The notes under the pieces were generated by a model, which made no database searches, had not been told where the DNA came from, and saw nothing but the letters and a program-made list of their open reading frames with translations. A stretch of DNA of 62,023 nt, counting the filler, from Dirinaria sp. TL-2023a (taxonomy: Eukaryota), in NCBI GenBank assembly GCA_051941275.1. It is 4 parts of 4 records of this genome, joined end to end, with 100 filler letters (N's around TTAATTAATTAA, not from the genome) between each part and the next. Parts side by side here need not be neighbours in the genome. Positions count along the whole stretch, not along the records: positions 1 to 15,463 come from JAVEBF010000546.1; 3 more parts are not named here. One strand, 5' to 3'. This document shows, in pieces, positions 1 to 62,023 of this stretch. The stretch's first letter is position 1. Every line of letters starts with the position of its first letter. The position numbers and the translations under genes were made by a program.

Positions 1-718
1 TCTGCACCTGCATCAGGTGCATCAAGAATCATGCTACCATTGCGATCCTCTCCACGTTATCGCCAAGACGTTCACTTGTTGTCGGAGACGCATGCCACCG
101 CCATTAATCAAAACACCGCCAACCAACAGCCAGTTCAGACTCTATATCAATAATGACCCACAAAAGATCTACATGGAATTGCCTCATAATCATCTACTGC
201 GCGACCAATATAACCCTCCACAGCAATGATCCATGGAAAGTCTACAGAGGGTTCTCCTACGGCAAATTTACTGTGGAAAAACCCGTCCCGAAGTTCGATC
301 TGCCGCACACCCCAGGCGTTGCGGGAACATGCGGATGACTGCCTCATGATCACGAAAGGTACCTTGGCTGCTATATTGCTGGCTAGATTGGAAAATATTG
401 GACGTATTCAGCTGGTTACGAGCTCATATATAACGAACTCGAATGAAAGGCTTGATAGCAATGCTTTTGTAGCGAACGTATCGAGAGGACAGAAAGGACT
501 ACTGTAGACCCCATGTAGCGGTCATAGCGCAAGAGAATTATAGGCAAGCGACTTTGGTACCAAAAAATTCAAGTGCCATCGTCATGTGCAGACTGGCCAT
601 ACCCAATTGACGCGGAGTAGTGGTGGCTTCTTCACCGGAGCCGTACCTGAACTGTTATATAACTTGTGACTTAACCCTTCATTGTTGGATAACCTCATGC
701 ACGATCTGGGAGTTTCGG

Positions 719-1786
719 TTACTCAATCAACATACTATCGCCGAACATGTCGAACTCGTATCCACCCTTCTCGGTGATCTCATCATAGCTGCGCATAACA
801 AGATCTTTGCCGGCGAAGGCTGCCGTAAGCACAATGTGGCTGGACCGCGGCCGGTGGAGGTTAGTGAGCAGCACGTCCACGACCTTGAATTCGAATCCAG
901 GGTAAATGTAGAGATCCGTCCAGCCCGCCTGCGCTTCCACTGTGCAACTCGTTTCTTTGCTGGCCGCAAGCGACTCAAGAGTTCGCATGACGGTCGTCCC
1001 GACGGCGATAATGCGGCGTCCTTCCGCCCGGGCCCGATTGATTTGTGTTGCAGCCTTGTCGTTGACCTCGAAGTATTCAGATCTAACCTTATGGTTCTCG
1101 ATCTCTTCCGCACTGATATGACGGACTGCAAGGACCTCGGTCGCTCCAACATGCAACGTAATATAAGCCATCTCAACCCCCTTAGCCGCAGCTTGCGCCA
1201 GTAGCTTCTGAGAAAAGTGAAGTCCGGCCGACGGGATCTCTAGAGAGCCTGGCGCCTTGGCATATACAGAGCGATAGGCTTGAGGCGTTTCCTTCCATTG
1301 TGCCGGATTAAGAGGGACTGTCTCGTCGAAGCGCTCTCCATATTGATCAAGCGTCGGCGTTAATAGTTCAATGGGTTCGAACCTCGCCTTCCAAAGCTCA
1401 TCGGGCTGCGATTCGAGAAAGCTGCAAGTTAGCCGGTCGTTGTCGGTTGAAGTCAAATTGAACCCTGGCTTGGCCGACAGCTGCTCAGACTTGATGCCGA
1501 CAATACTCATGCCGTCCGCCTCATGGCCGTATACGGTTATCTTCGCAGATTCACTGCCACTCTGGAACCGCAAGGTGTTCGAAAGCATGTAGCTGTCATT
1601 CAACACTAGAAGATCGCCTGGCCGAAAATAGTCGCAGATGCTCGTGAATACTGTGTGTTCGATCTTTGAAGCAGAGCGAGTCAGCACAACCATCCTTCCG
1701 CTATCGCGGCTTTTGCCACGCAGCTCAACAGGGTCATTTGGCATGATTCTTGAGTCGACATTGAAATCGAACTCTTGAGTCTTCAT
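719..1786 (-). CDS. queA: QueA-like S-adenosylmethionine:tRNA ribosyltransferase-isomerase family protein (bacterial type, intronless)
   Basis: 355-aa uninterrupted ORF with QueA family blocks in the expected order: FDF..P, GDLLVLNDS, Y.SVYA..PGS.E.PSAGLHFS, ITLHVG, RIIAVGTTVMRTLES, T.LYIYPGFEFKVVD.LLTN.H.P.S, GDSMLI at the C-terminus. Confidence 0.9.
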   Translation of the reverse strand: MKTQEFDFNVDSRIMPNDPVELRGKSRDSGRMVVLTRSASKIEHTVFTSICDYFRPGDLLVLNDSYMLSNTLRFQSGSESAKITVYGHEADGMSIVGIKSEQLSAKPGFNLTSTDNDRLTCSFLESQPDELWKARFEPIELLTPTLDQYGERFDETVPLNPAQWKETPQAYRSVYAKAPGSLEIPSAGLHFSQKLLAQAAAKGVEMAYITLHVGATEVLAVRHISAEEIENHKVRSEYFEVNDKAATQINRARAEGRRIIAVGTTVMRTLESLAASKETSCTVEAQAGWTDLYIYPGFEFKVVDVLLTNLHRPRSSHIVLTAAFAGKDLVMRSYDEITEKGGYEFDMFGDSMLIE

Positions 1787-1910
1787 GATTTCTCTGTCCG
1801 TTCAAGTCTGGTGACGTGAATTGCAGCTAGGAAGGAAACTGGTCAAGTACCAGGAAAGCTGTTGCAATGGTAGCTTGGTGTCTGCTTGAATTGGGAAGAA
1901 GGAGCCAGCC

Positions 1911-1917
1911 ATTTATA
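1911..1917 (-). promoter_or_regulatory. Putative TATA box (TATAAAT) of the queA-like gene
   Basis: + strand atttata is TATAAAT on the - strand, about 125 bp upstream of the ATG at 1786. Confidence 0.4.
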
Positions 1918-2712
1918 GGCATTCTGAAGGGGTGGCATGCGCATGCAAATCAAGACCATTTCTGCACCAGCCAAATACATCACAAAAAGGGCCGAGATTG
2001 ATTGATCCGAATATCGGTCATTGCCAGCACCCATACAGACGCCTTCAGTACGTCCGGACTCATTCAGTCGTTGCAAACGTATGCAGACCAATGCATATCC
2101 ACGGGAATGAAGACCCGCTAAGTTGCATAGTCTACTCCAATACAGGTACAAGGTCCTTCAAAACAGATGCGAGGCAATGGAATCTCGACCTTATGTTGGG
2201 CCTGCACTTATCAAGCAAGGAGCAAGCAACGTCAGTTCCATTTCTCTGAAGTGTAGGCCAGGAAAGCATGACCAGTTGATCTCTCAACACCCAATTGTGG
2301 GAGGATGCCGGTGCCATGTAGATCATGTCGCATAGTAACATGTACGGAACCAGCAAAAGGACTCTACCCTTGGCCAAGAGCTTCAAGACCCGAGCGCACG
2401 GAGAGGCGACAATGGAGTAGCGGCGGTAACATGAAGTAGAGCGTTGTAGAATTGAGCAAGCTCCGGACAGAGCTCCTATTGAGTGGCCATGCGTGGTTCA
2501 ACCGGCTTTGTTTGGGGTCTCGCTAAGCAGATTACCCCTTTCCTAATTCGAGACTGCCCTGCCGGTCGGGCTTTTACCCACGGCGTTCTCATGCGTGTAT
2601 GATTTTCGTTAGGTTCCTGATTTGTCCTGATTGGAGTTTGTGTAAGAAGAACGAAGCACAACGACAATCAAGCGATGATCGCTTGTCTTCTGCATTTGAG
2701 ATTATAGCGCTA

Positions 2713-2869
2713 GGGTATCCCATAAATTGGTGGAAACCGTACCACGGGAATTAGGTCTAAGCAATTGACGGAGGCTCTCTCATTCGCACTCCGGGAAAGC
2801 TAGTGCATCTATAAGCCTTGCATAGGTATAATTCCCGGTTGTACGGTTTCCACCAATTTATGGGGTATC
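2713..2869. mobile_element. MITE-like element with terminal inverted repeats
   Basis: Perfect 24-bp inverted repeat CCCATAAATTGGTGGAAACCGTAC (2719-2742 and 2841-2864), extending imperfectly to about 40 bp, around a short non-coding core. Confidence 0.65.
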
Positions 2870-4863
2870 TTCCTCCGAAACTCTGTTGGCTGAGGCAGTC
2901 CAAAGCGCCGATACCGGCTTAGACAGAGCCCAAACAACAATAACAAGGCATTGATGATCTCAGAAATCATGAAGTAATACCAGCGCTCTCAAATGACATT
3001 AAGCTACGAAACAAGCAGCGATCAGTCAGGCAGAAGTCTTGCAAGGAGAAGAGTACGGAAAGGTGTCAAAAGACATATAAGGAGGGTGGTTCTCTATGAC
3101 CTCGAAAGTAGGAGAAAATATCTTCAAACCGTGTCGCTTACGAGTACCTCGTTCCGAATGAATCCGAAGCTGAAGGGAACGATGCTCAATCCCTGCCCTA
3201 GCCACGCTTCCCCACTTGCGGCGTGATCGGTACCTTGGGTTAACTCCACGAAGGTAGAGAGCGATAGATCTCCAACCAGAACCATACTGTACAAGGCTTC
3301 CAGGGATACACAAGTGCAGGATTTCGGCAGCTACCGCATCTCCACCCGGGTAGTCGTGACTCCAGAAACTGTAAGCCTCAAATTTGGAGCTTCGGCGTTC
3401 CTTCGAAATCTTAATTCCTCTTCAAATAAAAAATCGCATGACCCTAGTCCACATATACAAGTGATGTATTGGGAGCGATAACTCCGCTATGCCCGCCACG
3501 AAAGGTTTGGCGATGCGTGTGTAGGCAAGAGATCTGCATCCAGTTCGGGGTGCATCAAAGAGCACGAATATACACACGGTTGTTACTGGTCGAGAGTCGA
3601 TGTCTGCATGACTACGATCATACAGAGTCCTGCGGACTGGGCTGGGGTCGTCGGGCACGGGAGTATCTGGATCTTCGAATGGCACTGAAAGCTCCTGGTT
3701 CAGAATCATCTGAGTTTGTGTGTGTCGAATCGCATTGCGGAGTTTTGATCCAGGCGCATCCAGACCAGTGAGTAGTACTGCATTGAATGTCGTAATGTCC
3801 TCCGACTTTCCAGATGCAGGCCCATACTACAACGGAGTACAACCAGCGAGTCGAGTACGAATCTCATGCGCTTCGCAGCCAGAACCAGCAAGGTCCCCGC
3901 ATTTATATCGTGTTCCCCGCTTATTAGCTCTAGTGTTGACGAAATTTCACTTATAGGTCACGCCATGTATTCGAAAGCCCGCATCTGCTCGTGTTCGCTA
4001 GTCATTGGCTCTAGTCTTGACGACAAACCTGCGACGTAGATGTAGGTGTGCATCATACCATGTATGCGAGAGCCCTGCCCTAGCAGCTAACCCTAATAAA
4101 ACCTGCACTTCGTTTTTGGGCCTGGGAACAATCTTGGATACGGTAGTCCGCCTATCAGGACACGCTCGACGAAAGAATTATAGCACTGCCTTCTTGACCA
4201 GAGTAACTCACCAGCTTCCGAGTAAAGGAAACCTAGAAAAACATTCACAAGCAAGAGTCATAAAGACCCTCAAGTCACAAGTTTCAATGCCTCGTACATC
4301 CAGGTGCTCGGTATAGAGGGAGAATAAGTTCTGGCTAAAGCAGATTAGCTGCACCGGGGATGCTGAAATTCCTACCCGCCTCCAGACGCAACCTGAATCT
4401 GGTTCTGAAATCCCGAAAGCCAGTAATTGGAACATTCAAGCGAGAGCGTCTCAGCAAATTGTTATTCTCCTTCTTCTTCCACCTACGACAGCTGCTCCAA
4501 ACTATTAGTATGCGTATCTCGAGCGTCACAAAGGACCTCCAAAGTAAAATTGCAAGGACTTCTACTATTCAATCGCAGATGAGTTACCCATAGAAAGCCT
4601 GGTAAAGCGCTCTCGATTCTAGCTATTCTGTCCCTTTGGAGCTCCTTAAATCAGGTTGCCTCAGGGCAGTTCGCATCCATCTGAAGCAAATACAGATTGT
4701 CTGAACAGTAACATGTATCCTGAAGTCTGTGCCGAATGACGTCTGTATACTGTCTATGACTCAGTCTTAAGGTAGACTGCGGGAGGATGCCCTTTTGAGA
4801 CCCTCAACGCTGTATTTTACGCAAGATCCACTTTTTAACATCGCCGAGAGTGTCCGTGTACTT

Positions 4864-5233
4864 ACCTTATTGTATAGGCCGCCACTGCGGCCACACCACT
4901 CTACTCTACTGGCACACACCCTCCCGTGCTGATGTATCCGATCCCTTGGATACCTCGAAATAAAGTATATTCACTTTTCTGCTTTGACAGTGTGGGTTTC
5001 AATCAACGACGATTTCATGAGATGACGATGAAATGATTCACCACGAACGTGCCATCGTCAAATACGCAAATCGTGTAAAGTAGGTCAGAGATGTTACAAA
5101 AAATTACTTTTGAGAGAGGTATTGATCGATGAACACAATGAGTGGGGAGAGCGGTGTGGTAGCATAGTGAAGGTGGTGTGGCAATAGAGTTCCTTAGGGT
5201 GGTGTGGCGGCCGTGGGATCCGTTATATAAGGT
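4864..5233. mobile_element. Degenerate TIR element relic (possibly pogo/Fot1-like, non-autonomous)
   Basis: Ends align imperfectly as inverted repeats (ACCTTAT...CCAC.GC.GCCACACCAC.CTA); GGTGTGG subrepeats occur three times at 5153-5208. Confidence 0.4.
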
Positions 5234-5364
5234 TTGCTGAGACCATGTTCTTGCTTTGCTTAGAGGTACTTTGAATTTTTTTTCTCGAGTTATTTTTTAT
5301 TTAAAGCAGTGGCTGAACGTCTGTTGCTTTGCCACTTCCCACCTGGTATCAAAGGCCTTATAAA

Positions 5365-6836
5365 ATGACCAAAAGCGCGCCGTGGGGTCTCGGTTGGCGG
5401 TCCAAAACACCTTTTATCGTGACCACAGTTGCTCTTGGTCTATTTACTGACCTTTTTCTCTATGGTCTCCCCCTGCCGCTTCTCCCATACATATTGGAAG
5501 ATAGACTTCACGTGCCTCCGACGAGAACACAAATTTACTCGTCGAGTCTTTTAGCTGCTCACACACTTTCTTCTTTAGTTTTTTGCCCTATTGCTGGGGT
5601 TCTTACGGACAAATTCTCGGCGCGGAAAATACCTTATCTCATTAGCTTGCTTGCACTGCTGCTAGCAACAATTCTTTTTTTCTTAGGTGACAATATGGCA
5701 ACCCTCGTCATGGCCCGTGCATTACAGGGATGTACAGGCGCCTGGGTGTGGACGGTGGGTCAGGCAATACTGATCGATACTGTGGGAGCCGAGAATGTAG
5801 GCAAGGCGACAGGCTCTGTTCGTATGACTTCGCAAGCCTTTTTTGACTTAAACGCTTATCATCTTCCGTATAGATCTATGGTACGATTTCTCTCGGCGTA
5901 GTGGCTGCGCCTGTGCTAGGCGGCATTCTTTACCACAGAGTCGGGGTTGCGGGACCACTTTCGCTAGGATGTTCGCTTTTAGGAGTTGACTTGATCATGC
6001 GGCTTCTCATGGTCGAGAAGAGAACCGCTGCTGAATTAGGTATCAATAAAGGAGAGCCTGCAGAACAAGGCCAACGTTCTGAGGATGCCTGCGAAGCAAG
6101 TGCAGAGGACTCTTTGCTTAAGACGCCACAAGCTCAAGCCTATCTTATTCCGGCAGAGCGGCCATGGGTGTTACAGTCGTATCCTATCCTGTGCTGCTTC
6201 AAAGATGTTCGAATGCTAACCGCAAATTGGATCACTCTTATACAAGCAACATTACTGAGCACTCTCGATGCAACAGTACCAACAGTGGGCGAAGAATATT
6301 ATGATTTCAACTCTCTGCAAACAGGATTACTCTTTATTCCAATCCTCGTGCCGGGTCTGATGATAGGGCCCGTTGCTGGTCGGATAACTGATCGGCGAGG
6401 GCCTAAATCCATTGTGGTTTGGGGGTTTGGACTTCTTGTACCTGTTTTCATTCTCCTACGGCTTGTGCAACCCGGAGGCCATATTCGAGTTTTGATATAC
6501 TGTATCCTATTGACCCTCTGTGGAACCTGTCTGGCCGCCACCAATCCTCCTGCTCTCGTCGAGCCTCTCTTGGTGATTGAGAAATACCACAAGGCTAATC
6601 CGGATCTCTTTGGTCCAAGAGGACCATATGGCCAGATTTCCAGCATCACCGGGCTCGTATATAACGGCGGTACGGCGTTGGGCGCACTTCTAGGAGGTGC
6701 CACGAAGGATGCTGTAGGCTATGGGAACATGAACTTGGTCACGGCTGCCCTTTCGTTTACGACAGCTTTGCTAGGTTTATTGTATACGGGTGCTAAGCCT
6801 GTGGACAAGCCTGTGAACAGAGAAGATCCGTCTTGA
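5365..6836 (+). CDS. MFS transporter (amine-transporter/MFS_1-like), 2 exons
   Basis: Exons 5365-5817 and 5874-6836 join in frame across a GT..TAG intron. Many hydrophobic helices; MFS motif A-like GVLTDKFSARK and GRITDRRGPK; N-terminal W.L.WRS..F...TV..GLFTDLFLYG. Confidence 0.88.
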
Positions 6837-7880
6837 AGACCTCGCACCCAGATTTGTCAATTCAACTTAGGAATCATCTAGCTCGTTATTGCTTGGTAGT
6901 AACAGATACTTCAGCTCGGAATGTAGATGTAAGATGTAAACGTCAAAAACGTAGTATTCATTGCTCGCTAGCATGACAGATATACAGGAACAAATTGATT
7001 GTGAAGACTCGAATGAGGACAGTGGTAAAATGAACCTCGTATACAAAGGTACTTACTATTTATTCCTGACTGATAGCGACTCGGCAATGGAAGAGAGAAA
7101 TAGACTATGAAGGCTGAAAAGAACGAAAGAAGTACGATTTACGCAACGTGTAGCCTTCGACCGCAATATCGCACCAAGACAACGAAATGCAGAGGAGATC
7201 GAAGCTCGTCTTAGACTTAAATACCTTAGGTACCTTTAGTAGGTACTCTATGCGAAAATCGTCCAACAACCCTATTAAAACCCTAGAATTAACTCTCTGG
7301 TACCTCTTGCCGCAATTAATGCTCCAACGCCAGAGGCAAAGGCCAATGTAAAAAGGACTACGTTTGTTCGCTATGGTACCTTATGTGGGGCGAGGTTATA
7401 AGGTTTACTCGCGATTTAATTGGTGGAGAGTGTAGATAGCCGTTTAACGATTTCCGAAGGGGAAAAGCTCAGAGTACTAAGTTGACATAATCGGGAATTA
7501 TCTAGTGAATGCCGAGATGCCCTAGCGCCAGGATCTTATCTACGCCGAAGCTTGAAGGGCCCGACAATCCTAATTACTAAAACAGGCTTCCAACACATCG
7601 AAGTCCAGCTGGTCTGGTCGACCGTGTCCACAGGAACCACTATCTTTCTATACAACCTGGCTACATATCCCAAATACCGATGACGAGTCTCCAAAGCGAT
7701 CGCCCTACTTCAGCCACTCTCTCCAGCCAAAGCTTCCCGAGACGATAAATTCGACCATCTTGACCTCCAACTCCTACTCCAACGATACGGAAGAGTCACT
7801 ACACTACACTTCACTCGTATCTTTGAGCAGAAGCATCCAGGGTTATGCGGGAAGGGCATAGGTCGATATGAGAGTGAAGG

Positions 7881-10048
7881 ATGGGCAGCCCCGCGTCTGA
7901 ATCGTCCAATACTTCACCCCTTCAACAGGCTGGAGCCGCAAAAGATAGAAATCTGAGTCGCAAGACAGCACATACAAGGCAATTCTGGAAGCTGCGGCTC
8001 AGGCCAGATGATGATGATGCCCCCCAGGATTGGTGGTTCGCTTCTACCGCCATTCCGCTGCTTGCGGCGACTACAGGCCCTTTGGCCAATGTGATGTCCA
8101 TTGCCGCTCTGATCACCTCTTGGAGAGTCAACTACGACCCTGAACACCCTGGTGTAGACTCATATGGGGTCGGATTCAAAGATCCACGTTGGTGCATTGG
8201 GCTGAATGCAGCCTCTTTGGTTTGCGGCTTTGCTGGTAACGCTTTTCTTCTGTTCAACTTCACCAGAGCTGTACGATATATCGTTGCTCTCCCTATGACT
8301 ATAATTCTTTGGTACTTTGCTACTGGTATTGTAAGTTCAGAGTCGCCCTGCCCAGGTACAGGGCTAACGTTCGGTCATGGAAGCTTATGGGTATTACTAT
8401 ATCAATGCACGAGTTCGCTCCGCCTCACCGCCCAGAACAGACATATTCCCAAGGATTCTGGCATGCTGTTATCGCTGCTGTATTATACCTGGTCTCGTCC
8501 ATGTTGCTCATGGTGAACATGCAGGGTTATTTCTTCGGACATTATCGTCAACACTTTGAACTTACTGACGAGCAGCGGAACTTGATCCTGCAGACTATGA
8601 TGTTCTTCATTTGGCTTGCTGGAGGTGCAGGAGTATTTGCTAGGGTCGAAGGATGGTCGTTCGTGGATGCGCTCTACTTCTGTGACGTGACCATCCTTAC
8701 AGTCGGTTTTGGCGACTTCCATCCTACCAATGATGTCGGTAGAGGACTGGTTTTCCCGTACTCCGTCGGAGGCATAATCATCCTTGGTTTGATGGTCAGC
8801 AGTATCAGGAACTTCGCGCAGGAAATAAGCCACGATAACATTATCAAGAAGCATGTAGAAAGGCGGCGGGTGAATACTATCGAGAGATCGGTGCCCACAG
8901 TATTCGAGCCACAGGAGCACCAAATAGCATCAGCGGCTCGATTGCGCCAGACTATCTCCCGCCCATTCAATATGAAGAAGGAGCGCACTACTGCCGCGGA
9001 CTTCCATCCCGACACCTTGCTTGATGACCTGCCGAATAAGAAGTCGAAAACTAAGACCTTCAGAAAGGCACCGATTGCAGCCACGAGAAACACACTGAAG
9101 CGAGTGAGAACCCGTAAGCAAAGGCTTATACTACTGTATGAAGAGAAGGATCGCTTTACTGCAATGCGTAACATCCAGAAAGGGACCGCCAACTTCAAGA
9201 AATACTCAGCTCTAACCATGTCAATAATCGCCTTTGGCCTTTTGTGGTGTGTGGGCGCGATCGGATTCTGGCGTGCTGAACAAAAATCGCAAGGCTTGTC
9301 TTACTTCCAGGCGCTCTACTTCTGCTATGTGTCTTTGTTAACAATCGGCTATGGCGATTTGAGCCCGACAAGTAATGCAGGCAAGCCTTTTTTCATAGTT
9401 TGGTCTTTGATCGCCGTGCCCACCATGACAATATTGATCTCTGACATGGGTGACACGGTCATCGCGAGCTTCAAGAGAGGTACATTTACTTTGGGTGACT
9501 GGACTGTTCTGCCGAAAGCGGGTCTATATCGATCTTTCGTGGAGCGGCATTCCTGGCTTCTGCACTGGCTGCAAAAGAAAGCCGAAGAGAAAGCTGAGAA
9601 GCAGAGAATCAGCGAAGGATTCCGTCCTGGCCCAACTGACGATGAGGAAGATGTGCCGCCCCAGGCCAAGACATTGGAAGAGATTGCAAAAGAGCAGGAA
9701 GAGCTAAGTGAGCACGCGCTTGCTCAGAAGCTCGCCATCGCCATCCGACGCACGGCCAATCATCTCAAAGCTGAACCACCACGAAAATACACTTACGAAG
9801 AATGGGTGGAATATACCCAGCTTATTCGCTTCAGCCGATGCTCGAAGGAAGAGCTTGAAGAAGAGGAAGAAGAGGAGGGCTTGATCGACTGGGACTGGAT
9901 CGGCGAGCAAAGTCCTATGATGGCCGAGCAATGCGAGAGTGAATGGGTACTAGATCGGCTATGTGAGAGCCTGAATCGGTACATGCGCAAGCAAGGCAGA
10001 GCCAATGGAAATGGGAAGAGCAAAGTAGATGAAATTAGGCCAGCATAG
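7881..10048 (+). CDS. TOK1: Two-pore outward-rectifier potassium channel (TOK family), 2 exons
   Basis: Exons 7881-8330 and 8384-10048 (intron GTAAGT..GCTAAC..AAG). Two K+ selectivity filters TVGFGD and TIGYGD; N-terminal WW.AST.IPL.AAT.GP.AN. Confidence 0.93.
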
Positions 10049-12699
10049 CGACTGACTTGTACATATTCTATAGTCTATAGGGTTTCCTTCTTCGAGATAT
10101 TACAATAACGAGCTGATGAAAGGAGCTGAATCGACTATTGTGGGTGCCCAAATTTTCAAGATACCGATTCCGGAGTCCAGAAACGCCTGATAAGCCCTTT
10201 CAGGTACTACGTTTTCTAACGTCCAACGAGCTACTTGCCTCAAAAGGGTTAGGCGGCTACAAATCACGGGGCTGAAACCCCCTTCTAATGGCGATCTTGC
10301 TCATTCTTCCGCCATGGAGATCCGAAATCAAGGACGAACGCTCACATAGGTCAGTCAACATATCTAGGCAAAACTTTATAATTCTATCCACATGCCTCGC
10401 ATATGCAATTGCATAATATGGCCATCTCCCACTGGCATGCCTCCCTTCATTCCATAGAGTAAATTAAACCCTTTCCTATCCAGTCCGTCTTTAACCAAAC
10501 TCTTCTCTATCCCTTTCTTCAACAATCCGTTCCTCCGAATCCGTGCTAATTGTCAACTTGGATTCATACAATGGGACTTCCTTTCCACGATTCGCAACCT
10601 TAACTGCAAAATATTTTCTATCTTATGTTCTTAGGAATTATTTCCCTTAGTAGCTGCGCGAAGGAGGTTTTCATACAGAACGCAACGATATCATACGGTG
10701 AGGTTTAATTGATTTCTTATTCCTTGCCCAGAATGATTCTCGATTCGGCAATCCATCCCACAATCTGCTCAATGATAAACTTCATAGCGAAGGCTCTTTC
10801 CCTGTTTTAGGGCCATCCAATACTCGAAGGAGTGACCATACTATTGCAGGCCAAAACCCAAAATGAGGGGAAGTGGAATCGTATTCATTTTTTCCACAGA
10901 GTGTCAGTACGATGCCATCTTACTGTAACAATAGATGGCTCCTCACTCGAAGAGCCAGGTGCAATGGCCGTGGATGTAAGTAGCTTCGAGCAAAAGATTG
11001 AATCTCCGTGAGATATCTCAGGTTCGAAGAAACTCGTCTTTCTCGCGTTGATATCAACTGATTTGAATACTAAGTCCTACTGTACGGATCATAAGTCCAT
11101 GCGTACTGCAAGCTATGATATCACTCGCGGATATGTTCAATGCGAACTTGGAGAAACTCAACGTAACCAACACAGTTTTCTGAGTATGAATTGTACTTAC
11201 CTTTAGCAGATACCAGGGATTAAGAGAAGATAGCACAAGAACAAGACTCATGGATTGTGGAATTGGAAAGGATTTTCGTGCCGAGGTTCTATGCTCGGCG
11301 ACTTTTTCTTCACCAGCACAACTTTCTAGTGCATCATTACTCTACGCTAGACCTTGTAGGGCCTAAATGAGACCATGGCTATCTTTCTTGAACTGACCGC
11401 GCTAGTTCCAATCCTTATAGACTTCAGAGGATGCGTCGACATATTATACGCTAAGTTAAGAAGACAAGACTCTGCTTTCTCTATCATCGTTCCAAACACT
11501 CGGTCCAACGAGATCCCAGCTTTGAAACATGGTTTCAAGCTTTTGCAAAACGTAGATTATTATAATATACGCGATCATTCCTTTCCAAGCGATAGCTGTA
11601 TATAAATGAGAGTAGAGCGCAGCTACGAAGAATCCACAGCAGAGAGTTGACTCAGTCGGCCAATGTTAAATAAAAACCCGCTGGCAAAATATGAGAAATG
11701 GAGAAGAGCAGTACTACGTCAACTGCTTTGAAAAGATACAACATTTTCGGGGACGGAGCAGCCATCTTGAGCATCCGCCAAAGACCATTCATAGTGATGG
11801 AGGTTCCGCCAATCTGATCAGTTCTGAGATTTCAGCAATCAGGTGCCAATAAGGTCTCGGCGATCGATCGAATCAGAGCAATAATCAGAAGAGCTGGCCG
11901 TGCCAGAACAATGTGAACCGAACTACAGACACACTCTCAGCCAAATGTAAAAGATCAGAAAGCCTATTAGCAATGATCAACATGATCAAGAGCATATAAA
12001 GTTAGCTTTCGCAGCGCTCTAATGAGCCTTAGACGAATGTTGACAGGTGGCAAAGGAGAACTCAGAGGTGAGATAAATATTGAAAAAAGAATACGAAGAC
12101 GGGCCTGATATCACCCACCAGACATGATGCTGAGCGACTTACATGATACAGCATGAAGTTATCGATAGAGCATGGACGTGACGCCATTCAATATTGATGA
12201 GAAATTAAGTTCTAATCAGCGATTTTGATCGACAGACGACATGATTATCAAGAGCCCCGACATCAATAGAGGCTCCAAGCCTTAGTCCGAATACAAGCAA
12301 AGCAAAAAATGGTATGCTCACTTTCGCCTTTGATGAAAAGAAGATCGAAAAGGCAAAAATGCTGACACAAATGCTGTAAAAAATGGAACGAGGAGGCTTA
12401 GAAACACAGTGATATTTGGGCGTGCCAAAGCAAACGGACAAGAAAAAATGGTCGCTCAGATCAAAGATTGCAAAGCCCGAGAGCGGTAAGTAAAATCTCG
12501 CGATGATGAGATATTTTTCTAATAATTACGCCAATAAGCCAGGTCAAGCACGCGTCTCTTCTGGCGCCAGAAAAAGAAATATCGTTGACTAGGACGAGTG
12601 ATTGTGGAAGATGACGGAAATTCCGATTGAGAAGACGTGTCCGATACTGAGGCCGAACAAGGTACGTTTCTTGTATACCCGGTTTTCATGTCGCTATAG

Positions 12700-14300
12700 C
12701 TTCTGTCTCTTCGCATTGAACCTGTTTAGGTGACATCATGGCCGCCTTTGATGTGACTGTCCCGGCGGCCAAACAGCTGCCTTGGATTCGGCACCTCATG
12801 GTTTTATTCGGTCGATAGATACTTATTATGGCATGATCATTCTTTTTCACTCTTTTATGAACATTGTTTCATACAAATCACGTAAACAGATCTTGGACAT
12901 TAACAAGGAAGATACGTTAATCAGTAAAGAGAAAAGACCTGCGTCTTCAATCCTAAAAGCCCTCCACAGTCAATCAACTTGAAAGTCAAGAAATCCCCAA
13001 GTCAGGATTATTAAGAACACAGAAATGAAATCTTATCCAATTACACCCTTGCTGAAACCAAAAACGGATATATCAACTCAATGATTACTTTGAAATCCAA
13101 AGACCATTATATACACCTCCGCCGGACGGAGTCTCGAAGACAAAAGATACTGGATTTTACGCAGACTGGGGCTTTTGAAAGACACGTAGCCTAAGACAAG
13201 AAGTCCTTAGCACATAGAACGAAAAAAGGAAAAAAAAAAAAAAAAGAAAAAGAAAAAGAACTCGCGACGATGTTCACGTTGCAAGCTTTTCTTTCACAGA
13301 GTCTTGTGTTGAGTCGTCGAATTTGCGAGATTCAATGAGAAGAATAAATTTTTTTGCAGTGTTGGATATGAAAATCAGTTACTCATTGAACATGTGCTCA
13401 GTTACACAGATAGACAAATACATTACGACCATAGCTCAGATATACTTTTCAGGGAATTTTCTCCCCTTATTTCCTACTCAGGAATGATAGCTTATTAGGA
13501 CATACTTGCACCTTCTACCTCAACACGTAGAACAGGTTTCAGCCACTTACAAGAAAAAAATATCAAATCAGTAAAGAATGAAAAAGAATCGACATCGCAA
13601 CCAGTTCACCCTTCACTTTCGTGAGAGAATTCCGCAGAGATAAGCACCTCCTTTCTTCGAAAAGCGCTTTGACGCGAATTTATATGCTCTCTATTTGCCA
13701 TTACCGCCTCAAATTAATCTTCAAGCTGCCAAATCCGAGGAAGTGCTCACCCGTCGTTGCGGAATTAAAGTTATGAAAGACTCGCTGCATCTCAATCTTT
13801 TTCGAGACTTTGTTGACCGCTGTTGCGGCCGCGAGTTGACGGCGCCCACTTGCTGCATGTGTACTCGTACGGAGATGTATGGGTCGAATGAGCAACAGGT
13901 GATCGTGAAGGAACGCCATTCGGTTGTGAATATCGAAGCTAAGCTGTTCTTTGAAGCTTGTCATAAAATTGAGAAGTTGCAGCATTCCGCCACCGAATTG
14001 CGAGACGTATTCCCGCTACAAGATGTCTAGAATATCAGATATCCAGCAGTCTATCGCGCTGATTCTTCGAAATATATCTCGAAAGAAAAGATACATTCTC
14101 ATTCCCAGTCAACATAATCGTCAGGAGGAGGTCACAGACTTCGATGAGTAGTAGAACATTTGTCGAGCCAAAACATCAAGAACACAGGCAATCATCTTTT
14201 TAGATCTTTCCGAAACGCAAAAGCAGAAAGAATAAATCTACCAACGTTGTAAAAATGCGGAAAACTGGGTGTGCATTTCATCAATCACTTTATTTATCCT
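12700..14300 (+). mobile_element. Heavily decayed DNA-transposase relic (pogo/Fot1-like DDE), boundaries approximate
   Basis: AT-rich, stop-riddled region. The fragment at about 13040-13190 reads YTLAETKNGYINSMITL...DHY...FERHV, reminiscent of the S.NGW...W..HF...DG..SH core. A frameshifted RCK.CGKLG knuckle-like remnant lies near 14246. Confidence 0.35.
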
Positions 14301-15463
14301 CCCCTAGTCAAATGTTGGTAACAAGAAAAAGAAACTCAGAATCTAGAACAGAAAACAGCAAGAAAACCGAACTTGCAGAACTCCTTTCCCTCCGCAACGG
14401 GTCAAAAAATTACGCTATTATATCGCGATCATAGCCTCACATATTCCTTCCAAAGTTTTTTCTACTTCTTTCTTTCTCAGTCATAACATAATCTGAATTT
14501 AAAATGTATACATTTAATCCGACTCTACACGGATACAAGCAAAATATACTACAACTTTAAAGGTCTATATTTCTTTTATCTCCAATCAAACTATTCAGAA
14601 ACAAATGATCGAATCATGATTTTGAGAATGACATTTTAAATGCATACTCTTATCCTCTTTTATAAAAGAGGACTTACGAACAGATCTAAGAAGTTACAAT
14701 GCCTAATCTCGAAATCCCCATGCATCAGCGGTTTCAATATACCTCTCTAAAGTAAAGCATTGCCCTCGCCTGAGGCATGCTAAAAGAAAGAAACGAATAC
14801 AAACAAGCACCTTCTTTCTTTTCTCTTTTAAATCCAGTATCGAAGATCAAATCTCCCTGCATTAATACAATAACATCAGTAGAATCCCGTCTTTGCAGCA
14901 GTAATCAACTCCATTCCAGTAATTTGCTTAATTTCAATTAATCCATAGTCATTCATAATCCGCACCCCCTGCCTTTTTCCTGTAGTTAAATACCAATAAC
15001 ATCCATCGATAACATATCCGAAAATTTAATCTGAACGCCCGTTTTAGCATAGCATTATGCATTCTTGATCTTGAAACACTTAAAGAGCCATATACCACCC
15101 CCTTTCTTCTTCCTACTCCAAACCCACAAAATTTCCCGCCTTATCACCCCTACCTTAATAAAATCAAACCCTACCACCACTACATCAAAAGCCTCGAAAA
15201 CTGGTATAAAACCAGACCATCGTATATTCCTCACACTGGCACTCGTACAGAATCTCGATAGAGCTCCCACTATCTGAACTCCGAGTTCAAGTCGGTTATT
15301 AATCGAAAAAAGAGGCTCGTATAGCGTATGCATGCATGCAATTCTAAAATCCACATATTTGAGGGGAGGGGAGGGGGATACTCAAATCAATTCTCTTACC
15401 AAGAAAGATAAGAATCACAATCCATTCCCCATCCCATTTCATTTCCATCCTTCCTCTAAAACC

Positions 15464-15563
15464 NNNNNNNNNNNNNNNNNNNNNNNNNNNNNNNNNNNNN
15501 NNNNNNNTTAATTAATTAANNNNNNNNNNNNNNNNNNNNNNNNNNNNNNNNNNNNNNNNNNNN
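15464..15563. other. Artificial contig spacer N44-TTAATTAATTAA-N44
   Basis: 12-mer with stop codons in all six frames, flanked by 44 Ns each side. Confidence 0.98.
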
Positions 15564-16917
15564 GATAGAAAAGTGGATGGCTAATAATGCTCGGAGATCA
15601 ACAGCTCCAGCCTCGACGGACCAGAGAAAGGGTGTGTAACGAATGCAACGCACCAACAGCGACAAAAATGGGAAAGTAAGTAAGGTGGAGTAATAATCAT
15701 TAGGTAGTAAATTTCATTCATTATTCATGAGAATTGAGATGATTATTTCACGTCGCCGTCGTCGCTCACCTTGCCTGCTCTCTGCACGCCGCTCTCCGCT
15801 ATGACGCCAACGGCTGGCCAAGCCGGCGCCCCACGAGTCCAGGCTAGGGGACCGCATCGATAGAATCTGCATGCTGATCGGAGAGATGGACGCAGAAACC
15901 AGCAATAAATGAAAGAGCTGGGAATTGAATAATTAAATAATTGAATAAAAAAAATTTCAATCTGAATACCAGAAAGCGCGGATGGAAGACGGTAGGAAGT
16001 AGAGTAGCGAGACAATCATCCTGCGATGTGCTCATTGGCGCTGCACATATAAAGGGACCTACAAGGACCTATATACATACTGTACTGTAGCTGCCAGGAT
16101 CCATGCTACATCCTACGTCTTACTACTATCTCATCCATCGTGTCCGCAAGGCTGGGCTGACTGTTCCCCAATATTGCGCACAGCCAGTTTCACGTGGCGA
16201 GACTTGCAAGATCGACGTCCAAGTCGCCGATCATGTCTCAAGGTAGCGTCGAACCACCAAGACACATACGTGCAGCCGGGGGACCCCCGGAGGATTGGCA
16301 AAGAAACGTGCGGCGTCACGACTCACCGGCGTGCGTGCCTGAGCCCTGACAGGAATCCTCAGGGTTGAGCCCGTTAGGGCCAAGTGCCGCACCAATGACC
16401 AGCACCACCACAATGACGAGCATCTCTTACCCGCCCCCCTCAGCCCGTAATCTGATACTGCGTGACACCGCCGATCCTCGGCCTGCATCATCGGAATCTC
16501 CATTTCAGTTTTCACCCTTCCACGGGTTCGAATCTTGTCCGCTATCGCTCGGGGGCGGCTGTGCGGCTAACCAGTCCACGTATTCTTCCCTTGTCCTGAC
16601 GCCCAATGACGATGCTTCAATAAATAATGGATCATGACCGGCCCAGTGCGGACGGAGTGACGGAACTTTACCATTCATCGATGTCAGGTCTTGCAGATGT
16701 TGTGAAGGTATTCTTCCATTCGTGCTTGCCGATTGCTATCTCGACCAAGCCCCACTCTCAATGACCATGGACCCCGGTAAGGTTCTCAGAGCTTTGATCA
16801 AGCGGCATCTCGCATGGATCCCGGTGGATGACGGATTGACGGGGGCACGAAATGACTCGCGCGTCCTTGGGAAACCACGAGGTCCTTTCCGGATCAATCC
16901 TCGTCAGTATCAAACGC

Positions 16918-18795
16918 TTACAGGCTGTCTTCCCTCCACCGACTGCGGACCCGTTGCCATCCTTCCTTTTCGTTCAGTCCTCCTCGATGCTCCATGCCCA
17001 AACCTCGCTCGACCCATTCTTGGCTGCCCATCTCGCTCAAGCGGCTGAGAGCTCGGGAGAACGCGAAGCGCTCTTCGTCCCCAGTGAACAGGTTGCTATT
17101 CTTCAGCATCTTCATGTTCATCCCTAGATCATCCATCATTTGGCGCATCACGTCATCAACCCCTTCATGCTCCTTGGCTTCCTTTACCAGACCCTTTTGA
17201 CGGCCGCCCTCTAAAGCGTCATCAATCTCGGACGCTGACATGAACAACTGGGACAGAGGCATTTCCATGGTCAAGACGAGCTTAGCCTGCTCGAGTCAGT
17301 CGGAAGGTTCCTCACGTAATTATGCATAGACCTACATGGCTTTCGTAGACGGCGTCGATGAAGGTGATAAACCTCCGGGCCCAATCTCTTTCCCGATGCG
17401 TCATGCCTGGCACATCAGTAACGATAAAGGCGTCGTAGTTCCTCATCAACTCCAAATAGTCTGCAGCACTGGTAGCTTTGCCGATCAATTCATAAAAGCC
17501 GAACTTAGCAGCCTTGCCGCTTGCACTTGGTACTTCGATGTCTCGGCCCCAGACGCTATGCGTCGCCTTATGTATCGGGTCGTTGTCAAGATCGCCCAGG
17601 AAACGAAACCATTTGTCTACATGGCTAGCGGCTGCCTTGTCGAGCGGGTGATGGTAGACGCCGGATGGAGGTCGGGGTATCTTGCGATAATCGGTGGTTG
17701 AATCAAGGTTTAGGACTCGGAGTCGTGTCTTAAGTAGATTAATGCAAGGGATAAACGAGGCACGCTGTATGCCATTTTTGTACAAGTCATCGGGGTGACG
17801 GTTAGACGTTGTGACTAAGACAACCCCGTGTGACATGATGGCCTCCAGTAAACTAAAATTGGTCAGTCCATCAATTGCCGCTTGATCATAGCTGACAGCA
17901 CACCTCCTTAAAATCATCGCGTCAGCGACATCAGTGCATTGGAACTCGTCAAAGCACAGTACGCTGCCCTTCTCAGCAATGTCTGCAGCAACGAATCGAA
18001 TGGCATCCAGATCGCTACCGTGTTTCACTTTCATGGCATGTAGCCTTCGATGTACGTCTTGCATGAAATTATGGAAGTGGATTCTTGTCTTCGACGTTAT
18101 GTTATTAGGCAGCGTGTCGTAGAACATATCCATCAACATCGTCTTCCCACTCCCCACGTCACCATACATATACAAGCCCTTGGGAGTGTTCGAGGGTATC
18201 TGGTTCGACTGACTCTTTTGTGATCGCCGGTTAAAAAGGGACGCAAGAAAGGATCGTGAGTGCGATCTCAACGACTCAATGCTCGGATGCACGACTCGGG
18301 GTGCTTGGTATTCCTTCAACATGTCATGGAGGTCTTGCAAGCTCTGCACAATTCCTGTTTCAAGGGTTTGTTTAGAATGATGTCCAAATCCTCGGGTGGT
18401 TGACAGACGCGTACCTCGCTGATGTTCGTCATCTCTCAGCTGGTGGGAATGCACTCGTTCGTCGTATTCGTCCAAAGGTCCCCACTGGTTAGGGTTTGCT
18501 ATGTCGAACGTCAGCCACCTCGCAAGCTCTACCGTCGCCCATGATGGAACATACTGTGAGCAACAGTTGCTAAGGGTCTCGCGATCGCTGAAGCTGATGA
18601 TGCTGGTTCCCATATTCCCTGTTTGCTTGTTCCCAACCCTTGGGAGACCCATGCACCATTGGGCCTGCGGGAAAAACTCCTTGCATCTCTGCTGAGAGAA
18701 CGCGCGCATATCAGGCCTCGTTGATATTGCCAATTTAAAAAGCGGTCACCACCCGCAGCAGTGTAAATGCATTTGAATCGCACGACGAGCCGCAT
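16918..18795 (-). CDS. AFG1: AFG1/ZapE-family mitochondrial ATPase, about 5 exons
   Basis: Walker A GDVGSGKT, RIHFHNFM, Walker B VLCFDEFQCTDVADAMIL, TSNRHPDDLY, C-terminal DEERFAFSRALSRLSEM. An Arg-rich presequence-like first exon starts at ATG 18795. Confidence 0.93.
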
Positions 18796-19458
18796 CGGTC
18801 CCAAAACAGACTGACCTTCAGTCTTGGAAGCATACCTTGTCGCATCAGTACAAGGAGAATACTATACTAAAGTATCCACCTATCGGGAACCAAACACTGC
18901 TCTGGAGGTTCTGTAATGCCAACTACCTTCCTGAAGAAAGGTTGAAGATGCGCCGTTGCATTCAGCAGAGCTTGTGAAATAAAGCCGAGGCCCAGTGCAT
19001 GCGTCGGAGTTCGGAGTTTAGGGTTTACAATTAAGACGGAAGATTCCTTGTATGAGGCATGCAAATCTACCTTACCTTGGGTACACAAGAGCAAGGTCAT
19101 TGGAACGATCATGTACAGAGAAGGCCCTTAAGTCGAGTCAACAACGTCAGACGTCGTTATTCGATACTCTTTACGGCATATATTTCCTATTTTCAGAAGT
19201 AAACGTCGGCCCTCTCTCTCGGTCTACCTATCCTAAGATATCTCAGCGCCCTGAACGTGGAATCCTGAATGCCCACCGGTATTCATAGTTGAGAAAAATG
19301 AATCCTCGCATACAAAACAGACAGCTCCGGACATCAACAACTATAGCCGCCATAAATAGTATCAAATTTGAAGGAAGTGAACCGGAAGCTAAAAGTGAAT
19401 TTGTATACTGCGTCATCGCAGCCATACCCAAGTAACAGCCATTGGGAACACCATCCAA

Positions 19459-21601
19459 TTACGCATAGCCGACGTAAAGCGTTAGTTTCGGATTTCTCCC
19501 CAACGCCACATCGAGGTCTCGATCGCTCAGCATTTCTGCGTATGTTGAGCTAGGCTCGTCCTTGTACTGCACAATAATGTCCTCCTGTATCTTTAACCTG
19601 TCTTTGAGCTTCTCCCTCAGTTGTTGAAAACTTATCTCACTCGGCACGCGGATTGCAATCAAATCGTCCTCGAAAAACACCTTAATCTTCAGGGCCCCGG
19701 AGGAGGCTACATTGGTGCTCGAAGTATTGGGCGCTGAAGTTGCAGGCGTCGAATGATGTGTGCCTGAGGAAGTGCCTGAAGCTTGAGTGAGCGACGATGG
19801 CTGGCGATTTATTGCAGCCTGACCAGGATAGTCTTGAGGACCCCGATGGCCTGGGTATGTCGAAGAGACGCCGTTTGTCGCAGGGACGGAGTTGTTGCTA
19901 CGCTGATGGCTGATTCGGTGGTGCGGTGGACCCATGGATCCTGGAGGATAATTCGCACCGTTCGTCTGGCCTCCTGAGGATTGTCGTGAAGCTGTCCTTG
20001 AGAGACTGCCGGTGGCAGAAGACTGTTGCGACCCGCTGGAGAGACGGTAGTCTTCGCCCATCGCTCTTGGATCTAATTCAAAATCGCCTTCGCGGGGAGC
20101 GAAGAGCTCACGAACGTACTGACATTTGGAAATGTATGGTGGTAGTGCGAGCAATTTCTTCATGTAGTCGTTCAGACTCTCTCGGCGACCGTTCGAAATG
20201 GCGTCTGTGACAAATGTGACTGGGCCCGGCATATAAGGCAGTATACGCGTGCCCCCGTTAGAATCGGCTTCTTTGGGAAATTCTCGTATCAAAGCGATTT
20301 GGAGGTCGTAGAAATCCTGGTAAAACCGTGACAACTCCCAGTGTCGGCCATCTTCCAGAACGCACTCGATAATATACCAGTATCTGTCGTTTTCGAAGCA
20401 ATATCGAGGTATGGATGCTGAGATGGGAGCCAGAAGCTGCCTTGATGACTGCGACGAATGACGATTGTAGCCGTTGGCATTAGAGCGGCTTACGCTTCTT
20501 TGATGATAAACCTGGCTCTTGGATGACTGTGTCAGTGGATGTGAAGGAACAAGCGCTGTCTGCACACATACCTGTGAACTACCGTTGGGGTAATTGTATG
20601 GTTGATGCGCGTTATTATTGTTAGTGTTATTACCATTGTTGAGGCTCTGCCTTTCCACGTCCCGCTGCGCACTTGCAGCCTCAATCTTCCCGAGAGGGAT
20701 GCTGCTGTCTTTATAGTCTTTAGCCATCTTTTTCCATTCCTCAACTTTAGGTATCCCGGCTCTTGCCACTGCCGCTTGAGCATCAGGCACAGGCTCATTC
20801 GTAGCCATATCTCGAATCTCGATGAATGACACTGGTATCAGACCGGGTCCACCTAGCCGCCCTATAGGCTTAGCGACAAACCATTCTGGATTCGACTGGG
20901 CGATGACGATTATGGCCTCTCCAGCTTTGGCTTCCAACTCATCAGGCCTTTCAGCATTGAAATCGTATTGCACCATGCCGTAAACCATTGCACCCGAGCC
21001 TTTCGACATGCTCGTGATTCTGTTCTGTCCCACGCTCCGGGGTGTTGAGCTGGATTCCTGCCGATTGTGTGCAGTTCTCTCCAAATATCCCGAATCGTGT
21101 GGCAGGTGCTGGGATATTATATTGCTTGCGCCAGAAGCGGCAGACCCTCCACTCTGCCTTTCTGTCTTCCCTATTACTTCGAAATACGATACGGGAACAA
21201 GCCCTCGAGCGGTCGGTATCAATGGATTGCACGCCTCATACCATTCCTGGTCATCTTCCCGACTAATGACATGGAAGAAGTCGCCCTTGGAGAAGGCCAA
21301 CTCGTGCTTTACTTTAGAGTCTGGCTGGTAATCGTAGAGCGCTTTGATGACCTAATCCATATCAAGACGCATCAGCTAACGCACTTCCGGGAGGACGACC
21401 GACCCAGGACAAAGGGTGCGCGAACCTTCTTTGGCGGAACAATCGCTATTGCCGTCTTTGGCGGTATAGATATATGATGGGGCCGAGCGTCTGCTTTCTC
21501 CCCCTTCACTGACCGACGAAAGGCCTGCGAGTGTCATAGTGAGCTCCCGATCGACTCAGACGAAGTACGAGAGATGCTGAGCAGTGGCGACCTACCTTCA
21601 T
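19459..21601 (-). CDS. BEM1: Polarity scaffold Bem1/Scd2 (SH3-SH3-PX-PB1)
   Basis: Spliced start MK|AFRRSVKGEK...PPKK|VIKALYDY; SH3 motifs (GLVPVSYF, YDFNAERPDEL, GLIPVSF); PX (RFYQDFYDLQ..LP.MPGP); PB1 (LKIKVFFEDDLIAIRVP). Confidence 0.95.
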
Positions 21602-23678
21602 GGCTTCGTGACCAGATATGCGTTGGAAAGTGGGGCTCGTCTTCGGGGTTCTTTGTCTGCGCCAATTCCAAGATGGCTCGGAATGCTCGATCAACATCAA
21701 TGAAAAACGCAATGAGCGATAAACGCAAGGAATACGACGACGACGACAAGGACGACAAGGTGGAGTTGGAAGGCGATGAAGAAGGATCCCAAGGCCGATC
21801 GATGGCGTCCAGCCCGTCGTCAGGGTTTTGAGAGGACGGCAAGCAAAGCCGTGCCTCGCAAGGTAGTTCCCGGGCCTGTTTCGAAACCGCCGGCAGATTT
21901 GGTGGCTGGGCTTTCTCCTACGACTTCCTCCGTCCTCGAGACCCGAGGGGATCTTCGCTTCGCCCGCCGTCGAAAAGCCAAAGGCGCCGTTATCGATAAG
22001 CTTAACCTCGTGAACAAAAATGGTGGGGAAGAAAAAATTGATGAAGATCGCGTGGAACAAATCGATGTCGATGAGGTGGCAGCGGGCAGTCAGGTAGTAG
22101 TAAGTAGTGTCAGACCCGGGGGATTATTCTTGGAAGCGGCCGCGCCAGGCCGGTAGGGGTTGAGAGGAGTTTGCACGACACCGACAGGCTGATGCAAGGT
22201 GCGCCCGAAGAATCCGCTGTCACCTGCAGAACAAATTGATCAGGTGCTTTCGCATCAAAGCTCCTCCTGTTCGGGCGAGCTATGATCGGCGATTGGCAAA
22301 GGACATCAGCTATGTACTGGAGCTGGTGGTATGAGTACTCGAAGTCGTCCTCGACAATCCATTATTCTAAGTTACAGTACATATGGAACACTTTTCCCCA
22401 TCGAAGAAGTGCATTCAAAGTATATATACGTTAGTCATTACTGCGACACTTCACGCCTAATCCGTCGATTCTTCCCCCGAAATTGAATAATGTTCTACAT
22501 CATCATCATCTACAGAAGTGACGAGAGCTGGACAAAGCCTGTTGATTCCGAGTGGGCAACCTTGTTTGTTCACTGCTGCTTTACGCTCCCTTCATGCTCT
22601 CATGTCTGTGTGCTGTGCTCAGTGTGCTGTACAGATAGGAGGACGAAGTACTGCTCCGTACATACGAAATGGTACCAAATGGGGCAGCCGAAAGTATTCC
22701 TTGGGCGCTTTTCCGGCTTTTGCCACGCTGGCGCATATATCACACCATCCGGCGCCACTGATTGGACGGCTCCAGCCTATGGATGCTAGCAGACTCAGCA
22801 CTGATCTGGAAAATGCACAGAAGCCTGCAGACCTCATCTATTGCATATGCATGTCAAATTCCCCATGCGCAGAGGGGTGTCGGGCTGCCCAGACCCCGTT
22901 GTTAGGTCTTCAGTAGACAGGATAATAAAATGCTCTTTGCAGAAGCGCTGACTGGACTCACAGCTCCCAATAGAGACCGCCGAAGCCATGTTAGGCGCTG
23001 AACGAGCAGAAAATCTATTGGCTGGGCTCAGTTCACGCATTCTCGATTTCATCTATAATGAATTGCGGCTCAGAGGATCTTGGCTTCACATTTGGTACAT
23101 AAAGTTACAATGTGCTCGAGATAGTCACGCTACCATGCATTGGAAGTGACGAAACCTCAACAAATCCCTTCTATCATTGGTAGGTTCATGTGTTAACATT
23201 GCTCTCTGTTCTACAACAAGGCACGATCATGCCTAGAGCATGCATGAAGTGTCTGTGTTCGGACCCCAATTGATGCGCAGCCGAATATCATGATAGAACA
23301 AGATAGTCAACACTTTTCACCACTTGCGCGCCCATCCATCTACCGCCCTAGTATGCCGAACCTTTGTAGGACCTAGCTATCTAAAGCGCCATGTTTGGGT
23401 GGACGGTCTGAGCGGAAGTGACGCGGGAAGACGGAGCGAGTACTAGAGGTTAGCAAGTTGACGCACGCTCGCTGCTCGAGCATGGGGAGAATTCGACGAA
23501 AACACAACAAGCAAAACAAGCGACTCAAGGCCTTGGCTTGCAACGGGTATCGAACAAAAGAGAAGGAAAAATCGTATTCCAGTGCCATTCGTGCTGGGAA
23601 TTTCATTCAAGGCGTATCCGATCAGGCCGTAATGGAAGATGGCGAAGATTCGGTGCTGCGTTAATCCGCGCGGAGATC

Positions 23679-25231
23679 TTAGATCTGACGGCTGATGTCC
23701 ACGCGCCTGAACGCCGAATGCTTAGCGCTTTCGAAAAGATGAGAGGATTTGCCGGTCTGCAGTCTGACTGTGTCATCGCGTTCTCCGAGGAATCCTTGAC
23801 CACCATGTTCGCAAATGAACCTAGCGCTCTCATCATCGGACTCGAAGCCGAGCTCTTCAGTGATGAAGCGTAGCCTCACGTCAGGCTTGTATCTGCTCGT
23901 AGCGTTAGCTTTTGGCCCTGTATCCTGGCGACAGTTGGCATACGCTTTACATATGTTTGACAGAGCTGCTAGGCGCTCACGGCCGACAAACATGTCCATA
24001 AGATATGCACCCATGTTTGGCGTGTCGAGGTATAGCTGAAAGAAACGATGATAGTTCCCCAGCGCCAAAGCCGAGCGAGCATCTAGCGCATGCTTAACTG
24101 CCTCGTCCTTCTTCTCTGCTGTTGTTAGATCTGCTAAAACATCGTTCATGTCGGTCCGATTGCATGTATGAATAAAATAGAGGATACGATAGGCCTTAAA
24201 CTCCATGGGGTGGCCCCCAAGATTCTGCGAATACAGTGCACGTAGCTGCGTCTGGCACTGATTATACTCACCCAAATCCCCCTTTTCCAACGCGATCCTG
24301 GCGTGGATCTCATACACATTCACGGTAAATTCAGTCTTAATATGCTGCACAGTCAGATCCTGACGTAAAGATTTGAACTGATCACAGATGTAGGAATAGT
24401 TGTTCTCTTTTCTCCATTTCTTCTTTAGGAGATCAAGCGTTTTCTCTAAGACCTCCAAAGGGCGAACATGCATCGGATTGGGTGCAGATGTGAGCCGGAA
24501 ATATTTCTTCTCGAGGTCCTGGCAGCGACCAACGACAGGGCCTGGATCTTCCTCCTTCACGTTGAGGTTTGAGACGGCAGATATTGAGGACGGCGGTGGG
24601 ACATAGGCAGTTTGACCGCTTTCAAACCGCTTCTTCCGATTCTCTATATGATGCTGTGACTTACTTGATGTTTTTCCAGACATGTCATTCTTTGGGCGTT
24701 TGTCCGGGTAGGATATACGGTCCTCGAAAACATTTCGGTTGTTAGTAGCTCGCCATGGCGGTTGGACCCGGTTTCCTGCTTGCGAATCATCCCATTCGGA
24801 AGACTTCCTTTTCTTCGTGTTATTGGGATCTAGGTTAGTTGTAGCAGGGCTAACAGTAGGAAAATTGTTCCCCAAGACAGGGATCGATGGGAGTTTGACA
24901 GACTTCGCATTTTCGACATGTTCTTGCTGAATCATCTGCTGAGGCAAGGGTAGATTTGTCCAATCCACTAGGTGTAAGGTATTACTTGATGCCGACTCAG
25001 AGATTGTTTGCTTCAGCTTAGTCTCCATCTCTTGACGGCTGATGCCCGGGAGACTGTTCTCCGCAGCAAAAGCTCTCTGGACATATTGCCGCACTGGTTC
25101 GGGCCAGTCCCTCTTCGACCTCTCTGGAGTATTGGTAGCATTCCCTGGGATTGGGACGTTCGCTTGAGTTGAAGGTTGGATGGGTCTAGCGAAGGTGCGT
25201 CTTGCGGATACAGCAGTAAATGCATTGTTGG
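23679..25231 (-). CDS. THP3: SAC3/GANP/THP3 (LENG8-like) PCI-domain protein; 5' exon(s) not resolved
   Basis: VVGRCQDLEKKYFRLTSAP..VRP, YICDQFKSLRQDLTVQHI, YEIHARIALEKGDLGEYNQCQTQL. The frame extends upstream to a splice acceptor near 25232. Confidence 0.88.
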
Positions 25232-25781
25232 CTAAGATAGAAGAAAATAAGCATGTTATTGAAAACGAAATTTTTCGCTAAGCTGCGATGAGGTCTTTCA
25301 GGACAGGCTATAATCATGAGAGAAATAATACTCACACGACATCGTCGAGTGAACGAAAAGATCCGGGGAAATGTCAATGTGTGGTAACACTCATGAAGGA
25401 GAATAAGCAAACAAGGTTCTTGACAGGAGAATAAGTTTGGGACTGCGCTTCGACTGTAGCAGCACTACATCGCCAAATGGCCATGAAGCGATAGCATATT
25501 GTTACGCAACTTGGATGATGATGATGAGAGAGAGAGAGAAATCTAGCGAAGCGATAAAGTAAAGCACATGGTGAGTGATGGAACAATCCATGCCGTATTT
25601 TATCGATGGTGGATACCGGATACACTTAGCGGTAATATTCGTTACCCCTGACAACCACGAAGGTTTGCAAGTCTCTCATTCAGGCATCATTTTCTGCAGC
25701 GAGCCCACTCATTAACTACTCACGAAAATTAACAAGGTCAGATTTTTGACCGAGCAACATCGTGGCTATCCATCTACAGCT

Positions 25782-27142
25782 ATGGCGATCCGAACCATTG
25801 AATCGCGCCTGGAACACATGTCAATCAATGACGAGAATGAACCTGCTAATGGAGGATCCATGTACCAGAAGTCAAAGGTTGGTGTTTTCTTTGTCAAAAG
25901 AGATACATACTGAGAATCGTGTAGGTTTCCCTATCTGCAGCAATTCCGTTATCAGGTCTTGGTGCAAAAAACCAATTAACTTCAAATCCCAATCGCTCAA
26001 ACCTTCTGAAAATCGCTCTTCAAAATAACAACGATGCAATCACGAAGTCGACGACGGCGACTACAGTCAATCTCGTCTCGCCCTCACCCCAATGGCCTAC
26101 GTTGAACATGCCGCCAGCAGCTCCATCTCCGCCTCGGAGAAATCCTAGTAGTACCTCCTCAACTCGGTGCTCTGACGATAACGCTTTACAGCGTCTGTCC
26201 AATCCCCCAATATACGAGCAACCCCAGCCAAAGAAATTTCACCTGGGAATGTTTGAGATTGGCAAACCATTAGGCAAAGGCAAATTTGGACGAGTGTACC
26301 TTGCAAAAGAACGGACGACGGGGTTTGTATGTGCATTGAAGGTGCTTCATAAGAGCGAGCTGCAACAAGGAAAGGTCGAAAAGCAAGTCCGCCGAGAGAT
26401 CGAGATTCACAGTAACCTCCGTCATCCGAGCATTCTTCGATTCTACGGCCATTTTCATGACAGCAAGCGGGTCTTCTTGATCCTTGAATTCGCCGGCAAA
26501 GGAGAATTGTATAAACATCTGCGCCGAGAGAGCAGATTCCCCGAGTGGAAAGCTGCGCAGTACATTGCACAAATGGCGGCTGCGTTGAAATATTTGCACA
26601 AGAAGCATGTCATGCATCGTGACATTAAGCCAGAGAATATCTTGCTTGGAATCCACGGTGAGATTAAGATATCCGATTTTGGCTGGAGCGTGCATGCACC
26701 AAACAATCGAAGGAACACCATGTGCGGGACATTGGACTACTTGCCACCAGAAATGCTGAAGCCAGGAAGCCAAGACAATTTCTACAATGAAAAGGTCGAT
26801 CTGTGGAGTTTAGGCGTGCTTACTTACGAGTTCTTGGTCGGAGAGGCACCCTTCGAAGACACGCCAATCATGACGCAAAAAAGGATTGCAAGAGGGGAGA
26901 TGACTGTTCCTGGTTTTGTGAGCAAAGAGGCAGCTGATTTGATAAGACGGGTAGGTGACCTCGCTGTTGTATGTGGACTGATTCTGACAAACCCTTAGCT
27001 GCTAGTTCTTGATCCAGAGAAGCGCATCACGCTGGACGATGTGCAAAAGCACCCGTGGATAGTAAAGCATTGCATCAAAGGCGAGAGGGCAACACAGAGA
27101 AGTTTGGGGGCCAAGGAGTCGAAGGCCGCCGGCCAAGAATAG
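25782..27142 (+). CDS. IPL1: Aurora kinase (Ipl1/Ark1), 3 exons
   Basis: [54 protein letters not shown]; last exon 26999-27142 [10 protein letters not shown]...HPWI. Confidence 0.95.
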
Positions 27143-27319
27143 TCGACATGTAGACGTCTTTGGCTGGTAAACAACATAAAAGACCTCATGTTTAGGCACT
27201 GCTGGGGGATCCGCATGAATGCATCGTGCTCGGAGTTGAGGGGTATCTTATGAGCTCTGAAAGCTGCAATACTGTTTGTGCTCCTGAAGCATAGGACTTT
27301 GATCCAGTCCAGACTTCGA

Positions 27320-28150
27320 TCACCGGTAAATCTCGTCGAAGGGTCTTGTGTCTGCAAAGCAGCTATCCCACACCTCGTTGACCGCTTTCGCCGCCTCCAC
27401 ATCGTCTTTACAGAATGGCCTTCCAGCAACAGAAAGCGTAGCTCGCCGCCTCACGCATTCTTGGTGCTGTTGCGTGAACTTCCACTGGCCTCGAGCAAAG
27501 AATTCGCGTGCCCATCTACATTCCCCGCTCAAAGACGAGGCTCTGATCTCCGTACATGCGGCGTGCCGCAAATTCTTCTCCCAATCCACCTTAAACCGCA
27601 GATGATCGTATGCGTGCATCATTTCTATTTCGACGATCAGCCTTCACCAGGCTCTCGATCTGAGAGTAGTCGACCGCTTTTACCGTGTGCCAAAGTATCT
27701 TCCATGTCCCCCCTGCTCCGTATCGAGTTGGCACATATCTGCACTCCGTATTCGGGATCGAAGCCACCAGTTCGCAACGTATCGCATCGGTGGCAGTAGA
27801 TATTCCGCTCATTTAGGTCTCCACCTAGCTGTTTGATTTTCTCCTGCATGAAGTGGATGATGGGGCCTGCGAGAAATGTCGCGGTTAGCCATCTACATCC
27901 CAGCTCGGATGTCTTTCAACCTATCTCTCGTACTCCTCGATAACAGGTGGTCCCTGTACTTTTCACATTTTTTGCAATCTGCCTCTTCGTAGCGGTAATC
28001 CCGTGCCTTCTTGTATTGTAGCATTCCTTCGTGGCTCATACGCCCTAAGATCAGGTTGAAGGTATTTCGCCATCTTGTCCAGCCGTCGTCACCAGGTCGG
28101 AAACCTGTATCCTTGGTCTCTGGCGCTGATTTACTCTCGTCGCTTGACAT
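27320..28150 (-). CDS. ATP23: Mitochondrial inner-membrane metalloprotease Atp23, 3 exons
   Basis: [28 protein letters not shown] (HExxH split by an intron), [17 protein letters not shown]-terminal [10 protein letters not shown]. Confidence 0.94.
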
Positions 28151-28358
28151 CGAGGTAGCTAGAACGCGACACCAAGGTTGGATGGTCGGGGGTTGCGTTT
28201 ATCTATGATAGATTGGAATGCCGAGACCGGTCAATTTCCGGCGCCGCCGGACTCTCCCTCGTCTTACCTCGAAAAATTTTAACAGACTCAAATTAGTTTA
28301 ACGCTATTCGACTACCAGATATGTCAAAGAGTCCGAATATCAAAAGAGGAACTGGGCA

Positions 28359-29958
28359 ATGGGGGACCGCAACACTCCAAAGGTAAGCGTGAAGACTCAG
28401 CACAGACTGACCATCGTCATCAAGCTTGGTATGCAATTCGCTACAACGTAGACCATTGAAAACCCTGCGCTAACCCAATCGCAATGAACAGGCTCCAGCT
28501 CCATCGTCGACGAAGTGACACATCAGCCTATTCTCTCAGTGCTCTCAGCAATCGTTGAAGCAGCGGTCAAGCTTCACAAAGATGGACACCGAGTCGTCAT
28601 CGTCTCCTCAGGGGCTATTGCCGTGGGCCTGCGACGCATGGACATAGAGAAGAAGCCCAAAGCATTGGCAAAAATACAGGTGGAGTGCACTGGTAGCTGT
28701 GTCTTTTGGGAATATTCCTACTGATGCTTCTACAGGCGCTGGCAGCTGTTGGACAATGTCGATTGATTAGCTGTTGGGACAGCCTGTTCGCTTACTTGCG
28801 TCAGCCAATCGCCCAGATCCTTCTCACAAGGAATGATATTGCAGATGTAGGTGCTACTACTCTGCAGATGTGCAGTTGACCCAGCTGAGAAGAGGCTAGC
28901 GAACGCAATATCTCAATGCGCAAAATACCTTCACGGAGCTGCTGAGCATGGGTGTCATTCCTATAGTCAATGAAAATGATACTTTAGCTGTCTCTGTATG
29001 CGGTACCCGTCCTCGATTATATACAGCCAGCTAAGTACTTCGACAGGAAATCAAGTTCGGGGACAATGACACCCTCTCAGCCATAACCGCCGCCATGGTC
29101 CAGGCAGACTACCTGTTTCTCATGACCGACGTCGACTGCCTGTTCGATAAAAACCCTCGAACAAATCCTGACGCCCAACCTATTGAGCTCATTAGCGACA
29201 TCTCAAATTTGGTGGCCGATGTCTCTTCCGCTGGCTCGACGCTTGGTACTGGTGGGATGTCAACCAAAATCGTGGCCGCTCGACTTGCTACCTCGGCCGG
29301 CGTGACGACGGTGATCACGCGATCTTCGAAACCGGGGAACATCGTCGACATCGTCCGCTATGCCGAGGCGTCCAAGCCGACCTTATCAGACTCGACCTCT
29401 CTAGCCTCAGAACCTATCGACACACCTCCCCTTTCCAGCTCAGTCTCGTCTCTCCACATCGAGACACCCAGCAGGCCCCCGCTGCACACCAGGTTCCTCC
29501 CAGATCCGCATCCGATACGTGATCGCTCATTTTGGCTTCTGCACGGACTCGCCGCTCACGGGGCCGTCTACATCGACGAAGGCGCACACCGAGCTCTGGC
29601 CGCGAAAGCGGGTCTGCTTCCCGCAGGCGTCATCGACGTGGAAGGCACCTTCAGCCAGCAGGAAGCGGTTCGATTGATCGTGCGCAGCCGGAAAAAAAAG
29701 CAATCGCCCCTGATATCACCAACACCGGGTACGAGTACAGCGGACGGCGTGGGCGAGGACGGCCCCGCACTGTGGGAAGTCGGCCGCGCACTGGTGAATT
29801 ACTCGTCCGCAGAGATTGCACGGATCAAAGGGCTGCAGAGCACCGAGATCCGGTCGGTGCTCGGCTACGCGGACTCGGAGTACGTGGCTTTGCGGGAAAA
29901 TATCAGTCTGACGAAACGAGATCGGAGTAGCAGACCTGCTACCCCTACGCCATTGTGA
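28359..29958 (+). CDS. PRO1: Glutamate 5-kinase with C-terminal PUA domain, multi-exon
   Basis: [63 protein letters not shown] region GLLPAGV...[15 protein letters not shown]. Confidence 0.94.
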
Positions 29959-30387
29959 TGCAGAAGAAAAAGAAAAAAAATCCTAGCTCGGGCAAGAGTT
30001 AAGAGATTAAAAAGGTTGCAAAAGCTTTTGTTTTCTTTTTTTTTGTGTTGGCGATTTGTATTCAGATAAAAGCATACCCTTAGCTAAGTATCTTACCTCA
30101 AATGTAAATCCCTCTCGTACGAGTACCGAAACGAGGATCGCTCACATCTTACCATGACTCTTATTGCCCCCTTTTGCAAAGAGAAAAAAAAAAAAGCTCC
30201 ATGCCATCAATAGATGTCCAGACCAGACTATTTCGTATCCATCCATCCATAATCGCCCATCCTCTCTTCCCTTTCCCCAACGCACGCACCCACGCACAAA
30301 TAAACAAACAAACAAGCTTCCTCCCTTTGAAAATCCACAGATACAGTAGTAACTTCCCGCCCCAAACCCACATATGCTATGCTATCG

Positions 30388-31010
30388 CTATCGCGCATCC
30401 AGCATCTGACTACTCCCACTATGCGGCGTCACATCCTCGATCTCCAGGGCCCACTCATCAACCTCCTTGAACTTCGCCGCCAGCCGCCTCATCTCGCTCT
30501 TCGCGGCCGCCGCGGACCCGTATCCCTCCGCCCCTCCTCTCTTATTCTTTTTCTTCCTCTCCACTAATCCATCATCATCCCGTCCTTCTTCTTCTTCGCT
30601 AGACCCGGTCTCCTCGGCTTCACTGACCGCGTTGTTTTCGTCGGATCCTGCATGCACTTGCTGCACTTGCTGCTGCTGTTTCCTGCCATAGGTAGCACTG
30701 ACCCTCCCAGTCAAATTCTTGGCAGGGATGGGTTTTTTTCCTGGGTTTTTCGGTTTTGCGGGGGCAGCTGTTGTGGTTGTTGGGCGGCTTGTTTTGGGTT
30801 TGGGTTTGGGCTTGGGTTTGGATTTGGATTTGGGCGGTTTGTGTAAGCTCAGTTCGTCTTGCTCTTCGGAGCTGAGTTCCGCGTCGCTACTGCTGGGGAT
30901 GTCGAATGTGGAGGTTAGCCCTGTGTTCCGCCGGCGCGGGAGAAGGTTCTGCAGGCTTGCTGTTGCGAGGGGTTTCGTTGACGGCTTTTTTGGCGGGGAG
31001 CGCAGGGGGG
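30388..31010 (-). CDS. Sororin-like protein, C-terminal part (5'-truncated by contig end)
   Basis: Open frame from the contig edge; disordered basic/acidic sequence ending in RRLAAKFKEVDEWALEIEDV, matching the sororin C-terminal F.E..x.L..E motif. Confidence 0.6.
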
Positions 31011-31110
31011 NNNNNNNNNNNNNNNNNNNNNNNNNNNNNNNNNNNNNNNNNNNNTTAATTAATTAANNNNNNNNNNNNNNNNNNNNNNNNNNNNNNNNNN
31101 NNNNNNNNNN
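31011..31110. other. Artificial contig spacer N44-TTAATTAATTAA-N44
   Basis: Identical 100-bp linker. Confidence 0.98.
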
Positions 31111-31140
31111 CCTCTTTGGGCCCCTGCTTCCAGTCTCCCC

Positions 31141-33157
31141 TCATGTCAACGGCAGCTTCATATTCACGCCTCCACTCGTGTTATCCGCCTGCGCCTGCTC
31201 GTGCGGTTTCTCCGACTTGGCCTTCTCGGTCCAGCGATCGACGACTTCGTCCACGTTCTTGCGGTACTCGCGCTGCGAGTGACATTGCTCCAGGAAGACC
31301 TTGTACTTGATGGTCAGGAGCTCCTTCTCATGCGGATCCGAGCTGGGAGCCACGACGCGACCCGGTTTCGACATGCGGTCCATGATATCCCACAGCGGCT
31401 CCGTTTTGCCGTCCTTGTCTGCCGACGCCGCTTTGGCGCCCAGCATGGCCGCGCCATGCACCACGGCCGCGTGGACGTACTGCGGGATCAGCACCGGCAT
31501 GTCGCACGCCGACGCCATCAGCCGCATCAGGATCTCGTTCTGGCATTGGCTGCCCGACATGAAGATGCTGTGGATCTGGTGGCCGGATTCATTCATCGTC
31601 TCGATAATTTGGTGCGTTTGTAACGCGATGAACTCCATTGTTGCGTAGTAGTACAGCGCCAGGCCGTCCATGGACTTATCGTTGCTGAGGCCGATCACCG
31701 ACCCCGTCATCCTCGGATCGGCGATGGGGGAGCGGTTGCCAAATAGATCGCCGTAGAAGAAGAAATGGCGGCCGAGCCAGGAAATGGTGGGTGCATTTTG
31801 CTTTTTTCGCATCTCTCTGAGGTGCTCGTTGAGGTAGTCGTAGATGTTCGTGTTGTAGCTCTCGGCTATCGACATTGTCTGCGAAAACGCAGGATGCGTT
31901 TCCAGCACATGCTTTAGCAGCTCGCCAGTAGCGCTTTGTCCACCCTCGGCCATCCAGTAGCCCGGGATCAAAACATCACGATATGGGCCCCAAACGCCCT
32001 GAACGAAAACCGGCTTTGGAGACATGGCGATGTGGCAAGTTGAAGTACCAGCAACGGCCGCCAGACGCGTGAAAGCTTGCGATTTGTCATTGCTGGCGGC
32101 GCTGGAATCAAGTTCGTGATCCCCGAGCTTGACTTTGGCACCAACAGTGCCGATCCAGCCTGCGTAGGCATCAATGACACCGCTACCGACAGCAATTCCC
32201 GCAGGAAGACCAAGTTCATTGGCAGCTTTCTCGCTGAGTGTTCCCACCAGCTCACCGGCAGAGAACCATTTACCGTTCTACGACATATGTCTTAGCTTGG
32301 TATGAGAAAAGAATACTGGAGACTTACAACCCCATTCACGCCTCCCAGCCGCTTGCAGTTGTCTTCGGTCAATTCTCCCAGACCAATTTCTTGCAAGAAG
32401 TCTTCTTGCCAGCCCTTGACACTGCCATCCACGCCAACAGGCACGTAACCCTGCTTGCAGACGGTGCTGCAAAAGCTTCTATTCTCGTTGCCAGTGGCCA
32501 TGTGTGTCAATGCGTCCGTCAGATCGTAGAATTTGCAGCGGTCGAACAGAGCCTTGGGCATATGATTCTTCAGCCATAAAACCTTGGGAATTTCCATCTC
32601 AATGGACATCGTCCCACCGACATAGCGTAGTAGGTTGTGTTTGGTGGCGTTAATCTTCGCCGTCTCTTCGACCGGGCGGTGATCCAGCCACAGGACGATG
32701 TTGCGGTCATTATCAAATTTAGGACTGGTCACGGAGACAGGCTCATCAGTGTCATGCGCGAAGACCGCGAGGGAGCAAGTAGCATCAAAGGCCAATCCTC
32801 GAATAGTTGAAGGGTCGATGTTGTGCTGATTGAGGATGCGCTGGACGGAATTGCAAATACAACGCCAGATGTCGTTGGTGGATTGTTCCTGTTTTTTTTG
32901 CGTCAGGCACCAGATGATTTTCGCCGGTGCTGCAGACTTACGTAGTATCCCTGTTCCGGCTGCCACAAGCCGATATTCTCGGAAGCTAAGCCGATGATGT
33001 CGCCCTTGCCATCAATGATACAGGCTCTGGCACTGCCAGTGCCGACGTCGATGCCAATGTAGTGATCCATGTGTGGGTTGAGTTCGTTGTGCGGGTCCAT
33101 GCCGGACATTTGTCTCGAATGCTGCCGGTTCGGCTGTCTGAAAGGAATGTGCGTCAT
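31141..33157 (-). CDS. FGGY-family pentulose (D-ribulose) kinase, 3 exons
   Basis: YIGIDVGTGSARA, FDATCSL, WLDHR, GGTMSIEMEIPK, IDAYAG, AGTSTCH, GVWGPY, EGGQSATG, GNRSPIADP. Confidence 0.92.
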
Positions 33158-34688
33158 GGTGAAGCCGAGCCCTTGCTTGGGGGAGTGTCAGAGGAGGTCG
33201 AAGCAGTGATGATTGGTCAGGTGGTGGGGGGAGATGTGTTGCTTAGCTCGTCAAAAGCTTGAATCCGGTGTTGGGTAATTGGGACGAAGATGGGAAAGAT
33301 GAGGAGAGGGGGTCAGATCATCCGAGATTGACTTGGGATGCGTGGGGAGCAATTGGTGGTAGGAGCGGTTATGTAAGAGCAAGCTTGACGATAGTAAAAC
33401 AGAAGTGTTCAAGTTGGGAAGAGAGAGACATTGAAGGGCGCGCGGAAGATCCACGGATTAGCGTTCATGTAGTAGTGTCTGTCATGCTGAACTGCTGAAC
33501 TAGTCAATCATGCTAAGCTACTTTCATAGCGGGGACCACTCAACCAAAATCATAATAATAATGCAACTTTCAAGGGTGACGGTCGATTGATTGCAAGCAG
33601 ACTTCAGAGTCCTTCTCCAATCGGTTTGCGGGGGTCAATTGAGAATCTAGGTATGCCCTTATGAAATGCGGTCTAACCAAGCAGAAGTGCTGTAAACGGT
33701 AATACCAAAAGTAGTGATAGTGAATTACCATTCAAAAAAAAAAATGTACTGGTACAGGGTCTAACGGTCTGTACTCTGCGTCCTCAACGGTCCGACGTCA
33801 TGGTGGGGTGAAGTAGCCTAGTGGGTGGTGACTGGCCGGCTTGGCTGGCTTACTGCTATTAGGTAAGGTATCTCTGGGTATCGACGGGAGGGTCTGTACA
33901 GTAAGGTAGGACTACCTAGGTACACTATCCGTACTGTACTCGTACTCCGGACTCGTAAGCTCGCTCAACGCTTGGCGAATGACCGACCCTCGGCCCTTCT
34001 GCCCCGCTACGGCCAGCCATACCTAAGGTAAAGTACCTTAGGTACTGTACGAGTCCCTTAGATACCTACCTTACTTAGCTCCTTAGGTAGCCCATAAGAT
34101 GCCCCTCAATGCTAATCTTCTCGGCGCATTATGATTAAGGTATGGCCCCCCCCTCGCCCCGAGTGTACCGATGCCATTACTAAAGTACCATTATCGAACA
34201 CTATTTTGTCATCTGCTAACTGAAGATCACGGTATCTGGTCCGCAATACCGTTCCACGGTCCCAATTTGTGCGCTTACGGCATGGGGAAAGCTTGCAACG
34301 ACACAAGGGCTAGCAAGTCGCTGGCCTGGCAAAGTGACCTTGGTTTGGACGTCGTTCCAGGGCATGCAGGTGTCTCGGGTGTTTCCCCAAACCCTGCGTC
34401 GTCTGCCAATGGAGCTACTCTGACCCTGAGGACACGGAAGATCTGATCGTCATAGCACGATCTTCACAGTGCCATGAGGGGTCGCTCTCAACGCAGCCCA
34501 GGCTTCAGACACGGCAGTGCCATGGCCAACTGGCTTTCAGCTAGACACAGAACCCGACGTCGAGGAGATGGATCGCATACCATCGCGGATCGCATGCAAA
34601 TGCACTGATATTTTTTTCTGATGGCGCCAGCGCTCGAAAAGTTGGCTATCGCGTCGGGTAAGCTGTGGTTGCGTGGTGTAAAGTGACT

Positions 34689-37600
34689 TCACCGGGCACT
34701 AATAGCGGACATCCACTTCTGCTCGTCCTTCCCATCGAAATGCAACAGTTTTCCGAGTACAGGGATCAGCTGCTTCTGGTGATTCTTGTCCTTCTGCTCC
34801 AAGAACTGCAGGAGCACGTTCTTCAGGTAGAAATAATCCATGGAACCGAGGGCTTGGCCATTTGCTGCATCCGTAGCCGTACCAGGTGCAGAGTGGCCTG
34901 CCGGTGTTGGCGAGGCAAGACGGGATCGACCTGGTCCAGAATCAATCGACGAGCGAGACGATGGGCCACCCGAATCTATAAGCTTAGGTCTAGCGCTTTG
35001 AATTGTCCGAAGCTCCTCGGCCATGTTCTGCAGGTAGTTGTGAGTACGATGAAGGCAATCACCGGAGAAATCAGAACGTACCTTATTGGCTTTTTGAAGC
35101 TTCTCGAGACGATGCTGCGTCTCTTCCACCGACCGCCGTAATTCTGCCTTCTGCTTCTCAAGGTCTCGGGCCTGCTTTTCACTTTCATCCAGCGCATCAC
35201 GGAGCTCGCCCATAGCATTCCGCGCTTCGGCCGCTTCTTGCAAGGACCACTCGGATCTCTGCTCGAGCTCTTCACGCCGTCTTTTCCAGTCCCGTTGTGT
35301 CTGTTCAAGCTCTTCTTTGTCTTCCTCGACTCGTTTAAGGTTTCTCTCTGCCTCTCTGACTTTGTTCCGCATCTCCTCCATCTCTCGAGCTCTCCGTCTT
35401 CCTGCCATATTTGATTCGTCTTCGGCACGATCTCGCTCCTCAATGGCGGTATCCATCCGCTCTTTCATCTCCCGAACCCGCGCATCGGCTCTCCTTTCCA
35501 CATCCGCAAGGAGCCCCCTCATAGTCTCCCCCTCACGACTCCTCTCGCTCAGCAACCGATGAGCTTCAGCGACCTCGTCATCGAGACTCTCGCAGCGTTC
35601 CCTTGCCTCTTTCATTTGCATTGCCATCTCAGCAGTCTGATCACGCATACTGCTCATCAAGCTCTGTGCGCTACTGTATTGTGCTGTTTTCAGCTCGGCT
35701 TCTTCTTTCAGACCCTCGTTGTCGTTGCGGAGTCTAGAAAGCTGCTGCTCGAGTGTTCGAAGCAGAGATTTAGAATTCACTAGCTCGTCCTGTGCTTTAG
35801 AAAGATCTCTTGACAACCTGTCGATCGATTCGTTCGCTTGCCGCCTTTCGGTGGTCAATCGTTGAACCTCCTGAGCTGATCTGCTACCGGCTTCCTCGGC
35901 TTTGGTCTTATTGCTCGTCTCTTCACCAAGTTTCTGGTTTAGGATTTTGATCTCGTTGTCTCGTTCGCCCATGGTCTGCTTGAGCTTTGTTATTTCGGAA
36001 CGCATCTCTTGGTGCTTAGCTTCCAGCGTTCTGACTTCGACCTCCTTATTACTCAAGGCCACTCTTACTGATTTCAGTTCCGTATTCTCGCTCCTTAGGT
36101 TGTTCAATTCGGGCTGCGCCTTTTGTACGATAGATCTCAGTTCACTGATGTCTTTGAATCGAGCAGTAGCAAGCTGTTCAGCAGCTGATAGATCTATCTG
36201 CAAGCTGACGCTTTTTGCCTTCAGCTCCTCGAATTGAGCGAGCAGGTCATTGTGCTTCTTTTCCGAGCCAGCAGTCCTAGATGCATGAGTACCGCTAAGA
36301 TCAGCAATTTCCTTCTCCAAGTCAGATATGGTATTCTGTAAAGCGGTCTTCTCCGCCAAAAGCTCCTTTGCCCTATCCTTGGCTTCAACATGTTCCTGCC
36401 CAATATGCACCAAGTCATCGCGCAGAGACTCAATCTCGTCCCTGAGATCGTCCTGATCTTTCAACTTGTGTTGCACTTTCTCGATCGCATCATCCTTTTC
36501 TTGTAAAAGGGTGCGCAACTGTTCAAGCTCTTCTTGCAGCTTGGTGACTATGCTATCAGTCTCAACAGCCGTATCAGTCTCGGGCGGCTCTTTGCTTTCC
36601 ATCCTATTATCAGTTGGCGCACTAATTGATTCGTTGGTAGATTTGCCCTTCTTCTTCTTTTTGTTCTTCTTCTTCCCTATCGTACCTGCTTCAGCAAGGG
36701 GCGGAGTTTCTTTGATGGTGCCGGCTGCCGGTGGCTGTCTTTTGTCATTGGAGTCTTCCTGATCTGTTGCTTTCAGCTTTGCTTTTAATGCTTCCTGTAA
36801 TTCTTCCGCGGTTTCCTTTACCTCTCGCTCTCGTTCCTCGGACTCTTTCAGCTGATTACGGAGATTGCTGACGAGGCCATTGAGCGTATCTACCCGCTTT
36901 TCGTTCTTGCCAGCGTCGTCTCGTAGACCCTTCGACTCTGCCTCCAGTTCGCGAATCTTGCATTGCAACTGGTCTAGCTCCTCCTGATGATCTTTCGAGG
37001 ACTCTGCCGACGAGCGCAGAGTATCAAGCTCTTGTCTGGCTTCCTCAAGCTGCTGTTCCAATCTGCTAATAGACCTTTGATTTTGCCTATCATGCCCGAC
37101 CTTAAAAGCTGCCAACTGGTCTTCGGCAGCGTGTAAATCTGCCTTCACCTCTTCAAGCTTCTTCTGCGAAACAGATCGTTCTTCTTCCAGTCTGCCCTCC
37201 GAACGGTCTTTACGATCCCTCAGAGCGTGCAGCTCCCTGGTCGCCTCCTCAAGTGAGCTTGCCATGCTCTGCGTTGACTCCCGAGTAACTGCAAGGTCAC
37301 CTTTTAGAGTCGTGATTTCGCCTTGGAGGTCTTCAATCCTTCCCTGCTTTTCCTTGAGCTCAGCTTCCATGCGTGGCATTTCACTATCGTAAGAGAATAG
37401 CTCTTCAGGTTCTTCGCGGACTGTGGGCGATTCGATTGCCTTCGACTTCGGCGAGAAGATGGATAGGTTGGCCAGCGAACCTTTGCGAGATTTCACGGAT
37501 TCCGTAGGTGACTTCATTATAGCGCCAACCTGATCATCCTCCGGTTTTTGTTGGGCTGGAGCTTCAGAGGTCAGAGGACCACCGTTTACCTGCACTTCTG

Positions 37601-38381
37601 ATTCTAGTGTACTGGTCTTCTCGCTGCGAACTCTGGCGACCTCGCTCCAGGCTTCTTTCGCGTCATTCTCGGCTTCAGCCAATTTCTTTTTCACGGCGTC
37701 CCGATCGTTGGAGACCCGCTTAAGCTCGTCTAGTACCATGTCGCCCTTTAGATTAAGCTGATTAAGATATTCCACTAACGCATCGGGATCACTGATCGAG
37801 ATGAGCGGCGTGTGCTCGCGAAGGGAGGACTCGAATGGCTCGATGGTTTGAACCCGGGCATGTGCGATCCGATAAGATCGAAGTAGCTCATGGTACTTAG
37901 ACTCCAATTTCTCAAGCTTTCGCAGTTTGGCTCGAACGTCAGTAGGTAATTCAGGTGATGTTGCTCCATTGGCGCCTAGCTTCTCCTGCAGTCGTCCTGC
38001 GCTGGCTTCGCCGCTGGCTTCCGTCGAAGGTTCGCTAAGCCCCTTTTGCTCCGCCTCAGATACTGGCCTGGGCGTACCAGAACGGCTGGGGGTCTCCGAC
38101 TCGCCTATTACAAACTCAGGCTCGAAGTCGGCCGGATCAGGCGCCTTGATAGATTCCCCATCTTTACGCCCACGCGCACCTGCTCGCACAGGTCTCTTCG
38201 TAGGCGATTCATCGCTCGGTGTTGGGCGTCTGGAACTGGAGAGGGACCTCGAGGGTGATGCTTGTGATGCACGTTGGCGAGCTTGCTCTTCCGCAATCCT
38301 AGAGTCGATCGCTCCTTTTAAACGCTGTTTGCACGATTAGCTCTGGGATACATTATTCTCGGGTCTTGCTACCTGAAACAT
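34689..38381 (-). CDS. IMH1: GRIP-domain coiled-coil golgin (Imh1-like)
   Basis: Spliced start MFQ|RLKGAIDSRIAEEQ; very long heptad-rich coiled coil; C-terminal GRIP YLKNVLLQFLE...LIPVLGKLLHF. Confidence 0.85.
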
Positions 38382-38724
38382 ATTGCATCAAATATGGCCG
38401 TGCACGTGTCTTGAGCGTGCTCCATCACTGATCATCATTTTGTATTACGATTACCAGAGTTCTGCATATTGGAGAATACATGGTTTAGCGAGTCGGTCAG
38501 ATGCTGGCTGAGAGTGAGACTGCCATTTGAACGAGACCCTGCCAAGCCTGGCTTTTTGAGGCACGGGCCGAGGCTTCGCCGGCCGCTGACTAGGAAGCGC
38601 GTGTGAGTAGTAGAAACAGATCAAGAGCCATCATCCACTGACCTAGACTTGAGGTTGTGTATCCGGGATATGGTCGCAGGGCATCGGCTTTTAACTAAGT
38701 TCACTCCAGCTGTGAGGCTCAACA

Positions 38725-40041
38725 ATGGTCTCATTCTGGCCATGGAAGGTTTGATGTCCAAAACGCTTCTACCAGTCGATTCCCCCGTACTAACTTTTTG
38801 CAGGGAGACGACAGCTCTCCAGCATCTTTTGAAAAAATACTCTCAACCTTGTCAAGCAAGATTAGCAAGAAGGGCTCAGACTTAGACTCCCTGAGACAGC
38901 GATCTAGGCGCTTGGGCCTTCTGTGGACCCTTTATACCACCTTTACGTATCTTCTTTACTCAATCATTCTTCTGCTTGTGGTGGGGTGGAGAAACTGGGG
39001 TCCCACAGAGTACACCGCGGTGATTGGAGGGCCACTCATGCAAGGTTTCCTACCGAGAGACGACCAAGGCGCATTTGCTAATGACACCGCAGAATATACT
39101 TTGTCAGGCTCGGTCTACTCAGGTATTACAGCTACCGCACATCGAGGGTCCAATCTCAACTAGATGAATTAGAGAAACAAAGGACTAGCACGATTGAAAA
39201 GCTTAAGACGGCTACGAAGTACAATTCGACACAAGAGTTGTTGAAAAAGTATGGGGGAACACCCAGTCCGAAAGGGAAAGCAAATGGGACACCAAAGCAA
39301 AGCAGCACCAACACGCCAAAAAGCGGAAGGACTAACATCCTACCGCCACCAACAGCTAACATCCCGGGAAGAAACATACCAGCATCACTACCCAACACTC
39401 CCCAACGCTTGCCACCTGAAGCGAAGAGCCCCTTATCGCAGATTGTACCACACTCGGCAGCAGCTGCAGCTCCACCTTGGCAACGACCAGACTCTCCTCA
39501 AGACATAAGTGCAGAATTTGCACCGAACGCATTCCCATCTGCTCCGCAATACTCGCAGCCTGGAAATGGCCCGCGATGGTACGATCGATTTGTTGACGCT
39601 CTTCTTGGGGAAGACGAAACTCTTCCAAAGAATCGTCTAGCTCTGATATGTAGTCAGTGCAGACTTGTTAATGGGCAAGCTCCTCCAGGCGTCAAGCGGC
39701 TTGAAGACGTTGGCAAATGGCGCTGTGGAGGCTGTGGAGCGACGAATGGAGAGGAAAGCGAGGCCAAGAGGATAATATCAAGCATTCATAAACAAGCGGA
39801 TTCGAATAGGGATCACACCACATCCAGCGAGTTAAGTGAAGGGGCAAAAGGGTCGAATATGGAGGAAGCCAAAACAGACCAGATTTCCGAAGACCATGAA
39901 AGCGATATCACCCAATACTCAGACTCTGGAGACGAACCTGATCGAGCCTCAACATCAACGGGATCGCATTCAAAGCCGATTCCACAGGAGACCCCTCGAC
40001 GTCGGTCGACAAGAGCGCAGAAGGTCAATAGAGAAACGTGA
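38725..40041 (+). CDS. LNP1: ER junction protein lunapark, 3 exons
   Basis: MVSFWPWK|GDDSSPASFEKILS; two TM segments; KLK.ATKYNSTQELL.KYGG; WYDR..D.LLGEDE; zinc finger LICSQC..VNG...WRCGGCGATN. Confidence 0.92.
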
Positions 40042-40721
40042 TTGATCAATGGTTCCTATGATGCTGGTTTGAAAATTAAGCTATGAATCCAGCCTAAGCC
40101 TTTGTATGCTGGGATTCTGTGTGGCGGAAACTATCTAGATTCCATCAGCATGACAAAGGACTGAAGCTGAGGTTGGCGTGGATTTCTGTACCACCTTGGA
40201 GTACCACGTCACCTTCTAATGTAACACACTCTAGCCTCCGAACGGCGCTACGAAAGATGTCTGAGTAGACACTACAGCATTACTAGCCACAGCTTCGAGC
40301 TCGATCCTAGTACAAGCTTCTCCACTGCGAAGGGAGACGGGACCAGGAATTCCCAAAGGGAGTGTCACTAAGCAATGCTGCCGCAAGCGACAATCTATAA
40401 ACTACATTATGAAGAAAGACGCAAGCATGCTGAACGCTGTTCAATGCGGGTTCAGCCTTCTCACAACAATATCTGTTATGCTTATATACAGATCCTCAGT
40501 CTTAACCAACTGTTCTCTCTCCAGTCAGCAGCTCTGCAGAATTTTGTCTCCTTCATCCCGTTGAAATTCTAACTTACGGGAGCCTGAGAAACTAATCGCT
40601 TTATATTTGATCTTGCATTGAAAAGGAGGCTACTAGTACACGTCCACTTGGGGTTGAATCCTCTAAAACCTCCTTCACTTCTGCTGTCATGGCAACTCAG
40701 TAACTCATGAGCTTTCGTAGT

Positions 40722-41438
40722 TCAAAGGTGACCATAATCATTCCTAGCTGCTGCAGCTTTATCTTGCTTTTGGTCCCAGTACTCTTGGTAGCGTTTCCTC
40801 CTCATCTTCGCGTATCCCTCTTCAGCGCTTCGCTGATATTCCTCCGAGACGCCAAGAGGATCGTAATCCACCCGATCATGATCATTGCTCAGCATCTCTC
40901 GCTCCGGCGTAAGATATATCTTGTCGCTCTCAGGCTTCTCCATAGTACTATGCTGACGCCCCTCTTCTGCCAGGCGAAGAGAGCTGAATGGTCGCTCCCA
41001 GTCTGATCGGATGTGTTCTAGATCTGGAATATCCTGGGACTTCGATTGCGAGGCTCTGGTCAGGCTTAGAACTGCTCGCGTTGCTTGGCCGACATATTCC
41101 TGGGCGGTGTGTGTGTATTCTGCAATCGCAGGTTGTATCTTCGCCGATGCTTCTCTGGCTGCTAAGGATGCGTAGCCTTTAGCTGTGTTGGCACACTTTG
41201 ACACCATAGGCGATACTCTGGCGGCACTCTCTCTCGCAGTGATCGACGCCACCGAAGCGAAGCCTTCTCTGACCGAAGTAATACTTAAGTTTTCCCAAGT
41301 ATATCTTGCTTCTTCTGCGGCTTCTTGAACTGCAGTAGGTGGTGCATACTTGGACTGATAGTCTCGATCCTGTAATAGCGTTAACGAATGTATCTGAAGA
41401 AGATCATCGCGCGAACACGTGAGTATGCTAGTATGCAC
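40722..41438 (-). CDS. Hypothetical protein (probable last exon; upstream structure unresolved)
   Basis: 238-codon open frame with helical Ala/Glu-rich composition and a plausible splice acceptor near 41370. No recognisable family. Confidence 0.35.
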   Translation of the reverse strand: MHTSILTCSRDDLLQIHSLTLLQDRDYQSKYAPPTAVQEAAEEARYTWENLSITSVREGFASVASITARESAARVSPMVSKCANTAKGYASLAAREASAKIQPAIAEYTHTAQEYVGQATRAVLSLTRASQSKSQDIPDLEHIRSDWERPFSSLRLAEEGRQHSTMEKPESDKIYLTPEREMLSNDHDRVDYDPLGVSEEYQRSAEEGYAKMRRKRYQEYWDQKQDKAAAARNDYGHL

Positions 41439-42544
41439 AAAGTACTAACAATTACCGCATTTGCAGATGGCCCGATTCTTTAATGACCTGATGCGGCAAG
41501 AGAGCAATAGGGACAGTGCTGCAGTATACGAGAAGTATGCCAAAGACGTCAGCTCAAGCCTTACCCATTTATGCCTTGTAAATAATGCCTAGAGCCTTCC
41601 TCATCATCTCCAAGGTAGCAGGAAATGTACGACAGGAAGCAAAAAAGACTTTCGCAAAACCGGCGTTGTGAACAGAGCGGGTATAATATCCACCACCACT
41701 TGAACAATACGTGCAGAGAGAAAGATGCCGAGCGATCTTAGAAATCATACGTACCCATTTTGCGAAATCATCGTCTTCGATATAGTACCAATCCCCGCGC
41801 ATCCACCCGCTTTCTTCGTCGGATAATTCTTCTTTTTCTCTATTCATCTTCCTCTCAGCGCTATCCAAAGAATGAATACTGATGCAAGTCCTTTTTAGAT
41901 GCTGTTGTCTAACAAGACCTGATCGAAATCAGGAAGAAGATAACGAGGTCAGAACTTATGCCTTTCAGAGTTCTTGCTGGAACGTAGTTAGCCAGTGATT
42001 TAGTGTTACAAAGGAAGATCAGCGTTGTTGAATATGTTATGGAGCATTGTAAAACACTGACACTAGTCTTATCTATGTGAAATGCCACGCAGCTCGTTCC
42101 AGAATTTGACAGACAGATAGTAAGCAAGAATCAACGAGAAACATGTTCCTAGGAGAAAGAAGAAAAAACCCCATCACTGAACTTTGAATGTAAGCAAGCC
42201 AGCCAATTGTGTAGGGTATATACAGCGTTAGGCGACCCAAATGAGTCATTGTTGAATCGTGAATGGTTTAAAGAGCGGGCAGCACGTTCTGAGATCCTGT
42301 ACCGAGAAGATCCGACTTCAAATCACAACCACTGACTCAGACTAGACACAGAGAGTCAGACTTTCTTCTTTTCTTTAACGATTTCCTCCGACTCAAAAGA
42401 CTCTACTGTGTCCATAATTCGACACTCTATCATACTAGCTGCGAATTAATGAGCCGACATCTCGAATATCTCAAGCATAGCCAGAGTGCTCGGTAGTTGG
42501 GATTAGCCACTCAAGCCAATCCTCGCTGAAATCTTGGCCGACTC

Positions 42545-43250
42545 CTATCCAGATGGCTCATCCAATTCTTGCCTTGACTGGCGGATATTTGCTACCTCCC
42601 CCTCAAGCTGGGCATTTACCTTGCCATTAATCAAATTTCGAGCTCCTTCAACTGCCTTGAGCGCATCCTCAGAGCCCCCAAGACCCTCCATCGCTGACGC
42701 TTTTAGATACAGCAATTTCTTCATCGCTTCATCCGTAGGCTTGCACGCCTTCGAATGTTGCTGAAGTGGGGCTTCGCCCTTAATGCATAATTTGAAGCTT
42801 TTTCTAAACCGAGAAACTGAATATTCATCGTCAAGGTTGGGCGTAAAATCTTCATATTTGAGTCAGCTGGCCGCTTCGTTCGAGCAAGCGATGAACTGCA
42901 TTTCCGCGATTGTGGTCACAAAGCTCCAGTCGTTGGAGTGAATGTCACCAAAGTGACGGGTACGCTTGAGATTTACGACTTCATAGGACGCGTCGGTGTA
43001 GATTGTGGTACCGAATTGGTAGTTCCCATCGCGGAAGGCGTGGTTTCCGGCTTCACGCAGTTGGAACTCTTGATTCAGTGCTGCTTTCCTCTGTGCAGAG
43101 CTTCATAAGCTGTTCGTGGCTATGGATTCATTGCCACTATATTCATTGCTGCGACGAAAGTTTCGTCGTCGGCGCAAGGCATGGCGATTTTTTCAAATGT
43201 CTGCTACTTCCTAATCTGCCTGTTAATAAAGGATTGGGATTCACATGACG
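42545..43250 (-). pseudogene. Disrupted TPR-domain protein gene
   Basis: Manual translation gives LREAGNHAFRDGNYQFGTTIYTDA...FIACSNEAAS*LK...KLLYLKASA, which are TPR-like helices. In-frame TGA at 42863-42865 and further stops or a frameshift upstream. Confidence 0.55.
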
Positions 43251-43628
43251 AATCTTGAAATGCACCTTCCTATACTCAGCCTATCCGTCAGATAAGAAAT
43301 CAATGAAATTGCCAATTCTCTCTGAATCTTGCTAGTAACCGCCTAAAACCATATTTCATTAGTCAAGGACTTTAATTCAGGGGTGCAGAGCAAGGTATTA
43401 TGCTTCTCTTGGACATTCTATTCTATGCGTGTTGTTTTGATTGTGGATTTGGTCAGCCAAGCACTGACTTCTATCATACATTCATTTGCCTAAAGTGTCG
43501 AAAGCGGAAACGCATCCGTGTTTCATGTTCAGTCAATGCTAGCTAACGCGGCCATTGCCACTAGTGCGACTAGCTAGTAGCTACATGTACCTTAAAGTAA
43601 CTACGTACCAACCCAGATCATGATGATG

Positions 43629-43714
43629 GCTTCTACTATCAGCTAGACGACGTAATTGCTACTTGAAGATTGCTTCTACTATCAGCTAGACGACGTAATT
43701 GCTACTTGAAGATT
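43629..43714 (+). repeat. Perfect 43-bp tandem duplication
   Basis: GCTTCTACTATCAGCTAGACGACGTAATTGCTACTTGAAGATT x2. Confidence 0.95.
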
Positions 43715-44025
43715 GACTGACTTACTCAAAGGCCACCAGTACAACCGTCGACCAGCTCAAAATCCTCCTAAGCCTTCAGGCATAACTACTCAAATTGAGA
43801 TCTATCTAGTATCTTAGAGCTGGTGAAAAGTACAAATCTGGAGCACACCTGGACATGACTCGGATCTTAAGTCCTAAAAAGGTCGGACGTCGGGACCATC
43901 AGCGATCAATGTACCACAAAGTCGATAAGAGCTGGAATTTTCGGCGCTAAATCGATTCTCGCTATGTTGCGTCCAATCGCTATGTAGGCAGTAAGCGGAG
44001 ACAAGTGTTCCCGTGCTGAGGGGTT

Positions 44026-44592
44026 TTATATGCCAATCGTTATGAGGAAATCGCAATCGGGCTTGAACAGATTCTCGCAAGTGTCATGCAGGAATGACTC
44101 GCACCTCAAGCGTAAGTGTTCATCCCCGCGTGCAACCCCCACACGGTGGCCAGAATTAAGTCGATCGTTACTTGTGGTAGCGGCGACGAGCCTCATGCTG
44201 CAAACGGGCCGCAGACGCTGTTTCCCGTGTCCTAGCATTTTTCTGTTTTGTCGACTTCGGCACGACTGGTCTAGCATCAGGAACGCCTGACTGATCTGTA
44301 TGCACGATGAGTTGGCAGTGTTACCTACTGAATGGGGTTTCTGTAGAGATGGTTTACTCTGCTCCGTGCTAGTTTGCTTTCTCTGGCTAATTCCAATTCC
44401 GAGCACGATGCCGATGATGATGGCTGCACCGATGAACGATATACTCACTGTTCTTGCACTGTAGCAAAGGTACGAATTTTTGTTGTTATTCAGGTTCCCA
44501 ATGCATTGGTTCGCGTTCTCTCTGGCGTTGTTGCGGTTCGCCTGAAGATCGGGAGACGACGTTACTTGATACTGTCCGCTAAGAAACATCAC
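44026..44592 (-). CDS. Possible single-pass membrane protein or gene relic
   Basis: ORF with one clear TM segment (ISFIGAAIIIGIVLGIGIS followed by QRK). The remainder is unrecognisable. Confidence 0.25.
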   Translation of the reverse strand: MMFLSGQYQVTSSPDLQANRNNARENANQCIGNLNNNKNSYLCYSARTVSISFIGAAIIIGIVLGIGISQRKQTSTEQSKPSLQKPHSVGNTANSSCIQISQAFLMLDQSCRSRQNRKMLGHGKQRLRPVCSMRLVAATTSNDRLNSGHRVGVARGDEHLRLRCESFLHDTCENLFKPDCDFLITIGI

Positions 44593-45086
44593 CGTTCGTT
44601 TTTTTTTGCTGGCTTAAATCATAAAGACGTGGTGGAAAAGCTACACGACCTTGAAACCCCCATGAATCGTCGTTTTATAATAAGACTCACTTCTTGCACC
44701 GTCCTTATCTCGGCTATGACTGTTTAGAACTGTTTAGAAAGGGCTTCAGCCTGACGCATACCAGCACACCAGGTTCCCTCACCGTTCACCTCTCACAACG
44801 CTCGGCTGTACATCCCCAGAAGATTCCTGCTTTTCCCGCTCTATATGCAACCTGCTAGCCTCCACGAAGCCCAATCTCATAGCCATTGGATCAAAATCTA
44901 ACACATGGTCCGTCGATCTCAAGGATAATATACTCACCGAACGCCCGATTTCTTACCAGAGCCAGCAGATTATAACCGAAACATCGTCAACTAGGCATAT
45001 GCATCACCAAATAACGCTAAATTAGGCCCAGACGCTCCTATACAGCAGCTGAATAGACATTCGATCCTGACCCCCACTCCCACACC

Positions 45087-45916
45087 ATGGATGTTGTGAG
45101 TGGTGTCGCGAGTGTCTCGCAGCTTATTGCCTACGGCCACGTCCTAGTTCAGCGGCTAGTGCAGCTCTATAAAGCTGCGCGGGAAGGCCCATCCTGTTGC
45201 CAAACACAACGGTTCAACATCCGCTTCTTACTCGAATTAGTCCAACGCATCTGCACAGACGAAGCGCCCAACACCGAAGCCATCCTGTCTTTGCTGATCG
45301 CCACGGTGAACCTAGCAAATTCGCTGCTGAAATTACTTCAGCCCAAAGGTACCTGGTACAATTATTGGCTTTTAGTCAGCAAAGGTCAAGAGATTAAAAG
45401 CACATTCTCTGCGCTGAACGACAAGACCCGGCTGCTCCAGTTGCATATCACCGAAAGAACCTACGACATTGTGACACACGTGCAGAACGATATCAAGCAG
45501 ATGAATCAGGGCATTAAACGTCAACCAACATCCAACGTGGATCAATCGGTATGTGCCAATCATTAATCTCGAAACAACCCTTCTCCAGCTTGCTGATCCT
45601 ATCATCCGTCTCCTAGCCCTCCACCTCCATCCCCCAAATCATGTCAACATCTACCCAGGACACGCAAACTGCGCAAGCCGCTATGAACTCGGGCTCGACC
45701 CCTAATGCGAGGCCGAATGAGACTGTCCAAGGGCATGTTCGTATCACCTCGAACGGAAACGTGGCGAAAAGCAACGCTAAACAATCTATCGCCAACGGGT
45801 GGGGAGAAAGCATGATATCTGCAACTATCAATTCCTGTAATAATACGGCAGAAGGTTACCAAAATGTGGCGAATTGGGATGCATCCAGCTACAAAGATGG
45901 GAACCCTCAGAACTAG
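45087..45916 (+). CDS. HeLo-like/SesA-type N-terminal domain protein with C-terminal two-repeat putative amyloid motif (253 aa, 2 exons)
   Basis: Exons 45087-45548 and 45617-45916 join in frame (GTATGT..GCTGAT..TAG). The N-terminus MDVVSGVASVSQL....LY.A...P...W..V....EI....L...K..LQL.I fits the fungal STAND N-terminal helical domain pattern. The C-terminus has N/Q/G/S pseudo-repeats. Confidence 0.7.
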
Positions 45917-46556
45917 AACGATGAGAAATTTGTGAGGCGCATCATTAATGGATGCTGATATCCTTAGGCGCTTATGAGGGGATCGGATTATTTTGTTTTT
46001 TTTTTTTCTTCTCTTCCCTTTCTTTTTTCATTTTGGTTTGGCAATGATGATAAAAGATTCACGATTAGTCTAGGTATTCAACAATGGCTATTCTGTTGGG
46101 AAGTGTTGCATGCATGTGTTGTCGCCTCAGTCACCTCCCCACTACACTATTTACAACCATAGGTAGCACCCACATTTCTTAGAGTTAGCAATGCATGCAA
46201 TGGAAGTCACTTTCCAATACATTCGTTAGTGGATTCGTCCACCGTTATTTCGTCGACCGGGGGTGTTATATCTATCATTCCAGAAGTAGAGGCTCTGAAA
46301 CGAGGAATGTGCTTTTTTGGGGTGGTGAGGGGAGGAAGGAAGGAAGGGAGCGCCGAAGCGCTCACATCATATAGACATTCCCAGAACACATTCACTTCTT
46401 TATTCAAAAAAATAAACCGATGAAAAAAAAAACTTATACTCTTATATACATATTCTGAATTTCCCCATTCAAATCCCGATTCTCCTCTTCTACAGTTATT
46501 TATCCATCTTGTGAAAGGCGCACCTTCCATTTATTTCTCTTTGATCAACAGATCCC

Positions 46557-46656
46557 NNNNNNNNNNNNNNNNNNNNNNNNNNNNNNNNNNNNNNNNNNNN
46601 TTAATTAATTAANNNNNNNNNNNNNNNNNNNNNNNNNNNNNNNNNNNNNNNNNNNN
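46557..46656. other. Artificial contig spacer N44-TTAATTAATTAA-N44
   Basis: Identical 100-bp linker. Confidence 0.98.
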
Positions 46657-47363
46657 GCTACTACTAAGGATCGAAAGATTTCATACGGTGTTACATACGG
46701 AAACGATTATACCCGCCACGAGAAAGCGTCTTCATGGTCACTTACCCAAGTAAAGTAGGTAGGCAAAACTTAGGTTTGCTGCAAATGTATCTTACTACTA
46801 TGTTTTAACTTGATTTCCAATCGCATTTGATCTTCGCAATCCGCTCTCGCCTCGTCTGCTGTATGATGATAACGCAGGTGATGATAGTGGCCTCTTTCTC
46901 TCTCTCTCTCTCTGTCTCTCTGAGAGAGAAACCACCTTCATCGCCTTGAAACACCCGTAGCGACGGGTTTTGTATGAAAGCCAGGTTTGGTAAAGGAAAA
47001 TAAACCAACCTTTCCAATCTCCAATCCCCTTGGCCGAGCCTCTTGCTGTTCAACACTCCCGTCACCACCATAATTACCCACACCGCTTGTTTTTCTCTCT
47101 CTTTTTGCTTGGTTTCCTAAAATAAAGGACACGAGAGTTAAATAAAATCTTGTCGGGAACAATTAGGCTACACATATACATAAATGATATATATGATAGA
47201 TACTCTAGGGATGGATTGAAATGATATAGCAGCCAAGCCAAAAACCAAAAAAAAAAAAAAAAAAAAAAGGGAAATAAAAAATTGAATGCTCAATTGCCCA
47301 CACAATTATTCTATCGTCGAAGAAGCATATACATGGCAGAAAGCCGACCGTTCTATTCACCCC

Positions 47364-47365
47364 AA

Positions 47366-47405
<40 letters not shown>

Positions 47406-47413
47406 AAAAAAAA
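47364..47413 (+). repeat. (AAAG)n microsatellite running into poly-A
   Basis: About ten AAAG units just downstream of the REI1-like gene. Confidence 0.9.
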
Positions 47414-47468
47414 AGCACAGATACAATAACACGCTACCTCCCCTGATTTACGATGAAATAATTAACTA

Positions 47469-49268
47469 CTACTGCAGCAAAGGATCGCGGAAATGCTTTT
47501 GCTGGTTCCCTCGCTTCTCCACCCCCCACTGGAACTTGCCCAGGTCCCGCTGCGCGCGGCGCGTTTCCCGCTGTTCCACGGCTTTCACTTCGCGTTTCTT
47601 CGCGTCCGTGACGCCGACCATGCCTAGGCCTCCGTTGGCTCTTGTGGTTAACTGTCGCCCCCTCTCATCAGGTTGGTCGGGCGCTACCATTTCTTCGTCC
47701 GAGTCGGACGTGCCGCCGTCTTGGATAGCCCGACGCTCGACCCGCTCGGTGGGAGTTGGGTAGCTGTGAAGGTTCTGACGGAAGTAGCGTGCTAGCGACC
47801 GATGGCCCGCTGTGCGGCCGCTGGGGAGGTGGAGCTCGTAGTCTGAAGTGAAAGCCTGCCGGCTCGGGGAGCGCGGGTTGGGGTGGTAATCCTCGATAGC
47901 GCTGTGTCGCCGTGTACTCAGTAGTGACGGCCGTCGTGGTTGGGACGGCCGCTGTGTGGCCGGAGGAGCTTTGGGAGGTTCGCCTCCGGGGTCAGGCTCG
48001 GCGGCGGCGGCGGCGTCGTCGTCGTCGTCATCTGTTTCCCATCCTTCGCCCCCTTCACTGGCGTTGTCCATCTCCTGGTCGCCGTCCTCGTTGCTAATGA
48101 ATGTCTTCGCTGCTTTTGGGCGCCCGAGCTTGACGCGGCCGTCGGGTTCTTTCTCACCATCGAGCATATCTTCGTCCTCGCCGTGGTCGGAATATGTACT
48201 TGTAAAATCGTAGAATTGGCCCACTTCCACCATTTCTTCCTCCGTCTCGAAAGCGATCATACAGTGGCCTTTGTCTCGCATGTGCGTCTGGATACCGCTC
48301 GTCGAAGATCTTAACTTGTGGCAATATAGACATTCGTGATTCTCGGCGATCTTCCTATGTAGGTACCCAATTAACCCTTCGAGGTCCGCTAAGTAAGATT
48401 GCTCTGGTATGAACATCCCGTGAAATTTAGTCATGTGGTGTAGATTGAGTTTGAATGAGGGCGACTCGTAGTTACAGAATAGACACTGGCTTAAGGATAC
48501 CTTTGGAGTCGATGCTTCGACTTCCGCTATGGAAGCTTCGCCGGCGTCCTTATCTGACGGCGACAGGGGATGTTCGGATCTTTTTTCCTCTGCTGAGTGA
48601 TGTGGTCTCGTCGGCCGTCGAGACACAGGCTCATTTTCGTTTATGGAAGCTTCCTTGATCCCGTTTATGACCTTCGAAAATTCCGCCTCCGCCTCCGGGT
48701 CTACGGTCTCTGCTGGCGGTTTCACAGGCTCATTGGGTGCAACAGGTGTCAGATTGATGGGCTCGCCCAATGAGAAGGTCGAACTCATGACGGAGCCGGC
48801 TTCGTCGTCCGCTCCTGTTGGTGTCGCTGGAGCATTTCCACTCTCTAGAGCTGCGAGACTGAGGTGGTGTTTCTGGCTGCCTAGATGATTCTGATAGGCA
48901 TTCTGGCTATAGTAGGTCTTGTGGCAGATTGCACATGACTTCTCAAAGGACGCTTTGGCGGCAGCGGCATTTGTAGACGCTTGGGCGTTGATAACTTTCT
49001 CTGCGAAGACTTCCGAGGATAGCGAAGGGAGTGAGGCAACACGTCTCTTTAGATTGTAACGGCTGACTAGATGTTAGTATTGTGCTACGTGCGTACAATA
49101 AATATTGCCATACTGCCAGTCAGACCGCATGTGCCCCCGCTGTAGCTCACTGCTTCGAAACGCGACCTGGCAAGTGTTGCATGTATAAGGGTGAGATTGA
49201 GCGGCGTTGGACACAGCAGTTGGCTGAGTTCCAGCAGGCGTGGATCGACTCGACATGATGCTGGCCAT
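47469..49268 (-). CDS. REI1: Cytoplasmic pre-60S maturation factor Rei1/Reh1 (ZNF622), 2 exons
   Basis: YTCNTCQVAF...QR.HMRSDW|RYNLKRRVASLP; C2H2 fingers CLFC...HM...HGMFIPE, CLYC...HMRDKGHC; LPSGRTAGHRSLARYFRQN; ends HFRDPLLQ. Confidence 0.93.
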
Positions 49269-49834
49269 ATTGTAAAGACGAGGGATTGCGTCTCTGAAAA
49301 TTTTAGGATGTAAAGGACGGCGATTTCAGTTTTGGCCGGGTACCAACGCAGAGGTGTGAGGGTAGAGTAAGAGAGGCGTGTGCTGTTTCAAATACTGGTC
49401 GTGACTCTCAGGAAGAGATAATTCCAGGTCTAACCAATGGATGAGAAAAGAACTTAGCATACAGCACCTTAGTATACAAGTCATGAGTTCAAGTAGGTAA
49501 GGTAGGTTGAAGGCCAAGAATGACGCAACAAGTCCTGTGAAAGCTTCCTCGGTCCGAGAATTTTCCGCCGTACAGCAGCGCGTCCTTTACCTCGCGACAC
49601 TGATTCAGGTACTGGTAAGTAAGCTTGGCAATGTGTGTCAAGGTGTGAATGAAGCAGTGTGCAAGAGCATGGAAAGCGATATGTGATGCACTGAAAAGCC
49701 AACAGACTTCGAGTGAAAGACACTGCATGTTTTTGTCAGAACGCTATGATAGTCTTATTCAGCAATGTTAACCTCTCTCCTAACGACATACTCCCATTTG
49801 AGTCCCTACATGCCATGAGGACTTCTATGCTAAT

Positions 49835-52800
49835 ATGCATGACATGACAAGATCTCCTGGCGATGCAACTTTTAATGGTAGTACGCTACCTCAGTTGCTG
49901 CCATCCAACACACGCGAGCAATTTGCTGTTCATCCCGACCAGGTGCAAAACCCTTTACTCAACCCTACCGTGAACGTGGAAGACCCATCATCTGCTTGGC
50001 CACATCGGTACCTTGAGCGACGGCGAAAAAGCAGGGAGCTCCTCAATAGGTTTGTCCTGGCTCTTTGTTATGTATGTAGTACGAGCTAGGAGCTGATCCT
50101 TGCCACTCAGGTTCTATTATCAATTACGCCATGGCTGTGAGAATCCTGGTTGTAAGACGCCCAGCTGCCTCACTTACCAGAAAAGATCGTCGAAAGGTCC
50201 TTTCCGCCCATATAGTGTGCTTAGTGCTCGGGCTCTAGCAACTTTTCTTGCAAGTCAAGACTACCCTGAGCGGTATCTATGCCCCAACCCAATCTCACAA
50301 CTCTCAGCGTCAAGAGAGGCCGTGCTATCGAACGAGTCTTGTGAACACCCAAAATGTAACGAAACAGGTCACGTAGCTTCTCCGAAGAAGGCGAAAAAGT
50401 CTGTCCATTGGTGCGAAGAATCTACCAGGGCCCATCATGGAATGCCGAATGGTCATACTCCTACGCCAGCCCCACAGGCAAAAGCCGAAAGTCCAGACTT
50501 GGCGCAGGCATCAAAATCAAAGACAGATGGGAAAAGTGCGAATGTGGAGTTCAAAAAGGATGTGAAGTCTTTTACGCAGGCACTTTTTGATACACTTTCT
50601 TTTAAGGTCTTTCAATTGGCAAAAATCCCAGAAGGCTACTCCCTGTGGGCCCCGTGGGCTTCTGAAGCAGCGGTCAAAGATAGAATATACGCCGGCCAGT
50701 CTCTCGTGAATCAACAGATTGCTGAGCTGGACCACAGACCATATGGCCCATTATCCGCTGCCGGGCAAAATAAAAAAGACGTAGGCAAATTTTTGCACAG
50801 CCAAGGCTTATTCACGGATCAAGAATCTCCCCCAGAGGACGCCGACCATGCGAATAATACACCTCAATCCGACACAGCAGCAATTCAGAACACAAGTCCA
50901 AGTGTACATCAACATCTTGAACAAGCACTGGATACGCACTATCACAACCTTTCAAGAACTATATCCGGATCCATACCCAAATTTCTACTTAATAAACCGT
51001 ACCCGCCTTTTCTCTATAGAATGGGTATGGGTAGTGTGCAACCGCCAATGGCCCTGGGCCAATTTAATCTTGAAAACAGTGCTGCTTTGGTTGACTCTGT
51101 AAGGAGCCTGAGCGAGCCTGTTGCATACCCTGGCAGTCAATTTCTGCGTTTTCTCGGTCGCCCGACTGCAGCTGTGCCACTTGTTGCTTTTCAACTAGGT
51201 TGTGCCACAAAAGATCAACGGAATGTTGCATTTGCAACTCAGTCCCTGATATATGTTCTTAGCAATGCCAAGTGCCTGCTGAATTCGTTTGAAGGCAGGG
51301 ACGCTCGTTTTGGGCGCTTCTTCGATTTCTTAAGAATTGAATACGCTTTCCGAAACCTTCTTGAGGTGGATTTCTATCCCTCAAATTTGCTACCTAGTCT
51401 GTGGATCCATTTAAGCAAATCAGAGCAGATATTGCGTGCTCAAATACGAGAAGGGCGCTACATCCCTTTCCGAGCTGTCTTTCACGGTCTCGAAGACTGT
51501 CCTACCCAGCCAGCCGTAGTCGGCAGCAGCGGATTCGTTCATATCATGAACATCGTTGTGGCAGCACTCGTCGCTTCAGTTCGTCCGTGCAATCCAAAAG
51601 AATGGGCTATCATGCAACGCCTTCGATCATCAGGCCGTACAGTCCCCAGAGATAGCGAGTGGCCTTGTAGTAATGACCGTCGAAAGCATCTGCTAGACAC
51701 TATGGACATCTTCGATGATGAGATGGCTCTGAAACTTATAAAGAAATTGGTCAGGGTAACAATGATGCACTGTATGGCCGCAAGATATTTGACGACCGAA
51801 CCCAAGCCCGCTAGGCCCCCCAAAAGCGTTCTAGATCACTGGATTGCAAAATGTGGAGTGAACAGGACACATTGGATCAAGGGGTCTGTTAAGTTCAACA
51901 GAGATTGGAGCTCAGAGTTCGTCCAGTATCCATTTGTCTATATTCTGGTTGACTGGCTTCGAGCGATTATACTCAAGGAATGGGATGGGAAAGCTGTCAT
52001 TTTGAAGAATTCACCTGTGTGGGAAGCTGTAGAATTCTTATCAGCACTATGTATTCGCTTCCAACAAACCTTCTACCATGATTTTGCTAATCAGTCACGC
52101 AGACCACCATGCTGAGTTTTTGGCGCTGAGGGCCGATTACTTCCACATGTTTTTTCTTGTTGAGCGGCTCAATATTTTGGAGGTGCCCGCCGAATGGGTG
52201 CGAGCTTCTGTTGGCGAGGAATCGGTGCATATCCTGTCGTATCCGTTTCTCTTTCCACCACATGCTCTCGCTCAATACTTTCGCGCTATCAACCATGCTG
52301 CCATGTTCGAGGCATACGAGTCCACATTATTGTCAAGCCGCGTGCTGAGCCTGATGAATTATCGAGACCGGAGTACCCATATTGGGACGCAGCGTCCTGT
52401 CGATGGGGTCGACATAGAGACCAACAGATTCTTTGTACTTGAGATCAGTCGCGAAAACATTCTCACCGATGCACTGGATCAGCTCTGGAGACGGCAGAGG
52501 CGAGAGATCTTGAAGCCGCTCAAGGTTCGTTTGGGCGTACATGAGGGTGAGGAAGGCGTCGACCATGGTGGCGTGCAACAGGAGTTCTTTCGACTTGCGA
52601 TAGCAGAAGCATTCAAACCCGAATATGGTAAGTTCTAGCGGGAGCAATGCCCACGACGCGACTAAAAAAGTGTCCTCCAGGTATGTTTGTTACTGACGAT
52701 CAATCGGGAATGTCTTGGTTTCAATCAGGCTCGCTCGAGCCGCTTTACAAGTTCCAGTTGCTCGGGCTTTTGGTCTCGCTTGCCGTGTACAATGGGCTTA

Positions 52801-53618
52801 CTCTACCTTTTACGTTCCCTCTTGCTCTGTACAGAAGGCTGCTGGGACAGCCAAATCGGACCACTCAGCACATCGAGGACGGCTGGCCAGTTCTGGCAAA
52901 GGGTCTTGCGAATTTATTGCAGTGGGAAGATGGCGACGTCGAAGATGTCTTCATGAGATCCTATGAATTCACTGTGGAGATTCCCGGTTCAACTGTCTCC
53001 TTTAATATGGAACCTCGCAAAGCCACAGAGCGAGAGAGAGAGCCAGGCATGGTTAACAATAAAAATCGCGCTCGTTATGTACATGACTATATCTCTTGGC
53101 TCACTGCCGCGTCGGTTAATCCACAATACCGAGCCTTTGCGCAAGGCTTTTACTGCTGCCTTAGCCGCCGGGCAACCTCCATGTTTGGACCGAGAACACT
53201 GAAGCTCTTGGTGGAAGGCACACACGACATCGACGTCGTTGCGCTACAGAGCGCAACAAGGTATGATGGATATACTGCCGATGATGCTGCTATCAAGGCT
53301 TTCTGGCACACCGTCTATTCCTTCTCTCAAGAACAGATGCGCAAGCTGCTCGAATTCGTTACGGCTAGTGATCGAGCCCCTTTTGGTGGAGTCCGCACAA
53401 TCGACTTTACCATCCAGAGGAATGGTTCGGGCGATGATGGAGTAAGTCACTTGAACTCTGCTGAGACGTCGAGCTCGCAACTAATATTTTGCCAGCGCTT
53501 GCCCAGCAGCTCCACCTGCTTCAACCGTCTCCTGTTACCTGAATATTCAAGCCGAGAGCTCATGAAGGAGAAATTATGCACTGCGATTGAAAATAGTCAA
53601 GGCTTTGGTGTCGTTTAA
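49835..53618 (+). CDS. HECT-domain E3 ubiquitin ligase with N-terminal AZUL-like Cys motif, about 5 exons
   Basis: YYQLRHGCENPGCKTPSC; KPLKV..G..EGEEGVDHGGVQQEFF; LLGLLVSLAVYNG; LLEFVTASDR; catalytic RLPSSSTCFNRLLLPEY. Start codon uncertain (49835 or 49844). Confidence 0.9.
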
Positions 53619-54390
53619 GCTAGGATATAGGCCCGGCATTGGAGAATTTCCGCGATCGAAGTTTACGTCTGTACTTTCAAGGAAGCGTAGAGCTGATGAT
53701 ACCCCTGTACTACTATTATCCTTCGAGGTTGATCAACGAGCAAAGGGCTTAAACGAAGCCTCTTATCCGTAAGATCGTTTCGATTACTGCAAACAAACTT
53801 CTCCACCGGAAACCCTAATGCGTCCTTACAAGACAGATCGCATCGCGTTTCGTAGACACGTTATGATGGGCTTTCGCTCTCCTTGGTTCTGCCCATAGGC
53901 GGGTCTTAAAGACTTCTAGCCTGCTATAATCGTATTGTGCGCACTGATTTTGCGGCGTACCTTAGTCTCGACTGAGATCTTTTGGCACTTGCCTCTCTCT
54001 CATTCGTAGGACGTTGATGACGCACCTCTGCTGAAGTGAGAAGGTCTGCGCCTCCGATTGGTCGTTGAAAAAGTTCCAAGTTTGGAAGCAGCTAGTGAAC
54101 CATCGCTCGACGGGTTACGAACGGGGGTTACGAATGGCTTGGCGCAGCGGCAGATCGGCTGCGCCACCCGATGCCATCCCTGGAGTGCAGGAGTCAGAGT
54201 GCGTCGTGTGCGTCGTGTGCGTCGTGTCAGACACTCAGACTTCACTGCCTTCCCTCAGGTGGATGATCATGTAACTCATTTATCATGCCTGAACCTCCGT
54301 TTTCTCCATACTATTCTCATCCTCGCACCGGGACTTTTCCATTTGTCACTGTATTTCCTCAAACCTCGTTCGCGGATCGGGCAGGAAGGG

Positions 54391-55884
54391 ATGTTGGATG
54401 AAAACCTTCCAAGTAAGTACCCTGCTACTCTACCTTATTGCATCAGCAAATACTGACTATCCTTAGCCTTTTACCTTCGTGCCTCGAACGATGGGGTGAA
54501 GCACAATGCCAGCGTTCTTCTATCTCACCACGGCTCTGATGCCACACCAGAATACTCCCTACGACACCCAGATCCATCTCTGACAGCTTCCAAGAATCGC
54601 TACGCGTCGGCCCTCTACGATAGCTACAACCCCGACATCCTCTTCGGAGAGGTGCTGCTCATCCCTGAATGGACTCAACCCACGCCTAACAAAGAGGAGG
54701 TTCGCCTCAACGGGGGCATCCCACCGCCACCGCAGCCCATCCTCCCCACTGAGTTTGTGATCCAACTCTACAACCCAGATCAGCAGGTCAAGGTCAAAGC
54801 AAAGCCGGGAACATGGAACTGCTCAGCCTCTTGGGATTTCGAGATGCCGCAGCAAAGCTTTCGTCAGCCGTCCATTTCGACCATCGACCGTACTCAGAGC
54901 GATCCTACGGCATCCGAGACAACGCCGAAAGTCAGTTTCAAATGGAAGAAGGACGGCAAGTTCGCCAAAGATTACGTGTGCGCAATAGCGGGTAGATCGA
55001 CGAACCCTGATGGAAGCAAAAGAAAGCATAAGGAGCCGGACATCCCGGTTGCGCTGTTCAAGCATCTCAGAGAGATCACTCTCTATGAATCAAATCTCTC
55101 CCGAGTCGAGATGGAAGATCCTAAAGGCTTAGAAGTAGTCCTTCTACTAGGGGCTATTGTCATCCGAGAAGTTTACAACGGCCAAATGCAGGAGACCTTC
55201 AATATCACGAATGCACCGGTCCGGGTTCCCATACTCACGGAGCCAGCTCCTCCCCAACGCCCACCAAGAGCACCAATGAGCTCAAACTCACCTCAGCAAG
55301 CCCCAATATCTTCCTCGCCTCGCATACCTCTTCAAAGCCAACCTCCAAACCCGCGCCCTCCACCAACAGACTTGCGCTCGCAGTGGGAGCTTGACGCTGA
55401 AACAGTGCGTCTCAAGAAGCTCGTGGAGAAGGAGCAACGAGACCGCAAACGCAGAGAGCAAGCGGAGACTAAGCGGGTGAGAAAGATGATCGAAGAGGAG
55501 GAACGCGAAGCCGCTCGAAAGAAAGCTGAGAATGACCGCAAAAAGCAAGCTGAGATCGATAGAGAGACTGAGCGTCTCAGAAGGGAGTTCGAGGCAGAAA
55601 GAAGGCGGGCACAGCAAATGGGTGCCTTCGTGCAGCCACCCGTCCAACGACCACATAGTGCGCAGCCTGTCATGAGCGGGGCAAGACCGCATCCGCAGCC
55701 GACTCCGGGGCCATATTTACAACCACTGAGTGAAAATGCTGTGTCCAGCGTTTTCTCCTCGGCACCCGCCGCAGGGCGGAACAGCGGCCAGAAGGTGAAG
55801 ACAAAGAAGAGCTTTTGGGGAGCCAGGGGCGGGTCCGGTCGGCCTGATGGGCGTCTGGTCAGGAAGCAGAGTTCAGTCTTTTAA
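54391..55884 (+). CDS. Conserved fungal protein of unknown function, 2 exons
   Basis: MLDENLPT|FYL across intron 54413-54466; globular N-terminal half (..EMEDPKGLEVVLLLGAIVIREVY), then Pro-rich and charged coiled-coil regions. Confidence 0.8.
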
Positions 55885-56303
55885 ACTACATGGACCATTC
55901 TCCATTATTGGCTCTACCAATACTTGATGAAACTTGGGTATTCTTAGAGACAATTACGTCTGCATAGTCAGCGGAGCATTGGGCTGCTTGGGTTTTTTTA
56001 CTAAGGCATAGCGAATGAAGATATGGGTTGGTATCTAAAATTTCTAGCCAGAGCCCAATCTCTCAAGTGATTTTCGTGATTTGAGAATCTAAAGCCAGAA
56101 GTGTTATCTGAGTCACGTGAGTTCGCGACCGAGTCTTAGAAGAGGGAAGCCCTAAAACACCTCCATTACGGCAGACTTTAAGCGAGCCACGGTCTGACGC
56201 CGCGTCATTGTATCATTCCACCATGATGTGAAAATATCTGCATCGCTCTTCAACCACGGTTGATGATATTCTCTGCCACTTGCTCTAATTCTTCTGTATC
56301 ACC

Positions 56304-57728
56304 ATGCCACTTGGAATTACGCGCCTCAACGCTCGCCACCAACAACCCAACTCCCGAATAACGTTCATCAAGCCCCTTCCAGGCTCGACTTCAGAATACG
56401 CTCAGGATTTCCTTGAGCGCATTGCTGCAATATGCCATCCCATCATGAAAGCAAATCACCTCTCCATCACGACGCTTGAGGAATACGAGCCAAACGCTGA
56501 ATTTGTAGGCCGCAACTTCAATGCCGGGGAAATCATCCAGTTGGTTCTGAGAGCCAGGAACGGACAGTGGCTCAACTTTCGGAGCGTGCAGATGGTCATG
56601 ATGCACGAGCTGGCCCATTGCATGCAGATGAATCACAGTGGCGCATTTTGGAAGGTTCGAAATCAGTATGCGGAGGAGTTGAGGGGTCTGTGGGGTAAAG
56701 GCTACACTGGCGATGGCTTCTGGGGGAAGGGCAAGACAATTCTGAGTGAGCGGTACGAGAATACGCAGCCTGTGGCTCCGGAGATCATGCCGAGCAACCT
56801 GTGTGGTGGGACATTCCGATCACGACGCCGGAAACGGAAGAGGAAGTCCGGCGCAGCGGAGAAGACGATCACGTATGCGGAACGGCAACAGAGACGCATC
56901 GAAAAGAAATTCGGTACCAATGGAGTTGCTCTTGGAGGTGATGAGGAGGCTCGAGTCAAGCTTGAGTACGGGCAAAAGAAGGTGAAGGCCAAGCCTAGGG
57001 TGGCTGGCAGTTCCAGAGGTCGAGAACTCAGAGCCGCAGCGGCGCTAGCGAGATTCGGGCAGCAGAAGGAAGAAGAATCTACAAAAGAGGGCCTCAATAA
57101 GGAAGAAGCCGGATCTGAAAGCGGCAGTGATACGGAGGATGATTACCAGGTAGCTGACGAGGGAAAGGAGGCCGTTAATGTCGATGGGTCAAGGATCCTT
57201 GACGGTAAAGGCCAAGGTATGGTTCGGGTTTGCGAGAACGAAGACAGTGATGATATCTATGTCAAGCAAGAATTGCAGGAACTGCAGGATCTGGAACATG
57301 TTGGCACTGGCCCTCAAACGGCTTCGAGTAGCCGAATAGCTTCTGAAGACGGCGCAGACAGGGGTGCTAATCCTGCTACTCATCCTACCACCGAGAACGA
57401 CCCGGAAATCACAAACATCACACAAGAGCCTATGAGTCGCTCCATTCAACCTTCATCTGCTGCTGCTGCACCCAATGATGGCCAACCTGCAAAGCAAACT
57501 TCACCGGTAACATCAAATAAATCTGACACAGCCGCTCTCAGCTGCGAAATCTGTTCAATGGCCAACGAACCAACAGCCACCACCTGCACCGCATGTTTAC
57601 ACGTTCTAGACACCACCGACGATTCCACCTTCTGGCGGTGTAATTCTGACGAATGCAAAGAAAGCCGCTATATCAATTCTGTAGATACTCAATGGTGTGG
57701 TGTCTGTCAGCATCGACGTCGAGGGTGA
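56304..57728 (+). CDS. WLM-domain (Wss1-like) metalloprotease with C-terminal Cys zinc fingers
   Basis: LEEYEPN.EFVGRNFNAGEIIQLVL, MHELAHCMQMNH (HExxH...H), CEIC..N....C.AC and C....C...CGVC; intronless. Confidence 0.9.
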   Translation: MPLGITRLNARHQQPNSRITFIKPLPGSTSEYAQDFLERIAAICHPIMKANHLSITTLEEYEPNAEFVGRNFNAGEIIQLVLRARNGQWLNFRSVQMVMMHELAHCMQMNHSGAFWKVRNQYAEELRGLWGKGYTGDGFWGKGKTILSERYENTQPVAPEIMPSNLCGGTFRSRRRKRKRKSGAAEKTITYAERQQRRIEKKFGTNGVALGGDEEARVKLEYGQKKVKAKPRVAGSSRGRELRAAAALARFGQQKEEESTKEGLNKEEAGSESGSDTEDDYQVADEGKEAVNVDGSRILDGKGQGMVRVCENEDSDDIYVKQELQELQDLEHVGTGPQTASSSRIASEDGADRGANPATHPTTENDPEITNITQEPMSRSIQPSSAAAAPNDGQPAKQTSPVTSNKSDTAALSCEICSMANEPTATTCTACLHVLDTTDDSTFWRCNSDECKESRYINSVDTQWCGVCQHRRRG

Positions 57729-58117
57729 TTACGGATATATATGGGTTAAATCATGTTTGAGGATTGCAGCAGAGCATGGCGTCAATAGTGGAAATCGTGC
57801 ATAGAGCCTTGATTTCCTGAAGATAGCCGAATGCATGATATCGTCGGTAGCGCGTTTTCGCATTATCATCCGAAAAAAAAACCACCTTACAGGAAGACTA
57901 CACCATAGCCACAGGCTACAATCCAAAGACAATGTACAGTCAATTTGAGGTCCAACGGCTTTCTTCGAACTACAATAGAAGAAGATCCACACTACTACGT
58001 CCCTGGGGACTGAGCTTAATTGCGAACAATCCACGATGAAGATCATACCACACAAAAAGCTCATTTAAAAGGCAACCTAATCTAGCCGTCGAGAAAAGTG
58101 AGATTGAGGAAGTTTCA

Positions 58118-59448
58118 TTAGATCGTTTTCCTGAACATGGCTTTAATAGAGTGAACATACCCGAACCTCTATGAAAGGACTTACCATGTCATACCTGGCC
58201 TCTCGGTTTTCGGGGTATGCACCGCATTTCGATCGGCGAAGGGATCATCATCATCTGCCTCTTCCGCGCTATCATCCTCATCGCTCTCCAGAGTCTTCTG
58301 TTTGCCATTCAGGGCCACATTCGGTATCCCAGGCTTGGGAAATGACAGCCCTGCAAAACCTTGGCGTGCACTACTTATGCTGGGAGACTCGCCAGTCGCT
58401 ACCCCTGAACCATCGCTGTCCCACTCATCGCTATCGCTGTCATTCTCGACGCTCTTGTCCAGCACTTCGAAGGCCATCAGGGCGTTCACCAGCTCGTCGT
58501 TGGCGTGGATCAGGCTGCCGAGCCATTGTTCGCTTTCGACAAATTGGATGTAGCGCAGAATCTGCCGCCGCAGTAGCTTGCAATTCTCGAATCTTGTAAC
58601 GGCTTCGGCATCCTCGCTCACGCGCTTGTTCTCCCGGTCCATTAACTTGAGCGCGTTCATCAAGTTGGTGCTGGCGACTGAGGAGGAGGCGATCGCTTGA
58701 AGGAGTTGAGGCTTCTCCTTTTCGAGGTTGAAGGGCTTGTGTTTGGACTTCTTCTTTCTCGAGGTATCGGATCTGAAGGAAGTGAGGCCTGGTCTTCCTA
58801 GTGCAGTGGTGGTGGTTGGTGATGAGAGCTGGGAATGGGAAGAAGATGCGACTGGATCTCGGTAGTCGTTGTTGCTGAACGGGTCTTCCTGCGCCTCCCG
58901 TTCGGTCTCACGGATTACCTTTGACTGATCCTGCCGGACAGGTTTCTTGCGTTGAGGAAGCTGCTTATGTAGCGCTACTATCCGCTCCATGCCCGGTGTC
59001 GACTGGTAGGTAGCAGCCCACTGGCGGAAGAGGATGTAACATCGCCTCTTAACTTCAGGGTCAGAAAGGGAATCTGTAGCGGCGACACGGAGTCGCTCCA
59101 GTAGTGGTTCATCGGCGAATGCTCGCTGGAAACGAGGTCCTGCGTTTTCGATAAGACCATCGAGGACGGTCAAGGCTCGGAGCTGTTTGTGGACATTGCC
59201 GTATTTCCTACGCGCCGGGATTCAGCATTTGCTGTTCAGTAGAGCGTGAGCCTGTATACTCACAGCTTCTTCCGAATCGCCCTTGCAGCCTCAACGGGGC
59301 CTTCGGCCTGTAAACGAATGACCTCGATCAGGTCTGGGATACCGCTCATGTCATCGGCATCGTATTGCTCGTCGGTCAAACGGTCAACCTGGACCGTGAT
59401 GGCCGAATACGGCTTCTTCTTGAATGACGAAAAGCTAGACGTCAGCAT
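58118..59448 (-). CDS. LSB5: VHS/GAT-domain protein Lsb5-like, 3 exons
   Basis: KKPYSAITVQV, GPVEAARAIRKKL|KYGNVHKQLRALTVLDGLIENAG, GAT region LRYIQFVESEQWLGSLIHANDEL, DPFAD; last micro-exon gives ...MTWKTI*. Confidence 0.88.
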
Positions 59449-60534
59449 CTTTGGGATCTTTGATATCTTAGGTATCTTGAGGATAGACAACGACTGGAAA
59501 ATGACCGATCCATCGACCACATAGCAAGATATAGGACAAACAGCTAAAGCCATTGCAACAAACGGCGCTCAAAATATATGACGACGTTCAAACAAGGTGA
59601 TTCGACAATGTTCACGTATCCTTCACGATTACTCTACAACGACCAGACTTTCACAGCAAGCGGATCGAACAATAAGTAAATCCAGTCGGCCAATTCACCC
59701 CACTTACAGTCGTGGAAAACATGACTTCCTCAGATGCCCGACGCCGACTGCCACAATGAATGCAAGGTTCGTAGCACAGACGTCTGTCTGCTACCTTACA
59801 GTATGAGTACAGTAGTTCATCTCACGGTTACCTGCACCCCATAAGGGGTCACACAAATCGAGGGATTCCACACAGCGCCCCGCTCAGGTACATGTAGGCT
59901 CGCAGGGGTTTGGAATAACAATTTGGCGAACAGTACAGTACGGGGTAGCTTTCTTGTTATGCTCGGAGTTCGTCATCCGGGGGGGGCTACGATGATTATC
60001 GTAGGCTCCGGCTTACCTTAGCTAGCTTACTACTTACTGTACAGTGTGCTCGGCGGTCGAGCCGAGCGATGCACGTAAGTCGTAAGGCCAAGCAGGCCAA
60101 GCCGGCCTAGAACTCCAGGTAGAATGGTACGGAGTTACATGGTACGGAGTTACCTTAGGTCAGCAGATCGTCACTGGCGTCATGCCCGTACGCCTCGGTA
60201 CTGGATCCTAGCTGCTTTGGTAGAGAACGAGCCAATCAAATCTGACCTCCTGCTAGCTCCCGAAAGCTTATCAGAGCTTCAGTTCCACACCTCGACGAGA
60301 AGTTCAGGAACTCGGCATTGCTCCATCCATATAGAGTACGGGAAGTTGCGATTAATATCTCCAGATGAGATAGCCCTTGTAGGAGATGTAGGAGGTACTG
60401 GAAGAGCTGGGGGCCTATTTTCCAGAGCGGGCCTTTCTTCACGAAGCACATGGACAACAGGCTCCTACAAACCTAGAATCAGGATGGGATGAGAGCGGCC
60501 GGTATCCTCTGGTCAAGAGCTAAAAAATCCTTCT

Positions 60535-61998
60535 ATGGAGCTAGACTTTGATTCTTTCCTACTCGTGTCTGGCTTTACCCCGATCAACCAACGTATCAGT
60601 TCGAGTAATGATTGTGAAGTGGCAGCTCCCATCAAACCTGCAGCGACTATATCAAGCCCCGGTCAAAAAAGAAATTCCGTCAATTCGTCCGACATCAAGT
60701 CTGATAGCAGTGAACCCGCTTACAAGAAGCCTCGACCGTGCAATACCAAACCTGTAGCCCAGCATGCTAGCAACACAACGCAAGACATTTCAAAGACATC
60801 CGTGACTAGAAAACCTGGATCATTCACTAAAGACCCTACTGTTCCAGACTCTAAGGGAGTTGTCAAGCAGAGCTCCACAGAGCGAAGTTCCAGTAACCAT
60901 CAACTTAATCACGCTGGCTTGGGCCAAGCTTACCAAAAAGCGTACGAGAGGGGAGGTGCAAATTCGTCGAGTAGGAGTGACTGCCAACCAGCAAATTTCC
61001 CTGATTTCTTTGATGATGCTGAGGCTCATATCCATGACTTTGAAATATGTGATTTCAGTAGCGACGACGATATCTTCGACAGCCTTATTGATGAAGGTTT
61101 TGATAAGATAGCTGACTTTGCAAGAGCGTCTACCGATCAGAAGTCGCCTGCATCAGCTGGTTTGGCGGCAGAAGAAGCCTTTGATGATGACGACCTCGAT
61201 GCAGAGCTGTTGAAAGTCGAGTTCTCAGTGCCCGAACAGAGTCATGGAGAGTCACCTCCGTTCACGCAACGGACTCCCCCAGTGCCTCGGCTTCAGATCA
61301 CGCCTCCTACGCCGTCTAAGTCCTCAGCCCGTCAGCAGCTTCCTCAATCGCTGCCAAGTGCCACCGATACAACCGCCCTCATGCCTCCAACGCCGTCTAC
61401 GTCCTCAGCCCGTCAGCAGCTTCCTCCATCGCTTCCGAGTGCCACCAATCCAACCGCCCTCACGCCTCCAAAATCACCTCTAGCCGAAAAATCCCCAAAC
61501 GTGCAAAAGCGCAACGCCCCTTCCGAGAACAGCTCCCTGAACCCATTCACCCGCTCGCCCTTTCCCTCCCCTCTGCTTTCCCGCAAAGCAGTACCGGGCC
61601 TCTCTCCAGAACTCCGTCTCCGGATCTGCTTTCGCATCGGCGAAGCCCTCACGTGCCACTCGAACGACACAATCGTAGAGCTCTACTGCCGCGTGAGACA
61701 CAGCCACCGGGAAGAGGCCAACAGTAGCCACAAACAAGTTTTCGAGTTCTGTGACCTCTTTCATCCGGACAGTCCGCCCTTTCTCGCAGGCCAATACGCG
61801 ATCTGGAAAGATACACCGCTGTGGGATTATGACGCCCGACAATTTCTCCTGGACGAGAACGGTGGAGGAGAAAAGAAGATGGCAAGGGTTGTGGGCAGGA
61901 TCGAGAATGCCGATCGAGGCGCGCAGATGAATGTGCTGAGTATTTGGGCGGCGGACTGGGACGATGTGCATGTGGTGCGTAGAGTCGTTTCTGCGTGA
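60535..61998 (+). CDS. Uncharacterised protein: long disordered N-terminus and compact C-terminal beta-rich (OB-fold-like) domain
   Basis: 487-aa ORF; C-terminal ~130 aa RICFRIGEAL..ELYCRV..S..KQVFEFCD..RVVGR..VLSIW. Confidence 0.75.
   Translation: MELDFDSFLLVSGFTPINQRISSSNDCEVAAPIKPAATISSPGQKRNSVNSSDIKSDSSEPAYKKPRPCNTKPVAQHASNTTQDISKTSVTRKPGSFTKDPTVPDSKGVVKQSSTERSSSNHQLNHAGLGQAYQKAYERGGANSSSRSDCQPANFPDFFDDAEAHIHDFEICDFSSDDDIFDSLIDEGFDKIADFARASTDQKSPASAGLAAEEAFDDDDLDAELLKVEFSVPEQSHGESPPFTQRTPPVPRLQITPPTPSKSSARQQLPQSLPSATDTTALMPPTPSTSSARQQLPPSLPSATNPTALTPPKSPLAEKSPNVQKRNAPSENSSLNPFTRSPFPSPLLSRKAVPGLSPELRLRICFRIGEALTCHSNDTIVELYCRVRHSHREEANSSHKQVFEFCDLFHPDSPPFLAGQYAIWKDTPLWDYDARQFLLDENGGGEKKMARVVGRIENADRGAQMNVLSIWAADWDDVHVVRRVVSA
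61300..61461 (+). repeat. In-frame 81-bp imperfect tandem duplication
   Basis: Encodes TPPTPSKSSARQQLPQSLPSATDTTAL / MPPTPSTSSARQQLPPSLPSATNPTAL. Confidence 0.92.
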
Positions 61999-62023
61999 TT
62001 TTGAGGGGTGGGGGGAGAGAAAG

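Follow-up and report, generated by a model that had tools for sequence, protein, structure and literature searches.

The window analysed here, the whole 62,023-nt stretch of DNA from Dirinaria sp. TL-2023a (GCA_051941275.1), carries what is probably a functional lichen-ascomycete gene for an old QueA-family paralogue of bacterial origin. On balance, we favour the reading that its product is an S-adenosylmethionine (SAM) enzyme that probably acts off tRNA and uses a non-tRNA amine as the acceptor. The gene lies on the first contig of the window (positions 1-15463), where we distinguish the following features:

719..1786, minus strand: coding sequence of the QueA-like paralogue, 355 aa, intronless, with an ATG start and the stop codon at 719-721
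315..718, minus strand: probable 3' untranslated region of the transcript that carries the QueA-like ORF, placed tentatively from RNA-Seq contigs
1787..5316, no strand: spacer (~3.5 kb) from which the QueA-like and MFS genes diverge, with no recognisable coding sequence
5317..6836, plus strand: MFS transporter gene, given as context, with MFS_1 in two frames
7878..10045, plus strand: two-pore (TOK1-like) K+ channel gene, given as context, with Ion_trans_2 in two stretches

Family and predicted fold

The Pfam family PF02547 (Queuosine_synth) spans the ORF protein, residues 4-354 being aligned with positions 2-322 of the 322-position profile at 300.9 bits (E = 1.4e-89). As the gathering cut-off of this family is 25 bits, the protein is a family member in the broad sense. 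In a PDB sequence search, it matched the solved QueA structures 1vky (E = 1.7e-60), 1yy3, and 1wdi along the full length of these entries. The AlphaFold model of the protein (mean pLDDT 86.2, pTM 0.87) yielded only four PDB matches at E <= 0.001, that is, chains A and B of 1vky, 1yy3, and 1wdi, with TM of 0.55-0.71, and the predicted structure is the QueA fold, an alpha/beta domain with an inserted beta-barrel. ESM Atlas matches were QueA-named bacterial clusters only. The protein starts with MKTQEFDF, as do its bacterial relatives, and has no N-terminal or organelle-targeting extension. Hence, the ORF is indeed intact, full-length, and intronless, as the sequence-only reading of this DNA had described it. 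Its queA-like identity holds at the level of the QueA family. It does not extend to canonical queA, as the protein falls under the NCBIfam equivalog cut-offs and into a separate paralogue clade.

A paralogue clade apart from canonical QueA

The NCBIfam scores of the protein were 254.7 vs. an equivalog cut-off of 324 for NF001140, 241.7 vs. 267.45 for TIGR00113, and 175 vs. 588 for NF002398; judged by these models, it is not a canonical QueA equivalog. Among Burkholderiales, the Pfam scores of canonical copies range from 327 to 452 bits, and those of paralogues from 269 to 306 bits. The paralogues form a clade with SH-aLRT support of 100 on a long branch apart from canonical QueA, and we have defined the clade by this placement, by identity of at least about 49%, and by class-specific columns. 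Its bacterial members come from soil Actinomycetota, Burkholderiales, a sphingomonad, and a verrucomicrobial MAG; those of the Actinomycetota and Burkholderiales are 64-70% identical to the window protein. Among 1.84 billion representatives at 50% identity, the clade has one full-length representative, at 554.7 bits, while the next full-length representatives score 322, 278, and 262 bits. By these sequence comparisons, the clade is compact, strongly conserved, and separate from canonical QueA, with the window protein as a member.

Canonical QueA (1VKY, 1YY3, 1WDI; TIGR00113/NF001140) and the window protein are alike in having a full-length match to the Pfam family, a two-domain fold, and a similar length (~340-350 and 355 aa, respectively). 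Moreover, 82 paralogues and 33 canonical QueAs have 57 conserved columns in common. The shared motifs, in the numbering of the window protein, are PxAGLHF (185-191), TLHVG (210-214), GTTxxRxLE (263-271), TNxHxPxS (308-315), and GDxML (349-353), and in a set of 37 sequences, 38 columns show no variation; this core consists of conserved columns, as opposed to proven catalytic residues. On the other hand, the window protein is only 33-37% identical to canonical QueA overall, with identity of 0.21-0.26 in residues 1-165 (the N-terminal and beta-barrel part) and 0.43 in residues 166-355, and it lies below both equivalog cut-offs of the canonical family.

Two further contrasts may partly be lineage effects, as 30 of the 33 canonical sequences are from Burkholderiales: 29 class-specific columns have a different conserved state in the paralogues than in canonical QueA (e.g., R to G87, H to E336, R to E344, and F to D346), the window protein having the clade consensus at these columns by construction, and the mean net charge is -13.0 in 41 fungal rows and -12.6 in 21 bacterial paralogues vs. 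-2.2 in the 33 canonical QueAs. The window protein is thus about 10 charge units more acidic than canonical QueA, which would fit the loss of an RNA-binding surface.

Bacterial hosts and gene neighbourhoods

In bacteria, QueF makes preQ1, TGT puts it into tRNA, and QueA converts the resulting preQ1-tRNA to epoxyqueuosine. Canonical queA adjoins tgt, whereas the paralogue does not; the latter either supplements canonical queA or occurs in genomes without tgt or queF, and it is present in fungi. In particular, canonical queA (429-434 bits) sits beside tgt in Trinickia and Massilia, with the paralogue elsewhere in the genome. One canonical copy was present in 58 of the 61 sampled Burkholderiales, and the extra copy only in the query genome. 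TGT (PF01702) had no match in seven of the eight actinobacterial hosts and QueF was found in none of the five bacterial paralogue hosts, these genomes being drafts, one of them a MAG; the control for TGT was positive in all 14 reference genomes. The Nocardia host does have TGT. Full-length QueC was present in one of the five hosts, the matches in the other four being partial ones of 22-26 bits inside long ORFs. In bacteria, the paralogue is therefore decoupled from tgt and queF.

Of 27 bacterial-type loci, 12 have a flavin monooxygenase gene directly downstream of the paralogue, and one more has a remnant of it; the partner is absent in 15. The monooxygenase (~430 aa, Pfam Pyr_redox_3) lies no more than a few tens of bases away and is distantly similar to the MSMEG_0569 family (229.7 bits vs. 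a cut-off of 498). In four loci, it is followed in turn by a DAO-family FAD oxidase. The gene pair occurs in Nocardiopsis, Spirillospora, Actinosynnema, Massilia, Trinickia/Burkholderia, and metagenome contigs. The QueA-like proteins of these pairs belong to the same clade as the window protein, at 63-71% identity, and share with it the conserved and the class-specific columns, but no such monooxygenase partner was seen in the window or among named fungal proteins. The best 120 matches of the monooxygenase include no named fungal homologue, and tblastn found no match beside the window gene, where only 718 nt are available downstream before the contig end. Since the monooxygenase is absent from 15 of the 27 bacterial loci, from the named fungal matches, and from the window, it may say little about the function in fungi.

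Other neighbourhoods are different. In Kitasatospora, an AlkZ-like DNA glycosylase gene adjoins the paralogue in three loci, and ergothioneine genes are found nearby; as the Kitasatospora and Nocardia neighbourhoods differ, they do not provide a single pathway context. No PADLOC model of anti-phage defence matched either the paralogue or the three genes next to it in Trinickia. In PLSDB, the identities of the 91 matching records were all under 60%, with a maximum of 40%, which gives no sign of a plasmid-borne clade.

Probable function

To our knowledge, one enzyme acting on one substrate, preQ1 in tRNA, is known to perform SAM-dependent ribosyl transfer with isomerisation. As the fold and the conserved sequence core of canonical QueA are kept, the paralogue would still bind SAM and perform the QueA-type transfer and isomerisation, releasing adenine and methionine. 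However, preQ1 in tRNA is probably not its substrate, as the bacterial hosts mostly lack TGT and QueF. The acceptor would most likely be an amine outside tRNA, probably a small molecule. The downstream flavin monooxygenase, sometimes together with a sarcosine-oxidase-like FAD enzyme, probably processes the product further in many bacteria, while fungi appear to retain the QueA-like enzyme alone. The sequence-only reading had proposed selection for new 7-deazapurine or SAM-ribosyl-transfer chemistry. The second part survives, in that the data are best read as QueA chemistry put to use outside queuosine synthesis; the 7-deazapurine part finds no support, as QueF is lacking in all five hosts and TGT in seven of eight actinobacteria.

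The passages of published work that we have consulted (PMC1282579, PMC5699537, PMC9092360) deal with canonical QueA only, and describe it as a unique enzyme for its chemistry (PMC9092360) and as "found only in bacteria" (PMC1282579). In the literature outside subscription journals and the supplements of surveys of horizontal transfer into fungi, we found nothing on fungal QueA genes or QueA paralogues.

The enzyme could have departed further from QueA, cleaving or rearranging SAM without an amine acceptor, or targeting another macromolecule (DNA or a protein amine). This would agree with the 29 differently conserved columns, several of them charge changes, with the heterogeneous neighbourhoods, including the AlkZ-like DNA glycosylase in three Kitasatospora loci, and with the retention of the gene alone in fungi. 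Still, we consider it unlikely, as all motifs conserved across canonical QueA are present, the strongly acidic surface speaks against nucleic-acid binding, and no defence model was matched.

The opposite possibility is a true fungal QueA, which would build epoxyqueuosine on bacterial preQ1 that has been taken up and inserted into tRNA by the eukaryotic TGT. The salvage of queuine (QTRT1/QTRT2, Qng1/DUF2419) is, as far as we know, the sole queuosine-related route in eukaryotes and the only way in which a tRNA role could work. It has no need of QueA, and a Pfam scan of frames of at least 75 aa found none of its genes on contig 1-15463. Many fungal lineages have a eukaryotic TGT, and for this reason a tRNA role in fungi may remain. 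Lichen-associated bacteria could provide the precursors, and the full-length QueA fold with the conserved core would suit such a role, as would the public annotation of fungal orthologues as "S-adenosylmethionine:tRNA ribosyltransferase-isomerase"; this name and "Queuosine biosynthesis protein" are automatic, however, and presuppose the tRNA function. Against this, bacterial proteins 64-70% identical to the fungal ones reside in genomes lacking TGT (seven of eight actinobacteria) and QueF (all five hosts), and with the fungal and bacterial proteins so close, different substrates are improbable. Besides, the scores lie under the equivalog cut-offs, the protein is far more acidic than canonical QueA, no organelle-targeting extension is present, and the contig has neither an epoxyqueuosine reductase nor any other queuosine gene. 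Overall, we give this explanation little credence.

Distribution and origin of the fungal copies

Named fungal proteins account for 40 of the best 120 matches of the window protein, at 64-86% identity. The carriers belong to several ascomycete classes and Mortierellomycota, and include lichens, Aspergillus, Metarhizium, Mortierella, and others. Some of the orthologues reside on contigs of 1-5.6 Mb, those of Aspergillus, Cladobotryum, and Metarhizium being 3-5.6 Mb long, and at least seven independently assembled lichen fungi have the gene on contigs of up to 300 kb. The annotated orthologues from Aspergillus, Metarhizium, Tolypocladium, Alternaria, and Mortierellaceae, and the hypothetical proteins recorded for the lichen fungi Letrouitia, Xanthoria, Flavoplaca, Calogaya, and Pseudocyphellaria, fall with the window gene into a common starred clade, at 64-86% identity. 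All have the length of the window protein and are intronless so far as protein lengths show, with no difference in kind.

In the tree, 38 of the 40 named fungal rows are within one starred fungal clade (100*), and the window copy is in a starred 22-row clade with all seven named lichen fungi. A single clade of all 61 fungal and unnamed rows was not rejected (p-AU 0.50). When the tree is rooted on canonical QueA, the verrucomicrobial copy is basal, and the fungal (100*), actinobacterial (96*), and proteobacterial (89) clades form a polytomy in this quick tree, which points to no donor lineage. The fungal copies are therefore placed among bacterial branches, in agreement with the earlier suggestion of a bacterial-type gene, and we infer that the transfer was from bacteria to fungi. 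Under the scenario we prefer, the paralogue clade would have arisen in bacteria, and the gene would have entered fungi long ago, possibly only once, with subsequent inheritance, loss, and probably transfer from one fungus to another. Among lichen fungi, the gene has apparently been inherited vertically, and it is under purifying selection.

That this fungal lineage alone acquired the gene recently from a bacterium, whose flanking DNA would now be decaying around it, is very improbable. The ORF is intronless and of the bacterial type, its GC3 of 0.607 is somewhat higher than that of its contig neighbours (0.44-0.56), and its 3.5-kb flank has no recognisable genes, all of which would fit such an acquisition. 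However, the closest named relatives of the window protein are other lichen fungi (78-86% identity), while bacterial proteins reach at most 71%; contigs without an organism name reach 88%, the identity of the nearest tree row. The placement of the window copy inside the starred lichen clade, itself within the starred fungal clade, likewise speaks against acquisition by this particular fungus, as had been suggested from the sequence, and the flanks are dissimilar to every bacterial neighbour compared. A broad distribution across fungi had been named beforehand as the observation that would count against this suggestion, and it is largely what we see. Judging from the sequences compared, the distribution is broad but patchy and speaks against a recent or lineage-private acquisition.

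In the one clearly fungal metagenome locus with flanks (L022), the only gene upstream of a related copy is of the fungal NACHT-WD40 type, and the locus ends 40 nt past the copy. Another locus (L028) has a truncated copy only.

Genomic context

Contig 1-15463 is free of N, the first run of which starts at 15464. Besides the QueA-like ORF, the Pfam scan of the contig took in another 52 stop-to-stop frames with a length of 75 aa or more, of which only three were positive: two MFS_1 frames (5317-5898 and 5874-6833) and a frame with a double Ion_trans_2 match (8240-10045). The two MFS_1 frames are joined across a 52-nt intron, GTATGA...ATAG, at 5822-5873, read by eye. As the MFS gene carries a GT..AG intron, the contig is eukaryotic. 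The organism-named best matches of the K+ channel are all fungal, and since the top ones, with 60-68% identity, are from lichen-forming Lecanoromycetes, the contig can be assigned to a lichen fungus. K+ channel matches without an organism name reach 92% identity. The other three parts of the window contain ordinary eukaryotic genes.

Thus, the QueA-like gene is physically located in fungal DNA, and its position on one gap-free contig with spliced fungal MFS and TOK1 genes, as initially proposed, is borne out. So is the lack of bacterial operon neighbours: the Pfam scan of frames of at least 75 aa found no tgt, queF, queG, queC, or other such genes on contig 1-15463. By contrast, the proposal of decayed bacterial flanks finds no counterpart here. 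The spacer at 1787..5316 is merely devoid of Pfam matches in stop-to-stop frames of at least 75 aa, and of similarity to bacterial neighbours, as tblastn at E <= 0.01 with ten bacterial neighbour proteins (monooxygenases, DAO, APH, lectin, and others) gave no match in the window. The GC content is 0.527 in the ORF, 0.478 in the spacer, 0.46-0.50 in the contig, and 0.56-0.67 in the bacterial loci.

Although the gene is 718 nt from the contig end and lichen samples are metagenomes, a contaminant or a microbiome bacterial fragment mis-joined to a fungal contig is hardly credible, given the orthologues in at least seven independently assembled lichen fungi and on Mb-scale contigs of Aspergillus, Cladobotryum, and Metarhizium, the GC content of the ORF close to that of the contig and far from that of the bacterial loci, the best bacterial identity of just 71%, and the fungal-type NACHT-WD40 gene adjoining the related copy L022.

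Transcripts and selection

The whole ORF is covered, at 90-99% identity, by RNA-Seq contigs of a lichen metagenome (three runs of one sample in one study). These are assembled contigs of a related organism, each run has 5% of the sampled words, and DNA carry-over is possible, so the match is a hint that the gene is expressed. Two of the related-lichen contigs, at 404-788 and 315-788, extend from inside the ORF to ~400 nt beyond the stop codon and outline the tentative 3' untranslated region, whose bounds are approximate, the contigs being from another organism with 90-95% identity. No RNA-Seq contig covers the bins 2575-3042 and 3511-4914; such holes prove neither silence nor a break. Between 3042 and 3511, the depth is at most 1, from one run, and the coverage of the MFS gene is low.

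Compared with two relatives, dN/dS was 0.130 (154 codons) and 0.114 (63 codons), that is, about 0.12 on two fragments. Among the listed differences from the related RNA-library contigs, 23 of 27 are synonymous. Sequence similarity with relatives stops at the ORF boundaries. Judging by these codon comparisons, the gene is under purifying selection, and the earlier suggestion that selection has kept it intact stands.

Implications

The window gene itself is a modest finding, being one more orthologue of a family that is already present in public fungal genomes but unstudied. The family as a whole reveals a systematic annotation error, as proteins named "QueA" in fungi and actinobacteria probably do not serve queuosine synthesis. 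The family is also a clear case of an old bacterium-to-fungus gene transfer with patchy spread through fungi. Taken together, the conserved side branch, the hosts unable to make or install preQ1, the pairing with a monooxygenase in many bacteria, and the purifying selection in dozens of fungi point to an unrecognised use of QueA chemistry. More tentatively, the paralogues might represent a second reaction class of the QueA fold, in which a small-molecule amine would receive the ribose of SAM as an epoxy- or hydroxy-cyclopentyl unit, within a new metabolite or cofactor pathway that is completed by a dedicated monooxygenase in bacteria and has been exchanged between soil bacteria and fungi, lichen mycobionts among them; we regard this extended scenario as possible rather than probable. 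If true, a small-molecule counterpart of QueA would be new enzymology and would offer a handle on unknown carbocyclic natural products.

An intact QueA-family gene in a fungal setting

The four ∼15.4-kb pieces of the window meet at junctions 15464-15563, 31011-31110 and 46557-46656, each made of two runs of 44 N with 12 bases between them; no N at all occurs in the first piece (1-15463). Physical linkage to the QueA-like gene is limited to this first ∼15.4-kb stretch, which carries the following features:

719-1786, minus strand: QueA-like ORF, ATG start, 355 codons
5317-5898 and 5874-6833: two frames of an MFS transporter gene (Pfam match)
5822-5873: MFS intron, 52 nt, GTATGA...ATAG, bridging both frames (read by eye)
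8240-10045: two-pore K+ channel gene (Pfam match)

The Pfam domain PF02547 (Queuosine_synth) spans the QueA-like protein end to end (300.9 bits, E 1.4e-89), and three solved QueA structures match it over the whole length (1vky, E 1.7e-60; 1yy3, 4.5e-56; 1wdi, 3e-46). An AlphaFold model built from a 37-sequence alignment (mean pLDDT 86.2, pTM 0.87) has only four PDB matches at E ≤ 0.001, all of them chains of the same three structures. The family assignment is far beyond chance, and the earlier description of an intact, full-length QueA-family ORF holds. The protein reaches none of the three NCBIfam equivalog cut-offs for QueA (254.7 vs 324, 241.7 vs 267.45, and 175 vs 588 bits); the gene is not a canonical queA.

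When 52 additional stop-to-stop frames (75 aa or longer) in 1-15463 were compared with Pfam, only the MFS transporter and the K+ channel matched, and there were no queuosine-pathway genes. The best organism-named matches of the channel are all fungal, the top-ranked being lichen-forming Lecanoromycetes (60-68% identity); matches without an organism name reach 92%. The remaining three pieces encode ordinary eukaryotic proteins, e.g. AFG1, an SH3-PX-PB1 protein, SAC3, a kinase, HECT and lunapark. Given the ORF, the N-free piece, the MFS intron, the fungal channel matches and the eukaryotic neighbours, the sequence-only reading was correct in describing a gap-free contig with spliced MFS and channel genes and without queuosine neighbours. 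At the end of the first piece (14000-15500), GC falls to 0.36, GC skew is strongly negative (-0.26 to -0.36), and no frame of at least 75 aa has a Pfam match.

The ORF is as long as its relatives. Nei-Gojobori dN/dS, which had been proposed as a check on fungal homologues, is 0.130 and 0.114 against two partial related copies (L028, 154 codons, and L036, 63 codons, respectively). Lichen-metagenome RNA-Seq contigs (three runs of one sample from one study) cover the whole ORF and ∼400 nt past the stop at 90-99% identity; among the 27 listed differences within the ORF, 23 fall on the third base of a codon and 23 leave the amino acid unchanged, another 167 across the covered stretch being outside this listing. 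DNA similarity with relatives begins and ends at the ORF boundaries. The ORF composition (GC 0.527, GC3 0.607) is close to that of its neighbours (GC 0.48-0.50, GC3 0.44-0.56) and far from the GC of the bacterial loci (0.56-0.67). The intact ORF, dN/dS, RNA-Seq contigs, synonymous bias, ORF-bounded similarity and composition indicate that the gene is resident, constrained and probably transcribed, the RNA contigs being from a related organism and possibly including DNA carry-over. The related copy on the 56-kb metagenome contig L028 (3289-3750) retains only residues 201-354, with 92% amino acid identity to the window protein; very AT-rich DNA (GC 0.16-0.31 across 3 kb upstream) stands in place of its 5' half, and the copy looks like a gene under loss beside RIP-like or repeat DNA.

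Distribution

A word-indexed protein search yielded E ≤ 0.001 for 7748 of 8000 scored candidates; of the best 120 matches, 40 bear a fungal and 17 a bacterial organism name. Among these 120, lichen fungi (three Letrouitia, Xanthoria, Flavoplaca, Calogaya, Pseudocyphellaria) match at 78-86% identity, and other fungi, among them Mortierella and relatives, Tolypocladium, many Aspergillus, Metarhizium, Alternaria, Ophiobolus, Tirmania, Nannizzia and Trichoderma, at 64-81%. The bacterial ones (64-70%) come from Nocardia, Kitasatospora, Nocardiopsis, Spirillospora, Actinosynnema, a Pseudonocardiaceae MAG, Burkholderia, Paraburkholderia and Massilia.

A scan of bacterial genomes gave 18 loci with 49-82% identity over the best aligned segment (L016 and L017 being partial matches), followed by a sharp drop to a canonical Nitrosomonas QueA at 34%; metagenome loci repeat the gap (57-92% vs 33-34%). 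When 1.84 billion representatives at 50% identity were searched exhaustively with HMMER, 10802 matched at E ≤ 0.001 and 1750 at E ≤ 1e-30. At this level the entire paralogue clade is reduced to a single full-length representative (554.7 bits, 70% identity) and some fragments; the full-length ones ranked next score 322, 278, 262 and 261 bits, and the canonical bulk is reached near 175-230 bits.

The Paraburkholderia phenazinium paralogue (L010:9983-11353, 457 aa) has an internal glycine-rich, collagen-like insert (NCBIfam Scl-type matches at residues 177-254), which breaks the QueA match into two. A ∼78% identical copy on a metagenome contig (L034:3-717, GC 0.50) is spread over three reading frames, either as a frameshifted pseudogene or through sequencing errors. 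A third, separate QueA-like lineage occurs in Spirillospora (L069:7159-8175, plus strand) and Nocardia (L070:6812-7870, minus strand); the two proteins are 50% identical to one another, and the identity of each to the paralogue clade and to canonical QueA alike is ∼30%. A short-chain dehydrogenase gene adjoins both, in Spirillospora with an MFS transporter in between. As Spirillospora has no TGT match, this lineage may also be non-tRNA. Two large Salmonella enterica plasmids (H1, H2) carry a QueA-family gene with 40% identity to the window protein, compared with 34% for chromosomal enterobacterial QueA, and hence may represent another divergent lineage.

Phylogeny

The tree (IQ-TREE "quick", LG+C20+F+G4 by PMSF) comprised 85 rows: the window protein, 40 named fungal and 16 named bacterial sequences, 20 unnamed ones picked down the ranking, five bacterial-locus translations, and three canonical QueAs as the outgroup. 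One protein, P0101, was excluded (606 aa), and 43 of the 120 listed matches were unused. In this quick tree, the paralogues group in one clade (SH-aLRT 100), which a long branch separates from the outgroup. The phylogeny, suggested earlier as a check on transfer, places the verrucomicrobial copy at the base, and above it a polytomy of proteobacterial (8 rows, 89), actinobacterial (12 rows, 96*) and fungal (58 rows, 100*) groups. The fungal clade holds 38 named fungi, 19 unnamed sequences and the window. Tirmania, Entomortierella and P0052, the protein of a contig (L022) carrying a fungal-type NACHT-WD40 gene, fall outside the resolved groups; constraining all 61 fungal and unnamed rows to one clade is not rejected (p-AU 0.50), the constrained tree being 0.66 log-likelihood units better.

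The window protein lies in a starred 22-row subclade with all seven named lichen fungi, inside which three Teloschistaceae cluster (99*). Elsewhere the fungal topology is discordant with the species tree: one Mortierella copy stands amid ascomycetes, and Nannizzia and Trichoderma within the Metarhizium group, which suggests fungus-to-fungus transfer or contaminated assemblies. P0013 and P0089 both belong to Mortierella sp. GBA30; one Mortierella copy, amid ascomycete sequences, shares 81% identity with the lichen protein. For Actinomortierella, two assemblies show a pair of copies separated by two locus tags. This pattern reflects either transfer between fungi accompanied by local duplication, or contaminated assemblies.

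The sequences point to an old, possibly single transfer from bacteria to fungi; the lichen lineage would then have inherited the gene vertically, and its history elsewhere would be patchy. That the window gene is real and resident, belongs to the paralogue clade and came from bacteria long ago is very probable. Of the horizontal transfer proposed initially, the bacterial origin stands, with the fungal clade amid bacterial branches, but a fresh acquisition does not, as the family is old and wide, if patchy, in fungi.

Bacterial hosts and gene neighbourhoods

In Trinickia (G001) and Massilia (G002), canonical queA (429-434 Pfam bits) adjoins tgt, and the paralogue (282-300 bits) lies elsewhere. 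Among 61 Burkholderiales genomes (one, G031, flagged unpublished), 58 have exactly one match (327-452 bits), and an extra low-scoring copy occurs in the query genome only. Seven of the eight actinobacterial hosts, all draft genomes (three Kitasatospora, Nocardiopsis, Actinosynnema, Spirillospora and the Pseudonocardiaceae MAG), have no TGT match at E ≤ 0.001, or six of seven without the MAG (G070, flagged unpublished); Nocardia is the sole exception. QueF was found in none, and full-length QueC in one, of the five actinobacterial drafts checked. Therefore, subject to the draft status of the genomes, a preQ1-tRNA substrate cannot exist in most of these hosts.

A flavin monooxygenase (∼430 aa) is encoded directly downstream on the same strand in 12 of 27 bacterial-type loci (L002, L005, L007, L008, L009, L018, L021, L023, L024, L026, L027, L035), and L006 has a 49-residue remnant. 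It matches Pfam Pyr_redox_3 and Lys_Orn_oxgnase; the best NCBIfam match, the MSMEG_0569 family, scores 229.7 bits against a cut-off of 498. All organism-named close homologues (at least 55% identity) come from paralogue-bearing bacterial genera, and no named fungal one is among the best 120 matches. Two homologues with 41-42% identity (P0168, P0169) are from the ichthyosporean Sphaeroforma arctica and a eukprot entry without an organism name. In four loci a DAO-family oxidase, distantly similar to N-methyltryptophan or sarcosine oxidase, comes next. The Paraburkholderia phenazinium locus has a luciferase-like monooxygenase instead.

In Kitasatospora (L003, L004, L014; ∼8400-17600), an AlkZ-like DNA glycosylase gene is followed by the paralogue, a HEAT protein or aminotransferase gene, and egtA-D-like genes. 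The ergothioneine-type set of L003 comprises GCS2/EgtA, FGE-sulfatase plus DinB/EgtB, and Methyltransf_33/EgtD; L004 and L014 have GCS2, and L014 additionally GATase. Two Massilia loci and one Paraburkholderia locus carry, immediately upstream of the paralogue, a lectin gene of the OAA family with four sugar-binding repeats; in Trinickia such a gene is found at a distance of 9 kb:

L008:9009-9836, OAA-family lectin gene
L009:9065-9892, OAA-family lectin gene
L010:8608-9435, OAA-family lectin gene
L002:20042-20866, OAA-family lectin gene

Conserved core and possible function

We aligned 82 paralogues with 33 canonical QueAs, 30 of them from Burkholderiales, which limits class contrasts. Conserved in both groups are 57 columns, including PxAGLHF (185-191), TLHVG (210-214), GTTxxRxLE (263-271), TNxHxPxS (308-315) and GDxML (349-353). 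Another 29 conserved columns differ between the classes, e.g. R→G87, Q→R172, H→E336, R→E344 and F→D346, and mean net charge is -2.2 in canonical QueA, -12.6 in bacterial and -13.0 in fungal paralogues, the canonical set in both comparisons being mostly Burkholderiales. Compared with canonical QueA, the window protein has an identity of 0.26 (residues 1-60), 0.21 (61-165, the barrel) and 0.43 (166-355); compared with bacterial paralogues, the values are 0.62, 0.52 and 0.74, respectively. Judged from the alignment, the SAM-handling core appears to be retained, with the acceptor side remodelled and RNA-friendliness lost.

In QueA, according to PMC5699537, the ribose of SAM is transferred and rearranged, and adenine and methionine are lost. 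The paralogue would likewise bind SAM and transfer its ribose, with rearrangement, to a nucleophilic amine, releasing adenine and methionine; the acceptor would be something other than tRNA, most probably a small amine. The flavoenzymes encoded next to it in bacteria would supply this acceptor or act on the product; the fungal QueA-like enzyme would work alone. We consider it likely that the paralogue is not a queuosine-tRNA enzyme; QueA-type chemistry on a small molecule is a more tentative proposal, somewhat short of even odds.

The family and fold are already known, and fungal orthologues are public under automatic QueA names. QueA homologues are confined to bacteria according to a 2005 survey (PMC1282579), and QueA is called a unique enzyme for its chemistry in a 2022 review (PMC9092360); a full-text search, covering literature outside subscription and supplements, found no papers discussing QueA in fungi or QueA paralogues. 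The window gene adds a member to the clade, itself an uncharacterised variant of an enzyme type already known. The observation behind the sequence-only reading is confirmed, and its interpretation in part: the gene is of bacterial origin and probably kept for a purpose other than classical queuosine synthesis, but it was not freshly acquired, and nothing links it to the suggested 7-deazapurine chemistry. As a case of horizontal transfer it is ordinary; it is a good lead to new SAM chemistry.
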